Assembly (NCBI GenBank): GCA_964593365.1
Contig: CAZQGQ010000002.1
Coordinates: 21,671 to 85,670 of the forward strand
Direction: 5' to 3'
From: an uncultured Candidatus Saccharibacteria bacterium
Lineage (GTDB): Bacteria; Patescibacteriota; Minisyncoccia; Phycocordibacterales; Phycocordibacteraceae
Length of the DNA: 64,000 nucleotides
A program made the position numbers and the translations under genes. The notes beneath the pieces were generated by a model, which saw only the letters and a list, made by a program, of their open reading frames with translations, searched no databases and was not told where the DNA came from. Below are positions 1 to 64,000 of this stretch, in pieces (positions within the stretch are counted from its first letter, which is position 1; each line of letters starts with the position of its first letter).

Positions 1-123
1 GCAAAGCGAGAATCTATTACTGATGAAGATATTCGGAAAATCCTCGACGAAGGAGGAGTACATGCCCGTCAGGTGAGTGAGGCTAAGATGCAGTTAGTGC
101 GAAAGGCTATTGGCGTAGCATAA
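1..123 (+). CDS. 3' end of an upstream gene (partial); the C-terminal tail resembles a Trp/Tyr-tRNA synthetase terminus
   Basis: Reading frame is open from position 1 to a stop at 121-123 (...DIRKILDEGGVHARQVSEAKMQLVRKAIGVA*). The IL-EG..AR...VR.A.G pattern is typical of the TrpRS C-terminus. The fragment is too short to be certain. Confidence 0.3.
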   Translation, partial: AKRESITDEDIRKILDEGGVHARQVSEAKMQLVRKAIGVA

Positions 124-130
124 TACTCAT

Positions 131-1525
131 ATGAAAGATCGAATACTCATTGGAGACCTTGGGAAGCACGTGGGGGAAACCGTAACCATCGCCGGATGGG
201 TAGATGTGCGTCGTGACCAGGGCAAGATGGTGTTTTTTGATTTCCGAGACATGAGCGGGATGGTGCAGGGTGTTGTGCTTCCGAAAAGTGAGGCTATGGA
301 TGCCGCCAAAGAAGTTCGATCTGAATTTGTTATTACCGTTACAGGTATTGTAAACAAGCGACCTGAAAAGAACGTACAGGCAGACAAGCTCAACGGCGAC
401 ATTGAGCTTGAGGTGACGGGAATCGAGATACTAAACCCTGCAGAGACGCTTCCGTTTGATATAACGACTGACACGAGCGGGATAGACGAACAGGTTCGAC
501 TCCAGTACCGCTATCTTGATTTGCGCTCAAGACGCATGCAAAACAACATGCGCGTGCGAAGCGAATTCATACGACGCTGCCGCGAGCACCTGTTTAGCAA
601 GCTGTTTACTGAAATAGAAACTCCGCTTCTCACCGAGTCCACTCCTGAAGGCTCTCGTGACTTTGTCGTGCCTTCGCGACTTAACCCAGGGAAGTTCTAC
701 GCACTTCCTCAGTCTCCCCAGCAATACAAGCAGCTTTTGATGACGGCAGGATTTGAACGCTACTTCCAGATCGCACGAGCCGTGCGTGATGAGGACCTTC
801 GTGCCGACCGCGGTTTCGAGCATAGCCAAATAGATATCGAGATGTCGTTCGTCACTATGGAGGACGTTATGGCGGCCGTAGAGGATATGATCACGACTGT
901 TGTTGAAGGCATGGGATACACGATTAAAGAGAAGCCATTTCCGCGCATTTCCTATAAAGATGCAATGGAAAAACACGGTGCAGATAAATTTGATCTACGC
1001 ACAGAAGAGGAGAAGCAGCAGGGCATTCTCGCATACGCGTGGGTAGTTAATTTCCCGTTCTTTGAGAAAACGGATGACGGTAAATGGACCTTCACTCACA
1101 ACCCGTTCTCAATGCCTATCCCTGAGCATGTTGAATGGCTTATGAAGGGGGAACACATAGAAGACATCCTTACGACGCAGTACGATCTCGTTTGCAACGG
1201 ATACGAATCAGGAGGGGGCTCAGTACGAGCACATCGTCCTGAGATCCTAGAAGCGACCTACAAAGTGATGGGATTCTCTAAAGATGAGATGGCAGAGCGA
1301 GTTGGACACATGCTAGACGCCTTTAAGTACGGAACTCCGCCCCATGGAGGCATCGCCCTTGGCGTCGAACGCAATATCATGAACTTGACCGGCGAAACCT
1401 ATCTTCGAGAAGTGCAGGCGTTTCCGATGACCCGTGGAGGACAGACTTCTGTGATGAAGGCACCAAAACCTCTGGAGAAGAAGCAGCTTGATGAGCTTGG
1501 ACTTGAACTAAAGAAAAAAGCATGA
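131..1525 (+). CDS. aspS: Aspartyl-tRNA synthetase, short form without the GAD insertion domain
   Basis: 464 aa. N-terminal OB fold and class II core motifs are present (FRDMSGMVQ, QSPQQYKQLLM, ERYFQIARAVRDEDLRADR, GGGSVR). The length fits archaeal-type or non-discriminating AspRS. Confidence 0.9.
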   Translation: MKDRILIGDLGKHVGETVTIAGWVDVRRDQGKMVFFDFRDMSGMVQGVVLPKSEAMDAAKEVRSEFVITVTGIVNKRPEKNVQADKLNGDIELEVTGIEILNPAETLPFDITTDTSGIDEQVRLQYRYLDLRSRRMQNNMRVRSEFIRRCREHLFSKLFTEIETPLLTESTPEGSRDFVVPSRLNPGKFYALPQSPQQYKQLLMTAGFERYFQIARAVRDEDLRADRGFEHSQIDIEMSFVTMEDVMAAVEDMITTVVEGMGYTIKEKPFPRISYKDAMEKHGADKFDLRTEEEKQQGILAYAWVVNFPFFEKTDDGKWTFTHNPFSMPIPEHVEWLMKGEHIEDILTTQYDLVCNGYESGGGSVRAHRPEILEATYKVMGFSKDEMAERVGHMLDAFKYGTPPHGGIALGVERNIMNLTGETYLREVQAFPMTRGGQTSVMKAPKPLEKKQLDELGLELKKKA

Positions 1526-2937
1526 ACATAACATTTGGAACGCAAATAGAGAAAGCACCAAAAGGGTATACCCGCGTCAAACTCACAACCGAAGCACGGG
1601 GAATCAAGCGTCTCGTGCGCGAAGACGGTGCCGATTGGCTTGAGATTGGAGCAGGGAAACCTTCAGATATGAATCTTCGTCGGTTCATTATTCTTTGTCG
1701 ATCTATCATCCAGGCTGCAAAGCAAAACAAATCAAAGAAAATTGCGCTGCAATTTGATGCAACGCCAGAACTCTTCAAGAATCTACAGAACATTACGCCA
1801 GAAGAAATTTCTTCGATTGCCGCTCAGAACTTCGAGATGGCTAACTTCGAGTTCACCACGTATAAGACAAAGCCGAAAAGTGGCTGGAACATCGTTGAAG
1901 ACCTTTTGCTTTGCGGAAAATCATACAAATCAATACACGCGGCTGCTAAGCGAGGACAGACGATAGGAGAAGCAGTAAACGCATGCCGTGCGCTCGCAAA
2001 CACTCCCGGAGGTGACATGACTCCTACGCGACTCGCCAAGGAAGCAAAGGATTCGGTCAAAGGTCTCCCCGTTGCCGTTAAAACCTTGAGCAAGGCAGAG
2101 ATACAGAAAGAAGGCATGGGACTTCTCCTTGGCGTTGCCCAAGGCTCTCCATTTCCTCCAAGCTTCACGATTATGGATTACAAGGGAGGAGCGGGTAAGC
2201 CGATCGTCCTTATCGGTAAAGGTGTCACTTTCGACAGCGGAGGACTGAACCTTAAGTCTGAGTCTGGAATCTATGAAATGCACATGGACATGTCGGGAGC
2301 TGCAGCGGTTATTCACGCAGTTGCGCTTGCTGCTCGCTTGAAGATAAAGAAGCGTGTCATCGGTCTTATCCCTGCAGTCGAGAACGCTCCAGGAAGCTAT
2401 GCCTATCGACCGGGAGACGTCTTGAAGTCTATGGCAGGGAAAACGGTTGAAGTACTGAACACTGACGCGGAAGGTCGTCTCATCCTTGCTGACGCTATTA
2501 CCTATGCCAAACGTTTGAAACCGTCTGTTGTAGTCGACGCGGCTACCTTGACCGGCGCATCAATGGTCGCACTTGGCCTCTATGCAAGCGGCCTCATGAC
2601 GCGTAACGACGAGCTTGCAGACGAGCTGCTCCAGCTTGGAGAGCAGACTGGGGATTATCTCTGGCGATTGCCGCTCTGGGACGAGTACGAAGAGGGGGTC
2701 AAAAGCTCCTTTGCAGATATAGCGAATGTTCCCGGGAACGGGGCATCAGCGCGCTATGGAGGAGCTACTAATGGCGGCATGTTTCTCTGGCAGTTTGCCA
2801 AAGAACTTGAGTGTCCATGGGCGCACCTTGATATAGCTCCGCGTATGACTTCTGCTCCAGGAGACGAGCTCGCCAAGGGAGCTGCCGGTGCTCCGGTGCG
2901 ACTGCTTCTATCCTTTATCGAGTCATGGAAAGCGTAG
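1522..2937 (+). CDS. pepA: Leucyl aminopeptidase, M17 family
   Basis: 471 aa. The NTDAEGRL signature and the DMSGAAAV metal-binding region are present. Start overlaps the aspS stop by 4 nt. Confidence 0.88.
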   Translation: MNITFGTQIEKAPKGYTRVKLTTEARGIKRLVREDGADWLEIGAGKPSDMNLRRFIILCRSIIQAAKQNKSKKIALQFDATPELFKNLQNITPEEISSIAAQNFEMANFEFTTYKTKPKSGWNIVEDLLLCGKSYKSIHAAAKRGQTIGEAVNACRALANTPGGDMTPTRLAKEAKDSVKGLPVAVKTLSKAEIQKEGMGLLLGVAQGSPFPPSFTIMDYKGGAGKPIVLIGKGVTFDSGGLNLKSESGIYEMHMDMSGAAAVIHAVALAARLKIKKRVIGLIPAVENAPGSYAYRPGDVLKSMAGKTVEVLNTDAEGRLILADAITYAKRLKPSVVVDAATLTGASMVALGLYASGLMTRNDELADELLQLGEQTGDYLWRLPLWDEYEEGVKSSFADIANVPGNGASARYGGATNGGMFLWQFAKELECPWAHLDIAPRMTSAPGDELAKGAAGAPVRLLLSFIESWKA

Positions 2938-3662
2938 CGACGTCAGGATTCCAGATACGGACCGAGGTGTACGAGGGACCTCTCGGGGTTCTGCTTGAGC
3001 TTATCCAAGAGAGGAAACTCCTGGTGAACGACTTCTCACTCTCTAAGGTCACCGATGAGTTCATTGCGTATGTGCGAGGACAAGGAAAGTTCCCGATAGA
3101 GGATGCTGCTGATTTCATTCAGATCGCCGCGACGCTGCTTCTCATAAAATCGAAGTCACTTATCCCTGACCTTGAACTCTCGGGAGACGAGGAGGAAGAC
3201 ATTGATGATCTCAAGCTCCGCTTGCTTGCCTATGAGCGGGCGAGGGAAGCAGCGAAAGAACTTTCCCGCATCTTCGGGCGCTCAGTGATGGTATCTGCGG
3301 GAGAACGCCTTCCAGACGTTGTCTTTGCGCCAAGCAAGGATATGACGCTTCAGAATCTTGAACGAGCGCTTCAGGAAGCACTCGCAGCGATGGAAAAGGA
3401 AGAAAAGCTTCCTGAGACACGCGTGCGCCCCATGGTCACTATCGAAGAGATGATGGATCGCCTGATGACGCGTGTACAAAGCGCACTCACTTTGTCTTTC
3501 TCTGAGTTTTCAGGAGGAGTGAAAGAGAAGGTGGAGGTGATCGTTTCGTTCCTAGCGATGCTTGAGCTTGTAAAGCAGGGAGCGATTGACGTTGCCCAGC
3601 ATGGGACGTTTTCGGAGATACGAATTACGAATACAACAGCGGATCTGCCTAAGTACGAATAG
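2925..3662 (+). CDS. scpA: Segregation and condensation protein A
   Basis: 245 aa. N-terminal YEGPLGVLLELIQ matches the ScpA FEGPLDLL signature. Confidence 0.8.
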   Translation: MESVATSGFQIRTEVYEGPLGVLLELIQERKLLVNDFSLSKVTDEFIAYVRGQGKFPIEDAADFIQIAATLLLIKSKSLIPDLELSGDEEEDIDDLKLRLLAYERAREAAKELSRIFGRSVMVSAGERLPDVVFAPSKDMTLQNLERALQEALAAMEKEEKLPETRVRPMVTIEEMMDRLMTRVQSALTLSFSEFSGGVKEKVEVIVSFLAMLELVKQGAIDVAQHGTFSEIRITNTTADLPKYE

Positions 3663-3665
3663 CGC

Positions 3666-4118
3666 ATGCCTCACATCCACGAAAAGATAGATTTCACCGT
3701 TGAGGTGTTTATCGTCCATAGGGATAAAGTTCTCCTAAGGAAGCACGACAAGTACGGCATCTGGCTTTCGATCGGCGGACACATCGAACTCGACGAAGAT
3801 CCAAACCAAGCTGCTCTTCGAGAGGTAAAGGAGGAAGTTGGTCTAGACATCGAACTCTATGACACCAGAGGCTTTACGCACGAGGAGAACGACTTTAAGG
3901 AACTCGTTGCTCCGATAGCACAGAACCGCCATAGGATCTCACCGACTCATGAGCACGTTAGTTCAGTGTACTTTGGGCGAGCTACATCAGACGTCGTTAT
4001 TCCAGAAAAGGAAACTGATGAGTGGAAATGGTATACGGTAGAAAACCTCGATACGCTTGATGGGATACGTCCCGACGTCGCTTATTACGCCAAACGCGCG
4101 ATCAAAGAGCTTTCGTAA
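3666..4118 (+). CDS. NUDIX hydrolase
   Basis: 150 aa. Nudix box GGHIELDEDPNQAALREVKEEVGL fits GX5EX7REUXEEXGU. Confidence 0.75.
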   Translation: MPHIHEKIDFTVEVFIVHRDKVLLRKHDKYGIWLSIGGHIELDEDPNQAALREVKEEVGLDIELYDTRGFTHEENDFKELVAPIAQNRHRISPTHEHVSSVYFGRATSDVVIPEKETDEWKWYTVENLDTLDGIRPDVAYYAKRAIKELS

Positions 4119-4886
4119 CTAAAGAACGACAAAAAAGAATAGGAGCGCAAGTACGATTCGGTAGACGCCGAAAGGAATAAACGTATGGCTTCGCACATAT
4201 TGGAGAAGGAACTTGATGGAAGCGAATGCAACGATAAAGGAAATCACGAATCCAACCGCAAGGAGACCGAAGTCGTCAGGTGTGAAGAGTCCTGCGCTCT
4301 TATAAAGATCGAGACCCGTTGCGGCAAACATGACGGGGACCGCAAGCAAGAACGAGAACTCGACGACCGCAACGCGTCCAACGCCAAGCAGCAAACCTCC
4401 GAGGATGGTTGCAGCAGAACGTGAGACTCCAGGGATAATAGCGAGTGACTGGCACACGCCGATCCAAAACGATTGCGTGTAGGAAATGTCTTTAGTTTCC
4501 TTAGCAGCGGATTCTGATTCCTTATGCAGGAGCTCGAACGCGATAAGCGCCACGCCTCCAAGCAAGAGTGCCCAGAGAACTACCTGCGTGTTCTCAAGCA
4601 GATATTCCTTAGCGAATCCATACAAGAGGAGACCGATCACTCCTGTCGGAATAAACGCGACGATGACGCGCTTGAGGATCGCAATATCAAGGAAAGAGCG
4701 CCAGTAGAGAGCAACCACAGCGAGAATGGCTCCGAGCTGTATGGCTATTTCAAAGCTCTTGAGAAACTCTGTTGAGGGAATGCCAAGAAGGTCACTTACC
4801 AGAATCAAGTGACCGGTAGAAGAAACCGGCAGAAATTCTGTGAGTCCTTCAACGACTCCCAAAATGATCGCGTCTAAATAGCTCAT
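4119..4886 (-). CDS. uppP: Undecaprenyl-diphosphatase (UppP/BacA)
   Basis: 255 aa polytopic membrane protein with the EGLTEFLPVSSTGHL signature. Confidence 0.9.
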   Translation of the reverse strand: MSYLDAIILGVVEGLTEFLPVSSTGHLILVSDLLGIPSTEFLKSFEIAIQLGAILAVVALYWRSFLDIAILKRVIVAFIPTGVIGLLLYGFAKEYLLENTQVVLWALLLGGVALIAFELLHKESESAAKETKDISYTQSFWIGVCQSLAIIPGVSRSAATILGGLLLGVGRVAVVEFSFLLAVPVMFAATGLDLYKSAGLFTPDDFGLLAVGFVISFIVAFASIKFLLQYVRSHTFIPFGVYRIVLALLFFFVVL

Positions 4887-4912
4887 GTGGCCCCTAGTAT
4901 ACCGCGAGCGCT

Positions 4913-5497
4913 TTGCCCCAAGGGCTTAGCGCGGTATTCTGTAGCCTATCTATGCAGCTTACGCCCCCAGCACTCCTTGAAGCGCTCCTCTTCTCTGCAG
5001 GAGAGCCAATAGCCAAAAAGCGCCTTGCATCCCTCATTGGGGTCACTCCTGACATGCTCGAGAAGGCAGTTGAAGTCCTCAAAGATGACCTAGCGACTCG
5101 AGGTCTTTCTTTAGTTGAAACGGACGACGAGCTTGAGCTTCGCACCTCGCCTGAAGCAGCTGATTTTGTGAAAAAGCTCCGAGAGGCAGAACTGTCACGC
5201 GACCTTGGAAAGGCAAGCCTTGAGACACTTGCGATCGTGCTCTATAAGGGAAGCGCAACTCGAGGAGAGATCGATTGGGTGCGAGGCGTGAATTCGTCTG
5301 CAGCACTCCGCTCCCTTATGCTTCGCGGACTGGTTGAGCGAACCGAAGACACGACTGACCGACGTCGTGCTCGTTATAAGACCACCATCGATGCGCTTGC
5401 GCACCTTGGCGTTACCGAACGCTCCGCGCTCCCGCGCTATGAGGAACTGACCGGCATGCTTGATGAGCGAGCAGTCTCTGAAGAAACACCTGCATGA
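4913..5497 (+). CDS. scpB: Segregation and condensation protein B
   Basis: 194 aa. ALLFSAGEP motif and tandem winged-helix pattern. The true start may be the internal Met near 4952. Confidence 0.8.
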   Translation: MPQGLSAVFCSLSMQLTPPALLEALLFSAGEPIAKKRLASLIGVTPDMLEKAVEVLKDDLATRGLSLVETDDELELRTSPEAADFVKKLREAELSRDLGKASLETLAIVLYKGSATRGEIDWVRGVNSSAALRSLMLRGLVERTEDTTDRRRARYKTTIDALAHLGVTERSALPRYEELTGMLDERAVSEETPA

Positions 5498-6432
5498 TTA
5501 ATCTCGGACACATCTTCTCGAAGCTTCAGGCACGCGAACACGCTGGGCTTTTCTTTGCAGGTCTTGCGCTTGTGCTTGCTGTAGGCGCGCTTGGTACCGC
5601 TCAGTTTCTTGCGCGTCCAGAACCGGTGGTCGTTGAAACTCCAGCGCCAGCGCCAAATCCATACGGGAAGGTCGTGCTTACTGCTAAAGCAGCGATCGTG
5701 TACGACCTCATAACCGGCGAGGTGCTCTACGAGAAGAACGCGGAAGCCCAGCTCCCACTTGCGTCTCTCACAAAGCTTTTGACCTTGTACGCAGCAGCTG
5801 ACGCACTTGCCGGAGGAGCGCCAGTCCCGATGACTGCGGCTTCGCTTGCCCAAGAAGGAGATAACGGATTTAGCGAAGGAGAGCGATTCACATTCACCGA
5901 ACTTGCAAAGCTTGCTCTGGTCGCTTCATCAAATGACGCGGCTGATGCTATTGCCGTTGCCGCAGAGAGAAGCCGAGGAATGGATAAGGAACAATTGCTT
6001 GCGGCAGCGGGAAGCGCCGTTGGGCTTTCGCAGACCTACACGCTAAACGGAACAGGACTTGATGAAAGCAGCATCATTTCAGGCGGCTATGGATCCGCAC
6101 GCGATATGGCGCTTCTTGCAGGAGCCTTTCTTGAGCGCGTTCCTGGAATTGCCAGGGCAACATTGAACGCAACAGTGTCTGCAACCTCCCTTGATGGCCG
6201 CTCCTACACGCTTGAGAACACGAACCCCGAAGTCTCTACTATCCCAGGACTGCGCCTTTCAAAGACAGGGTATACGGATCTTGCAGGCGGGAACCTCGCG
6301 ATCGTCTTTGATGCTGGAATGAACCATCCGATCGCCGTGGTCGTTCTTGGCTCGACGCGGGAGGAACGATTTAGCGACGTTGATAAGCTCGTTCGCGCAA
6401 CAGCTTCTTCCTTTGCAGGACTCCTTCCATGA
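5494..6432 (+). CDS. D-alanyl-D-alanine carboxypeptidase, S11 penicillin-binding family
   Basis: 312 aa. N-terminal membrane anchor, then SxxK (SLTKLLT), SxN (SSNDAA) and KTG (KTGYT) motifs. Confidence 0.75.
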   Translation: MINLGHIFSKLQAREHAGLFFAGLALVLAVGALGTAQFLARPEPVVVETPAPAPNPYGKVVLTAKAAIVYDLITGEVLYEKNAEAQLPLASLTKLLTLYAAADALAGGAPVPMTAASLAQEGDNGFSEGERFTFTELAKLALVASSNDAADAIAVAAERSRGMDKEQLLAAAGSAVGLSQTYTLNGTGLDESSIISGGYGSARDMALLAGAFLERVPGIARATLNATVSATSLDGRSYTLENTNPEVSTIPGLRLSKTGYTDLAGGNLAIVFDAGMNHPIAVVVLGSTREERFSDVDKLVRATASSFAGLLP

Positions 6433-7490
6433 TTCTCGACGCCGCACGAGTCCTGATTCCGTTCATCCTCGCCTTTGCGACAGGAATCATACTCGCGCCC
6501 CTACTCGCTAACGAGCTCTACCGCAGGAAAGCCTGGAAGAAGAAAGCAGGGAAGGGAAACGGAATGGGAGATGAAAACGGCACTCCTTTGTTTGATGAAC
6601 TGCATCGGGAGCATGAGATGCGTGCGCCTCGCATGGGCGGCATGTTGGTATGGGCATCGGTTGCCTTAACCGCCTTTGGACTCGTGATTCTCGCATATTT
6701 GTTTAATGGCGTGTTCTCGCTTCTTGATTTCGTGAATCGCGGACAAACGTGGCTTCCGCTTGTCGCGCTCCTGGTTGGCGGGGTCGCTGGCTTATTCGAT
6801 GACTTCCTAGAAGTGAAAAGCGGGACGGGAGGACTTAAGCTTCGTTGGAGACTTTTAGTTGTAGCTATCATGGGCGCGTTTGCAGGCTGGTGGTTTTTTG
6901 AAAAGCTTGGCGTCTCCGCAGTCGGCCTGCCGTTCTTTGGTCCCTTCGAACTTGGTCTTCTGTTCATTCCGTTTTTCATACTGGTAACACTGGCTTTGTA
7001 CGCAAGCGGAGTAATAGACGGGATTGATGGACTTGCCGGGGGCGTGTTCGCGATTATCTTCATGGCCTATGCGGGAATCGCGTTTGCACAAAACCAGATC
7101 GCACTCTCGGCCTTTGCAGCAGCGGTTTCTGGCGGCTTGTTCGCATTCCTCTGGTTTAACGTGCCGCCTGCGCGCTTCTACCTTTCCGAGACCGGAACGA
7201 TGGCGCTCACGCTCGCGCTTGCCGTAACCGCCTTTTCAACCGACGTGCTTGGGGATGGGGTAGGGGTGGGTGTTCTTCCCTTTATCGCGCTTCCGCTTGC
7301 AGCCACCGTCGGTACGAGCGTTCTCCAGGTGCTCTGGAAGAAAATATGGAAGAAGAAGCTGTTTCGCATCGCTCCTATCCATCATCACTTTGAAGCGGTC
7401 GGCTGGCCGCCTTACAAGGTGACTATGCGCTATTGGATCATCACGATTATCGCGAGCGTGTTTGGTCTTGCGATGGCGCTTTTGAAATAA
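6429..7490 (+). CDS. mraY: Phospho-N-acetylmuramoyl-pentapeptide transferase
   Basis: 353 aa. DDxxE-type LFDDFLEV, GIDGLAGG and HHHFE motifs with multiple transmembrane segments. Confidence 0.9.
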   Translation: MILDAARVLIPFILAFATGIILAPLLANELYRRKAWKKKAGKGNGMGDENGTPLFDELHREHEMRAPRMGGMLVWASVALTAFGLVILAYLFNGVFSLLDFVNRGQTWLPLVALLVGGVAGLFDDFLEVKSGTGGLKLRWRLLVVAIMGAFAGWWFFEKLGVSAVGLPFFGPFELGLLFIPFFILVTLALYASGVIDGIDGLAGGVFAIIFMAYAGIAFAQNQIALSAFAAAVSGGLFAFLWFNVPPARFYLSETGTMALTLALAVTAFSTDVLGDGVGVGVLPFIALPLAATVGTSVLQVLWKKIWKKKLFRIAPIHHHFEAVGWPPYKVTMRYWIITIIASVFGLAMALLK

Positions 7491-7547
7491 ACGAGGCCTC
7501 TCAACTATAAGTATGGGTGAGGGCAGTGTAAGATTTGCGCAGAGCCT

Positions 7548-8657
7548 ATGAGAAAAACCATTTCCGGCGACCGCGTTTTCTTCTTTATCGTCCTCATTCT
7601 CGTTGTTGGAGGCATCGCTACCTTTGCCTCTGCTGCCCTTGGCCTTCTTGCGCGCCCAGACTCAGCGCTCGGCCGGCTTGCGTTCACCCAGCTTGCGCTT
7701 GGACTTATTCCGGGTGTGATCGCCCTTCTCATTCTTCGCTTCTCTCCGCAGGCATTGATCGCTCAAGGGGCACCATGGATCTATGGCATTACGGTTGTAG
7801 CGACAGCGCTCGTGTTTGTCCCGGGACTTGGAGAGACGGTGAACGGAGCCACGCGCTGGATTGATGTTGGGTTTACGACTATTCAGCCAGGGGAGTTCCT
7901 GAAGATAGGCGTGGTGCTCATGCTCGCATTTCATCTTGCCCGAGTGAAAGGGAAGCTGCATGAGTTTTCGCATGGCCTTATCCCGTTCTTGCTCATCGTC
8001 GGGGTTCCGTCGCTTATTCTCTTGCTCCAGCCAAACACCTCAACAGTGATCGTGATCGGCATCATGGCGACGGCGCTCTACATTCTTGCTGGCGCTCCGT
8101 TTCGCGATATCGCGATCATAGGCGTTATCGCGGTCGTATTGCTTGGCGTCCTTCTTATGATGCGACCGTACTTGATGGATCGAGTTGCGACGTACTTCGA
8201 TCCCGCCCGAGACCCGCTCTCTTCCGGATATCAGATCCAGCAATCCTTGATCGCCATTGGTTCCGGGCAGATCATTGGCCGCGGATTCGGGCAAAGCGCT
8301 CAGAAGTTTAATTATCTTCCTGAACCGGTAGGGGATTCCGTGTTCGCGGTCTACGGCGAGGAGTTCGGGTTTGTCGGCGCAGTGTTACTCATATTGTTAT
8401 TTACTGCCTTTGCAGCGCGCGGCTTTTACATTGCCTCTTATGCGTCCACTATGTTCGGTTCGCTCACTGCGGCGGGCCTGACGCTCATCATCGTCATCTC
8501 GGCGTTCTTGAATATCGGAGCGATGCTTGCCATTTTGCCATTGACCGGATTGCCGCTTCCGTTTGTCTCCCACGGAGGAACCGCACTTTTGGCGGCCCTG
8601 GCTTCGGTTGGGATCATCTTGAACGTCGCCGCGCACCGCAAATCTAAGCGGGCCTAG
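7548..8657 (+). CDS. ftsW: SEDS-family peptidoglycan glycosyltransferase FtsW/RodA
   Basis: 369 aa, 10 TM. GEFLKIGVVL and PLPFVSHGGTALL motifs. Lies between mraY and murG. Confidence 0.85.
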   Translation: MRKTISGDRVFFFIVLILVVGGIATFASAALGLLARPDSALGRLAFTQLALGLIPGVIALLILRFSPQALIAQGAPWIYGITVVATALVFVPGLGETVNGATRWIDVGFTTIQPGEFLKIGVVLMLAFHLARVKGKLHEFSHGLIPFLLIVGVPSLILLLQPNTSTVIVIGIMATALYILAGAPFRDIAIIGVIAVVLLGVLLMMRPYLMDRVATYFDPARDPLSSGYQIQQSLIAIGSGQIIGRGFGQSAQKFNYLPEPVGDSVFAVYGEEFGFVGAVLLILLFTAFAARGFYIASYASTMFGSLTAAGLTLIIVISAFLNIGAMLAILPLTGLPLPFVSHGGTALLAALASVGIILNVAAHRKSKRA

Positions 8658-8682
8658 AGTGTTATAATCGCGGGATACTGCC

Positions 8683-9834
8683 ATGAAAGTCGTATTTACG
8701 GGAAGCGGGACGGGCGGACATTTCTACCCCAACATAGCCGTCGCAGAATCCATGCGAGCTATTGCTCGTGAGCGCAGGCTCCTTATGCCGCGCCTCTACT
8801 ACCTTGCCCCCTCAGCTTTCGATCAGGAGGCCCTCTTTGAGAACGAGATCATCTTTATACGTTGCCCTGCAGGGAAGTGGCGCAGGTATTTCTCCTTCCA
8901 GAACTTCACCGACCTATTTGTAACCGGGCTTGGGTTTATCTCTGCGATCTTCTCGCTCTTTCGCATCTATCCGGATGTCGTCTTTTCTAAAGGAGGGTAT
9001 GCGAGCGTTCCGGTCGTACTTGCTGCGCGCATGCTTGGCATTCCGGTGATGATCCATGAGTCAGACGCAAAGCCAGGGCGCGCCAACATCATGGCTTCAG
9101 GTTTTGCTATGCGCATCGCGGTTGCCTTTGATAGCGCGTCTGCTTATTTTCCGAAGAAAACACGGAGCAAGATCGCACGTACTGGTATCCCGATCCGATC
9201 GGGACTCACGCGTCCAGAGCCTGAAGGTGCTCGCGAAGAATTGAAGCTCGATATGTCCGTCCCTACCATCCTCATTCTTGGAGGGTCCTCAGGAGCACAG
9301 CGTTTGAATGACATCGTGCTTGGGGCATTGCCCGAGCTTATCGAGGAAGCCAACGTCATCCACCAGACCGGGAAAGATAACTTCCAGGGAGTCGAGGCGC
9401 TTGCGCGCTTGGTGCTTGAAAAGGGAGGCAACGCAGCTCGCTACCATCCGTTCCCATTCCTTTCGGTTCTTTCGCTTCGCCGAGGCGCAGGTGCAGCTGA
9501 CCTCGTCATCTCTCGCGCAGGCTCGACGACCGTTGCTGAGATCGCGCTATGGAAAAAGCCGGCTATTCTCGTTCCTATTCCTGAGTCCGTGAGCCATGAC
9601 CAGCGTGCAAACGCCTATGCATACGCTAATACCGGGGCTGCCATCGTGATCGAGGAAGCGAACCTCACCGCTCACGTCCTTGCCTCTGAAGTGAAGCGCT
9701 TGCTCGGGGACGCCACACTTCGAAAGACGATGGGAGAACAGAGTTCAACGTTTGCAAACGCAAACGCCGCAAACATCATTGCCGAAGAGATCATCGCGAT
9801 CGGACTTTCGCATGAGCCGATCATCCCGTCATGA
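8683..9834 (+). CDS. murG: Undecaprenyldiphospho-muramoylpentapeptide beta-N-acetylglucosaminyltransferase
   Basis: 383 aa. N-terminal GSGTGGHFYPNIAV and C-terminal SRAGSTTVAEIA signatures. A TGTTATAAT hexamer lies 17 nt upstream. Confidence 0.9.
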   Translation: MKVVFTGSGTGGHFYPNIAVAESMRAIARERRLLMPRLYYLAPSAFDQEALFENEIIFIRCPAGKWRRYFSFQNFTDLFVTGLGFISAIFSLFRIYPDVVFSKGGYASVPVVLAARMLGIPVMIHESDAKPGRANIMASGFAMRIAVAFDSASAYFPKKTRSKIARTGIPIRSGLTRPEPEGAREELKLDMSVPTILILGGSSGAQRLNDIVLGALPELIEEANVIHQTGKDNFQGVEALARLVLEKGGNAARYHPFPFLSVLSLRRGAGAADLVISRAGSTTVAEIALWKKPAILVPIPESVSHDQRANAYAYANTGAAIVIEEANLTAHVLASEVKRLLGDATLRKTMGEQSSTFANANAANIIAEEIIAIGLSHEPIIPS

Positions 9835-11270
9835 GCTCCGTCGTCACTCGCTTTGCCCCAAGTCCAACTGGCTTCATGCACGTCGGAGGCGTACGCACGG
9901 CACTCTTTGCCTGGCTCTATGCAAGAAAGCACGGAGGTAAGTTCATCCTTCGCATCGAGGATACTGACAAAGCCAGGGAAGTGGCAGGCTCGATCGAGCA
10001 CATTATGGAGTCATTGCAGTGGATTGGCATCGAGTGGGACGAAGGGCCAGACAAGGGAGGACCGCACGCCCCCTATCTGCAGTCAGATCGTCTCGCTGAA
10101 TATAAAAAGTATGCACAGATCCTCATAGATAAAGGGCATGCATACACTGATCCCTTTACTGAAGCAGAGGTAGAAGTATTTCGTAAGCAAGCAGAAGCAG
10201 AGAAGCGTCCGTTCTTGTACCGCGAACATCGACCGGAAAATACCGAACCTTGGGACGGGACCAAGCCGCTTCGCTTCCGCGTACCGGAAATAAAGCGCTA
10301 CGAATGGAATGACCTGGCGCGAGGACGTTTGTCTGCAGGAGAAGAGGCGCTCGACGATTTCATACTTATAAAAGGAGATGGGTATCCGACCTACAACTTC
10401 GCGCATGTCGTTGATGACTTGTTAATGGAGGTGACGCACATCGTACGCGCAGAGGAATTCATTTCATCAACCCCGAAATTCCTTTCTTTGTATGACGCGC
10501 TTGAAATAAAGCGCCCGGAGTTTGCCACGATGCCGGTCATCTTAGGAAGCGAAGGGACGAAGAAGCTTTCAAAGCGAGACGGCGCAAAAGACATTCTTGA
10601 GTATCGCAATGAAGGATACCGTCCCGAAGCGATGATGAACTTCCTCGCGCTCCTTGGGTGGCACCCCGAAGGAGACCAGGAAGTGCTCTCGCCTGAGGAG
10701 CTCATTGCCGCATTTGATCTGACACGTGTGCAAAAGGGAGGCGCACGCTTTGACGAAGACAAGCTTCTCTTCTTGAATCGCGAGTGGCTGCGTCGCTTGA
10801 CCGACGAGGAATACATGGAGTTCGGAGGCCTTGAGGCTCCTGATCAGGAACGATTGCTGAAAGCCATTCCTTTGATCAAAGACCGTGTGCACACCTTTGG
10901 GGAAGCGAAGCTCATGCTAGAGGGCGAGCTCTCCTGCCTCTTTAGTGCACCAGCCCTAGACCCAAGCCTTCTCCTGACCAAGGAACTAGAGCCAGAGGGA
11001 ACCAGAACGGCCTTGGAAAGCCTTTTAGAGCCCCTAGGAGCCCTTCCTGAGGGCGTTTCGGGAGATGCGGTGAAGGAGGCCATAATGCCGTTTGCAGACG
11101 CTTTGGAGGCAAAGAAAAAGGGAGGCCGGGGAGCGGTTCTCTGGCCCCTTCGATACGCTCTTTCTGGAGTAGAGCGCTCGCCAGATCCCTTCACGCTTGT
11201 CTCTATTTTAGGCCCTTCCGAGAGCGTGAGCCGGGTGAAGAATGCTATCGCTCTTTTAGGTAGCAAGTAA
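9831..11270 (+). CDS. gltX: Glutamyl-tRNA synthetase
   Basis: 479 aa. APSPTGFMHVGGVRTALF (HIGH-region variant) and KLSKRDG (KMSKS) motifs. Confidence 0.9.
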   Translation: MSSVVTRFAPSPTGFMHVGGVRTALFAWLYARKHGGKFILRIEDTDKAREVAGSIEHIMESLQWIGIEWDEGPDKGGPHAPYLQSDRLAEYKKYAQILIDKGHAYTDPFTEAEVEVFRKQAEAEKRPFLYREHRPENTEPWDGTKPLRFRVPEIKRYEWNDLARGRLSAGEEALDDFILIKGDGYPTYNFAHVVDDLLMEVTHIVRAEEFISSTPKFLSLYDALEIKRPEFATMPVILGSEGTKKLSKRDGAKDILEYRNEGYRPEAMMNFLALLGWHPEGDQEVLSPEELIAAFDLTRVQKGGARFDEDKLLFLNREWLRRLTDEEYMEFGGLEAPDQERLLKAIPLIKDRVHTFGEAKLMLEGELSCLFSAPALDPSLLLTKELEPEGTRTALESLLEPLGALPEGVSGDAVKEAIMPFADALEAKKKGGRGAVLWPLRYALSGVERSPDPFTLVSILGPSESVSRVKNAIALLGSK

Positions 11271-11322
11271 GCCATACAAGCGATTATTGTCTCGTCGAGA
11301 ACGTCTAGGTATACTAGACGGG

Positions 11323-12597
11323 ATGAGACTGATCGCTCTTTTGCTTATTAGCGTTGCTCTTCTTGGAGCAATCGCCACGAGCACTCCACTTCCGACTCAT
11401 GCCGAGTCTATCGATGAGATCAAGGACCGGATTGATGAGATCAATCGCGAGCGCGCGAAGATAGACGAAGAAATCGCCGGATACCAGCGGGAGCTTAACG
11501 TCATCTCAGGACAGAAGCAGACACTCCAGTCTGCGATCCAGACGCTTGATGTCTCCCGCTCCAAGACTTCTGCGCAGATAAAAGAGATTCAAAACAAAAT
11601 CGGGGCAGCAACGCTTCGCCTTGAAGAGCTTTCATTTGAGATCACCGACAAGGAACAATCCATCGCGCTTGATCAGTCCACCGTCGCCGCATCGCTTCGT
11701 GCAATCGATATCGCGGACCAGGTTTCTTTTGTCGAGCGGCTTGTTGGAGCGGATGATTTTGCAGCAGCGTGGACCTCTATTGATAACCTCGCGACCTTGA
11801 ATCAATCGCTCCAGGAGCATGCTGCCTTGCTTGCAGGAGCAAAGATCGCGCTAGCAGAGCAGCAGACTTCCGTTTCTTCGACCAAGAATGAGCTCGCTTC
11901 TCATAGCGTTAATCTTGAAAGCCAGAAACAAGCGTTGGATATCAACCGACAAGGAAAGCAGACGCTTCTTTCACAGACCCAAGCGACCGAAAGCCAGTAC
12001 CAGGCAATGATCGCAGAGAAGCGCCGTCAGCAAGCCGCTTTCGAAGCCCAGCTCTTTACATACGAAGCGCAATTGAAACAAGCACTCGATCCTTCTTCCA
12101 TTCCAAGCGCAGGCTCTGGCGTTCTCGCATCTCCATTGGATAGCGTCTTTGTCACGCAGTATTTTGGTAGAACGGTTGATGCAAAGCGATTGTACGTATC
12201 TGGAACGCACGGCGGCATAGATTACCGAGCAACGATTGGCACGCCAATCAAAGCGTCTCTCACGGGAGTCGTCACCGATGTTGAAAGCACGAAGACTAAG
12301 AGTGGTTGCCAATACGGTAAGTGGGTACTCTTGAAACACGCGAACGGGCTCTCTACGCTTTATGGCCACCTTTCGTCAGTGAACGTTTCTCCAGGACAAA
12401 CTGTTTCAACAGGGGATCCGATAGGGCACAGCGGGGACACGGGATATGCAACCGGGCCGCACCTTCACTTTGGTGTGTATGCCACCTCCGGTATTCGTAT
12501 CGTTGACGCCTCCGCGCTTGGCTCTACGTACTGCGCAGGCATCAAGACCGTTGCATCTAACCCTGACGCATACCTTGATCCGATGTCGTATCTTTAG
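11323..12597 (+). CDS. M23-family peptidase with N-terminal signal peptide and coiled-coil (EnvC-like)
   Basis: About 425 aa from the ATG at 11323. The ORF track opens at a TTG at 11287. C-terminal HGGIDY ... GHSGDTGYATGPHLHFGVY LytM motifs. Upstream lies TTGTCT-17nt-TATACT-7nt-ATG. Confidence 0.8.
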   Translation: MRLIALLLISVALLGAIATSTPLPTHAESIDEIKDRIDEINRERAKIDEEIAGYQRELNVISGQKQTLQSAIQTLDVSRSKTSAQIKEIQNKIGAATLRLEELSFEITDKEQSIALDQSTVAASLRAIDIADQVSFVERLVGADDFAAAWTSIDNLATLNQSLQEHAALLAGAKIALAEQQTSVSSTKNELASHSVNLESQKQALDINRQGKQTLLSQTQATESQYQAMIAEKRRQQAAFEAQLFTYEAQLKQALDPSSIPSAGSGVLASPLDSVFVTQYFGRTVDAKRLYVSGTHGGIDYRATIGTPIKASLTGVVTDVESTKTKSGCQYGKWVLLKHANGLSTLYGHLSSVNVSPGQTVSTGDPIGHSGDTGYATGPHLHFGVYATSGIRIVDASALGSTYCAGIKTVASNPDAYLDPMSYL

Positions 12598-12627
12598 GTT
12601 CGAATCCTAGCTAGCCAGAAAAATAAG

Positions 12628-12652
12628 GAGCCCCCGGATATACCGAGGGCTC
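12628..12652 (-). terminator. Hairpin GAGCCCCCGG-atata-CCGAGGGCTC; on the minus strand it is followed by a T-run
   Basis: 10-bp stem with one mismatch. Plus-strand AGAAAAATAA immediately upstream gives TTATTTTTCT after the hairpin on the minus strand. Sits 7 nt past the stop of the minus-strand ORF 12659..12862. Confidence 0.5.
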
Positions 12653-12658
12653 AAGGTT

Positions 12659-12862
12659 CTATGCCACTCCTTTCTTAAACTTGTTACGAATCGAATCAAA
12701 GATCCACAGAGTCAGACCCCCGACTGCAATCGAACATATCCAAAGGAATATAACGACTTCATAGTAGACTCTTCTAATTCCAGTCGGCTTGTTCCTCACA
12801 TAGCGAACCGAGTCGTAAGAGATACACATGGATTTCTCCTTTGAAGATCCACTTCCTGCCAA
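12659..12862 (-). CDS. Hypothetical small membrane protein (67 aa)
   Basis: ORF with one hydrophobic helix (VVIFLWICSIAVGGLTLWIF). Bracketed by two terminator-like hairpins. Coding status uncertain. Confidence 0.3.
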   Translation of the reverse strand: MAGSGSSKEKSMCISYDSVRYVRNKPTGIRRVYYEVVIFLWICSIAVGGLTLWIFDSIRNKFKKGVA

Positions 12863-12892
12863 GGACCATTCCCTAGCAGGGTGGTAGACCCA

Positions 12893-12923
12893 AAAGAAAA
12901 ACCCCGTGGAGACGGGGTTTTTC
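12893..12923. terminator. Bidirectional rho-independent terminator AAAAACCCCGTGGAGACGGGGTTTTT
   Basis: Perfect 6-bp GC stem CCCCGT/ACGGGG with a GGAG loop, flanked by an A-run and a T-run. Confidence 0.65.
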
Positions 12924-13078
12924 AGATGAGTTCTAGAAAGAAATGTCTAGGATACAGAGAAAGCGCCACCGTCGGGGTTTACGATGGGCGGTACGGGAAG
13001 TGCAAAAATGTGCGCTTTCGTATTCATGTTTAAGCAGAATAGCTTAGAAGTTCTAATAAATCAAGTACGTTATATAGG

Positions 13079-13104
13079 TTTCAACATTGTCCCATACAGC
13101 CAGC
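13079..13104 (+). repeat. Island box copy 1 (TTTCAACATTGTCCCATACAGCCAGC)
   Basis: Followed by TATAAT, then 6 nt, then the ATG at 13117. Confidence 0.6.
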
Positions 13105-13116
13105 TATAATAACGGT

Positions 13117-13923
13117 ATGGACAGCACTTCTGCCTCCGACCTTACGAAACGCAATAAAGAAGTCATTCAAAGATTTATTGACTCGGTTAGAGACCGTGCA
13201 GACGGCGTTTTGCTTAGCGGGTCAAACGCCTGGGGAGCGGACTATGCGGTTACCGAGAAATCGGATATCGATCTCTTGGTCCTGGCAAAGGATATCCAAG
13301 GCATGAAGAAAATAATCGATTGCTATATCAGTAATAAATTACTTGTACCTAGGGAGCAAGAACGATTTGAAGCATTTAGCGCGCTATATGAGGAAGGAAG
13401 AGTAGAACAATTTTCTGTGATTGCAGACTATAAGGGTGTTCCGGTGAGCATAGATTTCTTTACCACAAAAACATTACAGTGGATCAGTTTCTTAACTTCA
13501 AAAAATACTGTTCTTCTTAACGGCGTGAGAGTGAGAGTCGTAAGCGAGTTGCGAACAAATCCTCCAAAAGCTTTCGGCTATTCTCTTGATGATTTACAAA
13601 GCTCAAAGAAACTTACCTATCATCCGGTGTTCGAAGAAATAAAAAGTCAGAAAGGCAATGTCTGTGGGTACCTCGCGCAAACTGCAGTCGATGCCTCTGA
13701 TGAACATACTTACTATCTTGGCGTCATGTCGTTTTTCCTTTGTGTCAGTCCGGTCGTGCTATTAGATAAAAACGGCGAACTGCAACGAGCTATACGAGAT
13801 TTGCGAACAAACATCTCAATTCTTTTGAAAGGGGAAGTTCCTCGCCATGTGACAAGAGAAGAACGAATGTCTGAGCAGGTCTTAGAAGAGGTAAAGAATG
13901 CCCTTAGTCCTAAGGGAGCCTAA
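13117..13923 (+). CDS. Pol-beta superfamily nucleotidyltransferase (antibiotic or nucleotide NTase-like; specificity unknown)
   Basis: 268 aa from the ATG at 13117. The track opens at a TTG at 13087 that lies inside the upstream box. GS-x14-DID motif (LSGSNAWGADYAVTEKSDIDLLVL) with a downstream acidic residue (VSIDFF). The helical C-terminal half is similar in size to ANT/Lnu-type or Abi-type NTases. GC is lower than in the core genes. Confidence 0.55.
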   Translation: MDSTSASDLTKRNKEVIQRFIDSVRDRADGVLLSGSNAWGADYAVTEKSDIDLLVLAKDIQGMKKIIDCYISNKLLVPREQERFEAFSALYEEGRVEQFSVIADYKGVPVSIDFFTTKTLQWISFLTSKNTVLLNGVRVRVVSELRTNPPKAFGYSLDDLQSSKKLTYHPVFEEIKSQKGNVCGYLAQTAVDASDEHTYYLGVMSFFLCVSPVVLLDKNGELQRAIRDLRTNISILLKGEVPRHVTREERMSEQVLEEVKNALSPKGA

Positions 13924-13928
13924 AAAGA

Positions 13929-13954
13929 TTCCAACATCGTCTCAGGCAGCCAGC
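13929..13954 (+). repeat. Island box copy 2 (TTCCAACATCGTCTCAGGCAGCCAGC)
   Basis: Lies between the convergent NTase and transglutaminase-like genes. Followed by a weak TATTTT. Confidence 0.55.
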
Positions 13955-14451
13955 TATTTTCTACGTTCATTCTCTAACCACTCGTTAAAAGCAGCATAGA
14001 ACTCTCCGTTGAGAGCAAGGTCTTTATTAATGACCTCCACGTTCTCATCGGCGATAATTGCAGCACTTTCTTTAATGGAGAACAATTTTAAACAAGAAAC
14101 CGCGATAGACGTGTTCGACTTTCCGTCCCACTCACTGACAGGAAGAATCATACTCAAAGAATTATCCCAGGTCGCATCGACATTAATCCAGTCTTTTTCA
14201 TTAAGTACCTCAAGGTATGCATGGGTAGAAGCATCTTCGTGAGCCTTTCCTGACACCTCAACGGGAAGATTGATATCGCTCCATTTGAAGGAACATACGC
14301 GCCATCGTACCTGAAGCCCCTCCTTCTCAAGAAGCGACTTAAGCTGCTTATGTTTACCGGTACAGGATTTGTCAGTTTCCTTCGAGGTTAGCGGAATTCG
14401 ATAGGGAATATCCCGAACCTGATTGAAAATCTCACGTAGGTCGGCTCTCAT
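13954..14451 (-). CDS. Transglutaminase-like / papain-fold cysteine peptidase domain protein
   Basis: 165 aa. Putative Cys nucleophile in SCTGKH, then the H-A-Y-L-E-V ... W-I-N-V-D-A-T-W-D block characteristic of the transglutaminase-like core (Cys-His-Asp). Upstream on its own strand lies TTGGAA-16nt-TAGCAT-6nt-ATG. Confidence 0.5.
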   Translation of the reverse strand: MRADLREIFNQVRDIPYRIPLTSKETDKSCTGKHKQLKSLLEKEGLQVRWRVCSFKWSDINLPVEVSGKAHEDASTHAYLEVLNEKDWINVDATWDNSLSMILPVSEWDGKSNTSIAVSCLKLFSIKESAAIIADENVEVINKDLALNGEFYAAFNEWLENERRK

Positions 14452-14479
14452 ACCCCCATGCTAGCAGGTGCTTGGCAAG

Positions 14480-14505
14480 TTCCAACATCGTCCCAGACAG
14501 CCAGG
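14480..14505 (+). repeat. Island box copy 3 (TTCCAACATCGTCCCAGACAGCCAGG)
   Basis: In the divergent gap between the transglutaminase-like gene and the zinc-ribbon gene, about 155 nt upstream of the ATG at 14661. Confidence 0.6.
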
Positions 14506-14660
14506 GTTGCATGGCTTAAGCGAAAGGAATCTATCGATGTGTACAACAAAGAATCAACTTACAGTCCGTCCACTCTTGCGGATTGATCTGTATGTAAATG
14601 ACCATAATCTTGTGTTTCCGATTTTAATATGTTTTAATCCAATAAACATAACTCCTACTC

Positions 14661-15071
14661 ATGCCTGATTATCAAAAGCCTCGCTTTGCCAAAAAACCCT
14701 TTAACCGTGGGGGTCAAGATCGTTTTAGCGATTCAAAAGAGATGCACAAAACTAACTGCAGCAAATGTAACAATCTGTGCGAAGTACCGTTTCGCCCAAA
14801 CGGCAAGAAACCAGTTTTCTGCAGCAACTGTTTCGTCAAAGACGATGCGCCCCGTCCTTCATATGGTCCGAAGCGTGATTTTTCTCCACGTCCATCTTTT
14901 AGCCCAGCGCCTTCTCGCGATGACCATGGGATGCAGGATCTAAAAATGCAGATGCAAGGCGTAAACGACAAGCTTACCCAGCTCATTCAACTTATGGAAT
15001 CTGCCCAGGCGCCTGTTACTGAGAAGGCTTCAGTAAAAAGGGTAGCCAAAGCAGGGACTAAGAAGAAATAA
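14661..15071 (+). CDS. Hypothetical zinc-ribbon protein with a low-complexity Pro/Ser linker
   Basis: 136 aa. CSKCNNLCEVPFRPNGKKPVFCSNCF resembles a topoisomerase-type C4 zinc ribbon. Basic C-terminal tail. Confidence 0.4.
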   Translation: MPDYQKPRFAKKPFNRGGQDRFSDSKEMHKTNCSKCNNLCEVPFRPNGKKPVFCSNCFVKDDAPRPSYGPKRDFSPRPSFSPAPSRDDHGMQDLKMQMQGVNDKLTQLIQLMESAQAPVTEKASVKRVAKAGTKKK

Positions 15072-15110
15072 TAGCCAGTATCTCCACAAGGCATATTCTC
15101 TAAGCAAGGT

Positions 15111-15136
15111 TCCAACGTCGTCCCAGACAACCGGCT
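15111..15136 (+). repeat. Island box copy 4 (TTCCAACGTCGTCCCAGACAACCGGC)
   Basis: Followed by TATACT, then 6 nt, then the ATG at 15153. Confidence 0.6.
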
Positions 15137-15152
15137 CGTTTATACTAGTCCT

Positions 15153-15557
15153 ATGAAGATATATCTCGGTTGTTCACTTACTCAAGCTCCAGAGGACTTT
15201 AAGACCGTTATTGGAGACTTAAAGAACAGGCTCCGGCAGGACTACGACGTATTAGACTTCATTGGTACCGTCGCTGGCACACCTCATGAGGTCTACAACT
15301 GGGATATTCACGAATGCGTTGCAAAGTGCGATGCCTTCATTGCGATTTGCGATCTGCCAGCCATAGGTCTTGGTTATGAACTCAGTGTCGCAGTCGAGAA
15401 GCTCAAGAAGCCGACGCTCGCTCTTGCGCATACGGATGCGAAAATCTCACGTCTTCTTCTTGGTATCAAACAGCCTCACTACATATTTGAACGCTACGAT
15501 TCTTTTGACGAGGTGGAAGACCGGATCAGATTATTCCTAAGCAGTTTAGAGAAATAA
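15153..15557 (+). CDS. Nucleoside 2-deoxyribosyltransferase-like (NDT-like) Rossmann-fold protein
   Basis: 134 aa. N-terminal MKIYLGCS and the block AIGLGYELSVAVEKLKKP match the NDT signature (KIYFAG ... GLGMELGYA..GK). Confidence 0.5.
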   Translation: MKIYLGCSLTQAPEDFKTVIGDLKNRLRQDYDVLDFIGTVAGTPHEVYNWDIHECVAKCDAFIAICDLPAIGLGYELSVAVEKLKKPTLALAHTDAKISRLLLGIKQPHYIFERYDSFDEVEDRIRLFLSSLEK

Positions 15558-15558
15558 G

Positions 15559-15584
15559 TTGCAAGGTCGGCCCAGACTGGGGCA
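15559..15584 (+). repeat. Island box copy 5 (TTGCAAGGTCGGCCCAGACTGGGGCA)
   Basis: The core CCCAG-A-CTGGG is a perfect inverted repeat here. A TTTATAT sequence lies 4 nt before the ATG at about 15616. Confidence 0.5.
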
Positions 15585-15615
15585 CGTGGTACTGTTTTAG
15601 AAACTTTATATCCCT

Positions 15616-16479
15616 ATGTCTGTCGCAATTGGTGTCTTGCTTGCCTTGATAGCCCTCGTCGCATGGGGTTTGGGGGACTTTTTAATTCAGAGAACTACCA
15701 GGCTGGTAGGTAGCGCCAAGGCTCTTTTCTTCATAGGAGTTGTTGCATTCGTTGTTTTGTTTCCGTTTGTACTACACGAACTTCCACATCTCACGTTCGC
15801 AAACTACCTCTTGCTCGGGACGCTGTCTTTAGCGGTTATCTTCGGAGCAGCTTTTGACTTCGAGGCTCTGCGCACCGGCAAAATGGCCGCTGTTGAACCA
15901 GTGGTGGGTCTTGAGCTTCCGATGACGGTCATTCTGAGCGTCATCTTCGTAGGTGAACATCTAACAGGACATCAGCTCTTTTGGATGCTTCTCGTGTTCA
16001 TTGGAACGGGGCTTACGGTTACAAAAAGCATAAGCCACTTGTCACAGGCATTCGAAAAGGGAGTGTGGCTCGCCTTTCTAGCAGCAATTGGTACAGCGTT
16101 AACTTCGCTCTTGGTTGGTATGTCGAGTCAGGAGATTTCTCCACTCGTTTCTATATGGTTTTCGCACGGGACGTTAGCGCTCGTGTCGGGTCTGTATATT
16201 CTTCGTTCTGGCCAGATGAGATCCGTTATACAAGATATCCGCAGCCACCCTGTAACTATTGGCTGCCAAAGCGTCTTTGATAACCTCGCGTGGATTGCTT
16301 TTGCCATTGCAGCAACCCTTATTCCGATCTCAATCGCTACGACCATTAGCGGGGGATATGTTGCCCTTGGGGTACTGCTTGGTATTTTCGTAAGCCGCGA
16401 GCGTGTTCGTGGTCATCAGGCGTTCGGTATTGCGCTTGTATCGATTGGCATTATTGCTCTCTCCTATTATTTCAGCTAG
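15616..16479 (+). CDS. EamA/DMT-family transporter
   Basis: 287 aa, about 10 TM. GDFLIQR-type EamA signature and two internally repeated halves. Confidence 0.7.
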   Translation: MSVAIGVLLALIALVAWGLGDFLIQRTTRLVGSAKALFFIGVVAFVVLFPFVLHELPHLTFANYLLLGTLSLAVIFGAAFDFEALRTGKMAAVEPVVGLELPMTVILSVIFVGEHLTGHQLFWMLLVFIGTGLTVTKSISHLSQAFEKGVWLAFLAAIGTALTSLLVGMSSQEISPLVSIWFSHGTLALVSGLYILRSGQMRSVIQDIRSHPVTIGCQSVFDNLAWIAFAIAATLIPISIATTISGGYVALGVLLGIFVSRERVRGHQAFGIALVSIGIIALSYYFS

Positions 16480-16484
16480 CAAGA

Positions 16485-16510
16485 TTTCCATGTCGTTCCA
16501 GGCAATTAAT
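16485..16510 (+). repeat. Island box copy 6 (TTTCCATGTCGTTCCAGGCAATTAAT)
   Basis: Followed by TACTATATT, then 4 nt, then the ATG at 16534. Confidence 0.5.
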
Positions 16511-16533
16511 AACAATCTGTTACTATATTCCGC

Positions 16534-17073
16534 ATGAAAGTCATCATCGCTTCCCACAATCCTGTGAAAATCAATGCCGCTAGGGAAGCGTTCAAGCAAA
16601 TGTTTCCGGGAGAGACATTTGAGGTTATAGGGACTGATGTTCCTTCAGACGTTTCTGACCAACCTATGACCGACACTGAGACGTATACCGGTGCTGTAAA
16701 CCGCGCGGAAAACGCTTCCCAGAAAGAGAGCGATGCTGACTTCTGGGTAGGAATCGAGGGCGGATTAGAAGAGAAAAGTGGAGATCTTGAATGTTTCGCG
16801 TGGGTGGTAATAAAAGATAAAGACGGAACGATTGGCAAAGGAAGAAGCGCCGCGTTCTTTTTGCCGCCTGCGGTAGCCCAGAAGATCCGTGAGGGAATGG
16901 AACTCGGGCATGCAGCGGACGCAGTTTTTAACGAGACCAACCTGAAGCAAAACCAAGGCACCGTTGGCATGCTCACGAAGGGATTAATCGAGAGGACGAA
17001 GTACTATGTCGATCCGGCGATTATGGCGTTAATCCCGTTTGCGAACCCTTCGCTGTTTGGAAAAACTGGCTAA
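16534..17073 (+). CDS. Inosine/xanthosine triphosphatase, YjjX family
   Basis: 179 aa. NPVKINAAREAF, DFWVGIEGG and GMLTKGLIERT closely follow the E. coli YjjX pattern. Confidence 0.75.
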   Translation: MKVIIASHNPVKINAAREAFKQMFPGETFEVIGTDVPSDVSDQPMTDTETYTGAVNRAENASQKESDADFWVGIEGGLEEKSGDLECFAWVVIKDKDGTIGKGRSAAFFLPPAVAQKIREGMELGHAADAVFNETNLKQNQGTVGMLTKGLIERTKYYVDPAIMALIPFANPSLFGKTG

Positions 17074-17087
17074 GCTCAATTCTTTGT

Positions 17088-17543
17088 ATGGATCAAGGCA
17101 TTCTAGACTACATTAAATCCCAGCGAATCTCCGTGTTTGGAATCGAGATGCTTGATGGTTCACCACATGGTGCAACAGTACATTTCGCACATCAAGAGAA
17201 CCCGTTAACTTTCATATTTGAAACGAGTTCGAAATACCGCAAGAGCGAGCCCTTGCTCGCCAACGACACAGCCCGAGCAACGCTCGTCATTGGATTTGTT
17301 GAAGGGCCGACTGAAAAAACATTCCAAGCAGACGGGATCGCAACGTTGCTTACGAGTGATGACCAGCTAAAGAAAGTCTATCTGTCGAAGTTTCCAGAAA
17401 AGGAAGCAAAGGCAGGAGATCCAGACAACATTTTCTTCTCCTTCACTCCAACATGGTGGAGATTCACTGATTGGGGCCGACCAGAAGGGAAGACCGTTAT
17501 CACTTCAGACGGCAAAGTAGTTGTCGCAGGGAAGTCTGCTTAA
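17088..17543 (+). CDS. Pyridoxamine 5'-phosphate oxidase-like (split-barrel, FMN-binding) family protein
   Basis: 151 aa. Size and hydrophobic periodicity resemble PNPOx-like or general-stress-protein-26 folds. Only 14 nt downstream of the ITPase gene, so probably co-transcribed. Confidence 0.4.
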   Translation: MDQGILDYIKSQRISVFGIEMLDGSPHGATVHFAHQENPLTFIFETSSKYRKSEPLLANDTARATLVIGFVEGPTEKTFQADGIATLLTSDDQLKKVYLSKFPEKEAKAGDPDNIFFSFTPTWWRFTDWGRPEGKTVITSDGKVVVAGKSA

Positions 17544-17545
17544 AG

Positions 17546-18160
17546 CTATTTAGTATCCCGGCTCTTCCAAAGGATTCGGCAGGCGAGCGAGCGGTACGGA
17601 GACCAGCAAGCAGATATCTTCTCAAGCTTTGCCCGTGACGGGTTCTTGATCATATACAGATCTTCAATAGAGCGTACGAGCCCAAGGTCTCCTGCAGAGA
17701 AAATGTCCGGATGCTGAAGCGCGAACATGAGAAACATCTCGCTCGTCCAGGGGCCAATGCCCCATACTGCAGTTAATGTTTCTTCTGCTTCTTCCGGGGA
17801 CTTCTTGCGAAGGGAAGGGAGGTCGAGTCCTTTGGTAACCGCTTTTGCGAGTTCTTTTAAGGTCTTTGCTTTTGCGCTGGAGAGTCCGGCTTTGCGAAGG
17901 CGGGGAAGAGAAGTCTTCAGTACTGACGAAGGAGTGACCTTGCCTCCGCACACACTTTCTACCCGAGCCCAAATAGCGTCCGCTGCCTTCACGGCTAGCT
18001 GCTGGCTTACGACTGATTCAGCAAGCGCCGCGAACAAGCGATCAGACCCGCGTACTTGAGGACGTCGCAGAATAAGTTTCCGGTGACTGTACGCAGCTTG
18101 GTACATGATTGGATCGACGCGCTTGAAGTGGCGAAGAGCGTTAGGGAGATCAGGATGCAT
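17546..18160 (-). CDS. alkA: DNA-3-methyladenine glycosylase II-like (HhH-GPD)
   Basis: 204 aa. Helix-hairpin-helix motif VWGIGPWTSEMFLMFAL followed by a catalytic Asp in SAGDLGL. Confidence 0.7.
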   Translation of the reverse strand: MHPDLPNALRHFKRVDPIMYQAAYSHRKLILRRPQVRGSDRLFAALAESVVSQQLAVKAADAIWARVESVCGGKVTPSSVLKTSLPRLRKAGLSSAKAKTLKELAKAVTKGLDLPSLRKKSPEEAEETLTAVWGIGPWTSEMFLMFALQHPDIFSAGDLGLVRSIEDLYMIKNPSRAKLEKISACWSPYRSLACRILWKSRDTK

Positions 18161-18167
18161 AGTGAAG

Positions 18168-18186
18168 TTGATTATACCCAGGAGCC
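18168..18186 (+). repeat. Degenerate island box copy 7 (TTGATTATACCCAGGAGCC)
   Basis: Retains the CCCAG-GAGCC core. Followed by TATATAAT, then 7 nt, then the ATG at 18224. Confidence 0.3.
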
Positions 18187-18223
18187 TTCCTTTTTACGCA
18201 CGTTAGGCTATATAATCCGTCGT

Positions 18224-18421
18224 ATGGTACGCCTCATTATCTGGATCGTTATTGGGCTTCTGGCCCTCTCATTTTTTGGCATCTCCCTTCGAGCACTCGT
18301 TGATAACCCAACAAACCAGGACAATTGGTCCTTTTTACTAGCCTTGCTCCGAGACGGCTGGGACTATATAACCGCTTGGTTTGAAGATGCATTCCGCCCG
18401 ATCGCTCAGTGGTTCGACTAA
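18224..18421 (+). CDS. Hypothetical small membrane protein (65 aa)
   Basis: Internal ATG of track ORF 18056..18421. The earlier part of that ORF is antisense to alkA. One TM helix (LIIWIVIGLLALSFFGI). Confidence 0.45.
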   Translation: MVRLIIWIVIGLLALSFFGISLRALVDNPTNQDNWSFLLALLRDGWDYITAWFEDAFRPIAQWFD

Positions 18422-18513
18422 ATCTTCATAAAGTCTTCATTGTTCTTGTTGTATTACTTGGGTACCGGGTTCCTTTACTGGAACCCCATTTGTCCATTTA
18501 CTTTTACCCTCGT

Positions 18514-18741
18514 ATGAAGACAGTGGCACTGGCAGCAACGCTTTTCCTCGTAGGACCCGCACTCGCAATGGCCGCCACGTACGCATATGTGAACACAGCA
18601 GGAGAAGTGATGTCTGTGGAAGCTTCAACAGCTACCCAGGCTCTCACTACAGCTCCAAACCTTCACGTTCATAGCGGCGTGATGCTTGTTGACGGCTCAG
18701 ATGATTCTGAAGTCATCGGAGACGACGTTCCTGGAACCTAA
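18514..18741 (+). CDS. Hypothetical small secreted protein (about 75 aa)
   Basis: Internal ATG of track ORF 18409..18741. Signal-peptide-like N-terminus MKTVALAATLFLVGPALAMA. Confidence 0.4.
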   Translation: MKTVALAATLFLVGPALAMAATYAYVNTAGEVMSVEASTATQALTTAPNLHVHSGVMLVDGSDDSEVIGDDVPGT

Positions 18742-18767
18742 AGAAAAGATAAACCGGTTTATTTGTT

Positions 18768-18797
18768 AAACTCCCGGAGTCATGACTTCGGGAGTTT
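18768..18797. terminator. 30-nt near-perfect palindrome AAACTCCCGGAGTCATGACTTCGGGAGTTT
   Basis: 9-10 bp stem AAACTCCCG/CGGGAGTTT with a self-complementary loop AGTCATGACT. Lies 27 nt after the stop of the small secreted protein. Could be a terminator or a protein-binding site. Confidence 0.5.
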
Positions 18798-18872
18798 AGC
18801 GTTTCTCCTTGCTTCATGAATAAGTTCACAAACTCGCTCATAATCGTCTTCGACCCTATACTTTAGAGACAT

Positions 18873-19739
18873 ATGCATACCTCACGTCTACATCTTTCAG
18901 TGTTAGGAATCCTCATGTTTTCTCTCATCTTCTTTCCAAGCAGCACCTTCGCTGCAGTTAAGGGAGAATTTGACCAGGCGTCCCTTATTTCAACGACAAC
19001 CCGCCCAACTTTGAGCGGCGAGATCTCTGGAGCCTCTGTCGTGCGTGTTCTTGTTGAAAACGAGAAGGGAAAGAATGTCTATAAGAGTAAGGACATCAAG
19101 GCAAAGGGCGGGGAGTGGAAAACCAAGGTTTCTAAGCTCCTCACCGTTGGAAAGTACAAAGTCACCCTCTACAGCGTTCAAAGCGGTAAGCAAAGCATTG
19201 TTACCACAGGAACCCTTACGATCTTGTCTAAGAAAGGAACTCCGACGACCTCATCCTCAGGAACAAAGAAGCCTACGACAAGCTCTGCGAGTGGCGGAAC
19301 TCTCTCAGCTTCTCCAGTCCCGCTTTTGTGGGGCGGTAACGCAGCGCACGGAGCCTCGATCCCTGTTGCATACGTGAAGCTTATAAATACTGGCAAGACC
19401 ACAACTTCAATTGATGGGTTCCGCCTTATAGAAAATGGATCCGCTCCTGACGATGTTGTTATCGGGTTCTCAGTAAGCGACGATAAGGGCGGCTCGCGCG
19501 CAACGATAGGAGGTTTCGAAGGATCAAAACAATTCAACAAAGGCTCAGCCTTCGTTCCGCTTCCTGCAACGCTTGCACCCGGACAGCTGCGCATCTTTAC
19601 GATAAAAGCGATTTTGAGTCGCGATAGCGGCATTCACTTTGGCAAACAACTTTTGATAGATGTCGCTGGAGTTGAAGGCAAAGCATCTACCAAAGGCACC
19701 TTCCCGATGCGCGGCACCACTTGGACGCTTACGTACTAA
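18873..19739 (+). CDS. Hypothetical secreted protein with signal peptide and Ser/Thr-rich linker
   Basis: 288 aa. N-terminal hydrophobic signal ending FAA. Central run TPTTSSSGTKKPTTSSASGG. Confidence 0.5.
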   Translation: MHTSRLHLSVLGILMFSLIFFPSSTFAAVKGEFDQASLISTTTRPTLSGEISGASVVRVLVENEKGKNVYKSKDIKAKGGEWKTKVSKLLTVGKYKVTLYSVQSGKQSIVTTGTLTILSKKGTPTTSSSGTKKPTTSSASGGTLSASPVPLLWGGNAAHGASIPVAYVKLINTGKTTTSIDGFRLIENGSAPDDVVIGFSVSDDKGGSRATIGGFEGSKQFNKGSAFVPLPATLAPGQLRIFTIKAILSRDSGIHFGKQLLIDVAGVEGKASTKGTFPMRGTTWTLTY

Positions 19740-20232
19740 CGAAGAACGCTCCAGCATAGCTAGAGCGTAAAAACCGACGCGAGGGTCAAGGTGGGCGATG
19801 TGCGGCGGGAAAGCAATTTACCGGACCCGCACAAACATCAACCCTCGCATCGGCGACGGCACGGGAAGCATTAGGGCCGAGAGGGAGGAACGGGGCGGGG
19901 ATGTTCCTAACTCGAAGCTTGTCTGCAACCCGTGACGCTTCGAGGATATTGGACTAGGGAACCAGCTGTGTCAAGAATGTTTTACTTTCAGTATTAGACA
20001 GGGAAGTCAGGTACAGAAAACGCCCCCGAAAAGTTGGAGGCGCAAATGCGGACATGGGAACCAAGGGAGCATAGTCGTGCTGCACGAATCGCGGTGTGGT
20101 AGCGGACACCATTTGCCTTCACGACTACCTTGGCCCCATGCCGCAGACAGATACTAGGCTTTATGAAGTATCTCGTCAAATGGAGGCTTCACTACAACAC
20201 ATCTCGGTCGACCGAGATTAGGTTCTAGAGCA
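19740..20232. other. 490-nt ORF-free GC-rich region with several perfect stem-loops (candidate structured ncRNA; class not identified)
   Basis: Nested helices GCGAGGGT(19778)/ACCCTCGC(19848) enclosing GTGCGG/CCGCAC. Further hairpins CTCGAAGC/GCTTCGAG (19911-19942) and AGGAAC/GTTCCT. An 18-bp palindrome lies at 20201-20218. On the minus strand the large stem is followed by GTCGGTTTTT. Confidence 0.3.
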
Positions 20233-20496
20233 GTGTATGCTTATAGAATGGACTTTAACGCAATGCCTAAGCTTATATGTGATGCCTGGCACCTGAATAA
20301 CAATCGGGTGTGGTTCTTCTTCGGTTTTACCTCAGGAACTGATAAATCAGCCCTCCTTCTCAGTCCTAAAGGCGCTAAGGGCTTCCTTCTCGAGCTCCAG
20401 AAGCGAATTACTAAGTACGAGAAAGACCATGGGGAGATAGATATGACCGGCCATCAAGCAGGAATTCAGTCTCCAATACAAATAAAGCCGGAGTAA
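20233..20496 (+). CDS. Hypothetical protein (87 aa)
   Basis: ORF directly downstream of the perfect palindrome. No recognisable motif. Confidence 0.35.
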   Translation: MYAYRMDFNAMPKLICDAWHLNNNRVWFFFGFTSGTDKSALLLSPKGAKGFLLELQKRITKYEKDHGEIDMTGHQAGIQSPIQIKPE

Positions 20497-20842
20497 AGGA
20501 TCAGAAGCCGTTTTCCTTGTTCCCTTAGGAGTACTTCGCAAAAGATATATTGTGCGAAGGTCTTATATTTTAGGTCAGATAAGCTTAGGGATCTCCGTTC
20601 AATATGTCTTCCCCACCTAATGAGCAGTCTTTATAACTTAAACTGGTTATGCGAACACTCGCTCTCATTTCTCCACTTTGTAAAAGATGTACTGCTATAA
20701 ATCCCCTCTCAGTAGGGTACTGGGGGAGAGTTGAGAGACGATTTAGGTAAAAAACTGAAAAAGATCTCTGACTCCCCTACCCTAATCTATTTCACTAAAA
20801 TCGACACCTTTAACATTTGAGTGTTCAGTTGAAAGAAATTAA

Positions 20843-21511
20843 CTAAAATAACTTCTTTCTACTTTCTTTCATCACCTTAACCCCTGGTTTCGCATACTCA
20901 ATTGATTCCATCCGAGCCAAATCTGCGTGAGGGACAGCTTCCAACTCCTCAGTTAATTCGCTACAAAGAACGTCAAATCTTGATTCAACGTACATTCTCG
21001 TTTTTGTAATCAGCAACTCAAGGTTTTGTATATTTTCTGAAGTATTCATTTCTGCACTAAAACTCACACCTATAATCTTAGCTATCTTGAAAGGCGCTCC
21101 TGGCTTATTAATCACTGCGCCTGGTAGACATTGCATTAAAGGGTTATCATCGTGAGCTATATTTTTATCCCTTAGATCCTTGAAAAACTCGAAAACTTCC
21201 TGACCCATAAGGTCTCCTTTTAGGACCTCTTCCTTGAATAGCTGCGTAGCTCTTGCATTATTTTTTCCAAAACATTTAAGAAAACTAATCACAGCCAACC
21301 GCCAGAAGACTTTTTGTTCAAGGCTTCTATCTTCTGCATTCTTCAAAGCTACCAAACAGTCTTGAGCTGTTATCAGATCGTGTCTGTGGAGAGTCATATC
21401 TGCCAACTCCTGGGCTTTCTTGCCTCGCAGCGCGACTGCTTTAAGTGCGTCCGGGAAGTCAGTTAGACGCAGACCTGTTCCCTCTTGGTGCTCAATGTTT
21501 AATTGCTGCAT
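20843..21511 (-). CDS. Hypothetical protein with a putative HEPN-like Rx5H motif (third gene of the AT-rich operon)
   Basis: 222 aa. Strong SD (GGAGGGGAAG) 8 nt upstream. Sequence FFKDLRDKNIAHDDNP contains R-x5-H. GC about 38-40%. Confidence 0.45.
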   Translation of the reverse strand: MQQLNIEHQEGTGLRLTDFPDALKAVALRGKKAQELADMTLHRHDLITAQDCLVALKNAEDRSLEQKVFWRLAVISFLKCFGKNNARATQLFKEEVLKGDLMGQEVFEFFKDLRDKNIAHDDNPLMQCLPGAVINKPGAPFKIAKIIGVSFSAEMNTSENIQNLELLITKTRMYVESRFDVLCSELTEELEAVPHADLARMESIEYAKPGVKVMKESRKKLF

Positions 21512-21551
21512 ACCAGCATCCTACTTCCCCTCCCTCTCTAAACAAACATAT

Positions 21552-21887
21552 CTAAGAACCAAGAATATCTTTCAAAACTTGATCAAAACCGTGCAATTTG
21601 CCCTGCAGAACACCAAAAAGGGTGGTCAACTTTTCTTTACCTTCAGGACCGAAAACGTCTTCTCCAAAACGAAGGTAAGTTTGCTCGTCTTCTTTTGAAG
21701 CGTAGAAGTACATATGATAATCTCCGTCTTCATCTTGCATTATTGACCATAAGTATTTATTGCCGGGATAAGTAAAGAAATATTCTTCTGCGTTCTCGAC
21801 AGGTGTTGTAGGTTTTCGCACTGATTGGATTTGATCCTGATCAGATAACATTTTTTTCACAACGTCTTGTATTTGTTTGTCATTCAT
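21552..21887 (-). CDS. Hypothetical protein (second gene of the AT-rich operon)
   Basis: 111 aa from the internal ATG, which lies 1 nt after the upstream stop. The track ORF extends to 21920. Acidic, Tyr-rich, no known motif. Confidence 0.4.
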   Translation of the reverse strand: MNDKQIQDVVKKMLSDQDQIQSVRKPTTPVENAEEYFFTYPGNKYLWSIMQDEDGDYHMYFYASKEDEQTYLRFGEDVFGPEGKEKLTTLFGVLQGKLHGFDQVLKDILGS

Positions 21888-21888
21888 A

Positions 21889-22404
21889 TTATTTTTGTTG
21901 TTTTGAAGTATGATTTTCAATCTCTAAGGTTGTGAGTCGTTCCTTCAACTCCGTGCATAAACTTATTTTATCCGTTTCATTAACTGTTCGTCCAGCATCC
22001 AGTTCATCTATCATTATTTTAATAGGTTTTAACACTTTTGTACCCATGTGTTTTTGTAATATTTCGTTTCCACGAATCTTTCCATGAATACGAGCAAGGG
22101 TTACTCGCACAGCACGTGGGTTAGGAGGGTCTTCGATTGAATGCTCATTTAACTTCTCTATTAAGTGATTTAAATCTGAAAGAGAGGTTCTTAAAGAATA
22201 ACTAAGTAACAGGGAAAAGGCTGCAGAAATCTTCTTTCTCTGTGTTAAGCCGATAACGAACGCAGCAATACCAAGTAGAACCTGAACAATGTCAGCGCTA
22301 AATGATGTCAAGGCAACTATGAATGTTGCAGTGCTGGTGGACACTAATCTAAAATAGCATAAAAAATCGAGCCGCCCGTAATCTCTTGTACCGACTTCGT
22401 ACAA
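21889..22404 (-). CDS. Hypothetical membrane protein, 2 TM plus a cytoplasmic domain (first gene of the AT-rich operon)
   Basis: 171 aa. Hydrophobic helices FIVALTSFSADIVQVLLGIAAFVIGL. Confidence 0.4.
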   Translation of the reverse strand: MYEVGTRDYGRLDFLCYFRLVSTSTATFIVALTSFSADIVQVLLGIAAFVIGLTQRKKISAAFSLLLSYSLRTSLSDLNHLIEKLNEHSIEDPPNPRAVRVTLARIHGKIRGNEILQKHMGTKVLKPIKIMIDELDAGRTVNETDKISLCTELKERLTTLEIENHTSKQQK

Positions 22405-22440
22405 CGCAGATTGTGCACCTCCTGTTATACTCCTGGCTAT

Positions 22441-22917
22441 ATGGCAGAGAACGGCGAACCAGACGGCAAATCTAAGCTTATAAAGGAGTTAGAGGTCGCT
22501 GGCCAACTTGAGTCTATTAAGACGCAACTCACAACCGCGGTTGAGAAGCGTAAACGCGCTCGAGAGTTCCTAGCGATCCGAAAGGACATTCTCACCAGGC
22601 TTGAAGAGAAGTTCGCTGCAAACCCCAATATCACGAAAGGAGAAGTCGTTTTGGACATAGGAGCATGGGCAACGACCGAAGAAGAGATGCATAAAAACAA
22701 TTCCAAGGCTACGGAGATTTTTGAGAAACTTACTGCCTCGTATCCAGAAGAAGATCTTGATGAGGACGTTCCTGAAAACGATACGGATCAAGAAGGTCTC
22801 GATACCCTTTCAAACGAGTTCCAAGACCTAACGCTCCTGGTCTTTCAAGAAACACAAGAAATGGAGCCGCAGGTGCAGCGTCTCCGAGTACTCATAGACA
22901 AGCTACGACAGTCTTAG
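22441..22917 (+). CDS. Hypothetical acidic coiled-coil protein, divergent from the AT-rich operon
   Basis: About 158 aa from MAENGEPD. The track opens at 22411. Strongly acidic C-terminal half (EEDLDEDVPENDTDQEGLD). Confidence 0.4.
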   Translation: MAENGEPDGKSKLIKELEVAGQLESIKTQLTTAVEKRKRAREFLAIRKDILTRLEEKFAANPNITKGEVVLDIGAWATTEEEMHKNNSKATEIFEKLTASYPEEDLDEDVPENDTDQEGLDTLSNEFQDLTLLVFQETQEMEPQVQRLRVLIDKLRQS

Positions 22918-23663
22918 CACTGCGTGTTCGCGACGATGTACTCGTACGCTTCATCTACTGAATCAACGAGCTTGTAGAGATCCATATCCGCCTCATCGAT
23001 CGCGTGATACTGCTCATAGAGCTTCGTCTTGAAGTGGTGCAAGACTGGTGTCCAGTATTCCTTACCGTAGAGCACGATCGGAATCTTCTTTATGTTCCTC
23101 GTCTGCACAAGCGTAAGGATCTCTGTGAACTCGTCCATGGTGCCAAAACCTCCTGGGAAGTAGATGTAGACCTCAGAAGCAAACGTAAGCATCACCTTGC
23201 GCACGAAGAAGTGATCGAACATGAGCTGCTCCGTGACGTAGCGGTTGGTGGACTGGTTGTCTGCGAGGCGGATATTCAAACCAACAGATGCACCTCCCGC
23301 TTCAAATGCCCCGCGATTGGCTGCTTCCATGATGCCTGAAGCGCCTCCGGTAATGATCGAGAACCCGCGCTTGGAAAGGCGCGCTGCAAGATCCGTCGCG
23401 TCTTGGTAGAGCTTGCTGTCAAAGGTTGCACGGGTAGTACCGAAAAAAGATGCTGCAAGCGCGTGCTTTTGCAGGAGTTCGAATCCTTCCACGAATTCGG
23501 ACATGATCTTGAATACGCGCCACGGTTCAAGCTCGCGAGGCTTACACACCAGAGGATTAGGCTCCTCGGGTACCGAGCCCTTCCCTTCCTCGACCATGCG
23601 CGCGACTTTGAGCCCCATCTGCTGATGCTCTGCCGGTGTTTTTGGTTTCAAGTCGTCAGCCAT
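22914..23663 (-). CDS. LOG-family protein (cytokinin riboside 5'-monophosphate phosphoribohydrolase-like; TIGR00730)
   Basis: 249 aa. ITGGASGIMEAANRGA and FPGGFGTMDEFTEIL motifs. Confidence 0.8.
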   Translation of the reverse strand: MADDLKPKTPAEHQQMGLKVARMVEEGKGSVPEEPNPLVCKPRELEPWRVFKIMSEFVEGFELLQKHALAASFFGTTRATFDSKLYQDATDLAARLSKRGFSIITGGASGIMEAANRGAFEAGGASVGLNIRLADNQSTNRYVTEQLMFDHFFVRKVMLTFASEVYIYFPGGFGTMDEFTEILTLVQTRNIKKIPIVLYGKEYWTPVLHHFKTKLYEQYHAIDEADMDLYKLVDSVDEAYEYIVANTQC

Positions 23664-24259
23664 GGTATGTCGTATGAATCAAAGTCTGGTATCAGTTTCT
23701 TATTATACGCCATGCGCGAGATAACCTCGGCGTGGAGAAGCGCTCCCATAAGCGCGTTATGAGGCTTGGGTTCCTCAGGAAGCCCGCAATAGCGGAGAAT
23801 GAACCCGAGATCCATAAGTGAGCGGTGGCTCCCTTCTGGAGGCGTCATGCCCTGCTTGGTCATATGAAGCCAGGCAACGCTGTGTACGTCGATGGTGCGC
23901 TTAGCAAACGGGAAATCGATACCAGCTCGCCTACAGGCAGAAGCGACAAATTCAAAGTCAAAGGAGACATTCTGAGCTGCGAAGGTTCGATTCTCTGGCC
24001 TATCGGTTGCCCAGGCGACAAACGCTTTTACGAGCTCTGCTTCGCTTTGTCGAGCAGGGTCCTGTGCTTCTTCTTTGGTAAACCCGTTAATTGCGAGCGC
24101 TGCCTCTTCGATCTTTGCCCCATCCCATGCACGACATTCTCCATAGAACTGATTCGTCGGGTCGCTAAGATCGAGCGCCCCAAGGGAGAGTATTGAGTGC
24201 TGGTCGGGACGGAGCCCTGTTGTCTCTACATCAAGAACGATCATGTCTTTGGTTCCCAA
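23648..24259 (-). CDS. DEDDh 3'-5' exonuclease (DnaQ/oligoribonuclease-like)
   Basis: 203 aa. Exo I VLDVETTGL, Exo II AQNVSFDFEF and Exo III HNALMGALL. Confidence 0.75.
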   Translation of the reverse strand: MGTKDMIVLDVETTGLRPDQHSILSLGALDLSDPTNQFYGECRAWDGAKIEEAALAINGFTKEEAQDPARQSEAELVKAFVAWATDRPENRTFAAQNVSFDFEFVASACRRAGIDFPFAKRTIDVHSVAWLHMTKQGMTPPEGSHRSLMDLGFILRYCGLPEEPKPHNALMGALLHAEVISRMAYNKKLIPDFDSYDIPWLTT

Positions 24260-24750
24260 AATATCTGCCCCCCATGCGTGCCCATAAGGTTCCCTAGGTA
24301 GTCGGCATAACTGCGGAGGCGCACCTGTCTCTCGTTTTGACGCATCGTAAACGCTTTTGATTGATCTTCAGTCAAAAGACCTTTCTTAACAAGCTCGTGC
24401 TTATTTGCTTGCTGCGCTAACAATTTATTAATGATGGGGACAATCAGTCCTGGTTGGTCGGCAGGATTAAGGTCGCCATGATAATAATTGCGAAGCAGTT
24501 CTTGATAGGTTACGAATATCGCATCTTTTATTTTCTCCTGCGCTGCCTGCTGCTGCGAAGTAATCTCAGTTTGGTCTGTAGAAGGAAGACTGGGAATCGT
24601 CTCATCTACCTGTCTGAATAGCTCAGTCATTTTTTCAAGAACCGCATTCTCGCGCTTCTCAGTCTCTTCAAGTATGGAAAGCATTGCCTGTGACTCGAAG
24701 TCGGGGAGAGGCTTTGGTCCTTCTGGAGGGTCATTAGGAGTGCGAGGCAT
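24241..24750 (-). CDS. Hypothetical protein
   Basis: 169 aa ORF overlapping the exonuclease 3' end by 19 nt. No motif recognised. Confidence 0.35.
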   Translation of the reverse strand: MPRTPNDPPEGPKPLPDFESQAMLSILEETEKRENAVLEKMTELFRQVDETIPSLPSTDQTEITSQQQAAQEKIKDAIFVTYQELLRNYYHGDLNPADQPGLIVPIINKLLAQQANKHELVKKGLLTEDQSKAFTMRQNERQVRLRSYADYLGNLMGTHGGQIFWEPKT

Positions 24751-24769
24751 GCAAGTATTTTACTACGTT

Positions 24770-25171
24770 CTATATACCTTTACAGTTTTTTGCCGGAGCG
24801 TAGCCCTTGGCTTCCGCCTCTTCTTTAGTCGCAAACCATATCTTGTTCTCTTCTTTGATCTGCTTAGCACCGCCACACCAGGGCAAGTGGTAACTTTTAC
24901 CGCTTTTAGAGGCTACGTACTGCCCTCCTGCGGCCATAGGGGGTAATGGCTCTTCCGAAGAAGCCAGCGCACTGGCCGCCGTAGGCATCTGATTTACCTG
25001 AGGGATCTCTTGGAAAGTGACCTCCCCTTTCCGGGTATCCTGGCCATAGAGGGCGCCTAGTCCGAAGCTTCCAGAACAGGCAAGAAGGACGATGAGGGTG
25101 GTCAGGGTCCCCTCTGGAATACGGCCTAGAAGCGCCTTGCCTTTGGCATAGATGTCGGCTATAATCGCCAT
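24770..25171 (-). CDS. Membrane-anchored protein with a C-terminal Ada-like metal-binding motif
   Basis: 133 aa. N-terminal TM. C-terminal YHLPWCGGAKQIKEENKIWFATKEEAEAKGYAPAKNC resembles the Ada N-terminal pattern CxxxC ... FF.T..EA...G.RPC. Confidence 0.4.
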   Translation of the reverse strand: MAIIADIYAKGKALLGRIPEGTLTTLIVLLACSGSFGLGALYGQDTRKGEVTFQEIPQVNQMPTAASALASSEEPLPPMAAGGQYVASKSGKSYHLPWCGGAKQIKEENKIWFATKEEAEAKGYAPAKNCKGI

Positions 25172-25191
25172 ACTAGTTACAGGATAGCATT

Positions 25192-25464
25192 ATGGCACAT
25201 ACAAAAGCCGGTGGATCAGCAAAAAACCTCAACGACTCAAACCCGAAATACTTGGGTGTGAAGCTCGCAGACGGCGCAGCAGCTCGTCCAGGCATGGTTA
25301 TCGTCCGCCAGCGCGGCACCAAGGTTGAAGCAGGCAAGAACGTCAAAGTCGGCAAGGACCACACGCTCTACTCGATGACGACCGGAAAGGTTGCGTTCTC
25401 CGAGAAGCGAAAGACCGGATTTGACGGCCGCGTCTTCAGAAAGAAAGTCGTTAGCGTCGTCTAA
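25192..25464 (+). CDS. rpmA: 50S ribosomal protein L27
   Basis: 90 aa. MAHTKAGGS..N..DSNPKYLGVK ... VRQRGTK. Confidence 0.9.
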   Translation: MAHTKAGGSAKNLNDSNPKYLGVKLADGAAARPGMVIVRQRGTKVEAGKNVKVGKDHTLYSMTTGKVAFSEKRKTGFDGRVFRKKVVSVV

Positions 25465-25470
25465 GACAGC

Positions 25471-25507
25471 TAAAAAGAAAAAGCCCGCATCAAGCGGGCT
25501 TTTTCTT
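25471..25507. terminator. Bidirectional terminator AAAAAGCCCGCatcaaGCGGGCTTTTTCTTT
   Basis: Perfect GCCCGC/GCGGGC stem flanked by A- and T-runs, between the convergent rpmA and rplI genes. Confidence 0.7.
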
Positions 25508-25520
25508 TATCTTCTCTTCC

Positions 25521-25946
25521 CTATTCAGCTTCAACCGTGATGGTGAGCTTGCCGAAATTCTCGCCAAAGGCAACCGGGACTTCAAACGTACCAAGTTCCT
25601 TAAATGGCTTCTCGATGTGGATTGCGTCCTCTGGGAGACTCACACGCTCTGCGATCTCTTTTGCATCAACGGCATCATAGAGATGACCCTTCTCGTTTGC
25701 CTTCTTGATGAAGACGATGCGCTCTTCTGCGAGGGCTGCGAGGCGTTCCTCGATAAGCTTGGTATCAAGCTCACGGCGCTCCTGAACCTGCTTATGGCGC
25801 ATCTCAGCATCTTTGAGAGCTGCTGGGGTTGCCGCAATAGCGAGCTTGCGAGGGATCAAAAAGTTAATAGCGTGCCCGTCTTTGACGTCCACGACCGAAT
25901 ACGCCTTTCCCGTTTTCTTGATGTCTTTAAGCAGTACGACTTTCAT
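25521..25946 (-). CDS. rplI: 50S ribosomal protein L9
   Basis: 141 aa. MKVVLLKDIKKTGKAYSVVDVKDGHAINFLIPRKLA. Confidence 0.85.
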   Translation of the reverse strand: MKVVLLKDIKKTGKAYSVVDVKDGHAINFLIPRKLAIAATPAALKDAEMRHKQVQERRELDTKLIEERLAALAEERIVFIKKANEKGHLYDAVDAKEIAERVSLPEDAIHIEKPFKELGTFEVPVAFGENFGKLTITVEAE

Positions 25947-25990
25947 AGTCCGCCCATCCTACCCTGTCCCCCTAAGGTTCGCAACTGAAT

Positions 25991-26023
25991 AACAAAAGGC
26001 CGCCTACGAGTGAAGCGGCCTTT
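25991..26023 (-). terminator. Hairpin GGCCGC-ctacgagtgaa-GCGGCC with a T-run on the minus strand
   Basis: Minus-strand reading gives the stem followed by TTTTGTTATT, 27 nt past the stop of ORF 26050..26307. Confidence 0.5.
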
Positions 26024-26049
26024 CGCTTCGTATTCGTAGTAGCGGCCTT

Positions 26050-26307
26050 TTACGCTGCCAGCGCTTCTCGAGTGTCGAAACTAAAGGAAGTCTGACGTTC
26101 CGTTACCACGGCGCTATTGGGGGTTGGGCTGTGCTGGCATCGTTCGTGCTTTCTATAAGTCATCACGAGCTGTTTTCTGCCAGGAACCTTCTTCCCCTTG
26201 AACACCGTTTTGACGTACGTCTCTCCCACCTCAATCATGTGCGAGCAGCGATCGCAACGATACTCAATCGCTGCGGTATGCCGGGTTTCGCTTGGCTTTT
26301 TGGGCAT
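26050..26307 (-). CDS. Hypothetical small Cys/His-rich protein (85 aa)
   Basis: CDRCSH ... ERCQH zinc-ribbon-like spacing. Has its own terminator. Confidence 0.4.
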   Translation of the reverse strand: MPKKPSETRHTAAIEYRCDRCSHMIEVGETYVKTVFKGKKVPGRKQLVMTYRKHERCQHSPTPNSAVVTERQTSFSFDTREALAA

Positions 26308-26362
26308 AGCAGTTTCCCCTCGACAATGGAGGAATCCTAGACCCGAAGGGCCTTGTGGTCAA

Positions 26363-27622
26363 TTATTTTCCTGTTGTAAGAAACTGTACGGCTCGATCGC
26401 GCTGCGGATCCTTGCCTGCCTCCGTGTCTGCTTGGGAGCGCTCGACGACAATGTCTGGCGTAAGACCTCCGTCTGAAATAGAGCGACCTGAAGGAGTGAG
26501 CCATTTAGCGATCGTGATTTTGAGGGATCCTCCACCGATGTCGACAAGTTCCTGAACCGATCCCTTGCCGTATGAGTTAACGCCGATCAAAGTCGCAACG
26601 TCAGTGTCCTGGAGCGCGCCTGCAAGAATCTCAGAGGCTGATGCTGAGCCATGGTCTATAAGAATGGCGATCGTGGTCCCGTTTGGAATGCCGCCGGTAC
26701 CGCGGGAGCGCTGGATGACGTCTTCTTTCGCTCCTTCGTAGTCTTCTGTCACGATCACTTCGCCCTCAGGAAGGAAGTGGCTTGCTGTTGAGACAGCCGC
26801 GGCAAGGTAGCCTCCTGGGTTTCCGCGAAGGTCGATAAGAAGGCGGTGCGAACCTGAAGCGCGGAACTCGGCGAGTGCGCGCGTGAACAAGGATCCTGAG
26901 TTTGCGCTAAAGCTGTAGAAGGAGATGGTGTAGACGTTGTTTATAGGATCAAGCGAGGATTCGATGATCGGCACCTGGATGGTTGCCCGGGTAACAGTAA
27001 TCTCAAGCGTCTCACCTGCGCGAAGCATGCGGAACGTGATGGGCGTCCCTTCCTTGCCACGAATCTTCTTGACCGCCTCTTCAGTTGAAGAGCCGTCAGT
27101 AGACACGTCATCTATTGCAAGAATGAGGTCGCCAGCGCGAACGCCCGCCTTTTCTGCAGGGGTTCCTTTGAGTGGCGCAATGACTGTCAGCACTCCTTCC
27201 TTGTTAAGCCCGATCTCCATTCCTACGCCGCTGAAGTTCCCAGCGATATCCTCGGCAAAGAGCTTTGCCTCGTCCGGACGGAGAAACACCGTGTATGGAT
27301 CGTTATAGCTTTGCGCTAGCCCATCGATAGCTCCCCAAAGCTTTTCTCGTGCGTTAGGAATGGTCGTCGAAGCGTGCGTTTCGACGAAGCGGGTATCGAG
27401 CACGTTCCAGGCCTTCCAGAAATCAGAGAGATCAACTGAAAGATCCGGAGTCGGATCAAGGCCGCCGTTCAACAGTGGGATATCTGAGAAGACTTTGGTG
27501 CCAGAAGCCCCCACCGAAAGCCCTCCGACAAAGCCAAGCGCGGCAACGATTGCACAGAGCGCCGCAATTCGAGCGATACCCATCATAAAGGTGGGACGCT
27601 CGTGCTTCTCAGAGTCAGTCAT
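26363..27622 (-). CDS. ctpA: Carboxyl-terminal processing protease, S41 family
   Basis: 419 aa. N-terminal TM, PDZ region, LIDLRGNPGGYL and GSASASEILAGALQD motifs. Confidence 0.85.
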   Translation of the reverse strand: MTDSEKHERPTFMMGIARIAALCAIVAALGFVGGLSVGASGTKVFSDIPLLNGGLDPTPDLSVDLSDFWKAWNVLDTRFVETHASTTIPNAREKLWGAIDGLAQSYNDPYTVFLRPDEAKLFAEDIAGNFSGVGMEIGLNKEGVLTVIAPLKGTPAEKAGVRAGDLILAIDDVSTDGSSTEEAVKKIRGKEGTPITFRMLRAGETLEITVTRATIQVPIIESSLDPINNVYTISFYSFSANSGSLFTRALAEFRASGSHRLLIDLRGNPGGYLAAAVSTASHFLPEGEVIVTEDYEGAKEDVIQRSRGTGGIPNGTTIAILIDHGSASASEILAGALQDTDVATLIGVNSYGKGSVQELVDIGGGSLKITIAKWLTPSGRSISDGGLTPDIVVERSQADTEAGKDPQRDRAVQFLTTGK

Positions 27623-27655
27623 TCTAAAAATTATACCACACGCCGCTTTTGAAGC

Positions 27656-28600
27656 GTGTACAAGAACGGTATACTGTCACTCATGACAACACGGCATGAG
27701 CGAGGATCGGTCACCTGGGTCGACTTGGAATCCCCAACACGCGAAGAGCTGCATGCGGTGATCGAGGAATTTGGCATCGATGCCCGTATCGAAGCGGAAA
27801 TCGTCTCCCCGACCCCCTATCCACTGGTCGCAACCTTCCCTACCTACTCGTATCTGATCCTTCACTTCCCTACCGCAGACGCTACCTGCGGCACCCGCAA
27901 CCAGGAGGTCGATATTATCGCTGGTAAGAACTTCCTCATTACCGCCCGTTACGAAGTGGTGAGCTGCATCCATTCCCTCCATAAGGCGTTTGAAGCGGAA
28001 ATACTCCTTAGTGCCCCGAGCAAGGAATCAGACACCTCATTCCTTCTGGAGCGCGTTATGCGGCACCTGTACTCAAGCATGCGCGAGGAGATCGAGCAGG
28101 TCGCACGAACCCTGGATCGGATCGAAGGCGACATCTTCGGAGGCTCAGAGCGCAAGATGGTGCGCGCCATCTCTGAAGTCGGGCGCATCTTGCTCCGCTT
28201 TGATACGACACTCGCCAGGCACGAGGAGCCTCTTTCAGAATTCCTCCTCGAACTCCAGGCCCCTTCTATTCTTGGTAAGAAACTCGGAGCTTCTGCTTCT
28301 CACATCGAAGGAGAACGCTCCCACGTGGCAGCCCTTGTCGCTTCCTACCGCGCAGTCGCCCGTGAGCTTCGAAGTACCAACGATTCGTTGCTTTCAACGT
28401 CTCAAAACGACGTGATGCGAATCTTTACCGTCATCAACGTGGCGATCCTCCCGCTTGCCCTTATCGCAGCGCTGTTTGGCATGCACGCGAAGCATCCTCC
28501 GATACTTGGTACGCCCCATGACTTCTGGATTATCATCGGCCTCATGGTACTTGTTGAAGTGCTTATGCTTCTCTTCCTTCGACTGAAGCGTTGGATCTAG
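27656..28600 (+). CDS. corA: CorA-family divalent cation transporter (GMH variant of the GMN motif)
   Basis: 314 aa. Large cytoplasmic domain plus two C-terminal TM helices with FGMHAKHP in the loop position of YGMNF. Confidence 0.65.
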   Translation: MYKNGILSLMTTRHERGSVTWVDLESPTREELHAVIEEFGIDARIEAEIVSPTPYPLVATFPTYSYLILHFPTADATCGTRNQEVDIIAGKNFLITARYEVVSCIHSLHKAFEAEILLSAPSKESDTSFLLERVMRHLYSSMREEIEQVARTLDRIEGDIFGGSERKMVRAISEVGRILLRFDTTLARHEEPLSEFLLELQAPSILGKKLGASASHIEGERSHVAALVASYRAVARELRSTNDSLLSTSQNDVMRIFTVINVAILPLALIAALFGMHAKHPPILGTPHDFWIIIGLMVLVEVLMLLFLRLKRWI

Positions 28601-28603
28601 CGT

Positions 28604-30040
28604 ATGTGGCCGTTTAGCAAAGAGAAGCGAAAAGGTCCTGGAGCACCCATATTCCTTACCAACACGCTTTCGGGAGACAAGGAACGATTCTCCCCTCTTA
28701 AGGCCGGAAAAGTGCTGCAGTACTCGTGCGGACCGACCGTCTACGGCCCCCAACATATCGGCAACCTTCGAGCTGCTGTCTTCTCTGACACCCTTGCCCG
28801 CACCCTTACGTTGGGCGGATACAAAGTGCGCCGGGTAGTTAACATCACGGACGTCGGGCACATGGTCGGAGACGGAGACGAAGGAGAGGACAAGATGCAA
28901 GTGGGAGCTAAGCGCGAGAACGTGCGTCCGGAAGAAATCGCAGAACGCTACACCAAGCAATACTTGGGAGACATCAAGGCGCTCAACATCAATACGGATT
29001 CTATCCTCTTCCCGCGGGCAACCGAGTACATCAAGGAGCAAATAGCGATGATCGACGCTCTTGAAAAGAAAGGACTTGCCTACCGTGCTGAAGACGGCGT
29101 CTATTTTGATACGAAGAAGTTTCCTGATTACGGAAAGCTCGGCGGGATTATGGACGTGAAGCTCATGGCCGGAGCGCGCGTGAAGATGATCAGCGGCAAG
29201 CGAAACATCCATGACTTTGCGCTTTGGCGCTTTGCAAAGAAAGGAGACCTACAGGTATGGGGCTCTCCGTGGGGACCCGGAAATCCCGGCTGGAGCATCG
29301 AATGCTCTGCGATGGCACGCGCGCTTCTAGGCGAGACGATCGACATACACACAGGAGGCGAAGACCATGTAGGCGTTCACCACAACAATGAGATCGCACA
29401 GTCTGAAGGAGCAAACGGCAGGCCGCTCGCTCGCTACTGGCTCCACAATGCCTTCCTTACTATTGAAGGAGAGAAAGTTTCCAAGTCTCTCGGAAACATT
29501 TACGTACTTGCCGACATCACCGCAAAGGGATTCGATCCACTCGCGCTCCGTTACTTCTTCATGCAGGCTCATTACCGCTCCTCACTCTCCTTCTCCTTCG
29601 AAGCGCTTCAAGCCTCTGCAGAAGGACTGACTCGCCTCCAGCGCAGCGCAGCGCAAATCCAAAAGAGGGCTGGTGGACGCGAAAGCGAATCAGATGTGAG
29701 GCAGAAGATAGACACCCTTCTCAAAGACGACCTTGGGACTCCTAAAGCCCTTGCCTGCCTCTGGGAGGCGCTTGGAAGCGACGAGCTTACCGACCGAGAG
29801 AAATGGGGCGCTATCGTGACTGCAGACGCGGTTCTTGGCCTTTCCTTGGGCTTTTCGGAGAACACCCTATCTCTTTCAGAGCTTCCAGAAGACCTCCAGA
29901 CGCTTGCGCAGGAGCGTGAGCAGGCTCGCAAAGCCAAGGACTTTGCCCGCTCGGACGAATTACGTATCCACTTATCAAACCGGGGATATCATGTGGAAGA
30001 CACCCCTTCCGGACCCCTCTTCAGCAAAAGCACGAAGTGA
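28604..30040 (+). CDS. cysS: Cysteinyl-tRNA synthetase
   Basis: 478 aa. CGPTVYGPQHIGN (HIGH-motif variant HIGN), Cys-binding region, KVSKSLGN (KMSKS). Confidence 0.88.
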   Translation: MWPFSKEKRKGPGAPIFLTNTLSGDKERFSPLKAGKVLQYSCGPTVYGPQHIGNLRAAVFSDTLARTLTLGGYKVRRVVNITDVGHMVGDGDEGEDKMQVGAKRENVRPEEIAERYTKQYLGDIKALNINTDSILFPRATEYIKEQIAMIDALEKKGLAYRAEDGVYFDTKKFPDYGKLGGIMDVKLMAGARVKMISGKRNIHDFALWRFAKKGDLQVWGSPWGPGNPGWSIECSAMARALLGETIDIHTGGEDHVGVHHNNEIAQSEGANGRPLARYWLHNAFLTIEGEKVSKSLGNIYVLADITAKGFDPLALRYFFMQAHYRSSLSFSFEALQASAEGLTRLQRSAAQIQKRAGGRESESDVRQKIDTLLKDDLGTPKALACLWEALGSDELTDREKWGAIVTADAVLGLSLGFSENTLSLSELPEDLQTLAQEREQARKAKDFARSDELRIHLSNRGYHVEDTPSGPLFSKSTK

Positions 30041-30054
30041 TACTATGAGCCGTA

Positions 30055-31419
30055 ATGGCTTCTGACCCCACGCTTCGCGTTCCTCCCCAAAGTCTTGATT
30101 CCGAGCGTGCGCTTCTCGGTTCCCTACTTCTAAAGCCCGACGCACTTCACGACGTTGCTGATACGGTCCGCGCTGATTCTTTTTACGCGGAAAAGCACAA
30201 GCTTATTTTCGAAGCGATGCGCGATCTCTCTGACCGCGGGGAGCCTATCGATCTCCTCTCCCTTTCAGAGCGCCTCACCGGTAACGGAGCGCTCGAGCGC
30301 GCAGGCGGCAGAGCCTACATCGCGGAGCTTGCAAACGCAGCTCCGGCTCCTGGAAACTACGCTCACTACGCAGAACTAGTAGCGCGCAAGCACGTGATGC
30401 GCTCATTGATCGATGTCTCGTACACGATCACTGAAAGCGCGTATGACGAAGGACGCGAAGCGGCCGAGCTTCTGGATGAGGCTGAAAAACAAATCTATGC
30501 GATCGGGAACGGCATGTCTTCGCATAAGTTCACCGCAATCTCCGACAAGCTTGGAGACGCGTGGGATCGCATCGAGGCGATGTCCAAGAAAGAAGACGGC
30601 ATCCGCGGCGTGCCAACTGGATTCTCAGGACTCGACAGTCTTCTCTCCGGTCTTCACCCGTCTGACCTCGTGATTCTTGCCGCACGACCTTCGGTCGGTA
30701 AGTCATCCTTGATGCTCGATATCGTGCGCCATGCTGCCGTGCATCACAATGTCCCAGTCGGTATCTTCTCGCTTGAAATGAGCTCGGAGCAGCTTATCGA
30801 TCGCATGCTCTCAGCAGAGTCGTACGTGAACGCATGGAAGATCCGCACCGGAGCCATCAAGGAGGAGGAAGATTTCGCAAGGATTCGTGACGCATTGGAG
30901 ACCCTATCCAAGGCTCCTATTTATATAGACGACAAGCCAGGCAACAACATCCTCGCCATGCGCGCGGTAGCCAGGCGCTTGAAGCGCGAACGCGGTATCG
31001 GGCTCATTGTCGTTGACTACCTCCAGCTCATGGCCCCCGTTGGCGCTAAAGCTTCAGATTCCATGGTGCAGCAGGTCACGGAGATCTCTCGCTCCCTGAA
31101 GCAGCTTGCTCGTGAGTTGAATGTGCCGGTGCTTGCTCTCTCCCAGCTTTCCCGTGCCGTCGAACAGCGAGGCGGTAAGCCGCGCCTTTCAGACCTTCGC
31201 GACTCAGGCTCGATTGAGCAGGACGCTGACGTTGTTATGTTCATCCACCGAGACGACAAGCGTAACCCTGATTCGGATCGCCCGAACATCGCTGAGATCC
31301 TTATCGAGAAGCATCGCAACGGTCCGACCGGCAAAGTCGATCTCTACTTTGATGAGAAGCGCGCAAGCTACCAGTCCGTGGACACCAAGGGATACGGCGA
31401 GCTCGCTAACGAATTTTAA
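30055..31419 (+). CDS. dnaB: Replicative DNA helicase
   Basis: 454 aa. Walker A ARPSVGKSSLMLD, Walker B LIVVDYLQLM and the DnaB N-terminal domain. Confidence 0.9.
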   Translation: MASDPTLRVPPQSLDSERALLGSLLLKPDALHDVADTVRADSFYAEKHKLIFEAMRDLSDRGEPIDLLSLSERLTGNGALERAGGRAYIAELANAAPAPGNYAHYAELVARKHVMRSLIDVSYTITESAYDEGREAAELLDEAEKQIYAIGNGMSSHKFTAISDKLGDAWDRIEAMSKKEDGIRGVPTGFSGLDSLLSGLHPSDLVILAARPSVGKSSLMLDIVRHAAVHHNVPVGIFSLEMSSEQLIDRMLSAESYVNAWKIRTGAIKEEEDFARIRDALETLSKAPIYIDDKPGNNILAMRAVARRLKRERGIGLIVVDYLQLMAPVGAKASDSMVQQVTEISRSLKQLARELNVPVLALSQLSRAVEQRGGKPRLSDLRDSGSIEQDADVVMFIHRDDKRNPDSDRPNIAEILIEKHRNGPTGKVDLYFDEKRASYQSVDTKGYGELANEF

Positions 31420-31421
31420 TC

Positions 31422-32021
31422 ATGGACCGGGTTGAGGAACTTGCGCGTGCGTTCGAACGATTTCCTGGGATAGGCCCTCGGCAGGCACGACGCTTCGTGT
31501 ACTTTCTCCTTGGCACGTCCCAAAGCGATCGCGCGAAGATCGCTTCCCTGCTGACCGATCTTAGTAAGGATGTGAAGCAGTGTCCTGAATGCATGCGCTA
31601 CGCCAACGGGGGCGCGGCCGTCTGCTCCTACTGCGCAGACACGTCTCGGGATGATTCCGTTCTCATGCTCGTCGAAAAGGACCAGGATCTTCTTGCGCTT
31701 GAGCGTGCTGGTACCTACAAGGGACGCTACTTCGTGCTTGGGGGCGTGCTCACGCTTTCTGGTAAGGGTGTGATCCGAGAGAAGGAGCTTATGAAAGCCG
31801 TTGAACGAAGATCAAAGAATGGCCTTACGGAGATTGTTCTCGCTCTTTCCGCGACAAGCGAAGGAGAGAATACCGCCGACCATCTTCGTGAATCCCTCCG
31901 ACAGTATCGGGACACGATTAAGCTCACCAAGCTTGGCCGGGGCCTCGCAACGGGATCCGAGCTTGAGTACTCAGACGCAGAAACGCTCTCGGGAGCGCTT
32001 CAAAACAGAAAGGAGACGTAA
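31422..32021 (+). CDS. recR: Recombination protein RecR
   Basis: 199 aa. HhH (FPGIGPRQARR), C4 zinc finger CPECMRYANGGAAVCSYC, Toprim. Confidence 0.88.
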   Translation: MDRVEELARAFERFPGIGPRQARRFVYFLLGTSQSDRAKIASLLTDLSKDVKQCPECMRYANGGAAVCSYCADTSRDDSVLMLVEKDQDLLALERAGTYKGRYFVLGGVLTLSGKGVIREKELMKAVERRSKNGLTEIVLALSATSEGENTADHLRESLRQYRDTIKLTKLGRGLATGSELEYSDAETLSGALQNRKET

Positions 32022-32051
32022 ACGAAAAACCCGCCTTCTGGCGGGATTTCG

Positions 32052-32384
32052 TTATGCGACTGAATCGACTTTCACTTTGATATACGGCTGGCGGTGTCCG
32101 CGGCGTTTCAAGTAGCGGCTCTTTGCCTTGTACTTAACGACGTCGATCTTCTTGGCGCGGCCAACGATCTCTACCGTTGCTGTAACCGATGCTCCCTTAA
32201 CAAAAGGGGTGCCGATAACGGCAGTCTTTCCGTCGTCTGTCATGAGCACTTCGTCGAAGGTGACTGAGTCCCCTTTCTTCAAAGCTTGGGTATTGATACC
32301 CCGACCGAGCTTCTCGATGTTGATTTGGGTGCCCTTAGAGACGACATACTGCTTGCCGCCGGTCTTGATGACTGCCAATTCCAT
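32052..32384 (-). CDS. rplU: 50S ribosomal protein L21
   Basis: 110 aa. MELAVIKTGGKQYVVSKG..I.IEKL. Confidence 0.85.
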   Translation of the reverse strand: MELAVIKTGGKQYVVSKGTQINIEKLGRGINTQALKKGDSVTFDEVLMTDDGKTAVIGTPFVKGASVTATVEIVGRAKKIDVVKYKAKSRYLKRRGHRQPYIKVKVDSVA

Positions 32385-32444
32385 AGTCCCCGAAGAGTAC
32401 CCTAGACCAGGGCTAAAAGCAAGGTAGCGGGCCCTTTCTAAGGG

Positions 32445-33497
32445 TTATTCAGCCTCGTCAGCTCGGGGCTTTTCGAGGAGCGTGGCCTCAATCCCGGCCT
32501 TAGACTCTGCAATCCGGTATACGTCCTTATCTATCTTCCCAAGCTCCTTATATCCGGCGTTGTAATGGGAGACGGTGGTCTCCAGGGACTTCCCGAGTTT
32601 CTTGTAGTACTCCTCATAGGAGCCTATGTGCTTGCCCAGTTCCCCGACGCGCTTTTGTATCTCTACGGCTTTCTGCTCGATCTGGAGCGCCTTCAGGCCC
32701 TGCATAACTGTCTGCAGATAGGCGAGGAAGGAGGTTGGCGAGACGATGATGACCTTGTCTTTGGATGCTGCACGCTGGATGAGGTTCTCTTCCTCCCCTG
32801 CTCCCACCGAGTTTATAAGAAGCTCATAGTAGATGCCCTCGCTTGGGATGAACATGAACGCGAAGTCCATCGTTCCTTCGTCAGGACGGATGTATTTTGC
32901 CGTCTCGTTGATACGGAGTTTCAGGTCGTTCACGAATGCCTTCTCAAGCGTGATGCGCTCGACTGGGTCGGTCGTTGCGGCAAGGCGGTTGTAGTTTTCA
33001 AGCGAGAACTTAGAGTCGATCGGCACTACCTTATCATTGACGAAGACTACAGCGTCCACGATCTCTCCGTTCTTAAACGGATACTGCATCCGGAACATTC
33101 CCGGCGGAAGCACATTCTTCAATACGGTCTCAAGAAAATACTCCCCAAGGACACCTCGCTGCTTAGGGTTTTTGAGAATATCCTGCAGAGACTGCATTTG
33201 CTCTGCGAACTTCCCTGTCTGCCGCCCGATCTCTTTGACGGAGGTCAGCTCCTCGGTCATTTCCTTAATGAGGCGCGATGATTCTGAAAGCTGTACCCGC
33301 ATCGTCTCGTGCACTTGCTTGGAAGACTCGTTCATTCTCGAGTCGAGCGTGCGCTCGAGGTTCTCCATCTGCTTTTGGATAAGGAAGAGGCTATCGGGGG
33401 CCTTCGCTTCCTCCTTGCGGCGCAACATGATCCAGAGTCCTATGCCCTGCAAGAAGAGGAGCGTTAGAACGATGATGGCGATCCAAAAGAGGCTCAT
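32445..33497 (-). CDS. rmuC: DNA recombination protein RmuC
   Basis: 350 aa. N-terminal TM, long coiled-coil, RmuC C-terminal nuclease-like domain pattern. Confidence 0.75.
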   Translation of the reverse strand: MSLFWIAIIVLTLLFLQGIGLWIMLRRKEEAKAPDSLFLIQKQMENLERTLDSRMNESSKQVHETMRVQLSESSRLIKEMTEELTSVKEIGRQTGKFAEQMQSLQDILKNPKQRGVLGEYFLETVLKNVLPPGMFRMQYPFKNGEIVDAVVFVNDKVVPIDSKFSLENYNRLAATTDPVERITLEKAFVNDLKLRINETAKYIRPDEGTMDFAFMFIPSEGIYYELLINSVGAGEEENLIQRAASKDKVIIVSPTSFLAYLQTVMQGLKALQIEQKAVEIQKRVGELGKHIGSYEEYYKKLGKSLETTVSHYNAGYKELGKIDKDVYRIAESKAGIEATLLEKPRADEAE

Positions 33498-36181
33498 GCG
33501 GCTAGTATACCGGTTTCGCTTCCCTTGCGGCGCGCAGGACCGATGAAGAAGAGTTCCTTGGCTATCTCGATAAGGAAGAGGTTCAGTACGCCGGCTGACG
33601 CGATGATGGCAAGGTCAAAGCCGCTCACAGGAACCGTATGAACGAGTGCCTGGATGAAAGGAACGAAGAGAGCCGCAAGAAGCATGAGGATGCTTCCGAG
33701 CAATGAGACCAGGAGCAACGGGTTAGAAAGGAGCGGCAGCTTCCAGAGCCTCGTACCAAAGGACTTCAAGGAGAAGGCGCCGGCGACCGAGCTTGCGGAG
33801 ATCGCGCCGAACATGATGGTGCGAAGCTCTTCCTCTGGAATACCCGTCCCGACAAGGTAGAAGTGGATGCAGATGAGCATGATGCCCGTCAGGCTTCCAA
33901 CACACACGATGAGCTTCAGAAGATCCATGGAGAGCACCTTGGCGACGTCAGGATGCTTTGGCGAGCGCTTCATGGCACTTGGATAGAGAGGCTCAAACGC
34001 AAGCGCGACGTTCATAGGACCTCCCTCAATCAAGTTCGCCCACATGATCTGGGTCGGAAGGATGGGAAGCGGGAGGCCAACAGCAAGGGACGCAGTAATA
34101 ACGAACATCTCGCTGAAGTTCGTGGAGAGCATGTACGCAAACATCTTCTTCACGTTGTCGCGAAGGCGTCTGCCTTCTTGGATCGCTTTGGTTATGACCG
34201 AGAAGTTGTCGTTCAAAAGAACGAGGTCAGACGCTTCCTTGGCGACATCGGTCCCGCTTCCAAGCGCAACGCCGATAGCGGCAGCTTCAAGCGCAGGAGC
34301 ATCGTTGACCCCGTCGCCTGTCATCGCGACAACTTCTCCAGCTGAGGTAAGCACGCGGGCAATACGAAGTTTGTCGGCCGGAGCAACGCGGGCAAAGACC
34401 GTATTCTCGCGAAGAAGCGCAAGGAGGGCATCGTCCCCGAGCTCCTTGAACTCAGCTCCGGTGTGCGCTGTAGCTCCTTCCTCGGCAATGCCTGTCTGCT
34501 TGGCAAACCAGAGCGCCGTTTCCGGATTGTCCCCGGTGAGCATTATGACGCGAGCACCCGCTCCCTGCATCTCGCGCACCGACTGCAGAGCGTCCTTTCG
34601 AACCACGTCCGAGAAGACGATGAATCCAATAAGTTCCAGTGTTGAAATGAATGCTTCAAGGTTTGCTTCCTCTGGGAAAGCCTTATCTTTGGTAACGATT
34701 CGCCCGACCGCAAGCACGCGCTTCCCTTCGCGTGCGGCACGCTTCAATGCTTCCTCAAAGTATTCTGCGTTCTCCGGAGTAAACGCGCGGTCGCCGCCTC
34801 TCGTTCCCATAGAGCGGACAGCGTGTGCGAGGAAGAGTTCCGGCACCCCCGTTACGTAAGCGACATTCTTTGCTCCTTCTTTGACGATCATGCCCCCAAA
34901 GCGGCGCGTTGAGGTGAAATGCAGCTCATCTATTCGAGGACACTCGGCTCGAAGCACGCGCTCTGAGAACCCTGCCTCAAGGCCAGCAAGAAGGATTGCC
35001 TGCTCCATAGGGCGGCCCCTCGCAACGATAAGGTCTGCACCTGGCGCCGGGTCATCCACTTCCTCTATATAGCCGTCAGAGGCGAGAACGGCAGCACGAA
35101 GCATGGTGCGGGCAGTCTCTCCGTCTGCCTCTTCAGTCGTGCCTGCGAGCGTTACAAATCCTGCAGCTTTCATTCGCCCTTCGGTCAGCGTTCCTGTCTT
35201 GTCCGTCAAAATGATACTTGTCGCTCCCAGGGTCTCGGCAGCAAGAAGATTGCGAACGAGTCCTCCTGACTTCAAGATCCGCTCCATGCCAAGCGCGAGT
35301 ACAACCGTAACGGCAGCAGGAAGGCCTTCTGGGATAGACGCGACCGCAAGAGAGATAGCGATCAGGAATGTTTCGCTAAGCGAGAGGCCACGGAGAAGTG
35401 CGAGTGTTCCGATAAGCACGATGACCACGGCAACCAAAACCAGAAGGAGCCGGGCAATGCTTTTAATATCGCGCTGCAGCGGGGTTTCGGTTCGATGCCC
35501 TTGTGAAAGTTCGCGAGCGATTGCACCCAGTTCGGTGTGCTCCCCTGTTGCAACCACGACGCCAGTCGCAGCTCCTGAGACGGTGAGGGTTCCTGCGTAT
35601 GCCATGTTCGAACGCTCAACAAGCGGCGCGTCGGGCCGAACCGGTTCTGTCGCCTTGTCTACCGGAAGCCACTCTCCTGAAAGCGCAGCCTCTTGCACCA
35701 TGAGTCCGTGCACTTCAATAAGGCGGACGTCTGCTGGCACCTTAGCGCCAGCTGAAAGCACGACGATGTCACCAGGAACGACTTCTTCAGCCGGAATCTC
35801 ACGACGCTCTCCATGGCGAAGCACCACTGCATGGGGCGCTTCTTCTTTTTGAAGAGCAGCGAATGCGTTCCCTGCCCGTCCTTCTTGGAAGATACCGATA
35901 GCGACGTTAACGAGAAGTGCGAGCGCGATAATGAGCGCATCGGTGTAGTGGGAGATGAATAGCGTTGCAAAGGCAGCAAGCAAGAGCACTACCGCGATCG
36001 GGCTTTTGAGCTGTCTGAACACGCGCTTGAACAAGGTATCGGCCGGGGGCGTAGCGAGCCGGTTGCGACCTTGGCGAAGACGAAGACGAGCCTCTTCAAG
36101 CGAGAGACCTGTCGAGGCGTCTATACCGAATGCTGTAAGCGCCTCCTTTACAGGAAGCGCGTACCACGAGCGTAACTCCAT
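33494..36181 (-). CDS. P-type cation-transporting ATPase (P2-type, Ca2+/Mg2+-like)
   Basis: About 895 aa from MELRSW. The track extends the N-terminus to 36271. DKTGTLTEG, MLTGDNPETA and GDGVNDAPAL motifs. Confidence 0.85.
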   Translation of the reverse strand: MELRSWYALPVKEALTAFGIDASTGLSLEEARLRLRQGRNRLATPPADTLFKRVFRQLKSPIAVVLLLAAFATLFISHYTDALIIALALLVNVAIGIFQEGRAGNAFAALQKEEAPHAVVLRHGERREIPAEEVVPGDIVVLSAGAKVPADVRLIEVHGLMVQEAALSGEWLPVDKATEPVRPDAPLVERSNMAYAGTLTVSGAATGVVVATGEHTELGAIARELSQGHRTETPLQRDIKSIARLLLVLVAVVIVLIGTLALLRGLSLSETFLIAISLAVASIPEGLPAAVTVVLALGMERILKSGGLVRNLLAAETLGATSIILTDKTGTLTEGRMKAAGFVTLAGTTEEADGETARTMLRAAVLASDGYIEEVDDPAPGADLIVARGRPMEQAILLAGLEAGFSERVLRAECPRIDELHFTSTRRFGGMIVKEGAKNVAYVTGVPELFLAHAVRSMGTRGGDRAFTPENAEYFEEALKRAAREGKRVLAVGRIVTKDKAFPEEANLEAFISTLELIGFIVFSDVVRKDALQSVREMQGAGARVIMLTGDNPETALWFAKQTGIAEEGATAHTGAEFKELGDDALLALLRENTVFARVAPADKLRIARVLTSAGEVVAMTGDGVNDAPALEAAAIGVALGSGTDVAKEASDLVLLNDNFSVITKAIQEGRRLRDNVKKMFAYMLSTNFSEMFVITASLAVGLPLPILPTQIMWANLIEGGPMNVALAFEPLYPSAMKRSPKHPDVAKVLSMDLLKLIVCVGSLTGIMLICIHFYLVGTGIPEEELRTIMFGAISASSVAGAFSLKSFGTRLWKLPLLSNPLLLVSLLGSILMLLAALFVPFIQALVHTVPVSGFDLAIIASAGVLNLFLIEIAKELFFIGPARRKGSETGILAA

Positions 36182-36219
36182 TGAAATCAGTATACCAAGA
36201 GTGTGGTACCCTACGAAAT

Positions 36220-36672
36220 ATGACGATTCATGAAGGAATAAAGGCTGGCGTTCCAGAGGCTTTAAAGGCAAAAGACGAGGTGCGCCTGCGTACCCTACGC
36301 TCCCTTTTGACCGCGATGACCAATGAGGTGGTAGCTAAAAAGCGAAAGCCTAATGAATTCCTGACTGATGAAGAGGCGCTCGCAGTCCTTAAGAGGGCTT
36401 CCAACCAGAGAAAGGACTCCATCCAGCAATTTGAGGCTGCAGGACGCGGAGAACTTGCTGAGACTGAGAAAGCAGAGCTTGCCATCATCGAGGCGCTCCT
36501 CCCTGCCCAGATGTCTAAAGAAGAGATAGAGGCGGTCGTGAAAGCGAAAATTGCCGAGATGGGAGCAGATAAATCAAAAGCCGGTCAGCTCACGGGCGCA
36601 GTCATGAAAGACCTTAAGGGTAAGGCTGACGGAGGTGATGTAAAAGCCGTTGTTGACGCACTACTTTCGTAA
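36220..36672 (+). CDS. GatB/YqeY domain protein
   Basis: About 150 aa from MTIHEGIKAG. The track opens at 36181. Typical YqeY helical pattern (LKRASNQRKDSIQQFEAAGRGELAE). Confidence 0.75.
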   Translation: MTIHEGIKAGVPEALKAKDEVRLRTLRSLLTAMTNEVVAKKRKPNEFLTDEEALAVLKRASNQRKDSIQQFEAAGRGELAETEKAELAIIEALLPAQMSKEEIEAVVKAKIAEMGADKSKAGQLTGAVMKDLKGKADGGDVKAVVDALLS

Positions 36673-36683
36673 GAACAACTCGT

Positions 36684-36758
36684 TGGTGACCTCACGGGGA
36701 ATCGAACCCCGATTTCCAGCGTGAGAGGCTAGCGTCCTAACCGTTAGACGATGAGGCC
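36684..36758 (-). tRNA. tRNA-Glu (anticodon CUC)
   Basis: Cloverleaf: acceptor GGCCUCA/UGAGGUC, D-arm UCGUCUAACGGUUAGGAC, anticodon stem CUAGC/GCUGG with loop CUCUCAC, T-arm CGGGG-UUCGAUU-CCCCG, discriminator A, encoded CCA. Confidence 0.85.
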
Positions 36759-36797
36759 AGTCAGAGAAAAATACCAATACTTTACGCTTCCGGCAAG

Positions 36798-38084
36798 CTA
36801 GCGCTTCTTCCACTCAAGATCCTGGCGCACCAAATGCTCTACGTCCTTCTCGTCGTGGAGAAGCGCTTCCGTGATTCGCTCAGTGCGAACTGACTGTGAT
36901 CCCTTGATAAGGACAATGTCTCCAGGCTCGATAATGTCTGGGAGCGCTGCTGCAGCCGCATGCGAGTCATCAAAGTGGAAGACGCTCTCTTCCGTCTTTC
37001 CTGCTCCCCGAGCAGCTTCTGCAAGTGAGCGGGCCCGGAACCCGACACCGACGATAACGTCAGCGGTTTCCGCTGCGATCTTCCCTATCCGCTCATGCTC
37101 GTCCATGGAATAGCGTCCAAGCTCAAGCATGTCTCCCAAAACAGCAACGCAACGAGGCGTATCACAGACAAGTGCAAGGGACCGGAGAATCTCCTCAGTT
37201 GCCGCAGGAGACGCGTTGTATGAGTCATCGATCAAGATGACGCCCTTCTTGCCGCCTAGGATCCTGGCTCGCCCTGAAGGAGGAACATAGCTTGCAAGCC
37301 CCTTGAGGGCATCCTTGGCGCTCATACCAAGCGAGAGCGCAAGAGCGAGCGCTGCTGCTGGCGCGTAGAGCTGCTGACGGCCGAGCACGCCACGAACAAT
37401 AAGCATGTGCTTGTCATTTCCTACAAAAATTTGAGCCTGCATTCCTGCAGGCCTTCCTTCTTCCATATAGACTTGCACCTCCTCAAAGCGAATGTCCGCC
37501 TTTGGTGAGGTGCCGTAGGTGGTGACGGTAGCTGGTAGCGGCTTAGCGAGCGCCTCGGCAAACGAATCATCAGCAGATACGATAAGCGGAGCCTCAGGAG
37601 GGAGCGCATACGCTGGCGCAAATTCCTCTTTACGAACGTCCCCCGGAGACGCATATGCCTCAACATGCACCGGTACTTCAGGAAGTCGCGTGACGATAAC
37701 CGCATCAGGAGTTGCAATCTTCAAAATGCGAGCGAGGTCTCCAGGGCGATCCGCACCAACTTCAAGTACTAAAAGTTTCGGATAGTGACTTTTGAAAAAA
37801 ATAAGAGCGAGTGCTTCTTCAAACACCCCAAGCCAGTTCCCTACATTGATCCACGGATTCTCTACGCCAATAATGGTGAACGGGACCCCGAACTCGCTGT
37901 TATAGCTCTTCTCGCTTGCTCGAAGGTAATACCGTTCCTTAAGCGCTGCCGCGACCGCGTCCTTGGTCGAGGTCTTCCCCACGCTTCCTGTCACCATCAC
38001 GATGGTCGGCTTGTATTTTCGAAGGATTGCCCGTGACAAGAACGCAAGGACGGATGCTATTAGGTATCTAAAAAACTCTTTCAT
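36798..38084 (-). CDS. murF: UDP-N-acetylmuramoyl-tripeptide--D-alanyl-D-alanine ligase
   Basis: 428 aa. Mur ligase P-loop VTGSVGKTSTKD. Confidence 0.85.
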   Translation of the reverse strand: MKEFFRYLIASVLAFLSRAILRKYKPTIVMVTGSVGKTSTKDAVAAALKERYYLRASEKSYNSEFGVPFTIIGVENPWINVGNWLGVFEEALALIFFKSHYPKLLVLEVGADRPGDLARILKIATPDAVIVTRLPEVPVHVEAYASPGDVRKEEFAPAYALPPEAPLIVSADDSFAEALAKPLPATVTTYGTSPKADIRFEEVQVYMEEGRPAGMQAQIFVGNDKHMLIVRGVLGRQQLYAPAAALALALSLGMSAKDALKGLASYVPPSGRARILGGKKGVILIDDSYNASPAATEEILRSLALVCDTPRCVAVLGDMLELGRYSMDEHERIGKIAAETADVIVGVGFRARSLAEAARGAGKTEESVFHFDDSHAAAAALPDIIEPGDIVLIKGSQSVRTERITEALLHDEKDVEHLVRQDLEWKKR

Positions 38085-38111
38085 AACGATAAGAAATTAT
38101 ACTACCTCCTT

Positions 38112-39830
38112 CTACGGAGTGCGATCGGGTGGTAAATCGTAATAACTTATAAGGAAATGGGTCAGCTCCATAAAGGGCTCGGTCAATGTCTCGGAAGCAT
38201 AGCGCACGCCCTGAGGCTCGCGAGTGTACAAAAGGATAATGAACTTAGGATCATAGGCCGGGAAATAGCCAAAGAACGAGTGGAAGTAGCGATATGAGGA
38301 GTAGCCGCCTCCAGCGTCTGCGACCTGGGCTGTTCCTGTCTTTGCCGCAACACTCATTTCAGGGATGGTGTGCACCCCGCCAGCAAGCGCGTGATCGACC
38401 ACATGCACGAGCATGCGCGTGGTCTCTTCAACCGCTTCGGGCGAATACACACGCTCGCTTCCTCCCCACGAGAGCTCTTTGGTAACGCCATTCTCAAGTC
38501 GTATCGCTTTGACCAAGTGCGGCGTCACAAGCGATCCCTCGTTTGCAAGCGCGCCAAGCGCACGGATCATCTCAACGGGAGTCACCGCGATACCCTGACC
38601 GAAGGAAGCGGTCGCGTACTCAACATCGCGCGGACTGTCTTTGATGTTTTGTATATCACCTGAGATCTCGCTTGGAAGGTCAATGCCGGTCTCAGTTCCA
38701 AACCCGAGCTTTTCTATGTATGAGCGCATGCGCTCATGCCCGAGGCGTCCGGCGACATAGGAAGCACCGAGGTTAAGGGACTGGGAGAGCACTTCTTGAA
38801 GCGGAGTAACTCCACGAGCCTTCAAGTCATGGTTGCAGATCTTCTTGGTGTTCAAGGTGATGCAGCCCAGGTCGGTGTAGGTGGTGTCTGCATTCACAAC
38901 GCCCGCATCAATGCCTGAAGCGACAGTAAGCGCCTTAACAATCGAACCAAACTCATGACGGTGCTCGACAAGCGGATTGCCAAAATGCTCGGGATCCCCG
39001 TTTGCAACGTCATTGGGGTCATAGGACGGCACGCTCTCAAGCGCGATGATCTCTCCGGTCTTAGGGTCCATGATGATGCCGCTCGTCTCAACACTCGCGT
39101 ACCGGGCGCTCGCATCAAGCAGGATCTGTCGCAGCTTCTCTGCTACCACCGGTTCGATCGTCGTGATGAGATCCCCTTCTTTTGCATCGCGCGCATCTCC
39201 TGCAACGCTATCAAGGTTTGCGAAGAGTTCCGTGAAGAAGTTGCCGAAGAGTCCTTCGCTTCGCCTGGAGAGAACGTCTTCGTAGTAGCGCTCAAGACCG
39301 TAACGCCCTGCAAGCGAATCATCATTATCAAAGGCAACGAATCCGACTGACTGCGCAGACGAGTTTCCTGCCGGATAGCTTCGCCAGCGCTCGCGCTCAA
39401 CGATGACCCCCGGCATTTCAGCGTCAGCTATAACTTTTCCTGCGTTCTCGGGAAGGCGAACCGCGACCGCTTCGTACGGATCTCCCTTTTTGCTTGCCGC
39501 AGAGAGAAACATATCTCGATCCACAGAGGCTTGCGCTGCGATAAATGAATACGTTTGTTCAGGATCTTCTATGCGATCAGGCGCAACGGCAAGCCGGAAT
39601 CCGGTTGAAAGGCCTGCAGCAGAGATGAGCGTTCCGTCTTTGCGGGTGAAATAGATGGAGCCGCGATCATACAAAGCAGTTGAGGCGTTTGTGTACTGAC
39701 GTTCCGCTTTTAGAGAAAACTCTTCACCATGCACGACCTGTATGAAATACAGCCGTACGATAAGCAAGAGTGCAAAGAGGATGAGTGCTGCCGAGAAGAA
39801 GCGGAGCTTGAGCCGGAGCGCTGCCCGCAT
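38112..39830 (-). CDS. ftsI: Penicillin-binding protein transpeptidase (FtsI/PBP3-like)
   Basis: 572 aa. N-terminal TM, SxxK-like GSIVKAL, KTGT motif (AAKTGTAQV). Lies in the dcw cluster between ftsL and murF. Confidence 0.8.
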   Translation of the reverse strand: MRAALRLKLRFFSAALILFALLLIVRLYFIQVVHGEEFSLKAERQYTNASTALYDRGSIYFTRKDGTLISAAGLSTGFRLAVAPDRIEDPEQTYSFIAAQASVDRDMFLSAASKKGDPYEAVAVRLPENAGKVIADAEMPGVIVERERWRSYPAGNSSAQSVGFVAFDNDDSLAGRYGLERYYEDVLSRRSEGLFGNFFTELFANLDSVAGDARDAKEGDLITTIEPVVAEKLRQILLDASARYASVETSGIIMDPKTGEIIALESVPSYDPNDVANGDPEHFGNPLVEHRHEFGSIVKALTVASGIDAGVVNADTTYTDLGCITLNTKKICNHDLKARGVTPLQEVLSQSLNLGASYVAGRLGHERMRSYIEKLGFGTETGIDLPSEISGDIQNIKDSPRDVEYATASFGQGIAVTPVEMIRALGALANEGSLVTPHLVKAIRLENGVTKELSWGGSERVYSPEAVEETTRMLVHVVDHALAGGVHTIPEMSVAAKTGTAQVADAGGGYSSYRYFHSFFGYFPAYDPKFIILLYTREPQGVRYASETLTEPFMELTHFLISYYDLPPDRTP

Positions 39831-39833
39831 ATG

Positions 39834-40130
39834 CTAGCGAGACGCCCGGGTCACGGTTGGCGTGCCATCAAGCGCTACGTATTCAACTCGCTCCGGGAGG
39901 ACCAAACCGATGCTTGCCGCATCAATCTCATTCAAGCTTGCGATTTGAGCGTAGTACTGCGTTTCGAGAGCGCCTACGCGGCTCTCAGCCTCGCGAACGG
40001 AAGCCGCAAGTTCCGTCTGGGACGCTGCAAACAAGACCGCCGTTGCCAGAAGGCCTAGGTATGCGGTAAGCGCGAGGGCGCAAGCCGCAGAGAGTGCTGG
40101 GATGAGTTTAGGCATAGGCATAGGTGGCAA
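39834..40130 (-). CDS. ftsL: Cell division protein FtsL-like
   Basis: 98 aa single-TM coiled-coil protein between rsmH and ftsI. Confidence 0.55.
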   Translation of the reverse strand: MPPMPMPKLIPALSAACALALTAYLGLLATAVLFAASQTELAASVREAESRVGALETQYYAQIASLNEIDAASIGLVLPERVEYVALDGTPTVTRASR

Positions 40131-41049
40131 AGTGAGTAAGTGAAGAGGTCCCGCCTTCTAAACGCTCGAAGATGCGGAGCTTAGCGGAACGAGCGCGAGG
40201 GTTCTGTGTTCGCTCAGTTATAGAAGGCTCAATTGGCTTCTTGGTGATGACGGTTCCAAAACCCCCGTGTGCCCCATCTCGGAACATTGTTTTGACGACT
40301 CGGTCCTCAAGACTATGGAACGTGATGACAGCAATGCGTCCGCCAACCGAAAGGCGCTTCATCGCGCTTTGGAGCCCTTCGCGAAGCGCGCCGAGTTCAT
40401 CATTTACGTACATGCGAAGCGCTTGGAATGTTTTGGTTGCCGGATGGATGCGGCGACCGTGATACCACTCTGGTGTGCTTGCAATGACTGCGTCAGCGAG
40501 TGCCGTTGTCGTAAGGATGCGTTCCTTGGAACGGATGCGCACGATGCCGCGTGCGATTTGGCGTGCGAAGCGTTCTTCGCCAAGCGAGTGGAGAATATCG
40601 GAGAGCGTTTCCTCAGTGGCTGAGTTAACGACATCTGCCGCGGTTTTCCCCATTTCAGGAGTTCCGTAGGTCATGAGAAGCGGTTCCTCAACGCGAAATG
40701 AAAACCCACGACCGGACGTGAGGTGATACGAGCTCCAGCCCAGATCAAAGAGCGCTCCTGAAATTGTCTCCACCTGAAGCTCATCTAATATCCGATCAAG
40801 GTCACGGAAGTTCCCGAGCACTACTTCAGCGCGCACTCCCTCGCTTGTGCCTGCGATCTCTTTCCCTCGTTCAACTGCCTCAGGATCCGCATCAATGCCG
40901 ATCAGGAGCCCCTCGTGTTCAAGCTTCTGTAGCAATGCGCCGTAGTGCCCTGCCCCGCCAATAGTGGCGTCGACAATGATGTCGCCAGGAACGACGTTCA
41001 GCCCTTCGACTGCTTCCTTCAAAAAGACGCTTTCGTGTACGGAAGTCAT
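40108..41049 (-). CDS. rsmH: 16S rRNA (cytosine1402-N4)-methyltransferase
   Basis: About 313 aa from MTSVHESVFLKEAVEGL. The track opens at 41142. SAM motif VDATIGGAGH. Confidence 0.85.
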   Translation of the reverse strand: MTSVHESVFLKEAVEGLNVVPGDIIVDATIGGAGHYGALLQKLEHEGLLIGIDADPEAVERGKEIAGTSEGVRAEVVLGNFRDLDRILDELQVETISGALFDLGWSSYHLTSGRGFSFRVEEPLLMTYGTPEMGKTAADVVNSATEETLSDILHSLGEERFARQIARGIVRIRSKERILTTTALADAVIASTPEWYHGRRIHPATKTFQALRMYVNDELGALREGLQSAMKRLSVGGRIAVITFHSLEDRVVKTMFRDGAHGGFGTVITKKPIEPSITERTQNPRARSAKLRIFERLEGGTSSLTHFATYAYA

Positions 41050-41050
41050 A

Positions 41051-41470
41051 TTAGATGGAAAGCTTCTCAGCGAACTGATCAGCATCGCGCTCGATCGACG
41101 CGGTGTACGAAGTCCAAGCGCTCTCATCCCAAATCTCAACACGATCAGACACGCCGGCGATCACACTCTTCTCTTTCAAGTTTGCAAAGGAGCGAAGATA
41201 GTCTGGAACCAAGACGCGTCCTGCAGAATCAACGTCAGCTTCAGCAGCTCCTGCGAGCATGAGGCGTGCAAGGCCGCGGCCGGCGCTTCCGCCAGTTGAA
41301 TGACCTGCTATCTTTGCTGCTTCTTTCTTCCAAGAGGCTTTCGGGTATACAAAAAGACACTTATCGAGTCCGCGCGTCACAATGACGGAGTTACCGAGTT
41401 CCTTCCGGAACTTAGCCGGAAGTGAGATGCGATTTTTCGCGTCAAACGTGTGTCGGTACTCTCCTATGAA
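41051..41470 (-). CDS. mraZ: Transcriptional regulator MraZ
   Basis: About 139 aa from MFIGEYRHTFDAKNRISLP. Duplicated DxxxR motifs (DAKNRISLP / DSAGRVLVP). Confidence 0.85.
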   Translation of the reverse strand, partial: FIGEYRHTFDAKNRISLPAKFRKELGNSVIVTRGLDKCLFVYPKASWKKEAAKIAGHSTGGSAGRGLARLMLAGAAEADVDSAGRVLVPDYLRSFANLKEKSVIAGVSDRVEIWDESAWTSYTASIERDADQFAEKLSI

Positions 41471-41635
41471 CATGAAAATAATGTGAGGGGGTGAAGTGAG
41501 GCCGTGGAAACACCCGCCGAAACCTTCCACTCACAAGCGTTCCACCATGACTTGGAACGGTATTGGAGTTTAAAAAACAAACTGTGGGTGGAAGGTCTCG
41601 ACGGGCGTTTGGGGATGATCTGTCTTAAAGTGATT

Positions 41636-41660
41636 ATCCCTAATCCCACTTCATCCCACT
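41636..41660 (-). promoter_or_regulatory. Candidate MraZ operator: three GGGAT direct repeats upstream of mraZ
   Basis: Minus strand reads GTGGGATgaaGTGGGATtaGGGAT, with repeat starts spaced 10 and 7 nt apart, about 170-190 nt upstream of the mraZ start. Confidence 0.4.
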
Positions 41661-41887
41661 AGTAAGCAAGTATATGACACTCTCTCCCACTTCCCTCTTT
41701 TAAGCCTGTGGATAAGGGAAGAAACGTTCGTTGACAGCCATATACAAGGCCGATAGGATGGTTCCTACATGACTCAAGCGATGTCCCAGGTCCTACGTAT
41801 TGTGATTCGTACCCTACTTACCAAGGTCGGGGTTTCGCTTGAGCTTTCTCCAATACGCATCTAAAAGGACAAAGAGAACACTGAAGC

Positions 41888-41911
41888 GAGCCCCCGACCG
41901 GGGGCTCGCTT
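41888..41911. terminator. Perfect 10-bp GC hairpin GCGAGCCCCC-gacc-GGGGGCTCGC
   Basis: Seen directly. Followed by TTGCGTTT on the plus strand. Lies about 75 nt upstream of the ATG at 41988, so could be a terminator or a 5'-UTR structure. Confidence 0.45.
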
Positions 41912-41987
41912 GCGTTTAGGCCGCAGGTTGTACCTTACAGACAAAAGACGTGCCTATCGTCTTTCAAACCCTACAAGGGGAATAATA

Positions 41988-42395
41988 ATGACGGTCTATG
42001 TAGCCCGTTCCACTGACCCGCTCTGCGTTCTGGCGCTTGAGCACTTGGCCTCTCTTGGCGCAGCAACGCGTGTTCTTGAGGACGACGAGCCGGTATCTGA
42101 GGATGCCATCTCGATTTTCCCGACAAGCGGAGCTATGCCAAGTAAGTTTTTCCGACTCGTGACGCCACACAACACGCGTCTGGGCATTGAGATTCCAGCA
42201 TGGGCTGCATCAGCTTCGCAGCACGTCGCTCTCAAGGCCTCCCGCACAGGGGAAGAACCGAACTTCAAGGCCGCCCTTTGTGACATGCACGCGCATCTCA
42301 CGGGGTGGACACCGCCTCCTACCGATAAAGCGAAAAAAGCTCCGCGCGAGCGGAGAAATCGGACGAGAGTCGGTCGGTGGATCGAATACGACTAA
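41988..42395 (+). CDS. Hypothetical protein (135 aa)
   Basis: Internal ATG with an AAGGGGA SD 8 nt upstream. The track opens at 41910 inside the hairpin. No motif recognised. Confidence 0.4.
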   Translation: MTVYVARSTDPLCVLALEHLASLGAATRVLEDDEPVSEDAISIFPTSGAMPSKFFRLVTPHNTRLGIEIPAWAASASQHVALKASRTGEEPNFKAALCDMHAHLTGWTPPPTDKAKKAPRERRNRTRVGRWIEYD

Positions 42396-42449
42396 GTCAG
42401 CCATTCCGTATTGGAATGCAGGCGGTCCCACTTTGTTGGGGCCGCTTTC

Positions 42450-44348
42450 TTATGCAAACAAGGGGAAGCGCTTCGTAAGCGCGTCTATCTGAGAGGAGGT
42501 TCCAAACACCAATACACCAAGCAGCTCAACATCTGCAAACTGCATAAGAGCGGTCTTCTCTGCGATCTTGCGATCGTTCGTGGTCTCAAGCATCTCCCGC
42601 GTGAATGCTCCTACCTGGAGACCTTCGGCTTTCGCCGCTAATAGAAGCGCGTGCAAATCGCTTCCCTCCTCCGTCTGTTTGAGGACAATGGCGTGCTGCA
42701 TGTTAAGCGGAATACGTTCGCCGTCAGCAGTTGCGATCGAGTCTTGTGTGAGTAGTGGTCGACCTTCGCGTATACCAAGCTCAGCAGAAAGATGTGCGAC
42801 TGTGTTTAGCACCTGCCACGGTTCGAGTCCCGTCTTGTTCACAACGGCAACGGCGACCTTCTTTTCCTTTGATGCTTTGCCTCCTCCCTCCTTGGGGCGC
42901 ATGAGCGGGAAAATTTGCGCCTCTCGTACTGATACTCCTTCAAGGAAACTGAAGAGTCGCTCAGAAAGACCGAACCCGAATGCCGGCGGCATACCGTACT
43001 CAAGCGCCTCCACATACGAGGAGTCATTCATCTGCGCCTCCTCATCCCCCTGATCTCGAAGCGATTGCTGGTGCGCGAAGCGGTCAGCCTGATCGACAGG
43101 GTCATTCAGTTCGCTAAATCCTTTGCCCATCTCTGATCCTCCGAAGATGACCTGGAAGCGCTCGACGACCTTCGGATTGTTCGGATCTTTCTTAGCGAGC
43201 GGCTCCATATATGCCGGAACGCCGATCAGGAATCCAGGACCAACTAAGCTCTTTCGTATCTGCTTCCACAGGAGATCGATTCCTCGCTCAAGGTTGAATT
43301 CTTTAGGGTCAAACTGGATGTTCTCTTTCATGAGAGTCGCCCGGACCTCATCAACTGTTGCTTCCAGAGGATGGAGGTCAAACTCCTTCTGTATGAGCGA
43401 ACCATAGTCGTACTCCTTCCAGGGGCTTGCAAAATCAACCTCTACGCCCCTAATGGTGAACCGCTCGGTGCCATACACCGCCCTCGCGATCGTGCGGTAG
43501 AGATCGGTAATCATCTCCATTCCCTTGCGGTAGTCGCTAAAGGCCTCATAAAACTCAAGCTGCGTGTAGTCTTGCAGGTGCTCCGCGGACATTCCCTCAT
43601 TACGAAAAATGCGGCCGATCTCAAACACTTTCGGTAGACCGGCGACCATAAGGCGCTTCTGCCAGAGCTCGCCTGCTGAGATGCGAAGATACACATCGAT
43701 ATCAAGCGCATTGTGATGCGTCACAAACGGTCGAGCGTCTGCTCCTCCCGTCGTCGTTTCAAGAACGGGAGTCTCTACTTCGATATAACCCTTCTCAAGC
43801 AGATAGGAGCGAATGGTATTCCAAAAGAGAGACCTGCGGCGTATGCGCTCTGCAAGATCTGTTGAGAGCAGGATGTCGAGATAGCGCTTGCGGTAGCGCT
43901 CATCCTCATCTTTGATGCCGTACCACTGATCAGGGACCGGACGAAGCGCCTTAGCAGACATACGCCACTCAGACACGAGAAGAGACTTCGTTCCTCGCTC
44001 GGTCGTAAACGCAGTACCAGAGACTTCGATGATGTCGCCAAGATCAACAAAGTCGACAAACGCGTCGTAGTGTTTCTGATCAATCGCATCCTTTTTAAGG
44101 GACGCCTGGACTTTTTCCGTCCCATCAAACAAATCAACGAACATAAGTCCGCCGTGCCCGCGCATGGACATGATGCGTCCGGCAAGCGTTGCTTGTGCAC
44201 CTGTCTTTTCAAGCTCAGCGTGTACCCCAAGAAAACCCCGGCCATCGTGGGTGCGAAGGCTCGTGGCAGGATACGGATCGATCCCCTGCTCTTGCATGCG
44301 GGAGATCTTCTTTAGTCGTTCGGCTCGCACCTCTTCTAGTAGCGCCAT
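42450..44348 (-). CDS. lysS: Lysyl-tRNA synthetase class II with an extra C-terminal domain of about 130 aa
   Basis: 632 aa. OB fold and class II motifs (FRNEG, GGSEMGKGFSELNDP, GFGLSERL) in the first 500 aa or so. An additional domain follows a KEGGGKASKEKK linker. Confidence 0.85.
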   Translation of the reverse strand: MALLEEVRAERLKKISRMQEQGIDPYPATSLRTHDGRGFLGVHAELEKTGAQATLAGRIMSMRGHGGLMFVDLFDGTEKVQASLKKDAIDQKHYDAFVDFVDLGDIIEVSGTAFTTERGTKSLLVSEWRMSAKALRPVPDQWYGIKDEDERYRKRYLDILLSTDLAERIRRRSLFWNTIRSYLLEKGYIEVETPVLETTTGGADARPFVTHHNALDIDVYLRISAGELWQKRLMVAGLPKVFEIGRIFRNEGMSAEHLQDYTQLEFYEAFSDYRKGMEMITDLYRTIARAVYGTERFTIRGVEVDFASPWKEYDYGSLIQKEFDLHPLEATVDEVRATLMKENIQFDPKEFNLERGIDLLWKQIRKSLVGPGFLIGVPAYMEPLAKKDPNNPKVVERFQVIFGGSEMGKGFSELNDPVDQADRFAHQQSLRDQGDEEAQMNDSSYVEALEYGMPPAFGFGLSERLFSFLEGVSVREAQIFPLMRPKEGGGKASKEKKVAVAVVNKTGLEPWQVLNTVAHLSAELGIREGRPLLTQDSIATADGERIPLNMQHAIVLKQTEEGSDLHALLLAAKAEGLQVGAFTREMLETTNDRKIAEKTALMQFADVELLGVLVFGTSSQIDALTKRFPLFA

Positions 44349-44390
44349 GTGCTTCCTAGTATACCCGGTCTAAACCCGCCGAGGCAGGGC

Positions 44391-44861
44391 TTATGCCACC
44401 TTCTGTACCGTATAGGTCTGCTTGCCGTTCGGGGTCTCAAATGTGAATACGTCCCCTTTCTTCTTGCCCATGAGAGCCGCTCCAAGCGGAGAGACGTGGG
44501 AGAGCTTACGGTCGCGCATGTCAGCTTCTTCGCTGCCGACAATCTTGTATTCGTGAGCGTCATCGTTCCCTTCCTTCTTAATGGTGACTGACGAACCGAA
44601 ACCAACGACGTCCTTTTTCTTGCCGTCAGTGATAATCGTTGCTCTCTTCACCAGGTCCTCGAGCTTGCGGATGCGCTCTTCGGTCGCTGCCTGTAACTCT
44701 CGTGCCTCCTGGTATTCGGCGTTCTCAGACAAATCACCTAATGAACGGGCGTATTCGAGGTTCTTAGCAATTTCTGAGCGGCGAACAGTTTTCAAATGAT
44801 CAAGCTCTTTTGCCATCTCGTCGAACTTCTCTTGGCTCACAACAGTATCCTGGTCGCTCAT
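44391..44861 (-). CDS. greA: Transcription elongation factor GreA
   Basis: 156 aa. Coiled-coil N-domain with GDLSENAEY and FKBP-like C-domain. Confidence 0.88.
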   Translation of the reverse strand: MSDQDTVVSQEKFDEMAKELDHLKTVRRSEIAKNLEYARSLGDLSENAEYQEARELQAATEERIRKLEDLVKRATIITDGKKKDVVGFGSSVTIKKEGNDDAHEYKIVGSEEADMRDRKLSHVSPLGAALMGKKKGDVFTFETPNGKQTYTVQKVA

Positions 44862-44910
44862 GAAAGGGTTTTATGAATGTGGGCTTATTGTACGCAGACG
44901 CACACGTACG

Positions 44911-46701
44911 TCAAATAGCGGCAACGGGCGCAAGGCCAAAATATTCGGGTGCCGTCTGTCGAAGTTCAGACAGGACTTGGTACATGACGTAGATACCGCC
45001 AACGGCATTCGTGTTTGGCCCGCGCTCCATCACAACGGCGTACGCGTATTTAGGATCGTCATACGGGAAGAAACCAACAGCCCAGGAGTTATAGAACTCG
45101 TTATTGGCTCCGATCTGCGCCGTTCCGGTTTTCCCTGCAGCCTGCACGTACGACAGAGGATTCAATCCGACCGACGTTCCTTCGGTTACGCCCAGGCGCA
45201 TGCCTTCGCGTGCAATCTGAAGACCTTCCTGGTTGATAGCGATGGTTTCGCCGCGAATCATCGAGTCTTTAATGATACTCGTTTGCAGCAGCTTCCCATT
45301 GTTTGCAACCGCAGCGATCGCACGAACGGCTTCAAGCACTGTGATCTGCATTGCGTACTGCCCGATTGCCGTGTGATACGTGTTTCCAATGCGCCACGGC
45401 TCGTCATAGGTTTCTTCCTTCCAGGCGGGAGTTGGCACGAAGCCCTCTGCTTCGTTTCCAATCTCAATACCTGTTGGCGACGTAAGACCGAATGCTTTGT
45501 ACCAGTACGCGAGTCGCTCGATCCCTAATCCGGGCTGGCCGCCAAACCCTCCGCCAACAGTATAGAAATAGACGTCTGAGGAATACGCGACTGCGCTTCG
45601 CATGTTCATCGCACCGAGCGCTTTCCAATCGCGGAAGATAGTGGGGTTTGAGGGATCATACACGTTTGGCACTGAGATCTGCCCCGTGGAGACGATGATC
45701 TTCTCGGGAGAAATGATGCCGTCGTTAAAGACGCCAGCAGCGATCATGGGCTTTACGATCGAGCCTGGCGTGTAAAGACCCGCAACTGGACGATTCAAAT
45801 ACGGCTCTCGAGGGTCGCTCAGATACGACTGAATGGTCTCAGAGGGAGAGCCGGTGGAAAGAACGTTTGAGTCAGGCTCAGGATACGAGACAAGCGCATG
45901 CAGTTCTCCGGTACGAACATCCATAAGCACCCCTGCCCCGCCACGAAATGGAATGCGGTCAGCAAGCTCAGAGATAGCGTCGTAAAACGCTTGCTGGGCT
46001 CGTGCGTCAAGCGAAAGCGCCACCGTGTCCCCATCTTTGACTGGAATCACGCTTCCCTCAGATACGATATTTCCAAGCGCGTCCTCCTCGACCAAATGCT
46101 TACCGTTTACGCCAGCAAGAACAGCATTAAATGTCTTCTCAGCGCCCGACACACCCGTAATCTCCGTCTCATAGTAATTGCCGGAGCTATCTTTCTTAGG
46201 GTACGACACATAGCCGAGTACCGTTCCAAAGCCCGGAGCTTTGTACACGCGAAGCGGGAATCCTTCTTCAACCGCTTCGTTTGACGCGAGGACGACACCA
46301 TTTCGATCGGTTATCGCGCCGCGCGCAGCGAACATGATCTCTGGACGAAGCCGGTTGCGCTCGCTCTGAGCGGCATAGGCGTCTCCTTTATAGATCTCAA
46401 GCACGCCCGCCTGAACAAACAGAATTAAAAAGAGAACGAGTACTGTGACCGAGAGACTGATGTGCGTAAACCGCGAAAGAGGCCGGACGATCTGCCCTTC
46501 AAGGCGGTCCTGGTCGAAGTCGGGCAGGTTTGATGAATCAAGAAATATCTCATCGGGCGCAAGTTCATACTCGCGCTTTCGGTGTCGTTTGCCTCTTCCA
46601 AATATCTTCACGACCCTATGATACGCGTTTTTACGAAACGGCGCACGAGAATGCCAAGCAAGGTCAATACAGCTCCCGTTAGGATCCCCACGGGAAGCCA
46701 C
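44911..46701 (-). CDS. mrdA: Penicillin-binding protein 2 (elongasome transpeptidase)
   Basis: 596 aa. TM, dimerisation and transpeptidase domains. Adjacent to mreDCB. The 5' end overlaps mreD by 94 nt, so one of the two starts is miscalled. Confidence 0.75.
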   Translation of the reverse strand: MASRGDPNGSCIDLAWHSRAPFRKNAYHRVVKIFGRGKRHRKREYELAPDEIFLDSSNLPDFDQDRLEGQIVRPLSRFTHISLSVTVLVLFLILFVQAGVLEIYKGDAYAAQSERNRLRPEIMFAARGAITDRNGVVLASNEAVEEGFPLRVYKAPGFGTVLGYVSYPKKDSSGNYYETEITGVSGAEKTFNAVLAGVNGKHLVEEDALGNIVSEGSVIPVKDGDTVALSLDARAQQAFYDAISELADRIPFRGGAGVLMDVRTGELHALVSYPEPDSNVLSTGSPSETIQSYLSDPREPYLNRPVAGLYTPGSIVKPMIAAGVFNDGIISPEKIIVSTGQISVPNVYDPSNPTIFRDWKALGAMNMRSAVAYSSDVYFYTVGGGFGGQPGLGIERLAYWYKAFGLTSPTGIEIGNEAEGFVPTPAWKEETYDEPWRIGNTYHTAIGQYAMQITVLEAVRAIAAVANNGKLLQTSIIKDSMIRGETIAINQEGLQIAREGMRLGVTEGTSVGLNPLSYVQAAGKTGTAQIGANNEFYNSWAVGFFPYDDPKYAYAVVMERGPNTNAVGGIYVMYQVLSELRQTAPEYFGLAPVAAI

Positions 46702-46862
46702 GAGGCGCCTGACGTGTAGTAGAGGGCATCAACCAGAAGGCCGATCATGATGCCTACCGGCGGGAGCAGCAGAGACGCTACGAGCGCCAAGATAAGAGTT
46801 GCGGGGTATGGAAAGAGAAAGGGAGAAAGGAATGCTGCCGCGATCAAGATGATGCGGATCAT
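46608..46862 (-). CDS. mreD: Rod shape-determining protein MreD-like
   Basis: 84 aa, hydrophobic 3-TM protein between mreC and mrdA. Shorter than typical MreD. Confidence 0.5.
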   Translation of the reverse strand: MIRIILIAAAFLSPFLFPYPATLILALVASLLLPPVGIMIGLLVDALYYTSGASWLPVGILTGAVLTLLGILVRRFVKTRIIGS

Positions 46863-47605
46863 AGCGGGTCTGCAATACGAACCCAGGTAAGCATGAAGGG
46901 ATTGACTGACGGGCGGATCGAAAGCGTAGCGTGGGGCGCTGAAGCGCTTGTCTTTACGCGGGCCACCGTACCAACGGGAACCGCGCCGGGTCCTGGAAGA
47001 TACACGACGGCCCCTTCAACGACTCCTGCGTCACTTGCCACCGTTGCGCTCCAGAGCCCGCCTCCCTGCCCTTCAAGCGTGATAGGAATACGCTCTTCAC
47101 CCACCCATCCCTCAGTCGTTCGTCCGGAAGCTGAATAGAGCGCGACGCGCGAACGCGACTGCGAGATATTCCCAACGGTACCGATTGGAATCTCTCCTGG
47201 TGCATACACCAGTGACCCCTCGGTTACGCCTTCCTTGGTTCCCGCACCAACGACTAGAACGTCATAGGGAGCAAGCGGCGGACGAGCAAGCACTCCAGCT
47301 AATACTCCCGATGCGTCAAAGGGAGCAACGTCGGCAAGACGCGCAGCAAGCATCTCGTTTTCTCGTAGCAGCACTTCGTTTTCTATGCGGAGCGTATCGC
47401 GCTCTTGCATAACGGCTGCTGCCCCTTCAGGAAACGCAAGCGTTGCCGTTGCGGCAGATCCCATACGCCAGAGGGGGTCGCCAAGCGCGGCGAGTGCCCC
47501 TGGAAATACGAAACGAAGAATGAGAAGGAGGAGTACGAAAAAACCAATAGCGCCAACCGCAAGTCCGCCCTTGAATTTAGGCCTTCGGGAGAATGACGTC
47601 TTCAT
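46859..47605 (-). CDS. mreC: Rod shape-determining protein MreC
   Basis: 248 aa. N-terminal TM, coiled-coil (RIENEVLLRENEMLAARL) and beta-rich C-domain. Confidence 0.75.
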   Translation of the reverse strand: MKTSFSRRPKFKGGLAVGAIGFFVLLLLILRFVFPGALAALGDPLWRMGSAATATLAFPEGAAAVMQERDTLRIENEVLLRENEMLAARLADVAPFDASGVLAGVLARPPLAPYDVLVVGAGTKEGVTEGSLVYAPGEIPIGTVGNISQSRSRVALYSASGRTTEGWVGEERIPITLEGQGGGLWSATVASDAGVVEGAVVYLPGPGAVPVGTVARVKTSASAPHATLSIRPSVNPFMLTWVRIADPL

Positions 47606-48632
47606 AGAGGAACATGCCGTGCCATGGGCGCGGGTCTTCGGTTATGATGCCGGTCCCGCGAACCACGGCGGTAAGCGGATCGGTTGCAACAAACACGGGA
47701 ACGCCAAGCATTTTAGAGAGAAGCGTTGGAAGCCCTCGAAGCAACGCTCCCCCGCCAAAGACGGTTACGCCGCGTTCAAGAACGTCCGAGAGAAGCTCGG
47801 GAGGCGTTGATTCGATTACTTCCTTCATCGCTTCCATGATCTGATCAAGGGAAGGCTGCAAGGCTTCGCGCACATGGGTGTCCGTCAGGATAATTTCTCG
47901 CGGAAGCCCGGTTGCAAGGTCGCGACCACGAACCGTGCGCTCAAGTGGAGTATCAAGCGGGAGCACGGCGCCGATAGCGATCTTCACGTCCTCGGCAGTA
48001 CGCTCGCCAATGGCAAGCTGGAACTCGCTGCGGACAAACTCGATAATGTCGTTGTTGAAGCGATCCCCGGCGACATGCGAGCTTTTTGATGCGACGGTTC
48101 CCCCAAGCGAGAGCACCGCGATGTCGATTGTGCCGCCACCAATATCAAGCACCATGGTTCCGACAGGGTCATGCACCGGGAGCTTCGCGCCGATTGCGCC
48201 AGCAACCGGTTCCTCGATGATGAACACTTCACGTGCGCCGGCTGCCATGGCAGCGTCTCGCACCGCACGACTCTCGACGTTTGTGACACCTGTCGGAACA
48301 CCAATCACAACGCGAGGACCCAAGATGCGTGTGCGGTCTCCCTGCGCTTTGCGGATGAGGTACGCAAGCAACTCCTCAGTCACTTCGAAGTCTGAGATAA
48401 CGCCGTTTGAAAGCGGACGAACTGCGCGAATGTGCGGAGGCGTCTTCCCGAGCATCGCTTTCGCTTCCTTCCCGATTGCTACCACCTGCCCGGTCTTATC
48501 GTTCACTGCAACGACTGATGGCTCATTCAAGACAACCCCCTTTCCTCGAACATAGACGAGGGTGTTCGCCGTTCCAAGATCGATACCAATATCGGTCGAG
48601 AACAGGGAGTTTTTGGAAATGCGCTTTGCCAT
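47577..48632 (-). CDS. mreB: Rod shape-determining protein MreB
   Basis: 351 aa actin fold. IGIDLGTANTLVYV and DIGGGTTDIAV motifs. Confidence 0.9.
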   Translation of the reverse strand: MAKRISKNSLFSTDIGIDLGTANTLVYVRGKGVVLNEPSVVAVNDKTGQVVAIGKEAKAMLGKTPPHIRAVRPLSNGVISDFEVTEELLAYLIRKAQGDRTRILGPRVVIGVPTGVTNVESRAVRDAAMAAGAREVFIIEEPVAGAIGAKLPVHDPVGTMVLDIGGGTIDIAVLSLGGTVASKSSHVAGDRFNNDIIEFVRSEFQLAIGERTAEDVKIAIGAVLPLDTPLERTVRGRDLATGLPREIILTDTHVREALQPSLDQIMEAMKEVIESTPPELLSDVLERGVTVFGGGALLRGLPTLLSKMLGVPVFVATDPLTAVVRGTGIITEDPRPWHGMFLYEDVILPKA

Positions 48633-48633
48633 A

Positions 48634-49878
48634 TTAGAAGGCTAGAAGCTCGTCACGTGAGACTTTCTTGGTCTCGCCCGTCTTTCGGTTCACGAGCTCA
48701 AGCTGCCCGCTTGCTTTGGTTTCTTTTCCGACGTTCACTCGGTACGGGATGCCGATCAAGTCTGAGTCTGCAAACTTCTCTCCAGCGCGAGCATCGCGAT
48801 CGTCATAGAGAACGGTTGATCCTTTCTTCTGAAGATCAGCGTAGAGCGCGTCTGCAAACGCTACCGACTCAGCATCGTCTGGAAGCAGCGAAAGGAGATG
48901 GAAACGGAACGGAGCGACTGATTCTGGCCAGACGATTCCCTTATCGTCAGCAAGCAGCTCGACAATCGTACCCATGAGGCGTCCGAGGCCAATCCCGTAT
49001 GCGCCATAAACTACCGGCTTCACGGTGCCATCTTCGTCAGTAAACGTAACGCCAAGTTCCTTGGTATAGCGGGTTCCGTACTTAAAGATATTTCCTACTT
49101 CAATGGACTTCGCTTCCTTCAGATTCTCCCGTTTCACGCCAAGACCGGCGAGGATTTCGTCTTGCATTACCTCGTCGTTTACCGCAATGCCCTTCTCTTC
49201 ATCTATATAAATCACGTCTTCGCCAGCATCACAGATGGTCTGGAATTCATGGCTGAACTTGCTGAACATGCCGCCTGAAGCAAACGTTACGTAGGTTTTA
49301 TCGCCGATTCCAGCCCGGTCATACACCCGCTTATAGGCTTCAACTGCTTTCTCATAGAATGCATCCAGCTCCTCTTCGCTCTTATTAAAGGAATACATAT
49401 CCTTCATAAGGAACTCGCGCCCGCGCATAATGCCTGACTTTGCGCGAAGCTCGTTACGGAACTTAGTCTGGAACTGGTAGGTGTAGCGTGGAAGATCTCG
49501 ATACGAAGCAATATGCTCGCGAATCATGCGTGCCATCGGTTCTTCGTGGGTGCATCCAAGACCAAGCTCGTTTCCGTTCTTAAGCTTTGTCTTAAACCAC
49601 ACATCTACTTTTTCATCATCCCAGCGATCAGTCGCCTTCCACAGTTCTGGATCTTGAAGCGCTGAGAGCGATACTTCCTGTCCACCGATACTATTCATCT
49701 CTTCCCGGATGATGGTGCGGATGTTATCGAGAACTCGAAGGCCAAGCGGCAAGTAGTCATACACTCCCGCCATCTCCTTATGCACAAAGCCTGCGCGAAT
49801 GAGGAGCTGCGCGTTTTTGGCTACCTCATCTGAGGGCGCCTCGCGCCTCGTTTTTGTGAAAAGCTCCGATTGCCGCAT
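48634..49878 (-). CDS. proS: Prolyl-tRNA synthetase, bacterial type lacking the INS editing domain
   Basis: 414 aa. Class II motifs (FRNELRAKSGIMRGREFLMKDMYSF) and a C-terminal anticodon-binding domain. Confidence 0.85.
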   Translation of the reverse strand: MRQSELFTKTRREAPSDEVAKNAQLLIRAGFVHKEMAGVYDYLPLGLRVLDNIRTIIREEMNSIGGQEVSLSALQDPELWKATDRWDDEKVDVWFKTKLKNGNELGLGCTHEEPMARMIREHIASYRDLPRYTYQFQTKFRNELRAKSGIMRGREFLMKDMYSFNKSEEELDAFYEKAVEAYKRVYDRAGIGDKTYVTFASGGMFSKFSHEFQTICDAGEDVIYIDEEKGIAVNDEVMQDEILAGLGVKRENLKEAKSIEVGNIFKYGTRYTKELGVTFTDEDGTVKPVVYGAYGIGLGRLMGTIVELLADDKGIVWPESVAPFRFHLLSLLPDDAESVAFADALYADLQKKGSTVLYDDRDARAGEKFADSDLIGIPYRVNVGKETKASGQLELVNRKTGETKKVSRDELLAF

Positions 49879-49924
49879 AGTCGCTCTAGTATAAGCCGGC
49901 AGCTACTTTGCCGCAAAACGAGCT

Positions 49925-50254
49925 TTAGGCGAGCCTGGCGCCTAGACCCACTTCTTGGTCAGGCACGGCCAATACGACCGACCCGTCGTCTCGATAGAAT
50001 CCGGTCGTCAATACCTCAGAGACGAACGGTCCGATGCTTCGGGGCGGAAAGTTAGTGACGCACACTACAAGCTTTCCGATGAGCTCGGCAGGAGTATAAA
50101 GGTCCGTTATCTGCGCGCTTGATGACTTCACGCCGAAATCTCCAAAATCTATGCGCAGCTTGTATGCGGGTTTGCGAGCTTCGGGGAATTCTTCTGCCTC
50201 GATGATCTTTCCAACACGCAATTCTATCTGTTCGAAGTCTTCGATAGTCGCCAT
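49925..50254 (-). CDS. csaA: tRNA-binding protein CsaA (Trbp111/MetRS-C-like OB fold)
   Basis: 109 aa. DLRVGKIIEAE ... KLRIDFGD pattern. Confidence 0.75.
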   Translation of the reverse strand: MATIEDFEQIELRVGKIIEAEEFPEARKPAYKLRIDFGDFGVKSSSAQITDLYTPAELIGKLVVCVTNFPPRSIGPFVSEVLTTGFYRDDGSVVLAVPDQEVGLGARLA

Positions 50255-50261
50255 ACCTTTC

Positions 50262-51356
50262 CTACAGGAGTTTCAAGATATCGCTTGCGGTAATTACAAC
50301 CATAAGAAGGATAAGGAGCGCGAACCCGATGCCGTTCACAGCACCAGCTACTTTCGCAGAAATGGGACGGCGAGTTATCGCTTCGATCAACACAAAGAGA
50401 AGCCGTCCACCATCAAGCGCTGGAATAGGTATGAGATTGATGAGCGCGAGGTTGATTGAAATGACCGCGGTCAAGGAAAGAAGCGCGAGGAGCCCGCTTG
50501 CAGAAGCATCCCCCACTGCTCCGGCAATGCCGATGGGTCCTGCAACTTGTGATAGATCAGCAGTAAACGTGAAGATGCTTCCGAAGAAATGGATGAGTCC
50601 CTCGCCTATAGCAAGCGTTGCTGTCGTTGTGACTTTTGCGCCTTCTATCGGAGCTTCAAGCAGGGGGACGGGCGTGCTGGTCACCGTTGCGACCCCGACG
50701 CCAAGCGCCGCGCGTGAAGGATCTTCGGCTATGGTTCCCACTTCCGGACGAGCTGAAAGAATGAGCGTTTCTCCATCTCGAAGAATGGTGAGCCCGAGAC
50801 CTTGTTCTCCTCCCTGCGCGATAAACGCAGTAAAAGATTCGGCGGTAGCCCCTTCAAATAGCGTGTCTCCCGCCTGGGCGCCCACCACCTCATCTCCCGC
50901 CTGTAGGCCGGCGCGCTCTGCAGGAGATCCGGCAATGACGCGTGAAATAACGATCTGAGAATCAGCGACTTGGAGTGCTTCTTCGGCTGAAATGGTACGA
51001 GGCATGCCGCCTGCAAGCGTTATGGAAAGCAATACCCACGCAAATACCAGGTTCATCGCAATACCTGCAACAAGCACAAGTGCCTGCTGCCACTTGGGCT
51101 TTGCGGCAAAAGAATCTGCAGAGGGAGCTGCGCCCGGTTCTCCGTCTTCGCCAAAGATCTTCACGAATCCGCCAAACGGAAGCCAGTTCAGCGTGTAGTC
51201 GGTGCCGCCCTTGCGATAAAAGGTCATCGCGCGGGGCGGATATCCGATCCCGAACTCATCAACGCGCATCTTGAACACCTTTGCAGCGATAAGGTGGCCG
51301 AACTCGTGCACCACAATGAGTGCGACGAGGACTACTATAAAAAGAATGATGCTCAT
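50262..51356 (-). CDS. rseP: RIP zinc metalloprotease RseP (site-2 protease, M50)
   Basis: 364 aa. HEFGHLIAAK zinc motif, PDZ domain, C-terminal LDGG motif. Confidence 0.85.
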   Translation of the reverse strand: MSIILFIVVLVALIVVHEFGHLIAAKVFKMRVDEFGIGYPPRAMTFYRKGGTDYTLNWLPFGGFVKIFGEDGEPGAAPSADSFAAKPKWQQALVLVAGIAMNLVFAWVLLSITLAGGMPRTISAEEALQVADSQIVISRVIAGSPAERAGLQAGDEVVGAQAGDTLFEGATAESFTAFIAQGGEQGLGLTILRDGETLILSARPEVGTIAEDPSRAALGVGVATVTSTPVPLLEAPIEGAKVTTTATLAIGEGLIHFFGSIFTFTADLSQVAGPIGIAGAVGDASASGLLALLSLTAVISINLALINLIPIPALDGGRLLFVLIEAITRRPISAKVAGAVNGIGFALLILLMVVITASDILKLL

Positions 51357-51365
51357 GAGGCAGTG

Positions 51366-51917
51366 CTACTGAGAGATCTCTTCCTCCTTCTTGGTGAGCA
51401 GCGTATCAAGTGATTTCATCGCTTCATCGATCAGCTTCTGCACGTCATCTTTCAGGCGCTTCAGATCGTCTTCGCCCATGCCTCCCTCCTTCTCTTCTGC
51501 TTCCAATACTTTGATTGCATCTCCTCGATGTCCTCGCAAGGTAACGCGCGCATGCTCGAGCTTCTCGTTTGCAAGCTTCTTGAGCATGGTGCGGCGTTCG
51601 GCGGTGAGTTCAGGGAAGATCACGCGAAGACCCGAATCATCTGCCATCGCAGAGACGCCAAGGTCAGCCTCGGTGATCGCCTTCTCTATTGCCTTCGATA
51701 CTTCCTTGTCCCAAGGAATGATGCGGATCGTGCGAGCGTCTTCAACTGAAATGGAAGCTAGCTCCTGGAGGGACATGCGGTTGCCGTACGCTTCGGCTCG
51801 GACAGAAGAAAGGAGCGTCGGGGTTGCGCGCCCGGTACGGATGCCGGAAAACTCCCGAGTAAGCCATTCCTCGGTTTCCTTGATGTGGTTCTTGAGCTTA
51901 GAAAAGTCGTATGCCAT
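51366..51917 (-). CDS. frr: Ribosome recycling factor
   Basis: 183 aa with the characteristic RRF sequence pattern. Confidence 0.88.
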   Translation of the reverse strand: MAYDFSKLKNHIKETEEWLTREFSGIRTGRATPTLLSSVRAEAYGNRMSLQELASISVEDARTIRIIPWDKEVSKAIEKAITEADLGVSAMADDSGLRVIFPELTAERRTMLKKLANEKLEHARVTLRGHRGDAIKVLEAEEKEGGMGEDDLKRLKDDVQKLIDEAMKSLDTLLTKKEEEISQ

Positions 51918-51922
51918 TACCC

Positions 51923-54900
51923 TCAGTTTACACTATCGTCTGACCGGGGTCGTCCCCGTCGGCGTCGTTTCCGAGACCGCTGCTCCTGCGGCACAGGCGG
52001 TGGCTGAACTTGCTTTTTTTCCCGAGCGACTCGCACGAAGTCAAAGAAGAACTCGTTTTTATTAAGATCAACGTTGCGTAGCTTTAGAACAAGCGTCTTT
52101 CCTGCGACCACTTCATTCCACGCCTTGTCGCTCATTGAAGGGATTTCCTCTCGACGCAGCTCGTACGACTTAACGCTCGGACGCGTTAAGAGAGTGATAT
52201 AGAGAGCGTTCTCACCTCGGCTTACGATGCGTGCCTGCACAATCTTCTCTGTATATTTCTCTCCGACCCGTTGGTATGGATTAACGAAAGGAATCGCCCG
52301 GGTCTTAACAAGGCGCTCAAATATGAACTCGGGAGTCGCGGCCGATGCCGATGCGCCGATATGAATAATCATCTTTTGTCCTCCCTCTCGTAATCGTGTG
52401 GTCAGAGCTTCCCGCGTACTCTTATCAAGAGGCGTTCCGTCTTTTGTGCGTAGTGAGGTGAGCGGAAGAGGATAGGATTCGAGGAGCTGTTTCTTCCCGT
52501 AATGCATCTTGACGTACACCATCCCGGTTGCCTGATCATACGCGTCTACGTGGGCAGCGATCGGCGAAGTAGGAGAAAGTGTCTGTAACTGTTTTAGGCC
52601 TCGTTCGTTCATGAGAGCCGCGATGTCGACAGTGCCAGTAACGCGCCGAAGCGTCGGGTCAATTGACCCTACCGTAAAGACGATCCGTTTCCCCCCTTCG
52701 TTCTTGGGGCTTCGAAGCAGCGCCCAGTTCTCCGCAGAAAGCTTCTCACCGGAACTGCTGCGAATGTCGTTCCTACTCATTCGCTGCGAGAAGCGGGCCC
52801 CGCCTGGAAGGTCGAACTCGAACAGAGCCACTCTCTCTTCAACCCGTACTACCCGAACAGCAATCCGAGTATCAGCAGTATTGGCTCCTAGCTTCTTCTC
52901 AAGAAGCGAAAGCGAGAGGAACGAATTCATGTCTCGTTCAGAGCGCATGATCTGCCGCTCGCGGACGTTTGCGATACCGGCTACCTCTTTCAGCTCATTC
53001 AGCGTTGCTTCGTTATCGACGGTTACCGCACGCTTGTAGAGCACGCTACTGAGCAGTCGGTGTGTTTTGATATCTGCATAGCGCCGTATGGGAGAGGTGT
53101 AATGGCCGTAGTGCCTCAGTGTTAGCCCAAAATGTATTTCCTTACCTCCAAGCCCCTCTTGCGTCTCGACAGCGTATCCAGCCTTTTCCATGGTCCTCAC
53201 GAGCGTAGCTTCTTTGCGAATCTGCACGTCTTCACGCGGCTCAGCATCAATGCGAGCTCGTATCGCTTCCAAAATCTCGTGAGGCCTATAGGCGCCCTCC
53301 CCGTCCCAAATATCCTCGTACCCTATGCCCTTAAGCAGAGCGAGGATATTTCCTTTTTGTGGCGGTCGGTGAACACGCAGAAATGCGACCGCACCGGGCG
53401 CGGCCTGTAAAGTAGTTTTAGTCACTTCCTCGTTTGCCTTTATCATCATGTGCTCGATGAGCTTCATGCTCTCAAGCGGCTTTCCTTGGCTTGCTTGAAC
53501 CGGCTCTCCTTTCGCATTCAATTCAAACTCAATGTCTCCTCCTACGGTGGTCAGCATAACGAAGCCGTCTTTTTCCATCAGCTTCTCGAAGTGTTTGGAA
53601 AACGACTGTAACGCTACGAGTTCCTCATGCCACTCGGCATTCTTATCTTTCAGGTCTTTCTGCGCCTGCTGATAGGTAGAGCGGCGCTTTGAGTTCATGA
53701 CCGTTCGTACATGGTGTACTTCAGGCTCTGGAGGCTCTTCAGGATTTTCCCAGGTAGCTCGAGGCGGATAGATAAGGTATGTCGTGAACGCAAGGCGGTC
53801 CTCCCCTTCCACAAGACTGCACAGGAGGTTCGCTAGCACTTCAGGGAAAAGCGGTAGTGTTTTCGGCAAGTACTGCGTTGCCTGCCTGAACTGCGCAATA
53901 AGATCGAGTGGAGAACCGGAAGGTATAAGCGCTGTCGGGTCTGCAATATGTACCCCAACCTCGATGCGTCCGTCCGGAAGCTCCCGATACGAAAGCGCGT
54001 CATCGAAATCCTTGGCTTGCTTGGGATCAATGGTAAATGTCCGGATGTCACGAATGTCGAGTCGGTTGGATCCGTGTACATACTTGTCCAAGGAGTCGAC
54101 AAGAGGATCTGAACCAAGCTCCCACTCCTGCAGACAGCGGACGACAAGCTCGTCCGTTGAGACTTTTCCTGATTTCAAGTCACGCGCCAGGTCTTCGAGG
54201 AACCTTATCTGTTCGTGAAGCTTCTCTGCCGTAAGGCTCTCAAGACGTCCTTTCAGTATCGGGAAGCGGTGAGGATCAAGATATTCAGCGTACGCCTTTA
54301 TGTCTTCGTCATTTAGCTGTTCGACACGCTTGGCGCCGTTTGGCGTTCTAAGCGCAATTGCTTCTGCTTCAATGACAGCATTGCCTGCCTCTCCGATTAC
54401 TCGTGAAAGCTTCCATTCTTCCTCTTGTATATTTGGTTCGCGAGCAAGGATTACTTTCAAGCCGCGGACGCTTGAGCCGACATCAAGTGCAGTAAGTGGG
54501 AGCACAAGAGGCTGGCGAGTGAGGATAAAGCTATCAGGGTACGCAACAAGAGCTGGGCCCCGATTCGTTTGTTCGAGGCGAACTGTTGCAACAACCTTAT
54601 GAGGATAGCGTTCAACGATGCGAACGACTTCCGCGCTTTCACCATCCGGTGACATGTGGACGTCTACAACATCTCGCGCAAGAGCGCCGTTGGTAATGAC
54701 GGGAATTTCTCTGTCGTTGTCGAGGAGGACGAGCTCGCTATCCGTTGCGCCCCTAAAAAGAATCGCGCGGGTTGTTATTAAGGATTCCTTCTGCTCTTGC
54801 TTCCGCTTCGGCCTCACTGCCTTCCCTGTCACTTCTTTCATGAGCGCAGCGAGTTCCTTCTCTTCCGCACCTTCAGGAAGTGATGGCTCACCGGAGCTTT

Positions 54901-55312
54901 CCGGCTCTCCGAGATAGCGCTCAAGCGCCTCGTCGTCCGCAAGGCTTGACTGTCGTGCTACAGCCTTAGAGTCCAAGACGCCTGGCTCCTCTGTTAGGAC
55001 TTCTGCTTTCTGTACAGGAGGCGCGGACTTCACTGGTTGTTCCTTATCTATTACCATCCCGACATATACCGGCGTTCCTCCTCCTACGAAACGGTGCCAT
55101 GAAAATGTAAGTGTTTCTCCAGCAGCGAAAGAACGCTTGGGAATCTCGATCACTAGCGGATGTTCCTTCCCTTTTTCATGGACACGGAGCTTGATGGTCT
55201 GTGCTTCTACGTCTTCGCCCACGAGCGGATGCTCGCTCTCGGGAACGATAGTGACCTCCATCCGCTTTAGCGGTTGGCGCTCGAGGTTAGGAATAAAGCC
55301 GTTTTGGCTCAT
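51923..55312 (-). CDS. rnr: Ribonuclease R (RNB family) with long N- and C-terminal extensions
   Basis: 1129 aa. RNB motif I DPKQAKDFDDA begins about 440 residues in. S1-like domain. Arginine-rich tail RSRKRRRRGRPRSDD. Confidence 0.8.
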   Translation of the reverse strand: MSQNGFIPNLERQPLKRMEVTIVPESEHPLVGEDVEAQTIKLRVHEKGKEHPLVIEIPKRSFAAGETLTFSWHRFVGGGTPVYVGMVIDKEQPVKSAPPVQKAEVLTEEPGVLDSKAVARQSSLADDEALERYLGEPESSGEPSLPEGAEEKELAALMKEVTGKAVRPKRKQEQKESLITTRAILFRGATDSELVLLDNDREIPVITNGALARDVVDVHMSPDGESAEVVRIVERYPHKVVATVRLEQTNRGPALVAYPDSFILTRQPLVLPLTALDVGSSVRGLKVILAREPNIQEEEWKLSRVIGEAGNAVIEAEAIALRTPNGAKRVEQLNDEDIKAYAEYLDPHRFPILKGRLESLTAEKLHEQIRFLEDLARDLKSGKVSTDELVVRCLQEWELGSDPLVDSLDKYVHGSNRLDIRDIRTFTIDPKQAKDFDDALSYRELPDGRIEVGVHIADPTALIPSGSPLDLIAQFRQATQYLPKTLPLFPEVLANLLCSLVEGEDRLAFTTYLIYPPRATWENPEEPPEPEVHHVRTVMNSKRRSTYQQAQKDLKDKNAEWHEELVALQSFSKHFEKLMEKDGFVMLTTVGGDIEFELNAKGEPVQASQGKPLESMKLIEHMMIKANEEVTKTTLQAAPGAVAFLRVHRPPQKGNILALLKGIGYEDIWDGEGAYRPHEILEAIRARIDAEPREDVQIRKEATLVRTMEKAGYAVETQEGLGGKEIHFGLTLRHYGHYTSPIRRYADIKTHRLLSSVLYKRAVTVDNEATLNELKEVAGIANVRERQIMRSERDMNSFLSLSLLEKKLGANTADTRIAVRVVRVEERVALFEFDLPGGARFSQRMSRNDIRSSSGEKLSAENWALLRSPKNEGGKRIVFTVGSIDPTLRRVTGTVDIAALMNERGLKQLQTLSPTSPIAAHVDAYDQATGMVYVKMHYGKKQLLESYPLPLTSLRTKDGTPLDKSTREALTTRLREGGQKMIIHIGASASAATPEFIFERLVKTRAIPFVNPYQRVGEKYTEKIVQARIVSRGENALYITLLTRPSVKSYELRREEIPSMSDKAWNEVVAGKTLVLKLRNVDLNKNEFFFDFVRVAREKKQVQPPPVPQEQRSRKRRRRGRPRSDDSVN

Positions 55313-55317
55313 AGGTG

Positions 55318-55584
55318 TTATGCGAATGTAAGCACGCTATCGTGGATGTCCTCAATGATAGGACCGATAACGTCACGTGCTTGCGGCACATGCGCTTCGA
55401 TGAAGGCGCTTATCTTCTCTTCATCCCCCTCAGCAAGCACTTCTTCAAACTCGGCAAGCCGTTCACTAGGGAGCGCATCAATGACCGCGAGCGATATCGT
55501 CTCAAGCATGGTCATCTCCAGCGAGTCAGCCGTATCGCTTGAAGCGAGCGGTATTCCAAGGAACATGGGAGTTGCGTTTGTCAT
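55318..55584 (-). CDS. Hypothetical small acidic protein
   Basis: 88 aa ORF 3 nt downstream of ORF 55588..56604. Confidence 0.35.
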   Translation of the reverse strand: MTNATPMFLGIPLASSDTADSLEMTMLETISLAVIDALPSERLAEFEEVLAEGDEEKISAFIEAHVPQARDVIGPIIEDIHDSVLTFA

Positions 55585-55587
55585 GGT

Positions 55588-56604
55588 TTATTTCGTATCG
55601 AACGGTCCCTCATACGGCTGGGGGCCATTTTGCGTATCGAGCAGCACCTGCGGATTCCCCGTTGGGGTATTCAAAACGATCTCGACTTTTTGCTTACCAT
55701 CAACCGTCACTATGGTGATAACAAAGGAGCTTTGCTCTTGCGGATTTACATAAGGAAGAAGCGCAGACTCGCCTTCGTCATTTAAAAGATTCAACTGACG
55801 AGCGAGCACGTCAGCCTGCTCGTCGAGTGTTGCTGGCAAAGGAATTTCAAGCTGACTAAACAGTGACTGCAGATTCGCTTGCCCCATGCGTGGAAGCAGG
55901 CGCTTAAAGGCATGTATCGCTCCCTCCCCTTCTTGAACCAGTTCCGGAGTGAGCGTGTGCACATTGTCCCGGCTACGGAGATTCTCCTCGGTTGAGAGTC
56001 CTTCGTTATCCCATTGCTGCTGCCCTGCACTTGATTGGCCTACGTTTGGACGGGCCGTGTCTTCAGTAGGTTCAGGTTCTCGATCTGGATTAGTTGCGTA
56101 ATCAACTGCAGCTGCTGTTCCAACGGCAACGAATGCAAACGCGAGCGCTCGGAGTTTGCCTGGCACCAACTTACGAAGCGCTTCCTTTGTCCGCTTCCAC
56201 GCTTCCTGGCGTTCACTTCCAAGAAGCGATGCTTTGATTTCATTCAAGCGCTCTCGCTCTCTTCGCGCAAAGTTATCGATCAGGATTGCCTGGTGCTCTG
56301 GATCGATATTGCGACGCTCGGAATAAGCAGCAAGATCGCTCGCGAGTGTATCGCGTGCAACGTTGTATTGATTTCGCATCCAGGTAGCGAGCTTCTCTGC
56401 CTGTGGGTCCCGCGTCTTCCAGTATTGGTAATACGCAGTGAAGTACGCTTTGCGCGCTGAGAGCACCTGATCTATGCGGACTGGGGAGAAAACCCCTTCT
56501 ATCTCTGTAAAAGGCGACTCAGCAAGCTTCTGCTTGAGTACGTATTCAGGCTCACCCGGTTCAGGCTCTCGTATCCAAGCTCCCGCCATCTCAACAGTTG
56601 CCAT
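55588..56604 (-). CDS. Hypothetical protein with a central TM segment
   Basis: 338 aa. LRALAFAFVAVGTAAAV helix. No motif recognised. Confidence 0.4.
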   Translation of the reverse strand: MATVEMAGAWIREPEPGEPEYVLKQKLAESPFTEIEGVFSPVRIDQVLSARKAYFTAYYQYWKTRDPQAEKLATWMRNQYNVARDTLASDLAAYSERRNIDPEHQAILIDNFARRERERLNEIKASLLGSERQEAWKRTKEALRKLVPGKLRALAFAFVAVGTAAAVDYATNPDREPEPTEDTARPNVGQSSAGQQQWDNEGLSTEENLRSRDNVHTLTPELVQEGEGAIHAFKRLLPRMGQANLQSLFSQLEIPLPATLDEQADVLARQLNLLNDEGESALLPYVNPQEQSSFVITIVTVDGKQKVEIVLNTPTGNPQVLLDTQNGPQPYEGPFDTK

Positions 56605-56699
56605 AGGTTGTTGTTAGAAAGTGTAGCATTCGCCTTGTGGATGCGCGCGAATGGGTGAGGAATAACCTCAGTAAGTACCTATATATTATACCACCGAAA

Positions 56700-57377
56700 C
56701 TAGTCTTTTGTCAATCTTTTGGGAGCTGCAATCAGGAGATGCTCAAGAATGGGTTTCAAGGGAGCCGAGCGCTCATGGAGTATTGGAACGAAAGCATTTA
56801 AGTCTTGCAAGAATGCAATAGAATCATCCGTTCGTTTTGTTTCGTACGTCGCTCTCACCAGTTCTTGTACAAATGAAAGCGCTTCGATGCGCGCAGCCTG
56901 CTTCTCTTCTGGTTCGTTCTTCTTTGCGCGAGCGAGTATCTTCTCGATAATTTTCTCGCGCCCTACCTGCGTCGCATTCAGGAACTCCTCCCCCTTAAGC
57001 GGGGCCTCACTCCCCTCTTCAGGGAGTGCAAGCAGTCGCGAGCGAAGTGTCGTGATGATCGCACCTTCTGACGGAACAACGAGTATGAGATAGGTTCCTA
57101 GAGGAGGTTCTTCAAAGGTTTTCAAAAGAGCGTTCTGCGCTTCGTGAAAAAGGCGCTTGGCACCAATGACGATGAGCTTCTTATCGCCTCGAAGCGGCAT
57201 CCGATTCGCACTATCGATAATGGCTCGAGCATCATCGACCGAAAACAAGTCATATCGAAACGTAATGACGTCCGGATTCCCTACAGGATCCAGTGAAAGC
57301 TCGCTTGCAGCGAATGCGTGCGCTTTGGCTATTCCCTCTTCGCCGTCTCCCGCAATGAAATAGGCATGGTGTGCCAT
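56700..57377 (-). CDS. holB: DNA polymerase III delta' subunit (short)
   Basis: 225 aa. HAYFIAG.GEEG, NALLKTFEEPP and TLRSRL (SRC-like) motifs. Confidence 0.75.
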   Translation of the reverse strand: MAHHAYFIAGDGEEGIAKAHAFAASELSLDPVGNPDVITFRYDLFSVDDARAIIDSANRMPLRGDKKLIVIGAKRLFHEAQNALLKTFEEPPLGTYLILVVPSEGAIITTLRSRLLALPEEGSEAPLKGEEFLNATQVGREKIIEKILARAKKNEPEEKQAARIEALSFVQELVRATYETKRTDDSIAFLQDLNAFVPILHERSAPLKPILEHLLIAAPKRLTKD

Positions 57378-57379
57378 TG

Positions 57380-58393
57380 TTATTTTTTGGAAAGAATACT
57401 CTTCTTGTAGGTATCAAGGTGCTTGAGGGCAATGCCGGTTCCTCGCGCAACGCAGAAATAGGCTTCCTGCGCGAGTCGCGCACGAACGCCTGTGCGCCTA
57501 AACACAAGTTCCGGCATGTTGCGAAGCTGCGAGGTACCGCCGGTCAAGATGATGCCGTTATCAATAATGTCTGACGCAAGCTCGGGAGGAGTTTCCTGAA
57601 GCACCTTGCGAACCGCATTCATCATGTCGCGGAGCTCGCGGTTAGTTGCCTGCACGATCTCGTTTGATTTCAGTTCGATGGTGCGCGGAAGACCAGACAC
57701 CATGTCTCGTCCTTTGACCGGCATCGAAAGCTCTTCGCTCATGGGAACTGCCGAGCCGATAGTTATCTTTACTTCTTCTGCAGTCTTATCACCTATTGAA
57801 AGATTGAACTGCTTTTTGACGTGGTCGATGATAGCCCGATCAAGCGCGTTTCCAGCCACCTTGACCGAAGTTGAAGCGACGATGCCGCCAAGGGAGATCA
57901 CGGCGACGTCGATGGTGCCTCCTCCCATATCAGCGACCATCCGTCCTGACGGCTCATGAATCGGGATACCAGCACCAATGGCAGCGAGGATTGGCTCCTT
58001 AACGACAAAGGCATCAGCCGCACCTGCCTTCATCGCAGCTTCGATCACTGCGCGCTTTTCAGTTGACGTCACGCCTGCGGGAACGGAAACGAGAACGGTT
58101 GGCTTGAACACATTCCACTTGCCAAGCGCCTTGCGGAAAAAATAACGGAGCATCGCTTCGGTGACGCGGTAATCGGCGATCACGCCGTCTTTCATAGGGC
58201 GATACGCAGTAATGGAATCAGGAGTGCGGCCGATCATTTTCTTAGCCTCGACTCCGATAGCGACTACCTTGTTGTTTTCTGTTGAGACGGCGACCACTGA
58301 CGGCTCGTTGAGGACGATACCCTTCCCCGGCAGAAAGACCAGCACATTGGTCGTACCAAGGTCGATACCGAGTTTGGGAGAGAAAAATGCCAT
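57380..58393 (-). CDS. MreB-like actin homolog (second paralog)
   Basis: 337 aa. LGIDLGTTNVLVF and DMGGGTIDVAV motifs. About 50% identical in pattern to the mreB at 47577..48632. Confidence 0.85.
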   Translation of the reverse strand: MAFFSPKLGIDLGTTNVLVFLPGKGIVLNEPSVVAVSTENNKVVAIGVEAKKMIGRTPDSITAYRPMKDGVIADYRVTEAMLRYFFRKALGKWNVFKPTVLVSVPAGVTSTEKRAVIEAAMKAGAADAFVVKEPILAAIGAGIPIHEPSGRMVADMGGGTIDVAVISLGGIVASTSVKVAGNALDRAIIDHVKKQFNLSIGDKTAEEVKITIGSAVPMSEELSMPVKGRDMVSGLPRTIELKSNEIVQATNRELRDMMNAVRKVLQETPPELASDIIDNGIILTGGTSQLRNMPELVFRRTGVRARLAQEAYFCVARGTGIALKHLDTYKKSILSKK

Positions 58394-58489
58394 AACGTCC
58401 CTGCATGATACCGCGAGAGGCGGAAAGCCTCAAAATGTATAAAAGAAAGGTATTTCTTGAAAAGCTTCCCTTGCGCTACAATTCGGCAA

Positions 58490-59794
58490 ATGAACGCTGA
58501 ATCGAGCTTTGTTATTAACGGCGGGAAGAAGCTCTCCGGCACTATACGCACGAACCGCTCCAAAAACGGGGCGGTCGCTCTCCTTGCCGCTTCCCTCCTT
58601 AATAAAGGAACAACGACGCTTCGTAATGTCCCGAAGATCGAAGAAGTGAATCGGCTTATCGAAGTGCTCCGTTCGATCGACGTTGCAGTTGAATGGAAGG
58701 ATCATGATGTGGTCATTACTCCGCCAGAAACGCTCTCGCTTGATAACCTAGACCGAAAGGCCGCAGAGCGAACCAGAAGCATCCTCATGTTCATCGGGCC
58801 GCTTCTCCATCACTTCGAATCGTTCTATCTTCCTCAGTCTGGCGGCTGCACCTTGGGCCTTCGAAGCGTACGCCCGCATCTCTGGGCGCTTGAGCGCTTC
58901 GGCGTCTCGATCGAAGCCCTTTCTGATCGCTTCAATATTTCTCGCGGGGAGCTTAAGGCGACCGAGATCGTCTTGTACGAATCAAGCGACACGGCAACCA
59001 TCAACACGCTCCTCGTTGCTGCCGGCATCCCGGACCGCACGATCATTAAGTACGCCTCCGCCAACTACCAGGTGCAGGAAGTATGCGGCTACCTGCAAAG
59101 CTTGGGCGTTGCCGTCCACGGCATAGGCACTACGACCCTTACCGTGCTCGGAAAGACCGATATCCGCACCGATGTCGACTACTCAGTTGCCGAAGACCCT
59201 ACAGACGCCATGTTCTTCATCGCCGCAGCAGCAGCGACAAAATCGAAGCTCCGAATCGAGCGCGTGCCTATTGATTTCCTTGAAGTCGAGCTTGCGGTGC
59301 TTGAAAAGATGGGACTTGCCTTCTCCATCACGCCAGCGCCAACGTCAGAGAACGGCATCACGCGACTCGTTGACCTTGAGATTCTTCCGTCTGAACTCTC
59401 TGCCTTTCCAGAAAAGATTCACGCGCGTCCATACCCTGGACTTAATATCGACAACCTTCCCTTCTTCGCAGTCATCGCGGCCGTCGCAAATGGCACGACG
59501 ATGATCCATGACTGGGTGTACGAGAAACGCGCCATCTACTACACCGAGCTTGATCGGCTTGGCGGGGAGACACTCCTTCTTGATCCGCACCGCATCCAGA
59601 TCACCGGTCCCCGACACCTTCGAGGAGCCGAGGTGACCGCCCCGCCGGCGCTCCGCCCTGCCACCATCCTTCTTATCGGCATGCTTGCCGCAGAGGGCCG
59701 TTCTGTCCTTAAAAACGTCTATACCATCCACCGCGGCTACGAGAACCTGGCTGAGCGCCTGAAGAGCATAGGGGCCGACGTCGAGGCCAGTTAG
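58490..59794 (+). CDS. murA: UDP-N-acetylglucosamine 1-carboxyvinyltransferase
   Basis: About 434 aa from MNAESSFVINGGKKLSG. The track opens at 58457. Catalytic Cys region SGGCTLGLR. Confidence 0.85.
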   Translation: MNAESSFVINGGKKLSGTIRTNRSKNGAVALLAASLLNKGTTTLRNVPKIEEVNRLIEVLRSIDVAVEWKDHDVVITPPETLSLDNLDRKAAERTRSILMFIGPLLHHFESFYLPQSGGCTLGLRSVRPHLWALERFGVSIEALSDRFNISRGELKATEIVLYESSDTATINTLLVAAGIPDRTIIKYASANYQVQEVCGYLQSLGVAVHGIGTTTLTVLGKTDIRTDVDYSVAEDPTDAMFFIAAAAATKSKLRIERVPIDFLEVELAVLEKMGLAFSITPAPTSENGITRLVDLEILPSELSAFPEKIHARPYPGLNIDNLPFFAVIAAVANGTTMIHDWVYEKRAIYYTELDRLGGETLLLDPHRIQITGPRHLRGAEVTAPPALRPATILLIGMLAAEGRSVLKNVYTIHRGYENLAERLKSIGADVEAS

Positions 59795-59836
59795 CCCCTT
59801 CAGCTCTTTTTTGGTAGGCTAGACCCTAAGCACCCC

Positions 59837-60625
59837 ATGAAAAAAGTCGTCTCACTTCTCAAAACACATTGGTTTTTCTTTAGCTTTCTTGGGCTCATTG
59901 CGCTCATTGCAATCCTCTACACCGTTGGGCTTCGCGTTGGTCCAGGTCCTTCCATCGTTCGCGTTGGTACACTTCTCATCTCTGACGTTCCCGAGCAGAC
60001 AGAGGTGTATGTAGATGACACGCGCCGAGCGGCAGTGGTTGGCGGAGTCGCGCGCATCGCACTTTCTCCAGGTCCTCATACCGTCATCATTGCAGCGCCA
60101 GAAGCTCAGCCATGGAGCGAGCTCGTGTTGATCGAATCTGGCGAATCGTTTGAAGTCTCTCCCATCCTTGCACCAACAAGCATCCACGGAGAAAAGCTCG
60201 CGGGCGCTGATGCAGAAGCAGCACGCAAGGCAATCCTCGCCTACAAGCTTCCACTGAAAGCAGGACCCCTTTCTCTTGCAAGCGGCTGCGCTCTTGTCTA
60301 TACCGCCCAGAACCGAATCGTTGCGGAAGCGACAACGACCGAGACCTGCACGACACCTCCTGACTACCTCTGCATTGGCGAAGGGTGCGCAACGACCGTT
60401 ATCTTCCCGCCAACAGGCACACTCCGCTCCGTCTCCCCGCTTCCTGGCCGAGACGATGCCCTTCTGGTGTCTTCCGGGAACATGGTCTACGTGCTCGAGC
60501 TTGATCCCCGAGACCCGCGCTTCTTTGCTCCTCTCTATAAAGGAATCGCTCCGATTGGCATTCCAGGTACAGACGGCAAGATACTCGTTCAAGACGGCAA
60601 ACTCTTCTATCAGCTCTCTCTATGA
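59837..60625 (+). CDS. Hypothetical membrane-anchored protein with a PEGA-like domain
   Basis: 262 aa. N-terminal TM. PEQTEVYVDDTRRAAVVGGVARIALSPGPHTVII resembles a PEGA beta-sandwich. Confidence 0.4.
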   Translation: MKKVVSLLKTHWFFFSFLGLIALIAILYTVGLRVGPGPSIVRVGTLLISDVPEQTEVYVDDTRRAAVVGGVARIALSPGPHTVIIAAPEAQPWSELVLIESGESFEVSPILAPTSIHGEKLAGADAEAARKAILAYKLPLKAGPLSLASGCALVYTAQNRIVAEATTTETCTTPPDYLCIGEGCATTVIFPPTGTLRSVSPLPGRDDALLVSSGNMVYVLELDPRDPRFFAPLYKGIAPIGIPGTDGKILVQDGKLFYQLSL

Positions 60626-60903
60626 AGCACATCGGTGACCTCGTTTCGCGCATCACTAATGAGAAGACGCGCAAAACAGAGCGAGGCGAACTGATGCGCT
60701 ATTTCATCACGCGCTTGAACGCGTCGCGCGCTAAGGACGGACTTCCCCTCCTTTCGATGGCGCGTCTTGGACGGATTCTCCAGGGTATCCCGACCAAAGA
60801 TTTGTATTACCTCCAAAGCGTCTGCAATCAGTCCAAACATTTTAGTAAGAAGTTCTGGTGGGAGATCGATCCGAAGAAGCACGTCACAGAAAATCCTTTT
60901 TAG
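60622..60903 (+). CDS. Hypothetical small basic protein
   Basis: 93 aa ORF in an ATGA overlap with the previous gene. Confidence 0.35.
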   Translation: MKHIGDLVSRITNEKTRKTERGELMRYFITRLNASRAKDGLPLLSMARLGRILQGIPTKDLYYLQSVCNQSKHFSKKFWWEIDPKKHVTENPF

Positions 60904-61132
60904 TTCTTGACCTTCCATGCGCGAAAGGTATGCTCTTGCATAAGTCAGGGATCGTTTCGCAGCCTCCCTGGCCCAACCGGTGCGGGGCGGCCTACGTGAT
61001 TTCGCCGCCTCGCACCCCCCTTGTTCCCGGAATACTGTTTTAGCGATGTTGAGCGGCGTGCCTCGCACGCATGTTTATTGCTCCGTCGCGCCCTTCGTCC
61101 TCTCCCGCTGGCTCAGGCTACGAGGATGAAGG

Positions 61133-61172
61133 AAGAGCTGGCCGGTTGCTTACTTCAAGCGCCGGCCAGTTT
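61133..61172 (+). terminator. Rho-independent terminator CTGGCCGG-16nt-CCGGCCAG followed by TTTTCTGTTAT
   Basis: 8-bp GC stem followed by a T-rich tract, 18 nt before the def ATG. Confidence 0.5.
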
Positions 61173-61189
61173 TCTGTTATAGTCTTGCC

Positions 61190-61717
61190 ATGTCTATCGT
61201 CCAGGAAGGAGACCCAGTACTCCGCGAGATCGCTAAACCCTTTTCCAAGGAGGAGTTTGGCTCCAAAGAGCTCACGTCACTCATCAAAAAGATGACCGAT
61301 TTGCTCGATGTCGAGCAAAACGACTATTCAGTCGGGGTAGCGCTTGCCGCTCCCCAGATCGGGGTTTCGAAGCGCCTGTTCGTTGTCCGCTATGACCGCA
61401 CTAATCGCAAGACACGAACAGCAGGCTCAGCGCCTGACCTAGGCGTATTCATAAACCCGAAGATCATCCGCAGTTCACGCAAGCGCGTCATCATGGACGA
61501 AGGCTGCCTTTCGGTCCGCGACCTCTATGGATATGTGCCTCGTTTTGAGCGCGCCACCGTAGAGGCGTATGACGAATCTGGGAAGAAGTTCACGAGAGGT
61601 GCTGGAGGGCTCCTTGCACAAATCTTCCAGCACGAGATAGATCACCTAGACGGCATTCTGTTTATTGACCAGGCAACTGATTGCTGGCGACATGGTCCCC
61701 CTTCCGATGAACAGTAA
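61190..61717 (+). CDS. def: Peptide deformylase
   Basis: 175 aa. GVGLAAPQIG, EGCLS and QHEIDHLDG motifs. Confidence 0.9.
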   Translation: MSIVQEGDPVLREIAKPFSKEEFGSKELTSLIKKMTDLLDVEQNDYSVGVALAAPQIGVSKRLFVVRYDRTNRKTRTAGSAPDLGVFINPKIIRSSRKRVIMDEGCLSVRDLYGYVPRFERATVEAYDESGKKFTRGAGGLLAQIFQHEIDHLDGILFIDQATDCWRHGPPSDEQ

Positions 61718-62555
61718 CTCATTCATTTACTTTGGAACGCCCTATGTGGCGAGCGATACGCTTTCCGTACTGATCGAACGCGGGTTTGTGCCTCTAGCAG
61801 TAGTAACTTCGCCTGACGCGCGCCAAGGCCGCGGCCTCTCGTATGCGCCTTCGTCAACTAAGGTAGTAGCAGAGGAAAACAAGATTCCCGTCTTAACGCC
61901 GGAGCGGCTTGATAGCGAAGTGCTTGAACAGATCCGCTCCTATGGAGCTTCCTATGCGATCGTGGTTGCTTACGGAAAGATACTTCCTCGCGCGATTATC
62001 GAATCCTTCCCGCTTGGAGTGCTCAACATCCATTATTCCCTTCTCCCAAAGTATCGAGGTGCTTCCCCTGTCGAGTCAGCGCTTCTCAATAACGAGACGG
62101 TCACCGGTGTCTCGATACAGAAAATGGTGTATGAGCTTGATGCAGGAGATCTGATTGCAATGAAGGAAGTGGCGATCGAGCCTACTGAGACTACTCGGGA
62201 ACTTCGCCCGAGACTTGTCCAGATCGGAGCAGAACTCCTTGCAGATACCCTTCCCGCTTTTCTAGAAGGTACGCTTCCAGCTACCCCTCAAGACGCTGGT
62301 GAGGCCACGACCTGCGGACGCATTGAGAAGTCTGAAGGCGAGCTTTCCTTGCAGGACGACCCTCAGAAGAATTGGAATAAGTACCGAGCGTATGCAGAGT
62401 CTCCTGGGACCTACTTTTTCATGGAAAAAAACGGCAAGAAACTACGGGTGAAGATAAAGACCGCGACGTTTACGAACGGGATGTTTACTCCTGAGCGTAT
62501 CGTTCCTGAAGGAAAGAAAGAGACGGGATATAAAGAATTCTCTGAAGGCGCTTAG
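61710..62555 (+). CDS. fmt: Methionyl-tRNA formyltransferase
   Basis: About 281 aa from MNSNSFIYFGTP. The track opens at 61665. NIHYSLLPKYRGASPV motif. Overlaps the def stop by 8 nt. Confidence 0.85.
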   Translation, partial: NSNSFIYFGTPYVASDTLSVLIERGFVPLAVVTSPDARQGRGLSYAPSSTKVVAEENKIPVLTPERLDSEVLEQIRSYGASYAIVVAYGKILPRAIIESFPLGVLNIHYSLLPKYRGASPVESALLNNETVTGVSIQKMVYELDAGDLIAMKEVAIEPTETTRELRPRLVQIGAELLADTLPAFLEGTLPATPQDAGEATTCGRIEKSEGELSLQDDPQKNWNKYRAYAESPGTYFFMEKNGKKLRVKIKTATFTNGMFTPERIVPEGKKETGYKEFSEGA

Positions 62556-62830
62556 GTGTCGATATCGAAGATCTTTCTCGGCGAGCGGTGTCCTGAGATA
62601 AGCTTGATCTTCGTAATCGGGATACGAAACTCCCAGGCAAGGAGCGAGCGGACGCGATCATTTGCCTGGTTTCGCGCGGCCGGTTCTTTGACCGAAATGG
62701 AATAGGTCTTTTCATCAGTCTGGATGAGAGACTCTTTCTTGGCGGAGGGCTGTACCTGGACGCGTACGTACATGGCTTGGGCGCGAAGTATACCATTTGC
62801 CCATTCGACGAATTCGGCTAGAATGCCCAT
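62552..62830 (-). CDS. DUF167 (YggU) family protein
   Basis: 92 aa. V.V.P.AK...I ... GxANxxLxxLLA pattern. Confidence 0.6.
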   Translation of the reverse strand: MGILAEFVEWANGILRAQAMYVRVQVQPSAKKESLIQTDEKTYSISVKEPAARNQANDRVRSLLAWEFRIPITKIKLISGHRSPRKIFDIDT

Positions 62831-62855
62831 ACGCCCTTCGTTGGGCGCGTTACAT

Positions 62856-62927
62856 TCCGCGGTAGCTCAGTGGTAGAGCGGTCGACTGTTAATCGATTGG
62901 TCGTAGGTTCGAATCCTACCCGCGGAG
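62856..62927 (+). tRNA. tRNA-Asn (anticodon GUU)
   Basis: Acceptor UCCGCGG/CCGCGGA, D-arm GCUCAGUGGUAGAGC, anticodon loop CUGUUAA, T-arm GUAGG-UUCGAAU-CCUAC, discriminator G. No CCA encoded. Confidence 0.85.
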
Positions 62928-62966
62928 CAGATAGCATTACACGGTATTTCTTGGAATACTGTAAGT

Positions 62967-63146
62967 ATGAAAACGAAAGCTAAACTACACATGGTTGCAG
63001 GTGTATTTCTTGTCGGAGTACTTATATTCCTTGGAGTCACCTGGTGGGTAAACGGTCGTGACGATACATGGCTCTACGCAGTTTGTGGGTTAATCGTTCT
63101 GACATCCTTTATTCCACTGTTGCCTAAGAAAGACGAAAAGAAGTAG
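62967..63146 (+). CDS. Hypothetical small membrane protein (59 aa, below the ORF-track cutoff)
   Basis: ATG..TAG frame read manually: MKTKAKLHMVAGVFLVGVLIFLGVTWWVNGRDDTWLYAVCGLIVLTSFIPLLPKKDEKK. Two hydrophobic helices. Confidence 0.35.
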   Translation: MKTKAKLHMVAGVFLVGVLIFLGVTWWVNGRDDTWLYAVCGLIVLTSFIPLLPKKDEKK

Positions 63147-63148
63147 TG

Positions 63149-63568
63149 TTACTTATTCCTCTTCTTCATCTCCACCACGGACTTCTTGATGATCTGCTTG
63201 AGAACTTTCATATCCACATCTTCTAGCTTGTTGATATACAGACATCCTACGCTCGTTTTGTGCTTACCTAACTTCTTCAGAAGCGTCTTTTGATCAGCAA
63301 ATCCTGACATGACGTAGAGCGTCAGGTTCTGCTTGCGTGGAGAAAATCCAGTAAGAGGCCAGTACCCTTCCTGCGCGCTTTTGGTCGACTTGTAGTGATA
63401 GGAGCCGAACCCAATGATGCTTGCACCCCACATCTTAGGCTTTTCTTTAGTCACTTCCTTAAAGAGTTTTAGGAGAGCAGTAGCATCCTTCCTCTTCTGA
63501 GGGTTAGGCACTGTTTGAATAAAAGCCGTGACGCTCGCCTTGGTAAGTTGTGTCTTCAGTTCTGCCAT
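63149..63568 (-). CDS. DUF1801 (YdhG-like) domain protein
   Basis: 139 aa. MWGASIIGFGSYHYKS ... FSPRKQNLTLYV pattern. Confidence 0.6.
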   Translation of the reverse strand: MAELKTQLTKASVTAFIQTVPNPQKRKDATALLKLFKEVTKEKPKMWGASIIGFGSYHYKSTKSAQEGYWPLTGFSPRKQNLTLYVMSGFADQKTLLKKLGKHKTSVGCLYINKLEDVDMKVLKQIIKKSVVEMKKRNK

Positions 63569-63595
63569 ACGTATATCTTATAACAAAAGACTTGG

Positions 63596-63994
63596 TTACT
63601 TAGCACGCTTTTCGTGTTGAATATGCTCAACGCCAAGTCCTCTTTCTTGGAGCGAGGGGGTAAGCATAGTAAGGCGGTGACAGGACCGATAGTCCCCTTC
63701 AGAACACATGACGCTTACCTTCTTTCCGCTCTTCACGAGCTGCACCACCTCGTCTATGGTTTCCTCGTACGCGGTGTTAACTCCCCTGCCTCCAAGGCTG
63801 GAGCCTCTTCCCAGATAGCTGATTCCCTTCTTGGGAAGTTTCTCACTAAGGCTACGTTCGTTAAACCACGGGCAAAAGCGAGAACGCGGGAAGGTGCGCA
63901 CATCAACGAGTGTGTCTATTCCCTTCTCTTCAAGCTTCTGAAGAAATTCAGACAAAGACTTGTTGCTGTGCCCAATCGTATAGATAGTATCCAT
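63596..63994 (-). CDS. DUF488 family protein
   Basis: 132 aa. IYTIGHSN ... LVDVRTFPRSR ... GISY pattern. Confidence 0.6.
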   Translation of the reverse strand: MDTIYTIGHSNKSLSEFLQKLEEKGIDTLVDVRTFPRSRFCPWFNERSLSEKLPKKGISYLGRGSSLGGRGVNTAYEETIDEVVQLVKSGKKVSVMCSEGDYRSCHRLTMLTPSLQERGLGVEHIQHEKRAK

Positions 63995-64000
63995 TCCTAC

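Follow-up and report, generated by a model that had tools for sequence, protein, structure and literature searches.

In this Paceibacteria (Patescibacteria/CPR) genome, the interval between the M23 peptidase gene and the LOG-family gene is probably a composite, in which an ancestral core lies between two slots with gene turnover. The left slot (slot 1) is an array of gene cassettes bounded by copies of a repeat; the right one (slot 2) is a separate insertion between a conserved intergenic element and the LOG-family gene. Genes come and go via recombination inside the repeat, one such event having been seen (L140 compared with L145). Relatives vary independently at the two slots, and both slots carry different genes in every relative. 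All coordinates refer to the window, i.e. the whole stretch of 64,000 nucleotides that was analysed.

Composition and ancestral core of the interval

The conserved left anchor is the gene for an M23 peptidase with an N-terminal coiled coil (11287..12597, plus strand; Pfam Peptidase_M23, 1.8e-28), which comes after GluRS in 39 related loci. The conserved right anchor is a LOG/TIGR00730-family gene (22914..23663, minus strand; Pfam Lysine_decarbox, 6.2e-29), and the order LOG then RNase T is kept in L009, L010, L029, L033, L095 and L096. A preliminary description of this DNA was correct in its gene calls and end coordinates for both genes, and in taking them as conserved anchors of an interval that is variable among relatives.

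The same description had regarded the interval as one compositionally distinct accessory island. GC content is indeed 46.1% within 12598-22920 versus 53.5% outside in the 64-kb window; gene by gene, it is 36–53% in the interval and 50–58% in the flanks, and not the 55–58% given for the latter. The tetranucleotide distance from the remainder of the window, calculated over 2-kb windows, has z = 9.6 at 13–15 kb and z = 16.7 at 20.5–22.5 kb, the strongest compositional outlier of the window, and z of just 2–4 at 16–20 kb. The anomaly therefore consists of two troughs and not of one block, as also seen in the GC content by segment (44.6% for 12598-15615, 50.6% for 17546-20232 and 41.5% for 20233-22913). 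The sliding-window check that had been suggested thus bears out the deviant composition, but not its unity.

The segment between the troughs starts with genes for an HhH-GPD glycosylase (17546-18160, minus strand), a small membrane protein (18155-18421, plus strand), an exported small protein (18409-18741, plus strand) and an exported Ig-like protein (18873-19739, plus strand). The same gene order follows M23 in L008, L009, L029 and L141, and L095 holds part of it (glycosylase and membrane protein); the proteins are 46–78% identical to their syntenic counterparts. This synteny indicates that block 17546-19739 is ancestral rather than acquired. In L009 just 5 nt separate M23 from the glycosylase gene, in line with a composite interval. 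The suggested synteny comparison gives a divided answer, since the slots do vary among relatives but the block from glycosylase to Ig-like protein is conserved after M23. Much of the interval is foreign in composition and missing from the related loci examined, as an accessory island should be, but its central quarter (17546 to ~20230) is not. Both exported small proteins previously counted as island content belong to the ancestral block, and the nucleotide-centric theme noted for the island mixes an ancestral gene (the glycosylase) with acquired ones.

Next to this block lies a structured non-coding region (19769..20232, minus strand) with a candidate small RNA (about 20008-20228) and, at 19769-19860, a further long terminator hairpin. 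The candidate consists of a 5' hairpin, a long stem with three compensatory pairs and an intrinsic terminator (20020-20043), and its region had no match in Rfam. Fold z is more negative on the minus strand (-8.4) than on the plus strand (-4.3), and the part at 19944-20219 has a conserved counterpart in L095 (nhmmer, 7e-10). The ancestral middle (17546 to ~20230) includes the candidate small RNA; all close Paceibacteria relatives show synteny with this middle, L095 in part.

The region 20233..20842 (plus strand) contains a conserved intergenic element, with a hairpin TACTTCGCAAAAGATATATTGTGCGAAG at 20531-20558 and a box GACTCCCCTACCCTA at 20770-20784. In L096 it recurs beside LOG, and L095 has two copies that flank an NYN gene. 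An ORF of 82–87 aa and uncertain status (20233-20496, plus strand) has a DUF3467 match that is sub-threshold only, and no BLASTP similarity to the true DUF3467 genes of the relatives. Slot 2 itself (20843..22913, mixed strands; 41.5% GC, z up to 16.7) has four genes, encoding a 222-aa protein (20843-21511, minus), a 111–122-aa protein (21552-21920, minus), a 151–171-aa transmembrane protein (21889-22404, minus) and a 158–168-aa acidic coiled-coil protein (22411-22917, plus). None has a homologue in 80 related loci, or a match above noise in Pfam, PADLOC, PHROGs or NCBIfam. The 222-aa protein represents a widespread uncharacterised family (1478 clusters) with an invariant R...R-x5-HD. No boundary repeats were found at slot 2.

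That 12598-22920 is a single accessory island, inserted between two core genes essentially in one step, is hardly credible. The low GC content of the interval as a whole would fit, as would its fixation in the population (the array is identical in all population variants of the source genome, at least 20 contigs), and the 80 related loci contain homologues of the central block but of no slot-1 or slot-2 gene other than that of a zinc-finger protein. The synteny of the central block contradicts this reading, however, and so do the conserved small-RNA region adjoining it, the near-native sequence between the two troughs and the independent differences of the slots among relatives. In addition, domain searches among the island genes found no integrase or transposase, no tRNA lies within or adjoining 12598-22920, as reported before, and no direct repeats flank the interval. 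Terminators had been said to accompany many of the genes; terminator-like sites are present, but their enrichment is modest (19 observed vs 12.0 ± 3.3 in shuffles).

The repeat and the cassettes of slot 1

Slot 1 opens with a leader region (12598..13071, minus strand), in which, as described before, hairpin terminators (12628-12652 and 12896-12923) flank a tiny ORF (12659-12862, minus strand), found by terminator scan and translation and encoding 56–67 aa with one predicted transmembrane segment. No homologue of the leader was found in related loci, and an Rfam match to RsmY is weak (E = 0.023, below gathering score) and covers the hairpin only.

Throughout slot 1 (12598-17545), six consecutive gene boundaries each carry one direct copy of a repeat that had been missed before, four strong and two decayed. 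Its sequence is RG-TTCCAACATCGTCCCAGACAGCC-AGC, with an extended form A-AAAGG-TTCCAACATCGTCCCAGACAGCC-AGCAA of ~35 nt, and is non-palindromic. The four strong copies, all on the plus strand, have at most 3 mismatches to the 26-nt consensus (chance expectation 0), and no further copies occur elsewhere in the 64 kb. The acquisition mechanism, previously called unclear, now has a candidate for the left part of the interval. The window copies were scored in bits with a matrix built from metagenome copies only.

Copy 1 (13072..13107, plus; core TTTCAACATTGTCCCATACAGCC; 44.6 bits) is followed by TATAAT (13105-13110), 6 bases and the ATG at 13117 of cassette 1 (13117..13923, plus; 43% GC), which encodes a 268-aa Pol-beta-type nucleotidyltransferase-like protein with an invariant GS...DxD. 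Foldseek matches of its AlphaFold2 model (pLDDT 92) to Tam41 and ANT(4') have probability 1.0 but E ~1e-3 and a TM-score of 0.33; a Pfam search gave no match. The earlier NTase label holds at the motif and fold level only. A homologue in L189 lies 78 nt 3' of a repeat copy. Copy 2 (13922..13957, plus; 44.9 bits) takes up the 30 nt that separate two convergent stop codons. Cassette 2 (13954..14451, minus), a gene also called on JGI contigs, is reversed relative to the array and encodes a 165-aa protein with no match in Pfam, PADLOC, PHROGs or PDB, in which inspection suggests a possible, transglutaminase-like Cys-His-Asp triad.

Copy 3 (14473..14508, plus; 39.8 bits), identical to the 26-nt consensus core, precedes cassette 3 (14661..15071, plus), encoding a CxxC-x17-CxxC treble-clef zinc-finger protein (Pfam zf_Tbcl_2, 5e-14; TIGR04272) with a homologue in L182 (78% identity, 60 nt 3' of a repeat copy). 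Copy 4 (15103..15138, plus; 40.9 bits) is followed by TATACT (15141-15146), 6 bases and the ATG at 15153 of cassette 4 (15153..15557, plus). Its 134-aa product possibly belongs to the nucleoside 2-deoxyribosyltransferase/DNPH1 superfamily; for the earlier NDT-like label, the PDB gives sub-threshold matches to Rcl/DNPH1 only (E = 0.1–0.9). A homologue in L154 (74% identity) lies 12 nt 3' of a repeat copy.

Two probable decayed copies, copy 5 (15552..15587, plus; AAGTTGCAAGGTCGGCCCAGAC...; 5.9 bits, rank 5th of ~128,000 positions) and copy 6 (16478..16513, plus; AAGATTTCCATGTCGTTCCAGGCAA...; 3.9 bits, rank 8th), are each within noise alone, yet stand exactly at the next two gene boundaries on the same strand. 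Cassette 5 (15616..16479, plus; 49% GC) encodes an EamA-family transporter (Pfam EamA, 6.5e-19). Cassette 6 (16534..17543, plus) has two genes, for an NTPase_I-T (ITPase/XTPase) (16534-17073, plus; Pfam 6e-60) and a PNPOx-like protein (17088-17543, plus; Pfam 4.7e-7); the ITPase label given earlier is confirmed, like that of the HhH-GPD DNA glycosylase. Members of both families are found directly 3' of a repeat copy, in L181 (NTPase_I-T, 32% identity) and L176 (PNPOx-like, 52–70% identity). Altogether, of the seven cassette families in the window, five recur 3' of the repeat in unrelated contigs, at no more than 60 nt in four cases and at 78 nt in the fifth. Recurrence of the same families 3' of the same motif across genomes is also the look of a conserved regulon.

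Occurrence of the repeat and gene exchange

A metagenome scan returned 91 stretches, of which 18 were put aside as likely chance matches; the 188 copies kept, in 73 loci/contigs, are a sample biased toward near-consensus copies, since the window's own copies had served to define the scan pattern. As judged by these matches, the repeat recurs in many uncultured, putative CPR bacteria. The copies are co-oriented in 47/47 loci with at least two of them. Inter-repeat intervals (non-redundant, n = 100) have a median of 560 nt, and exactly one ORF is present in 70%. Conservation ends sharply at ~-7 and +28 from the core start, and the 27-nt core is nearly invariant across contigs of 34–54% GC; the repeat shows no hairpin or dyad symmetry. 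The arrays examined had no integrase or recombinase beside them, and no recombinase was found among the scanned 225–414-aa ORFs of the window. The pattern TAnnnT-N5-8-start occurs within 45 nt downstream in 35/77 instances (45%) vs 10/77 controls (13%); the frequent -10 box and leaderless ATG are also compatible with a promoter role.

The clearest case of exchange is that of L140 and L145, which are 92–95% identical. L140 has 845 nt extra, consisting of a reversed gene coding for 275 aa, together with a second repeat copy, and the breakpoints are offset from the edges of the repeat by +2 and -3 nt. The cassettes of these two contigs also differ in another block, which terminates exactly at a repeat edge, and homology tracts between other contigs begin or end at such edges. 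The L140/L145 case was the one clean repeat-bounded insertion/deletion among the contigs compared; circular or excised cassettes were not seen, nor was any sign of ongoing turnover in the source population. The syntenic relative L141 fills this slot between M23 and the glycosylase gene with other cassettes, in the order MurG-GluRS-M23-[repeat, cupin, HAD, decayed repeat, Vut_1, 178 aa]-glycosylase. In L095, the closest relative (76% identity in GluRS), slot 1 is occupied by an HI0933-like flavoprotein and slot 2 by the NYN gene.

These data make it very unlikely that nothing was acquired horizontally, i.e. that the interval is native DNA marked by fast evolution, low expression, AT-biased mutation and weak constraint, with repeats that are local duplications of one promoter. 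CPR genomes do contain many fast-evolving genes without assigned function, the composition of part of slot 1 is only mildly atypical, and all population variants have the same array. Dozens of unrelated contigs of other habitats, however, have the same repeat with different cargo, cassette homologues are found at other loci of other genomes (52–78% identity), L141 and L095 hold entirely different genes in the same slot, and tetranucleotide z values of 9–17 are too extreme for local drift.

More weight is due to a regulatory explanation, which we nevertheless consider doubtful: the ~35-nt element would be a promoter-proximal operator or extended promoter of one conserved house-cleaning, salvage and stress regulon with leaderless transcripts, slot 1 a co-regulated gene cluster, and recombination between sites an incidental by-product. 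It would account for the excess of -10-like boxes with leaderless-spaced starts (exactly TAnnnT-N6-ATG at window copies 1 and 4), and for the recurrence of NDT-like, NTPase_I-T, zinc-finger, PNPOx-like and NTase-like genes 3' of the motif across genomes. The near-invariance of the core suggests a conserved binding protein, and contigs large enough to approach genome size carry just a few copies each. However, 26% of array ORFs are reversed, although not one of the 188 copies is inverted accordingly, and many copies, such as window copy 2, face the terminator of a convergent gene. With 5 to 12 nt or more between motif and -10 box, the spacing is too variable for the motif to serve as a fixed -35 element. 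Furthermore, the genes 3' of the motif are very diverse and mostly without assigned function, decayed copies 5 and 6 stand before intact genes, and the strain-level insertion in L140 is bracketed by two copies.

The best reading of slot 1 is an integron-like array of one- or two-gene cassettes using a new linear site. The cassettes would come from a pool common to CPR genomes. From a gradient based on six cassettes, the newest would be those adjoining M23 (43–47% GC, well-kept repeats) and the older ones those adjoining the glycosylase gene (47–50% GC, decayed repeats). Inserted genes may be expressed immediately, because the repeat is often directly 5' of a -10-like box with a leaderless start. 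Exchange could be catalysed by a putative trans-encoded site-specific recombinase or, alternatively, by RecA-type recombination between repeat copies after DNA uptake.

Comparison with known systems

Like tRNA-integrated genomic islands, the interval has atypical composition and accessory content and is missing at that site in close relatives. It differs from them in having no tRNA/tmRNA target, integrase or island-flanking direct repeats, and in being broken by ancestral genes, acquisition appearing piecemeal, gene by gene. With putative mobile promoters and promoter-supplying repeated intergenic elements such as the Correia elements of Neisseria, the repeat shares the occurrence of an identical short intergenic sequence 5' of non-homologous genes, often in promoter position, and both within and between genomes. 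In contrast to these elements, it has no terminal inverted repeats or hairpin, its arrays are ordered and co-oriented with one gene in each interval, and it is also found where no downstream gene could be driven.

Xer-dependent dif/pdif modules are likewise small gene modules bounded by site copies (the pdif site is ~28 nt), recognised by a host Xer recombinase that is encoded elsewhere; a recombinase encoded elsewhere would here, too, explain the missing local integrase. In dif-type sites, however, a 6-nt spacer separates two inverted 11-nt arms, and the orientation of pdif modules alternates, whereas the present repeat lacks dyad symmetry and every copy is direct.

The attC site of integrons is structure-conserved, sequence-variable and 57–141 nt long, whereas the present site is linear, sequence-conserved and ~35 nt long, without hairpin or paired partner. 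It also lacks GTTRRRY/RYYYAAC boxes and a nearby IntI gene, and, in contrast to the single Pc promoter of integrons, many cassettes appear to bring their own -10 box and leaderless start. In other respects the array resembles sedentary chromosomal integrons and CALINs, which are attC-site clusters without an integrase: short co-oriented cassettes (median 560 nt), most of them with one ORF and a minority reversed, carry largely function-unassigned cargo and are separated by a repeated site. As in integrons, the same chromosomal slot holds different cargo in related genomes, insertion is bracketed by two site copies, and older sites decay.

Composition of the interval and gene order in relatives

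The genes of the window include those for GluRS, the M23 peptidase, MurG, FtsW and ribosomal proteins, which point to a Patescibacterium with a small genome, and the nearest GTDB representatives are metagenome-assembled genomes of 'Candidatus Paceibacterota', with a GluRS identity of 65–67%. Two full-length MreB paralogues (47577–48632 and 57380–58393, both on the minus strand, each matching PF06723 at about 1e-131) are encoded together with an MreC gene within 11 kb. An identical LOG protein is found on at least 20 contigs, among them JGI contigs of 647–659 kb. The interval 12598–22920 has the same form on every contig long enough to show it, and it is therefore fixed in this population.

In the preliminary description this interval was taken as a single accessory island of low GC content between the M23 peptidase gene (11287–12597, plus strand) and the LOG gene (22914–23663, minus strand). 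Both gene positions are correct, the hairpins and the tiny ORF at the left edge are present, and the interval indeed contains no tRNA and no integrase or transposase domain, the only tRNAs of the window being located at 36684–36758 and 62856–62928. The low GC content was also found (46.1% in the interval versus 53.5% outside), but the anomaly is two-peaked and not one block. Gene-wise GC content is 50–58% in the flanks, 43–47% at 13117–15557, 47–53% at 15616–19739 and 36–41% at 20843–22404. Tetranucleotide distance (2-kb windows versus the rest of the window) peaks at 13–15 kb (z = 9.6) and at 20.5–22.5 kb (z = 16.7), and is only 2–4 between 16 and 20 kb. Further GC dips at 62000–64000 (48.7%, tetranucleotide z = 3.6, adjoining the tRNA-Asn at 62856–62928) and at 1–2000 (48.5%, z = 2.2) could be other variable regions.

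Eighty loci around GluRS from GTDB genomes were compared with all window proteins. The gene order in one of these relatives (L009) is GluRS, M23, glycosylase (minus strand), small membrane protein, DUF3467, exported protein, Ig-like exported protein and, further on, LOG and RNase T (both minus strand), with a gap of only 5 nt between M23 and glycosylase; the same core is present in L029 and L008. A closer relative (L095), reached via LOG homologues, has 76% identity in GluRS and 78% in both glycosylase and LOG. Here the order is M23, an HI0933-like flavoprotein and a 64-aa protein, glycosylase, membrane protein, a non-coding region, an NYN protein and LOG. The shared gene order implies that 17546–19739 is ancestral, and the non-coding stretch up to about 20230 is likewise kept in L095 (nhmmer, 7e-10). 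The parts that vary among relatives are the segment from M23 to glycosylase (slot 1, 12598–17545) and that beside LOG (slot 2, 20843–22913). Of the proteins encoded in the two slots, only the zinc-finger protein has homologues among the 80 related loci.

Since 17546 to about 20230 is syntenic in relatives, the single island is better replaced by an ancestral core with two slots of gene flux. The atypical composition and absence from close relatives that mark classical genomic islands are found in 12598–17545 and 20843–22913, but not in the syntenic block between them. Other hallmarks of such islands (a neighbouring tRNA or tmRNA, an integrase, flanking direct repeats) are absent, and no repeat pair flanks the interval. 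A GC trough between core genes can hence conceal genes that are ancestral, and can combine two or more processes of acquisition.

Proteins, intergenic regions and the slot beside LOG

Pfam confirmed the DNA glycosylase (HhH-GPD) as well as the EamA, PNPOx-like and zf_Tbcl_2 labels, and the presumed ITPase is indeed an NTPase_I-T protein (YjjX-type ITPase/XTPase; PF01931, E = 6e-60, positions 1–161 of 162). The NTase assignment of the 268-aa protein holds for motif and fold, but not for Pfam, in which no match was found. Residues G35, S36, D50 and D52 (G[SG]...DxD) are invariant in 11 homologues, and the AlphaFold2 model (pLDDT 92) matches Tam41 and ANT(4') with a Foldseek probability of 1.0 and E-values from 7e-4. 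By motif and fold the protein is a Pol-beta-type nucleotidyltransferase, which we call divergent because of the missing Pfam match, with a new beta-rich C-terminal half. For the 134-aa protein, the label NDT-like agrees with the type of its PDB matches but not with their significance: nine of ten are of the Rcl/DNPH1 type, in the same region, and all are sub-threshold (E = 0.1–0.9); Pfam and NCBIfam gave no match. The 165-aa protein matched nothing in Pfam, PADLOC, PHROGs or PDB. That the unknown genes stem from defence systems or phages was discarded, as matches in PADLOC and PHROGs were only at noise level.

Downstream of the core genes, a 464-nt intergenic region (19769–20232) folds far better on the minus strand than shuffled sequences do (z = -8.4). 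It contains a candidate small RNA of about 220 nt (20008–20228, minus strand), with a 5' hairpin, a long stem and an intrinsic terminator (20020–20043), and a second long terminator hairpin (19769–19860, minus strand). The small-RNA part is kept in L095 with three compensatory pairs. The region matches no known RNA family in Rfam (E <= 10), and has no further sequence homologues in 91 loci. The adjacent ORF of 82–87 aa (20233–20496) is a doubtful candidate for the ancestral DUF3467 gene, since its Pfam match is sub-threshold and it shows no BLASTP similarity to the true DUF3467 genes of relatives. Next to it lies a conserved intergenic element, consisting of a hairpin TACTTCGCAAAAGATATATTGTGCGAAG (20531–20558) and a box GACTCCCCTACCCTA (20770–20784), which is also found in L095 (2004–2259 and 3389–3550) and in another relative, L096 (10918–11196). 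This element adjoins LOG in L096, and its two copies in L095 bracket the NYN gene; it may mark the insertion point of slot 2. A structured RNA at 20500–20842 is unsupported (fold z = -1.2 and +0.1).

Slot 2 itself (20843–22913, 41.5% GC) sits between this element and LOG. It encodes proteins of 222 aa, about 111 aa and about 151 aa, the last with transmembrane segments, all on the minus strand, and a divergently transcribed acidic protein of 158 aa. None of these rises above noise in Pfam, NCBIfam, PADLOC or PHROGs. The 222-aa protein (20843–21511, minus strand) belongs to a large and widespread, uncharacterised family, for which an exhaustive profile search retrieved 1478 clusters (50% identity, E <= 1e-3); the view that the family is rare, derived from a word-indexed search with 10 relatives, is withdrawn. 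Residues R87, R114, H120 and D121 are invariant, and an R-x5-HD motif is invariant in 59 members. This motif is similar to the Rx4-6H motif carried by HEPN RNases on an alpha-helical bundle, and the model of the 222-aa protein is helical with a pLDDT of only 68; no significant match was found by Foldseek, in PDB sequences, or in Pfam and PADLOC. A conserved gene neighbourhood was rejected, since the genes around the homologues of L089 and L092 have no relation to those of slot 2. In L089 (1392–4614, on a contig of 39.5% GC) genes for a large serine recombinase, an N6/N4 methyltransferase and a terminase-like protein are found 5–9 kb from the homologue, which hence lies within or beside a mobile element; this is suggestive only.

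A repeat at the gene boundaries of slot 1 and in other genomes

A repeat search identified a family with four copies in slot 1. These are located at 13078, 13928, 14479 and 15109, are all on the plus strand, and each lies at a gene boundary, i.e. before the NTase-like gene, at the junction of this gene with the reversed 165-aa gene, after the latter, and before the NDT-like gene. The 26-nt consensus GTTCCAACATCGTCCCAGACAGCCAG has four matches with at most 3 mismatches, where none is expected, and no copies occur elsewhere in the 64-kb window. With a matrix built from the four copies, the next-best matches are at the next two gene boundaries (15551–15590 and 16477–16516); with an independent matrix built from metagenome copies only, these take the 5th and 8th places among about 128,000 positions, with weak scores. 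In view of their boundary positions we take both sites as probable decayed copies. A sequence at the M23 stop codon (12594–12620, TAGGTTCGAATCCTAGCTAGCCA) resembles a tRNA in its T-arm and acceptor 3' strand; no tRNA was called there by Aragorn, and the sequence is absent from relatives. It was rejected as a seventh copy or att site (GGTTCGAATCC...AGCCAG at 12596–12619; gapped score 17, with noise at 18–21).

From the M23 side towards the glycosylase gene, repeat quality drops and GC content climbs (43, 44, 47, 46, 49 and 50/47%). This gradient, over six cassettes only, is consistent with cassettes entering at the end next to M23 and then drifting slowly to host composition. The array in this genome looks old and static, being identical throughout the population.

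A scan of JGI metagenome contigs with the pattern TTNCAACRTYGTCNCAKRCARCC yielded 91 stretches, 18 of which were excluded as likely chance matches, namely a group of 62–64% GC with conserved coding flanks and stretches with deviant cores. In the seven contigs of this group (L106, L117, L159, L162, L172, L175 and L187) the pattern lies inside one conserved, apparently coding sequence with flanks common to all; these matches are unrelated to the CPR repeat and were left out. In the retained copies the element A-AAAGG-TTCCAACATCGTCCCAGACAGCC-AGCAA is nearly invariant, whereas their flanks are unrelated; the contigs have 34–54% GC and stem from Antarctic mats, Hainich groundwater and elsewhere. 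A relaxed scan (at least 22 bits, versus a maximum of 14 in shuffled 64-kb sequence) gave 188 copies in 73 loci. All 47 loci with at least two copies have them co-oriented, the largest arrays comprising 7–9 copies. The 100 non-redundant intervals between copies have a median length of 560 nt (interquartile range 426–803, full range 49–2678), and 70% contain exactly one ORF of at least 50 aa; 74% of ORFs run with the repeat and 26% against it.

No repeat copy reaches 22 bits in the GluRS loci of relatives (L008–L096, including L095); the likeness to the motif of a stretch upstream of the L095 flavoprotein gene is not significant. A virus or plasmid vehicle was also rejected, as the single loose-pattern match in IMG/VR falls below the scoring-matrix threshold. 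One repeat-bearing contig, L120, encodes an IS30-family transposase (176–1141; PWQRGKNENTNG signature, two N-terminal HTH domains) with direct repeat copies on both sides (near 114 and 1144). This is the only one of the 73 loci with a transposase between repeat copies, and the transposase may be cargo, or else point to the enzyme that acts on the repeat.

The clearest trace of recombination comes from two metagenome contigs, L140 and L145, that are 92–95% identical. L145 has a single repeat copy between DUF1059/DUF1905 genes and an EamA gene, and L140 has in the same place a repeat, 845 nt with a reversed 275-aa gene, and a second repeat. The sequence to the left of the first copy and that to the right of the second both agree with L145, which implies a crossover inside the repeat, with breakpoints offset by +2 and -3 nt from its edges. 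Further upstream, a block of differing cassettes stops exactly at a repeat edge. Among contig pairs of at least 84% identity, only this one was informative for repeat-bounded indels, and in other contig pairs homology tracts start or stop at repeat edges. L141, from the same lake-mat series and syntenic with the window, has the order MurG, GluRS, M23, then repeat, cupin, HAD phosphatase, decayed repeat, Vut_1 transporter and a 178-aa protein, followed by glycosylase, membrane protein and exported proteins. It thus shares slot and repeat with the window, but its cargo is wholly different. Five of the seven cassette families of the window have homologues downstream of the repeat in unrelated contigs: zinc finger (L182, 78%), NDT-like (L154, 74%), NTPase_I-T (L181), PNPOx-like (L176) and NTase-like (L189). 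Where arrays were checked gene by gene (L140, L145 and L185), the GC content of cassette genes is below that of adjacent core genes. A recombinase was found neither among the island genes, within 10 kb on either side on JGI contigs, or among scanned window ORFs of 225–414 aa, nor in the cargo of L147, L140 and L145. Exchange could be either site-specific or, after DNA uptake, RecA-mediated with about 35 nt of homology.

A TAnnnT box with a start codon 5–8 nt on, within 45 nt after the repeat, was found in 35 of 77 instances versus 10 of 77 controls; the repeat therefore often lies just upstream of apparent leaderless promoters. Copies 1 and 4 in the window are followed by TATAAT and TATACT, respectively, six bases and ATG. 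Start codons 4–8 nt past a TAnnnT box, without Shine-Dalgarno sequence, are seen at 13105–13119, 15141–15155, 15605–15618 and 16520–16536 and in many repeat-bearing loci, a pattern suggesting that leaderless mRNAs are common among these accessory genes. The main rival reading of the repeat, which keeps a lower but appreciable probability, is that of a regulon operator; both the array polarity and the strain-level insertion in L140/L145 speak against it. Many copies point at the terminator of a convergent gene or at a reversed gene, and inverted copies that could serve reversed genes do not occur. The repeat cannot supply a fixed -35 element, since its distance to the -10 box varies (5–12 nt or more). 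We conclude that the array polarity is structural, and that promoter use is either a frequent secondary feature or a design feature.

Comparison with integrons and other repeat-based systems

The attC sites of integrons and CALINs are imperfect palindromes that fold as single-strand hairpins (R''-L''...L'-R'), whereas the repeat has no such hairpin. The window copies fold no better than shuffled sequences (z from -1.4 to +1.0), and a search for a paired partner within 150 nt on each side of 66 instances gave duplex energies equal to those of shuffles (p = 0.96 and 0.30) and fold z-scores of about 0; Rfam has no match in the repeat region. A complete integron carries the tyrosine recombinase IntI and attI beside the first cassette (CALINs lack it), and no IntI was found in the genes and contigs covered above. 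Co-oriented sites and short, mostly single-ORF cassettes are shared with integrons and CALINs. Cassette gain or loss by recombination at the site may be represented by one clean case (L140/L145), in which neither a circular intermediate nor a recombinase was shown. Xer/dif (pdif) sites are about 28 nt long, with two inverted recombinase-binding arms and alternating orientation, whereas all repeat copies are direct and the consensus shows, by inspection, no dyad symmetry beyond GTT..AAC. CRISPR arrays have regularly spaced repeats of 23–50 nt and short non-coding spacers, unlike the ORF-bearing intervals of 49–2678 nt found here.

Slot 1 probably belongs to a widespread and apparently undescribed class of repeat-delimited cassette arrays in Patescibacteria. 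The literature searched for the motif (either strand), integrons, cassettes and CPR yielded no earlier description. The arrays are integron-like in layout, yet have neither attC-type hairpins nor an adjacent IntI.

CPR/Patescibacteria have tiny genomes with few recognisable mobile elements and few integrases, and the route by which they acquire accessory genes is, to our knowledge, largely unknown. We tentatively propose, as a reading that falls somewhat short of an even chance, that they possess an undescribed cassette system with a linear, non-palindromic recombination site of about 35 nt, leaderless promoter placement, a pool across genera and habitats and an enzyme encoded elsewhere, as an independently evolved integron analogue. 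In such a system, recombination at the site would build chromosomal arrays with cassettes drawn from this common pool, and the site would also set each incoming gene beside a leaderless promoter. A site-specific recombinase or transposase encoded elsewhere would act on the site, and the IS30-family transposase of L120 is one lead to it; alternatively, uptake and the RecA machinery of these naturally competent cells would replace a dedicated enzyme.

For CPR metagenome-assembled genomes, the repeat offers a simple tag by which variable gene content can be located. If it is regulatory, a 27-nt near-invariant motif before leaderless accessory genes, in genomes of 34–54% GC, would still be among the first conserved cis-elements in these organisms. 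If the cassette array is true, it would provide a concrete, testable route of gene flux in a large uncultured radiation, represented by dozens of contigs from several habitats, and, next to integrons, a second answer to the same problem by a distinct mechanism.

Follow-up and report, generated by a model that had tools for sequence, protein, structure and literature searches.

A conserved 35-nt box, probably a recombination site, delimiting single-gene cassettes in Patescibacteria

Background

The cargo of chromosomal integrons is typically of the GNAT, NUDIX or immunity type. In the SCC composite islands of staphylococci, Ccr serine recombinases insert elements tens of kb long at the 3′ end of rlmH (orfX), a conserved gene; direct repeats of the integration site lie between the tandem elements, and an element with no recombinase of its own is mobilised in trans. 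Two recognisable half-sites are the norm in serine-integrase sites, and tRNA 3′ ends are more typical targets of tyrosine integrases. In large serine recombinase (LSR) sites, attB has the motif of the zinc-ribbon domain 5 bp nearer to its centre than attP does (PMC3783163). Tycheposon islands of Prochlorococcus are tRNA-seeded and receive successive integrations, with a minority of the elements using LSRs (bioRxiv 10.1101/2020.12.28.424599).

We describe here an array of short co-oriented boxes in the window (the whole 64-kb stretch of DNA analysed) and its relatives elsewhere. The box is probably an att-type (attP or attC type) recombination site marking the distal end of a mobile single-gene cassette. 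The arrangement would represent gene capture by swappable single-gene cassettes behind a tRNA-like docking site in many Patescibacteria, and we found no earlier description of it.

Box copies and array structure in the window

Seven copies of the box had been proposed in the initial annotation. A pattern scan of the window gave four strong 26-mer copies (13079-13104, 13929-13954, 14480-14505 and 15110-15135), each with 3 or fewer mismatches to the 26-mer and all on the plus strand (chance expectation 0); the fourth, placed at 15111 before, is real but starts at 15110. With a weight matrix trained on 305 box instances, all from outside the window, these four took ranks 1 to 4 of 127,932 window positions (37 to 42 bits). 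The copies at 15559 and 16485, beginning 1 nt and 5 nt past stop codons, respectively, had 9 mismatches in 25 positions and reached no better than ranks 8 and 7, where two chance sites score about as well; their positions, exactly in the next two gaps between genes and on the same strand, led us to count them as decayed copies. The proposed seventh copy at 18168 ranked 15,683rd and was rejected. As first reported, all copies (four strong and two decayed) lie on the plus strand in non-coding gaps, and scanning both strands of the 64 kb gave no further copy. The conserved block, previously given as 24-26 nt, is indeed conserved but is 35 nt long, beginning 7 nt ahead of TTCC and ending 3 nt past CCAG. 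The array and its flanks are organised as follows.

12597..12619, plus strand: site A, GGTTCGAATCCTAGCTAGCCAGA, directly 3′ of the stop codon of an M23 peptidase gene
12620..13071, minus strand: interval 0, from site A to box 1 (ORF list, public gene call, terminator scan); small ORFs at 12659-12829/12862 and possibly 12947-13027 (ORF list, public gene call); two terminator hairpins at 12628-12652 and 12896-12923 (terminator scan)
13072..13106, plus strand: box 1, core 13079-13103; 3 mismatches to the consensus, rank 1
13105..13923, plus strand: cassette 1; TATAAT at 13105-13110, 6 nt, ATG at 13117; 268-aa product with no Pfam match, a nucleotidyltransferase according to the initial annotation
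13922..13956, plus strand: box 2, core 13929-13953; 2 mismatches, rank 2; between convergent gene ends
13954..14466, minus strand: cassette 2, inverted; 165-aa gene at 13954-14451 with its own leaderless promoter
14473..14507, plus strand: box 3, core 14480-14504, identical to the cross-locus consensus; rank 3
14661..15071, plus strand: cassette 3; 136-aa treble-clef zinc-finger protein (zf_Tbcl_2), 156 nt past box 3
15103..15137, plus strand: box 4, core 15110-15134; 3 mismatches, rank 4
15141..15557, plus strand: cassette 4; TATACT at 15141-15146, 6 nt, ATG at 15153; 134 aa
15552..15586, plus strand: box 5, decayed, core 15559-15583; 9 mismatches, rank 8
15616..16479, plus strand: cassette 5; 287-aa EamA-family transporter
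16478..16512, plus strand: box 6, decayed, core 16485-16509; 9 mismatches, rank 7
16521..17543, plus strand: last unit, with no box after it; TACTAT at 16521-16526, 7 nt, ATG at 16534; genes for NTPase_I-T (YjjX-type ITPase/XTPase; 16534-17073) and a PNPOx-like protein (17088-17543)
17546..18160, minus strand: distal flank, outside the array; HhH-GPD DNA glycosylase, conserved at this hotspot

From the head outward, box mismatches numbered 3, 2, 0, 3, 9 and 9. The stop codon of cassette 1 (TAA, 13921-13923) overlaps the first bases of the box 2 motif, and box 2 is flanked by convergent genes with stops at 13923 and 13954. The cassette 4 protein was related to nucleoside 2-deoxyribosyltransferases, its distant homologues having PF05014 or that name. 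Homologues of cassette 3 adjoin arrays in three other loci (L022, L029 and L031), and those of the HhH-GPD glycosylase border arrays in four (L008, L009, L025 and L043). Seven contigs carry the array of the window, with identical gene order in all. The 64 kb contain no recombinase gene of any type, and the two distal boxes have decayed; this array is probably resident and partly fossil.

Recurrence of the box in other genomes

The box is not specific to this island: 156 loci retrieved from metagenomes and from Patescibacteria genomes also contain its 35-nt consensus, A.AAAGG-TTCCAACATCGTCCCAGACAGCCAG-CAA, a sample retrieved via the box itself and including duplicates of the same genome. A 25-nt degenerate pattern matched 37 loci among species-representative genomes, the records of which had titles of Patescibacteria-type MAGs or gave no phylum, as well as at least 119 metagenome contigs; at least 305 distinct box instances were collected. 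Conservation spans the 35 nt and the sequence on both flanks is unconserved. Beyond CCAGCAA on the right the alignment holds almost no information, the left arm alone being conserved.

The 156 loci contained 376 boxes, with a median box-to-box spacing of 550 nt, and no strand mixing was observed among the 104 loci with two or more boxes. With genes called crudely, from ORFs, exactly one gene was present in 174 of 225 intervals (77%). The 234 cassette proteins were nearly all singletons, most of them without a Pfam match and the others matching NUDIX, HAD, GNAT, TIR, Imm5, NYN and similar families. Across arrays, mismatches rose weakly with box rank from the head (rho 0.21, p 0.04).

Array heads and the associated recombinase

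Arrays begin with either a tRNA-Gln gene or a free-standing 23-nt copy of the 3′ end of that gene. Among the 45 tRNAs in the fetched loci, 32 were tRNA-Gln, all on the box strand and all upstream of the first box; 64 free tRNA-Gln 3′-end fragments were found besides, and 88 of the 96 box-strand sites (tRNA-Gln and fragments) lay upstream of the first box (0 chance matches expected). In the window, the head (attB-type site) of the array is site A, which copies the T-loop, the 3′ strand of the T-stem and the 3′ strand of the acceptor of tRNA-Gln, with 2 mismatches to GGTTCGANYCCYNGYCNSSCAGC (0.04 chance matches expected). Site A was also located 3′ of the stop codon of an M23 homologue in four other loci (L008, L009, L075 and L160). 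The box sequence was the same in genomes with differing tRNA-Gln acceptor stems.

LSR genes, tRNA 3′ ends and box-type sites are linked. In 7 loci the space that separates site A from the first box contains an LSR gene, which abuts site A wherever that end is visible. A search from five LSR homologues gave two that abut tRNA-Gln, with arrays of 5 and 7 boxes behind them, one that abuts tRNA-Lys and one that abuts tRNA-Trp, the last two each with a box-type site 3.8-6.8 kb off; the distal part of these sites was box-like and the last 7-9 nt copied the 3′ end of the respective tRNA. The LSRs found at the head of some arrays were members of one clade, with the tRNA at their 3′ end. With each of the three tRNAs, the box-type site measured 28 nt and the tRNA site 23 nt. 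The two share a distal GGTTC(C/G)AA and a proximal GCCAGC, with 5 nt more between these motifs in the box, in agreement with the attP/attB rule cited above (PMC3783163). No recombinase recurred in the 2.5-kb flanks of most arrays.

In the proposed model, an array would be seeded at a tRNA-Gln 3′ end or at a free copy of that end (site A), the seed in the window being the copy at 12597-12619 fused onto the end of the M23 peptidase gene. Each unit would comprise its own promoter, one gene in either orientation and one box; new units would enter at the head beside site A and older ones would be pushed outward. By this model recombination would be site-specific rather than homologous, the single-gene units would themselves move, and crossover may take place in or beside the invariant CCAGC, which is terminal in both kinds of site. 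The likely enzyme is an LSR acting in trans. As attP × attL recombination is not performed by classical serine integrases, repeated insertion at the head would need a relaxed right-arm requirement, which is assumed here.

Cassette turnover between genomes

Genomes differ cassette by cassette, with breaks at the sites. L159 and L165 had the upstream gene and site A in common, followed by 3 versus 2 unrelated cassettes and then by a common cassette with 95% identity, both its boxes included; beyond it L159 had one extra cassette-plus-box unit before 2.1 kb shared with L165. Homology stopped exactly where site A ends in two pairs (L066/L099 and L056/L070) and began 5 nt ahead of a box in another (L009/L025). 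L146 and L167, otherwise different in context, have one cassette in common, which begins at the site A CCAGC and closes with the end of the first box. A cassette with 91% identity occupies first place in the L067 array and third place in that of L011. Circular cassettes, empty sites and strain-level polymorphism were not seen.

These comparisons bear on two readings in which cassettes are not moved singly by a dedicated enzyme. The boxes might be passive attR junctions from successive integrations of full-size serine-recombinase elements at tRNA-Gln, later mostly deleted, with the cassettes as leftover terminal cargo genes. Full elements of 4-7 kb do end in plus-strand cargo genes and a box, arrays lie distal to them and the distal boxes are decayed, and Prochlorococcus islands likewise push out older elements and remnants (bioRxiv 10.1101/2020.12.28.424599). 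Nevertheless, random decay of 5-kb elements would not leave 77% of intervals with exactly one gene tight against both sites, no fragments of recombinase or Rep genes were seen among the cassette proteins, and the same cassette with precise site-to-site boundaries was found in different contexts (L146/L167 and L011/L067); we therefore regard this origin as improbable.

Breakpoints at 35-nt repeats could also stem from homologous recombination. RecA might swap or delete DNA between the repeats after natural transformation with no dedicated enzyme involved, a proposal in line with breakpoints within or at box edges, where no finer placement is possible, and with the loss of a cassette-plus-box unit in L165 versus L159, the outcome of direct-repeat recombination. 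It is rendered quite unlikely by three observations: to remain near-invariant over 35 nt in different genera, a sequence needs some selective agent, and a binding protein supplies one; site A at the head shares the end motifs alone with the box, yet the first cassettes of relatives differ right after it; and, next to a serine recombinase gene, the proximal box sequence changes in step with the target tRNA (Gln, Lys or Trp).

Box orientation and the promoter question

The initial annotation read the box as an operator, an activator site or an alternative-sigma promoter controlling a small regulon of leaderless genes. Among 319 boxes with both neighbours called, the classes (++ 152, +- 66, -+ 58, -- 43) were near independence, with neither convergent (21%) nor doubly antisense (13%) positions depleted. 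Interval genes lay on the plus strand in 155 cases and on the minus strand in 79, about one third being opposite to the box. These three proportions argue that the box is neither a promoter nor a terminator oriented by the gene: its strand tracks the array, never the gene. Box 2 was correctly placed between convergent genes, a position that does not fit a promoter.

The geometry in favour of a promoter is real. Across related loci, genes after a box most commonly start 20-22 nt past it with (TGn)TAnnnT, 6-7 nt and ATG, a recurrence that supports the earlier suggestion of leaderless mRNAs. In the window the hexamers noted earlier are present after boxes 1, 4 and 6, the last as TACTAT. The box lies most commonly 8-10 nt from the -10 element, and in copy 1 TCAACA is 18 nt ahead of TATAAT, matching 10 of 12 positions of the sigma-70 consensus. 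Minus-strand gene starts peak 50-59 nt ahead of the next box, whose 5′ end supplies, as its reverse complement, TTGGAA 16-18 nt from their extended -10. Cassette 2 has the extended -10 TGcTAGCAT (reverse complement of 14458-14466), 6 nt and ATG, and takes its -35, TTGGAA, from the opposite strand of box 3 (first 6 nt, 14480-14485), with a 16-nt spacer; TTGGAA, N17-18, TGnTAnnnT occurs also in five other loci (L009, L016, L025, L028 and L040).

However, the -10 lies anywhere between 1 and 25 nt from the box, TGn extended -10 elements need no -35, and the same geometry follows tRNA-Gln 3′ ends and site A, where the box is absent. Boxed genes are almost all unrelated to one another and between genomes, which argues against a regulon, and homologues of the NDT-like cassette gene lie in unrelated contexts without it in 3 of 4 other genomes. 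Moreover, 35 contiguous nt kept across genera exceed what a promoter element needs. A promoter role is accordingly very doubtful. The leaderless -10/ATG geometry is a property of each cassette rather than of the box, parts of which are used as promoter elements where convenient; this looks like compaction against a fixed element, not a function of its own. Under the cassette model, each unit would supply a minimal promoter, its extended -10 set so that transcription starts at the ATG.

A tRNA-like 3′-end, processing or stability signal for the upstream gene in the transcript would suit the stop codons 2-5 nt (commonest 5 nt) ahead of the box, its relation to a tRNA 3′ end and the lack of hairpin terminators between plus-strand cassettes in a scan of the window, but it is highly improbable given that the box has no T-arm pairing and no Rfam match, that folding, whether as RNA or as DNA, was in no copy better than in shuffled sequence (z -0.45 to +1.3) and that one third of the upstream genes are on the other strand. 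The hairpin core noted earlier in copy 5 exists as the palindrome CCCAGACTGGG, in that decayed copy only and with folding not above shuffled.

Comparison with known systems

With integron arrays, including CALINs, the arrays described here share co-oriented sites between mostly single, small and extremely diverse accessory genes, with cargo of the GNAT, NUDIX and immunity types, occasional inverted cassettes with their own promoter, newest cassettes apparently beside a distinct primary site, and the lack of an adjacent recombinase in most arrays. In contrast, the box has neither inverted repeats nor a single-strand fold, and its 35 nt are near-invariant across genera, whereas attC is conserved in structure and not in sequence. 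Here a tRNA-Gln 3′ end serves as primary site, no IntI-type tyrosine recombinase is present, the enzyme proposed is a serine recombinase, and the cassettes have their own leaderless promoters, independent of a common Pc promoter.

Similarity to LSR systems includes distal and proximal motifs shared by the box and the tRNA site, an attP-type arm 5 nt longer than the attB-type arm (PMC3783163), a recombinase gene abutting one junction, and elements with Rep and Xre-type genes. The differences are one conserved arm per site, a tRNA 3′ end as target, tandem arrays around single genes, and the proposed reuse of the same head, which is unexpected under the classical rule of attP × attB only.

Tycheposon islands likewise begin at a tRNA gene, newer elements displace older ones outward, partial tRNA repeats are scattered and an intact integrase is missing from most; in the present arrays, however, a unit is one gene of about 0.5 kb and not a multi-kb element, and the internal repeat is a distinct site, 5 nt longer, and not a copy of the resident tRNA end. 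SCC islands share a serine recombinase at a gene 3′ end, direct repeats between tandem units and, on the model proposed here, movement in trans, but they insert at rlmH (orfX), which is neither a tRNA nor a tRNA mimic, and they form no arrays of single-gene units.

Copies of the box in the window

Direct reading of positions 12000-19500 and a scan of the 64-kb window with a 26-mer consensus of the box, a 35-nt repeat between accessory genes (at most 3 mismatches, chance expectation none), located four copies, at 13079, 13929, 14480 and 15110, all on the plus strand, and a looser pattern added 16485. With a weight matrix built from 305 box instances, all from outside the window, the four copies ranked 1-4 of 127,932 window positions (37-42 bits), while 16485 and 15559 ranked 7 and 8, on a par with two chance sites. 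Since 15559 and 16485 occupy precisely the two gaps that follow, at 1 and 5 nt past stop codons, they were taken as decayed copies; mismatches from the head outward were 3, 2, 0, 3, 9 and 9. The initial annotation had counted six to seven copies, of which four strong and two decayed ones stood and the seventh, at 18168, was rejected at rank 15,683 in the matrix; its statement that the box occurs nowhere else in the 64 kb held, as a search for further copies in the window found none. Features of the window to which the text refers are as follows.

Features in the window
12597-12619: site A, a free fragment of the tRNA-Gln 3' end (GGTTCGAATCCTAGCTAGCCAGA), directly 3' of the M23 peptidase stop
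12659-12862, minus strand: 56-67-aa ORF between site A and box 1, with a Shine-Dalgarno sequence and a terminator at 12628-12652
12947-13027, minus strand: ORF of about 26 aa between site A and box 1, with its own -35/-10 and a terminator at 12896-12923
13105-13119: (TGn)TAnnnT-type gene start
13954-14451, minus strand: gene with TTGGAA, the reverse complement of the first six bases of box 3, as -35
14449-14466, minus strand: (TGn)TAnnnT-type gene start
15141-15155: (TGn)TAnnnT-type gene start
18210-18228: (TGn)TAnnnT-type gene start
62856-62928: tRNA-Asn, its 3' end fitting the loose site A pattern with 2 mismatches; no box in the last 1 kb of the window

Distribution and conservation of the box

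The contig from which the window derives has a gene content of Patescibacteria type. The box was not local to the island of the window. A 25-nt degenerate pattern matched 37 loci in species-representative genomes, the hosts being Patescibacteria, Paceibacterota or Parcubacteria MAGs or having no phylum given, and at least 119 metagenome contigs; a virus origin was not indicated, no match to the box being present among 2.9 million IMG/VR contigs. In the aligned copies, 35 nt were conserved, A.AAAGG-TTCCAACATCGTCCCAGACAGCCAG-CAA; the flanks did not rise above background, and the information content was about 0.1-0.2 bit from 4 nt past CCAG onward. The 35-mer possessed no dyad and, with its single orientation per locus, did not resemble REP/MITE-type repeats, which have a palindromic unit or terminal inverted repeats and are scattered in both orientations.

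Organization of the arrays

A total of 376 boxes were collected in 156 loci (869 kb), the loci being gathered via the box itself, some being duplicates of one genome, and their genes being called crudely from ORFs. None of the 104 loci having at least two boxes carried them on both strands, and the box strand tracked the region, with 74% of flanking genes on it and a positive GC skew on it in 120 of 157 loci. The median box spacing was 550 nt, and exactly one gene was present in 174 of 225 box-to-box intervals. Interval genes were oriented as the box in 155 cases and opposite to it in 79. Co-oriented genes most commonly stopped 5 nt, or 2-3 nt, ahead of the next box and started 20-22 nt past the preceding one, with (TGn)TAnnnT and then 6-7 nt ahead of the start; genes on the opposite strand most commonly started 50-59 nt from the next box, and several of them had as -35 the sequence TTGGAA, the reverse complement of the first six bases of the box, 16-18 nt from an extended -10. 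The surroundings are packed hard against an invariant element. The 234 proteins of the cassettes, as the gene units between boxes are termed here, were almost all mutually unrelated singletons; most were without a Pfam match, the others including NUDIX, HAD, GNAT, TIR, Imm5-like and NYN proteins.

Relation of the box to transcription

An operator, an activator site or an alternative-sigma promoter defining a small regulon had been suggested for the box from the window. Both neighbours were called for 319 boxes: 152 lay between two plus-strand genes (++), 66 (21%) between convergent gene ends (+-), 58 in the -+ arrangement and 43 antisense to both neighbours (--), counts near those predicted from independence; a minus-strand gene was downstream of 34% of the boxes, the box strand was independent of the adjoining gene, and the spacing from box to -10 varied from 1 to 25 nt. 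With neither a constant co-oriented gene downstream nor a fixed -10 distance, the reading as a sigma-70-type promoter element or operator was abandoned. A shared regulon fared no better, the cassette proteins being almost all unrelated and homologues of the NDT-like protein (cassette 4 of the window) lying in unrelated contexts and mostly without a box; of the four traced, only one was boxed upstream. Candidate elements for a sigma-54 or ECF promoter had the wrong spacing on either strand. In L016, L025, L028 and L040, a longer stretch of conservation ahead of the box was actually the promoter of divergent minus-strand genes, an extended -10 using the box TTGGAA as -35 and lying outside the repeat proper.

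The only interpretation retained was that of leaderless starts. The usual gene start in these genomes was (TGn)TAnnnT, 6-7 nt, and ATG, with no recognisable -35, and such starts are those of leaderless mRNAs from extended -10 promoters; they were observed at many loci and also in the window, which had the -10-like hexamers 6-7 nt ahead of ATG as originally described. In annotation, the 35-mer should not be taken as a promoter motif.

Readings at the RNA level were the weakest: the box folded no better than shuffles as DNA or RNA (z -0.45 to +1.3), speaking against an intrinsic terminator or structured RNA, and had no Rfam match. A tRNA-like fold was likewise rejected, the T-stem positions not being complementary and ARAGORN and Rfam being negative at boxes.

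Cassette differences between related loci

Comparison of related loci placed the boundaries of homology at boxes and at site A. L159 and L165 had in common the upstream gene and site A (91% identity), with homology ending at CAGC; three unrelated cassettes followed in the former versus two in the latter, then a common cassette with both its boxes (95% identity), then one extra cassette-plus-box unit in L159 only, and finally 2.1 kb of common DNA. In the pairs L066/L099 and L056/L070, homology stopped precisely where site A ends, and in L009/L025 it began 5 nt ahead of a box. In L146 and L167, otherwise differing in their surroundings, one cassette was common, the homology running from the site A CCAGC through the whole of the first box; another cassette occupied the first place in L067 and the third in L011, its homology stopping where its right-hand box ends. 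Differences thus cluster at the head and common units are distal, which fits insertion at the head. Box mismatches rose weakly with rank across arrays (rho 0.21, p 0.04). Neither circular cassettes nor strain polymorphisms were seen in the contigs examined.

Box positions 18 and 20 were compared with site A to place the crossover, the boxes being too alike for finer placement; this comparison of sequences argues for a crossover that would lie within CCAGC or next to it, rightward of GAC(A/T). A possible alternative source of the cassette differences is homologous recombination between boxes. It is also possible that the boxes are scars of decayed full-size elements, against which speak the one-gene regularity of the intervals and the cassettes common to different loci with precise boundaries.

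Array heads at tRNA-Gln and its free 3' ends

A tRNA-Gln gene or its 3' end was the recurrent feature at the array heads. The loci contained 45 tRNA genes, 32 of them for tRNA-Gln; each of these 32 preceded the first box and shared its strand. Searching with a pattern for the tRNA-Gln 3' end, from T-loop to discriminator, yielded 64 further free fragments. The islands start at a co-oriented tRNA gene or 3' fragment: among 96 sites sharing the box strand, 88 preceded the first box, usually at a distance of one cassette length, against a chance expectation of none. This pattern is loose, being matched by other tRNA 3' ends such as that of the tRNA-Asn in the window, and it is because of the tRNA gene calls that the arrays are linked to tRNA-Gln. 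The box is not a copy of the resident tRNA 3' end: it is 5 nt longer, differs in its middle part, and was unchanged across genomes with differing tRNA-Gln acceptor stems. Genes following site A had the same -10/ATG geometry as those following a box.

Site A was also found behind an M23 homologue in L008, L009, L075 and L160, the array behind it differing in each. Alongside this M23-peptidase type, to which the window belongs, a second conserved hotspot was observed in at least seven loci (L013, L016, L027, L037, L038 and others), with the order dnaX, sometimes an M10 peptidase gene, tRNA-Gln and array.

The tRNA-Gln head serves mobile DNA generally as a landing place. An IS110-family transposase lay between tRNA-Gln and the array in L161 (oriented 7870-8952). 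Partial tRNA-Gln duplications were located just 3' of the intact gene in L018 (oriented 7040-7200), L049 (7773-7945), L054/L091 (8-120) and L087 (3752-3850), two of them with a common CTCACTCGCTTG ahead; L054 and L091 had an atypical tRNA-Gln with a canonical tRNA-Gln 3' fragment 16 nt on, and L087 had a 5'-truncated tRNA-Gln(CUG) 50 nt past a box.

Candidate recombinase and site geometry

No tyrosine recombinase recurred near the arrays: no integrase was recurrent within 2.5 kb, Phage_integrase was not among the recurrent flank families, and XerD-like proteins were encoded in 2 of 156 loci, not at array heads. These genes, on the minus strand directly past the last box in L122 (oriented 5434-6507) and near the array in L156 (4771-5628), probably encode housekeeping Xer, although they may act at the arrays.

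In seven loci, a large serine recombinase (LSR) gene separated site A from the first box; it was on the opposite strand and followed by a RepSA-like gene, and the LSR 3' end lay on site A wherever that end was visible. An LSR adjoined a junction in L091, L107, L117 and four loci reached from the recombinase (L168-L171). No recombinase was encoded in the 64-kb window, and the LSR was also absent from most arrays. As an independent test from the protein, five LSR homologues with 47-64% identity, taken from over 2,500 relatives, were located on their contigs. Two abutted tRNA-Gln, followed by a 4-5 kb element and then arrays of five and seven boxes; one abutted tRNA-Lys and one tRNA-Trp, each with a site 3.8-6.8 kb off that began box-like (TTCCAACATCGTCCCA and TTCGAATCTCGTCCCA) and closed with the final 9 or 7 nt of the tRNA concerned.

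These genes belong to a family of integrated elements of 4-7 kb in Patescibacteria (L091:108-2430; L107; L117; L168-L172, 10001-11500 each), in which the LSR 3' end abuts or overlaps the 3' end of a tRNA gene (Gln, Lys, Trp or Ser); behind the LSR come a RepSA/REP_ORF2-G2P-like replication gene, an Xre-type HTH gene and small zinc-ribbon genes. The LSR reading frame of L168 apparently crosses the junction into the tRNA; the element of L107 contains a CRESS-like Viral_Rep plus RNA-helicase gene (oriented 4246-5187).

Box and site A had in common a GGTTC(C/G)AA end and a GCCAGC(AA) end, with GGTTCCAACATCGTCCCAGACAGCCAGC (28 nt) in the box versus GGTTCGAGTCCTAGTCTGCCAGC (23 nt) in site A within these limits; the same 28 versus 23 nt was observed in the tRNA-Lys and tRNA-Trp pairs, the site being 5 nt longer than the tRNA site. 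In serine integrases, attP and attB half-sites carry an identical zinc-ribbon-domain motif, which in attB lies 5 bp nearer the centre (PMC3783163). The length relation of box and site A matches this published half-site relation; the distal motif of the host site would be the universal T-loop GGTTCGAA, which the box would imitate 5 bp further out. Two half-sites around a central dinucleotide were not recognised in the box, the right arm being unconserved; a conserved right arm was present only in recombinase-bearing elements, where it overlapped coding sequence. Serine-integrase site geometry fits for one arm only.

Proposed mechanism and comparison with known systems

Patescibacteria have tiny genomes and are not growable alone, and to our knowledge their gain and loss of accessory genes is poorly understood. 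We tentatively propose, as a reading that is quite possible though somewhat short of probable, an integron-like platform serving as a main route of accessory-gene flux in this group. The LSR, in many cases carried by a small integrative element with a Rep gene, would insert circular single-gene cassettes at the tRNA-Gln 3' end or at free-standing mimics of it behind core genes. Each cassette would bring a 35-nt attP-type arm; as this arm would imitate the tRNA end, the head site would be regenerated and usable again. Such re-use of the head site departs from classical serine-integrase rules.

If active, the arrays would be a second, independently built answer to the problem solved by integrons, with a serine recombinase and a tRNA mimic replacing the tyrosine recombinase and folded attC, and they would account for the strain-variation hotspots behind tRNA-Gln, dnaX and the M23 peptidase gene. 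The box offers a simple sequence tag to harvest the mobile gene pool of the group from metagenomes, and the serine integrase family, with its short sequence-defined sites, offers candidate genome-engineering tools. A literature search found no description of the box sequence on either strand or of such arrays in Patescibacteria or Parcubacteria.

The arrays resemble integrons and CALINs in having co-oriented sites and mostly single, small and diverse ORFs. Unlike integrons, they are not headed by an IntI tyrosine recombinase, attI and Pc, and the box, unlike attC with its imperfect inverted repeats, has no dyad, no single-strand fold and no conserved flanks; an attC-like hairpin was rejected for want of dyad symmetry and folding signal on either strand. 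The arrangement thus works in an integron- or CALIN-like way and fails two integron tests, folded attC and IntI. With tycheposon islands (bioRxiv 10.1101/2020.12.28.424599), the arrays share seeding of the island at a tRNA; unlike in those islands, the units are single genes and the internal repeat is a distinct pan-lineage site rather than a copy of the resident tRNA end. We rate the box arrays as belonging with site-specific cassette arrays, as a new variant, and this reading replaces that of a promoter and regulon.

Follow-up and report, generated by a model that had tools for sequence, protein, structure and literature searches.

Four adjacent genes in a Patescibacteria chromosome: a probable cassette-like array of independent units

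Organization of the locus

The question raised by this locus is whether four adjacent genes, which encode a nucleotidyltransferase (NTase), a transglutaminase-like protein (TGL), a zinc finger protein (ZnR) and a protein resembling nucleoside 2-deoxyribosyltransferases (NDT-like), work together as one system or are independent neighbours. CPR bacteria have tiny genomes, and the acquisition and exchange of their accessory genes are poorly understood. The window, a 64-kb stretch of a Patescibacteria (CPR) chromosome, carries the four genes as its predicted open reading frames between positions 13117 and 15557. Sequence, profile and model evidence agree with the fold types originally proposed for them.

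The genes lie in an array of four to five units, each consisting of one small accessory gene in either orientation. The array is flanked by a conserved mraY-ftsW-murG-gltX-M23 block on one side and by the genes of an EamA-family transporter (15616..16479, + strand, found by profile match) and of NTPase_I-T on the other. Its GC content is 0.455, compared with 0.526 upstream (1-12597) and 0.537 in the distal part of the window (22900-64000); the region immediately downstream is intermediate (0.495). The individual values are 0.43 for the NTase gene and 0.44 for the TGL gene. A small hydrophobic open reading frame of 67 aa (12659..12862, - strand), also called as a gene in public assemblies (5543-5713 of L058), is situated within the 519 nt that separate the conserved M23 peptidase gene from the first copy of the intergenic box described below, with terminator-like hairpins on either side (12628-12652 and 12896-12923). 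The array may begin with this reading frame and end with the EamA gene, the latter a tentative assignment because the box-like stretch that follows the gene (16482-16510, 16 of 29 bases) is indistinguishable from background.

The four proteins

The NTase (268 aa; 13117..13923, + strand) has a Pol-beta fold, and the same product, of identical length, is present in the public collection as P0001. Its motif is GS-x13-DID (G35, S36, D50, I51, D52): the invariant catalytic motif and the model core bear out the predicted fold, and the predicted spacing of x14 has to be corrected to x13. All 11 sequences of the family alignment share G35, S36, D50, D52 and D113, the last being the third invariant acidic residue that completes the signature. 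Tam41 and ANT(4') match the N-terminal ~120 residues of the predicted model (pLDDT 92) with a probability of 1.00, at TM-scores that reach only 0.33-0.35. The window protein shares hG[GS]-x13-DhD and the third acidic residue with ANT(4')/KNTase, Tam41 and PF01909, whereas its beta-rich domain (residues ~130-217) and C-terminal helices have no good structural counterpart. The sequence has no match in Pfam, NCBIfam or the PDB; PF01909 or PF18765 is present in remote relatives recovered by the profile search. Judged by its motif, third carboxylate and modelled alpha/beta core, the protein is a member of the Pol-beta nucleotidyltransferase superfamily and is most likely a nucleotidyl-transferring enzyme. 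The family is rare (~60 strong and ~190 total representatives among 1.84 billion proteins), and its lack of both a Pfam match and a good structural match for the C-terminal domain makes it noteworthy.

The NTase fell into none of the CD-NTase, ANT and AbiEii types. An ANT/Lnu identity was rejected, as there is no sequence match and ANT(4') superposes on the core only, with an rmsd of 7-8 Å and a TM-score of 0.35. A CD-NTase identity was likewise rejected: CdnE (6wt8), the sole CD-NTase among the fold matches, ranks 49th with a probability of 0.09 and a TM-score of 0.16, the NTase has no SMODS or other Pfam match, and PADLOC gave no CBASS model. MNT antitoxins have a HEPN partner, unlike the window NTase, whose neighbours are TGL and the small membrane-like open reading frame; no HEPN or AbiEi domain was found there, and an AbiE/MNT-HEPN system was rejected.

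TGL (165 aa; 13954..14451, - strand) is transglutaminase-like, that is, papain-like. Its gene is convergent with that of the NTase, with exactly 30 nt between the stop codons as had been predicted, and the proposed catalytic residues C30, H77 and D92 are invariant among 30 TGL sequences. The predicted model (pLDDT 97) has its best fold matches in TglA, 3isr (a putative cysteine protease), arylamine N-acetyltransferases and transglutaminases, with a best TM-score of ~0.4. Since TGL has no match to Pfam PF01841, its membership in the transglutaminase-like cysteine protease superfamily holds at the superfamily level only; sequence and model point to a Cys-His-Asp triad on a papain-like core. The triad is common to TglA, 3isr and the arylamine N-acetyltransferases, compared with which the window protein is minimal and stands alone, at 165 aa. 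A hydrolase or amidase with a Cys-His-Asp triad is its most likely identity. Members of the family are common across Patescibacteria, and one is labelled as a Woesearchaeota archaeon.

ZnR (136 aa; 14661..15071, + strand) is a CxxC-x17-CxxC treble-clef zinc finger with a basic low-complexity tail. The predicted C4 zinc protein is thus confirmed by scores above the curated cut-offs of both PF23477 zf_Tbcl_2 (52.1 bits, cut-off 27) and TIGR04272 CxxC-x17-CxxC (52.6 bits, cut-off 36). It most likely binds nucleic acid.

The NDT-like protein (134 aa; 15153..15557, + strand) belongs to the DNPH1/nucleoside-2-deoxyribosyltransferase superfamily and contains the predicted GLGYEL...KKP motif. Residues D51 and E76 (in GLGYE) are invariant in its family, and E76 aligns with the glutamate of GVGYELG in Rcl/DNPH1; the aligned Asp and Glu are catalytic in Rcl. 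The family profile matches DNPH1/Rcl in the PDB with E = 3.7e-8 across the PSxGxGYELG region, as well as blasticidin/mildiomycin-type CMP hydrolases and the NDT structures 1f8x and 4hx9. PF05014 is matched by 17 of 29 family members; the window protein itself is below every Pfam and NCBIfam threshold. By fold and catalytic-Glu loop, as judged from sequence, it is a member of the PF05014 superfamily, which includes DNPH1. DNPH1 proper has a GSIRGG 5'-phosphate-binding loop and Ser residues that select nucleotides over nucleosides. The N-terminal 45 residues of the NDT-like protein are left unaligned to DNPH1 by HMMER; there the family reads YxGCSLTxAP, with YxGCSLT where DNPH1 has the phosphate-binding loop. 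A Thoeris or TIR-SLOG effector was rejected on the grounds of the PF05014 matches, a single TIR_2 match at E = 0.0097 and the lack of a PADLOC match.

Among 50 genomic loci of the NDT family the recurrent neighbours, their identities confirmed with Pfam, are thyA (31 of 50), DHFR (26), two dCMP deaminases (21 and 10), glyA (15), tmk (14), dcd (14) and MazG-like genes (11). The closest relatives of the window protein adjoin NUDIX genes. The protein most likely serves pyrimidine deoxynucleotide housekeeping, as an N-glycosidase or deoxyribosyl-transferase with deoxynucleosides or deoxynucleotides as substrates. The close linkage of the family to thyA, folA, tmk and dcd in Patescibacteria suggests a step of thymidylate or deoxynucleotide metabolism that has gone unrecognised.

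The intergenic box

The feature common to the four genes is a box, TTCCAACRTCGTCCCAGACARCC, which with up to 3 mismatches matches the 64 kb at four positions (13079, 13929, 14480 and 15110), all on the + strand; the chance expectation from 100 shuffles is 0.00. A shared upstream box had been predicted. The box is real, but the placement of copies 2 and 3 shows that it is not consistently upstream.

Copy 1, TATATAGGTTTCAACATTGTCCCATACAGCCAGCTAT (13071..13107), overlaps a sigma-70-like promoter match, TCAACA-18-TATAAT (13081-13110), in which 10 of 12 bases agree. The TATAAT ends 6 nt before the NTase ATG, and a leaderless NTase transcript is therefore probable. Copy 2 (13921..13957) takes up all of the 30 nt that separate the stop codons of the convergent NTase and TGL genes, overlapping both codons, and retains TATTTT at a spacing equal to that of the TATAAT in copy 1. 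Copy 3 (14472..14508) is nearest to the consensus (28/29). The TGL start is 21 nt away, TGL being on the other strand, and the ZnR start follows after ~150 nt. Downstream of copy 4 (15102..15138) comes TATACT (15141-15146), with its end 6 nt ahead of the NDT-like ATG. These four copies were found by motif search. The match that ranks next in the whole window, both strands considered, is a degenerate fifth copy, AAGTTGCAAGGTCGGCCCAGACTGGGGCA (15556..15584, + strand, 19/29 bases). It shares the final two bases of the NDT-like stop codon (15555-15557) and lies in the intergenic gap that follows. The NTase and NDT-like genes at least would thus each carry a putative -10 box 6 nt before the ATG and no Shine-Dalgarno sequence, which suggests separate leaderless transcripts.

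The junction between units is ~30 nt long, RGTTCNAACATCGTCCCAGACRGYCAGC, and always points in one direction, even beside reversed genes. Its distance to the following ATG is not constant. The window has values of 38, 43 and 181 nt, L072 has 35 nt, and the L078 copies range over 55-116 nt. No consensus base pairs were found by RNAalifold in 17 copies, the folding z-scores of the single-stranded DNA are -0.6 to +0.8 on both strands, and no inverted partner was found. The box is an unstructured sequence motif with no hairpin.

The box in related contigs

Box-bearing contigs number five and come from a few related lineages, a small sample; the remaining loci of the ~68 surveyed have no box. The richest is L078, where 12 copies, all on one strand, are arranged within 7.8 kb around 11 unrelated genes, including those for HAD, CYTH, NDT, GrpB, S51 peptidase, Ldh_2 and dCMP deaminase. 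Nine of the 12 begin within 25 nt of the preceding stop codon, and a TGGTATACT-type promoter, separate from the box, lies between box and ATG. The original prediction had taken the shared box as an argument for functional coupling. This argument is lost, as the same box separates the 11 unrelated genes of L078, and the box therefore marks unit junctions rather than a regulon specific to the window genes.

In L052 the order is box, reversed orf157, box, NTase and degenerate box, and in L057 box variants flank an NTase homologue on both sides. In L072 an exact 23-nt copy directly precedes an NDT homologue; the box is identical to that of the window at 23 of 23 positions, and the NDT proteins of the same pair are 74% identical.

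Two contigs that encode an identical NDT protein (P0017), L078 and a 33-kb sister contig, differ by the GrpB gene. The boxes flanking GrpB in L078 start at 3959 and 4575, 616 nt apart, and the second is 56 nt from the next ATG (4631). The gap between the same two flanking genes in the sister contig is also 56 nt. By this arithmetic on gene coordinates, which alone represent the sister contig, the one-gene difference appears to span exactly box to box. The gene tables of the two contigs list no recombinase.

Interpretation as an array of exchangeable units

Each of the four proteins has its own evolutionary history and, outside the window, its own neighbourhoods. We judge it somewhat better than an even chance that the cluster is a short low-GC, cassette-like array in which independent single-gene units meet at the box. 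The box would then be the site at which units are gained and lost, by a sequence-specific recombinase or by homologous recombination between boxes, and the region would work like an integron cassette array that has neither attC hairpins nor a linked IntI.

The comparison with integrons is close in several respects. Both kinds of array consist of mostly co-oriented, small and functionally unrelated genes. Both have one conserved junction element per gene, whose orientation is kept beside reversed genes, and in both, relatives differ in content, apparently by single units; the window, L078 and the putative GrpB difference are the examples here. However, the box junction is ~30 nt long, asymmetric and unstructured, lacking the R''/L''-L'/R' inverted repeats of attC hairpin sites. 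No IntI or other recombinase was found near the window array: Pfam scans of the 19 open reading frames of 11287-25946, on both sides of the array, gave no recombinase domain, and tblastn with the integrase of L068 (described at the end) found nothing in the window. The units also seem to carry their own promoters and therefore would not depend on a single Pc.

Assuming that the box is a recombination site, the cassette system would be mechanistically distinct from integrons. It is conceivable, though on balance doubtful, that this Patescibacteria lineage carries a non-integron cassette platform in which single-gene units with their own promoters are captured, lost and shuffled at the box. The junction of such a platform would be a double-stranded, asymmetric and unstructured element of ~30 nt, composed of RGTTCNAACATCGTCC and a lineage-specific 3' half. 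Its recombinase would be encoded elsewhere in the genome, and its mobile cargo would include the NTase and TGL families and the NDT-like gene. Arrays with junction repeats and genes for NTase, NDT/DNPH1-like, NUDIX, CYTH, GrpB and deaminase proteins would be a simple marker by which to search for the CPR flexible gene pool.

A regulatory role for the box

The box may instead be a cis-regulatory element. As an operator, or as a promoter element on the upstream side, it would define a lineage-specific regulon; as an insulator or protein-dependent terminator, it would close off each gene. The boxed genes would in that case share their regulation and be biochemically independent. The overlap of copy 1 with a good sigma-70-type promoter match (10/12) does leave room for a transcriptional role, and TATTTT is found at the same spacing in copy 2. 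The box is better conserved than protein-coding DNA, as seen in L072, which fits a protein-binding site under selection, and neither the window tblastn search nor the neighbouring open reading frames revealed a recombinase. However, start codons at anything from 35 to 181 nt from the box, and the separate promoter between box and ATG in L078, do not fit an operator or a -35 element. A terminator would agree with most L078 copies, which begin 0-25 nt after a stop codon, but not with window copies 1 and 3 and copy b of L052, which follow no co-oriented gene; nor does the box contain an intrinsic terminator hairpin. Moreover, copy 2 would drive transcription antisense to TGL, the boxed genes have no functional theme in common, and the whole-unit gene difference maps box to box. 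A regulatory role is thus rather unlikely, if still a serious contender.

Linkage of the four genes

Homologues of NTase, TGL or ZnR were found within 8 kb of an NDT homologue in none of 50 genomic loci, in a tblastn test that could miss diverged copies of the short ZnR domain. The four-gene set, or any pair of it, is likewise absent from the four TGL contexts and from six of seven NTase contexts. The seven contexts of NTase homologues besides the window are all different, and those of the TGL homologues, at four independent loci, are unrelated to one another.

The neighbourhood test originally suggested for the NTase and NDT-like families gave a single positive: in L055 a bona fide PF05014 gene begins 62 nt after an NTase homologue. 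NUDIX genes lie near NTase homologues in L001 and L054, with a MazG gene between the two in L001. Some link between the NTase family and nucleotide metabolism therefore remains conceivable, for instance a two-gene partnership in nucleotide salvage or sanitation in which the NTase tags or activates a nucleoside or nucleotide and an NDT-superfamily or NUDIX/MazG enzyme processes it, TGL and ZnR being bystanders. Such a partnership would account for the NDT-superfamily gene within three genes of the NTase in two of eight contexts (the window and L055) and for the NTPase_I-T house-cleaning enzyme encoded two genes downstream of the NDT-like gene. It is improbable, as the partner differs each time, the L055 PF05014 gene belongs to a subfamily unrelated to the window NDT family (probability 2.8% in a profile comparison), and the four other NTase contexts have SET, GIY-YIG, methyltransferase or uncharacterised neighbours. 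In addition, small nucleotide-metabolism genes are common in these arrays generally, so that chance adjacency is inflated.

The original reading of the four genes as one nucleotide-based conflict or modification system, with the NTase making a nucleotide signal or adduct, the NDT-like protein sensing or cleaving it and TGL acting as processing or effector protease, draws on the intact catalytic residues of the three folds, the adjacency and foreign-looking GC of the genes, the L055 pair and a SMODS gene near a TGL homologue, but is very improbable because the combination was found at no other locus examined, the NDT family is embedded in thyA-folA-tmk-dcd neighbourhoods, the L055 gene is of another subfamily, the NTase is unlike CD-NTases, and the genes are separate units, one of them reversed. 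Searches of defence and phage collections agree. The best PADLOC match, PDC-S09 to NTase residues 8-60 (~50 residues) at E = 0.0013, is not meaningful, in keeping with the earlier view that the locus could not be assigned to any described system, and the array proteins have no match in PHROGS. Adjacency and a shared intergenic motif here mimicked a new nucleotide-signalling defence system, and it is the comparative context that resolves the locus into four unrelated accessory genes.

One TGL homologue, in the Moraniibacteriota genome L068, appears to be a cassette of an integron-like array, which includes a tyrosine recombinase and inverted repeats of the form GTTRRRY/RYYYAAC. It lies ~3.3 kb from the SMODS gene.

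Organization of the cluster and its surroundings

The cluster consists of four ORFs, exactly as the original prediction described them. The Pol-beta-fold nucleotidyltransferase (NTase, 268 aa) is encoded at 13117-13923 on the + strand and is convergent with the gene for the transglutaminase-like protein (TGL, 165 aa; 13954-14451, - strand), so that the two stop codons are 30 nt apart. A CxxC-x17-CxxC zinc finger protein (ZnR, 136 aa; 14661-15071) and a protein of the DNPH1/nucleoside 2-deoxyribosyltransferase superfamily (NDT-like, 134 aa; 15153-15557) follow on the + strand. Up to 22 public contigs from the same population carry all four genes with the same gene calls.

The cluster is preceded by mraY, ftsW, murG, gltX and an M23 peptidase gene, and is followed by EamA, NTPase_I-T, PNPOx-like and HhH-GPD glycosylase genes, which place it in a bacterial chromosome. 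The nearest homologues of its proteins belong to Patescibacteria (CPR), labelled mostly as Saccharibacteria or Saccharimonadia, so that the window probably stems from a CPR bacterium whose genome is about 0.65 Mb in size. Compared with the DNA around it the cluster is rich in A+T, having a GC content of 0.455 between 12598 and 16533 (0.43 and 0.44 in the NTase and TGL genes), compared with 0.526 upstream and 0.537 between 22900 and 64000.

The GC minimum of the window, 0.423, is situated at 19800-22400. This stretch, where three or four ORFs at 20843-22404 lack a Pfam match, may likewise be of foreign origin. Some 7 kb away from the cluster, at 22914-23663 on the - strand and adjoining an RNase_T-family exonuclease gene, lies the gene for a LOG/SLOG-family protein (PF03641 Lysine_decarbox and PF18306 LDcluster4). 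This protein is a further Rossmann protein of the nucleotide N-glycosidase type.

Structure and conservation of the four proteins

The NTase has no sequence match in Pfam, NCBIfam or the PDB. Nevertheless, G35, S36, D50, D52 and D113, the Pol-beta NTase signature, are invariant in an alignment of 11 family members. The motif had been predicted as GS-x14-DID; the signature is there, with a spacing of x13. The AlphaFold model (pLDDT 92.4) can be superimposed on Tam41 and kanamycin nucleotidyltransferase with TM scores of 0.33-0.35, which cover the N-terminal ~120 residues only, and comparison with known folds gave no good counterpart for the middle domain, which is rich in beta structure, or for the helices at the C-terminus. 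The family is rare: 5.8 billion sequences contained 11 clusters of it. When 1.84 billion representatives were searched with its profile, 60 relatives reached E <= 1e-30 and 189 reached E <= 0.001. Many or most of the wider family members (P0185, P0191-P0232) are about 400 aa long owing to an extra N-terminal helical region of ~120 residues; these longer forms, the extra region included, have no Pfam match.

Residues C30, H77 and D92 of the TGL are invariant in 30 sequences. Its model (pLDDT 97) is closest in fold to TglA, a putative cysteine protease, arylamine N-acetyltransferases and transglutaminases. The ZnR scores above the curated cut-offs of PF23477 and TIGR04272. The NDT-like protein matches DNPH1/Rcl marginally as a single sequence (E = 0.1), and its family profile does so at 3.7e-8, followed by CMP hydrolases and then by true NDTs. 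PF05014 is matched by 17 of 29 family members, and D51 and E76, the latter within GLGYE, are invariant. The fold assignments of the original prediction were thus right for all four proteins.

Gene neighborhoods in other genomes

The four genes had been proposed to form a nucleotide-based conflict or modification module. The NDT-like family was examined in 50 Patescibacteria loci (L002-L051) from different species representatives, extending up to 8 kb on each side, and none of them contained an NTase, TGL or ZnR homologue. Recurrent neighbors, which were clustered and then confirmed with Pfam, are thymidylate synthase (31/50), DHFR (26/50), two groups of dCMP deaminases (21/50 and 10/50), SHMT (15/50), thymidylate kinase (14/50), dCTP deaminase (14/50) and MazG-like proteins (11/50). 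The three nearest relatives of the window protein (71-74% identity) adjoin NUDIX, pyrophosphatase-like or CYTH genes. In most of its relatives the family has a thymidylate/deoxynucleotide neighborhood. Its conserved position beside thyA, DHFR, dCMP deaminase, glyA, tmk, dcd and MazG-like genes suggests that in CPR it plays a part in thymidylate or deoxynucleotide metabolism that has gone unrecognised.

TGL homologues occur in four differing contexts, namely beside a phosphoribosyltransferase gene (L069), an HTH/DUF2178 pair (L074), CYTH and YunG genes (L076), and as an apparent cassette in an integron-like array of a Moraniibacteriota chromosome (L068). The NTase family was found in seven contexts besides the window. 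Its neighbors are MazG and NUDIX genes (L001), a NUDIX gene three genes upstream, past two membrane-protein ORFs read as HtpX and CDP-alcohol phosphatidyltransferase (L054), a reversed gene of unknown kind (L052), a methyltransferase gene (the contig of homologue P0006) and SET and GIY-YIG genes (L057); L075 is a short contig. Part of the window's combination recurs only in the seventh, L055, having a PsbP-like gene upstream and a PF05014 gene downstream, but the latter and the gene of the NDT-like protein represent different subfamilies (probability 2.8% by hhalign).

Assignment to a defense system was not successful, as PADLOC, PHROGS, Pfam and NCBIfam gave no useful match for the NTase, TGL or NDT-like protein. 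The sole PADLOC match was PDC-S09 (E = 0.0013), covering ~50 residues of the NTase, and PHROGS gave none. The cluster as observed is confirmed. Its reading as a nucleotide-based module for conflict or modification finds no support. What the original prediction named as grounds for its refutation, the lack of linkage in other genomes and independent scattering of the NDT-like protein, is largely what is seen, except that the NTase is no known resistance or antitoxin enzyme.

The repeat between the genes

A repeat of about 30 nt, the box, has four copies in the window with <=3 mismatches to a 23-mer, at 13079, 13929, 14480 and 15110, all on the + strand; none is expected by chance. The copies extend to about 33-37 nt. 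A fifth, degenerate copy (19/29) in the next gap is the next-best match of the whole window. The box, on which the original prediction based its argument for coupling, is real, but it is not simply an upstream element: copy 2 takes up the space from one convergent stop codon to the other, and copy 3 adjoins the TGL gene, which is reversed, at its start. The decisive evidence was provided by related contigs.

L078, a 7.8 kb contig with an NDT homologue of 72% identity (P0017), has 12 copies on one strand with the consensus AAAAGTTCGAACATCGTCCCAGACGGTCAGC. Nine of the 12 begin 0-25 nt past the stop codon of the preceding gene, and 11 genes lie among them, including HAD, CYTH, NDT, GrpB, S51 peptidase, Ldh_2 and dCMP deaminase genes. 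A sister contig with an identical NDT protein differs by one gene, GrpB. The boxes flanking GrpB in L078 start at 3959 and 4575, 616 nt apart, and the second is 56 nt before the start of the S51 gene at 4631. In the sister contig the distance from a 163-aa gene to the S51 gene is likewise 56 nt, so that, from the coordinates, the difference is exactly one box-to-box unit.

In L052 the order is box, reversed orf157, box, NTase homologue, degenerate box. In L057 a separate variant, RGTTCTAACATCRYCCACTAGCTCGCGC, flanks the NTase homologue on both sides, and L072 has a single exact 23-nt copy directly before its NDT homologue. The box was absent from the other ~60 Patescibacteria loci examined, and in a k-mer survey L078 and the L068 array were the only places with junction repeats of a comparable kind. 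Long co-oriented runs of small unrelated genes surround the NTase homologue in L055 (4196-9700) and the NDT homologue in L072 (7800-17700); the box is absent from the former array-like layout and single in the latter.

A probable cassette-like array

The constant orientation of the box beside reversed genes, the mixed cargo, the low GC content and the separate gene histories are best described by a cassette-like array. On the best reading, the cluster comprises four or five successive units of a gene array with junction repeats in a CPR genome. Its proteins are a rare NTase without a Pfam match, a transglutaminase-like enzyme of minimal size, a zinc finger protein of the CxxC type and an NDT/DNPH1-like enzyme. 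The box would be the junction element between units, and might also be a site of recombination. The architecture is similar to that of an integron, but lacks IntI and attC; no recombinase or integrase was found in the window with one integrase query and inspection of neighboring ORFs. Neither the motif nor such arrays in CPR were found described in the literature. As the array is seen in five contigs, it ranks as a lead of interest rather than as an established system.

The main rival explanation, less probable but credible, is that the box is a regulatory or terminator-like site bound by a protein. Copy 1 overlaps a good promoter match, and the box is conserved better than the adjoining coding DNA, both of which favor such a site. 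A sigma-70 promoter does not explain the box as a whole, since the region has 5 promoter-like sites compared with 5.7 in shuffled sequences, and only copy 1 fits. The box has no inverted partner, no consensus structure across 17 copies and no excess folding energy as single-stranded DNA of either strand. An attC site, intrinsic terminator or structured RNA can thus be excluded. Rfam gave only a terminator-like RsmY fragment at 12898-12926. Integration linked to a tRNA can be dismissed, as there is no tRNA within 20 kb of the cluster.

The spacing of the box and the next start codon is widely variable: in the window it is 38, 43 and 181 nt, in L072 35 nt, and in L078 55-116 nt, with a separate TGGTATACTTT-N5-8-ATG motif situated between box and gene in L078. 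The window has TATAAT and TATACT, which end 6 nt ahead of the ATG codons of the NTase and NDT-like genes (13105-13119 and 15141-15155), without a Shine-Dalgarno sequence. The D3 repeats of L078 (3995, 4612, 6643 and 7674) contain the -10-like TGGTATACT, and the hexamers of both contigs end 5-8 nt before ATG, without a Shine-Dalgarno sequence. Judging by these features, every unit probably carries its own promoter and is apparently expressed as a leaderless mRNA.

Related sequences

Directly past the M23 stop codon, at 12592-12620, AGGTTCGAATCCTAGCTAGCCAG resembles the box minus ~5 nt and also a tRNA T-loop. This GGTTCGAATCC-like stretch is not a tRNA, as ARAGORN finds none there. Similar RGTTCGMRTCY stretches (the D2 family) occur in L078 between some boxes and the next genes.

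A 15-mer scan of viral contigs for the box revealed no array of boxes and gave mostly one gene family, a prophage C5 DNA-cytosine-methyltransferase; a match in L099 lies within apparent coding sequence and is a chance hit. Stretches of 25-27 nt of the box (AAGGTTCCAACATCGTCCCAGACAAC or ...AGC; window 14477-14505 and 15107-15135) are identical to part of the methyltransferase gene in dozens of IMG/VR contigs, such as L090, L114 and L155 (~50 of 60 matches inspected). Read on the opposite strand, the stretch encodes VWDDVGTF and falls between motif I and the PCQ motif. The chance expectation is roughly estimated as 1e-2 or less. The identity is too long to be easily dismissed as chance, but no biological link is seen.

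The L068 array (3500-12501 of CP065011.1, Ca. Moraniibacteriota), which is in a CPR genome, appears to be a classical integron. It encodes a tyrosine recombinase at 3729-4541 on the - strand, and each end of the cassettes is marked by inverted repeats, GTTAGAT... / ...ACATCACCTAAC, that fit the attC cores GTTRRRY / RYYYAAC. One 300-nt cassette with an 82-aa ORF is present in four identical copies, the TGL homologue occupies the cassette at 6001-6501, and a SMODS gene is situated upstream, at 1821-2708.
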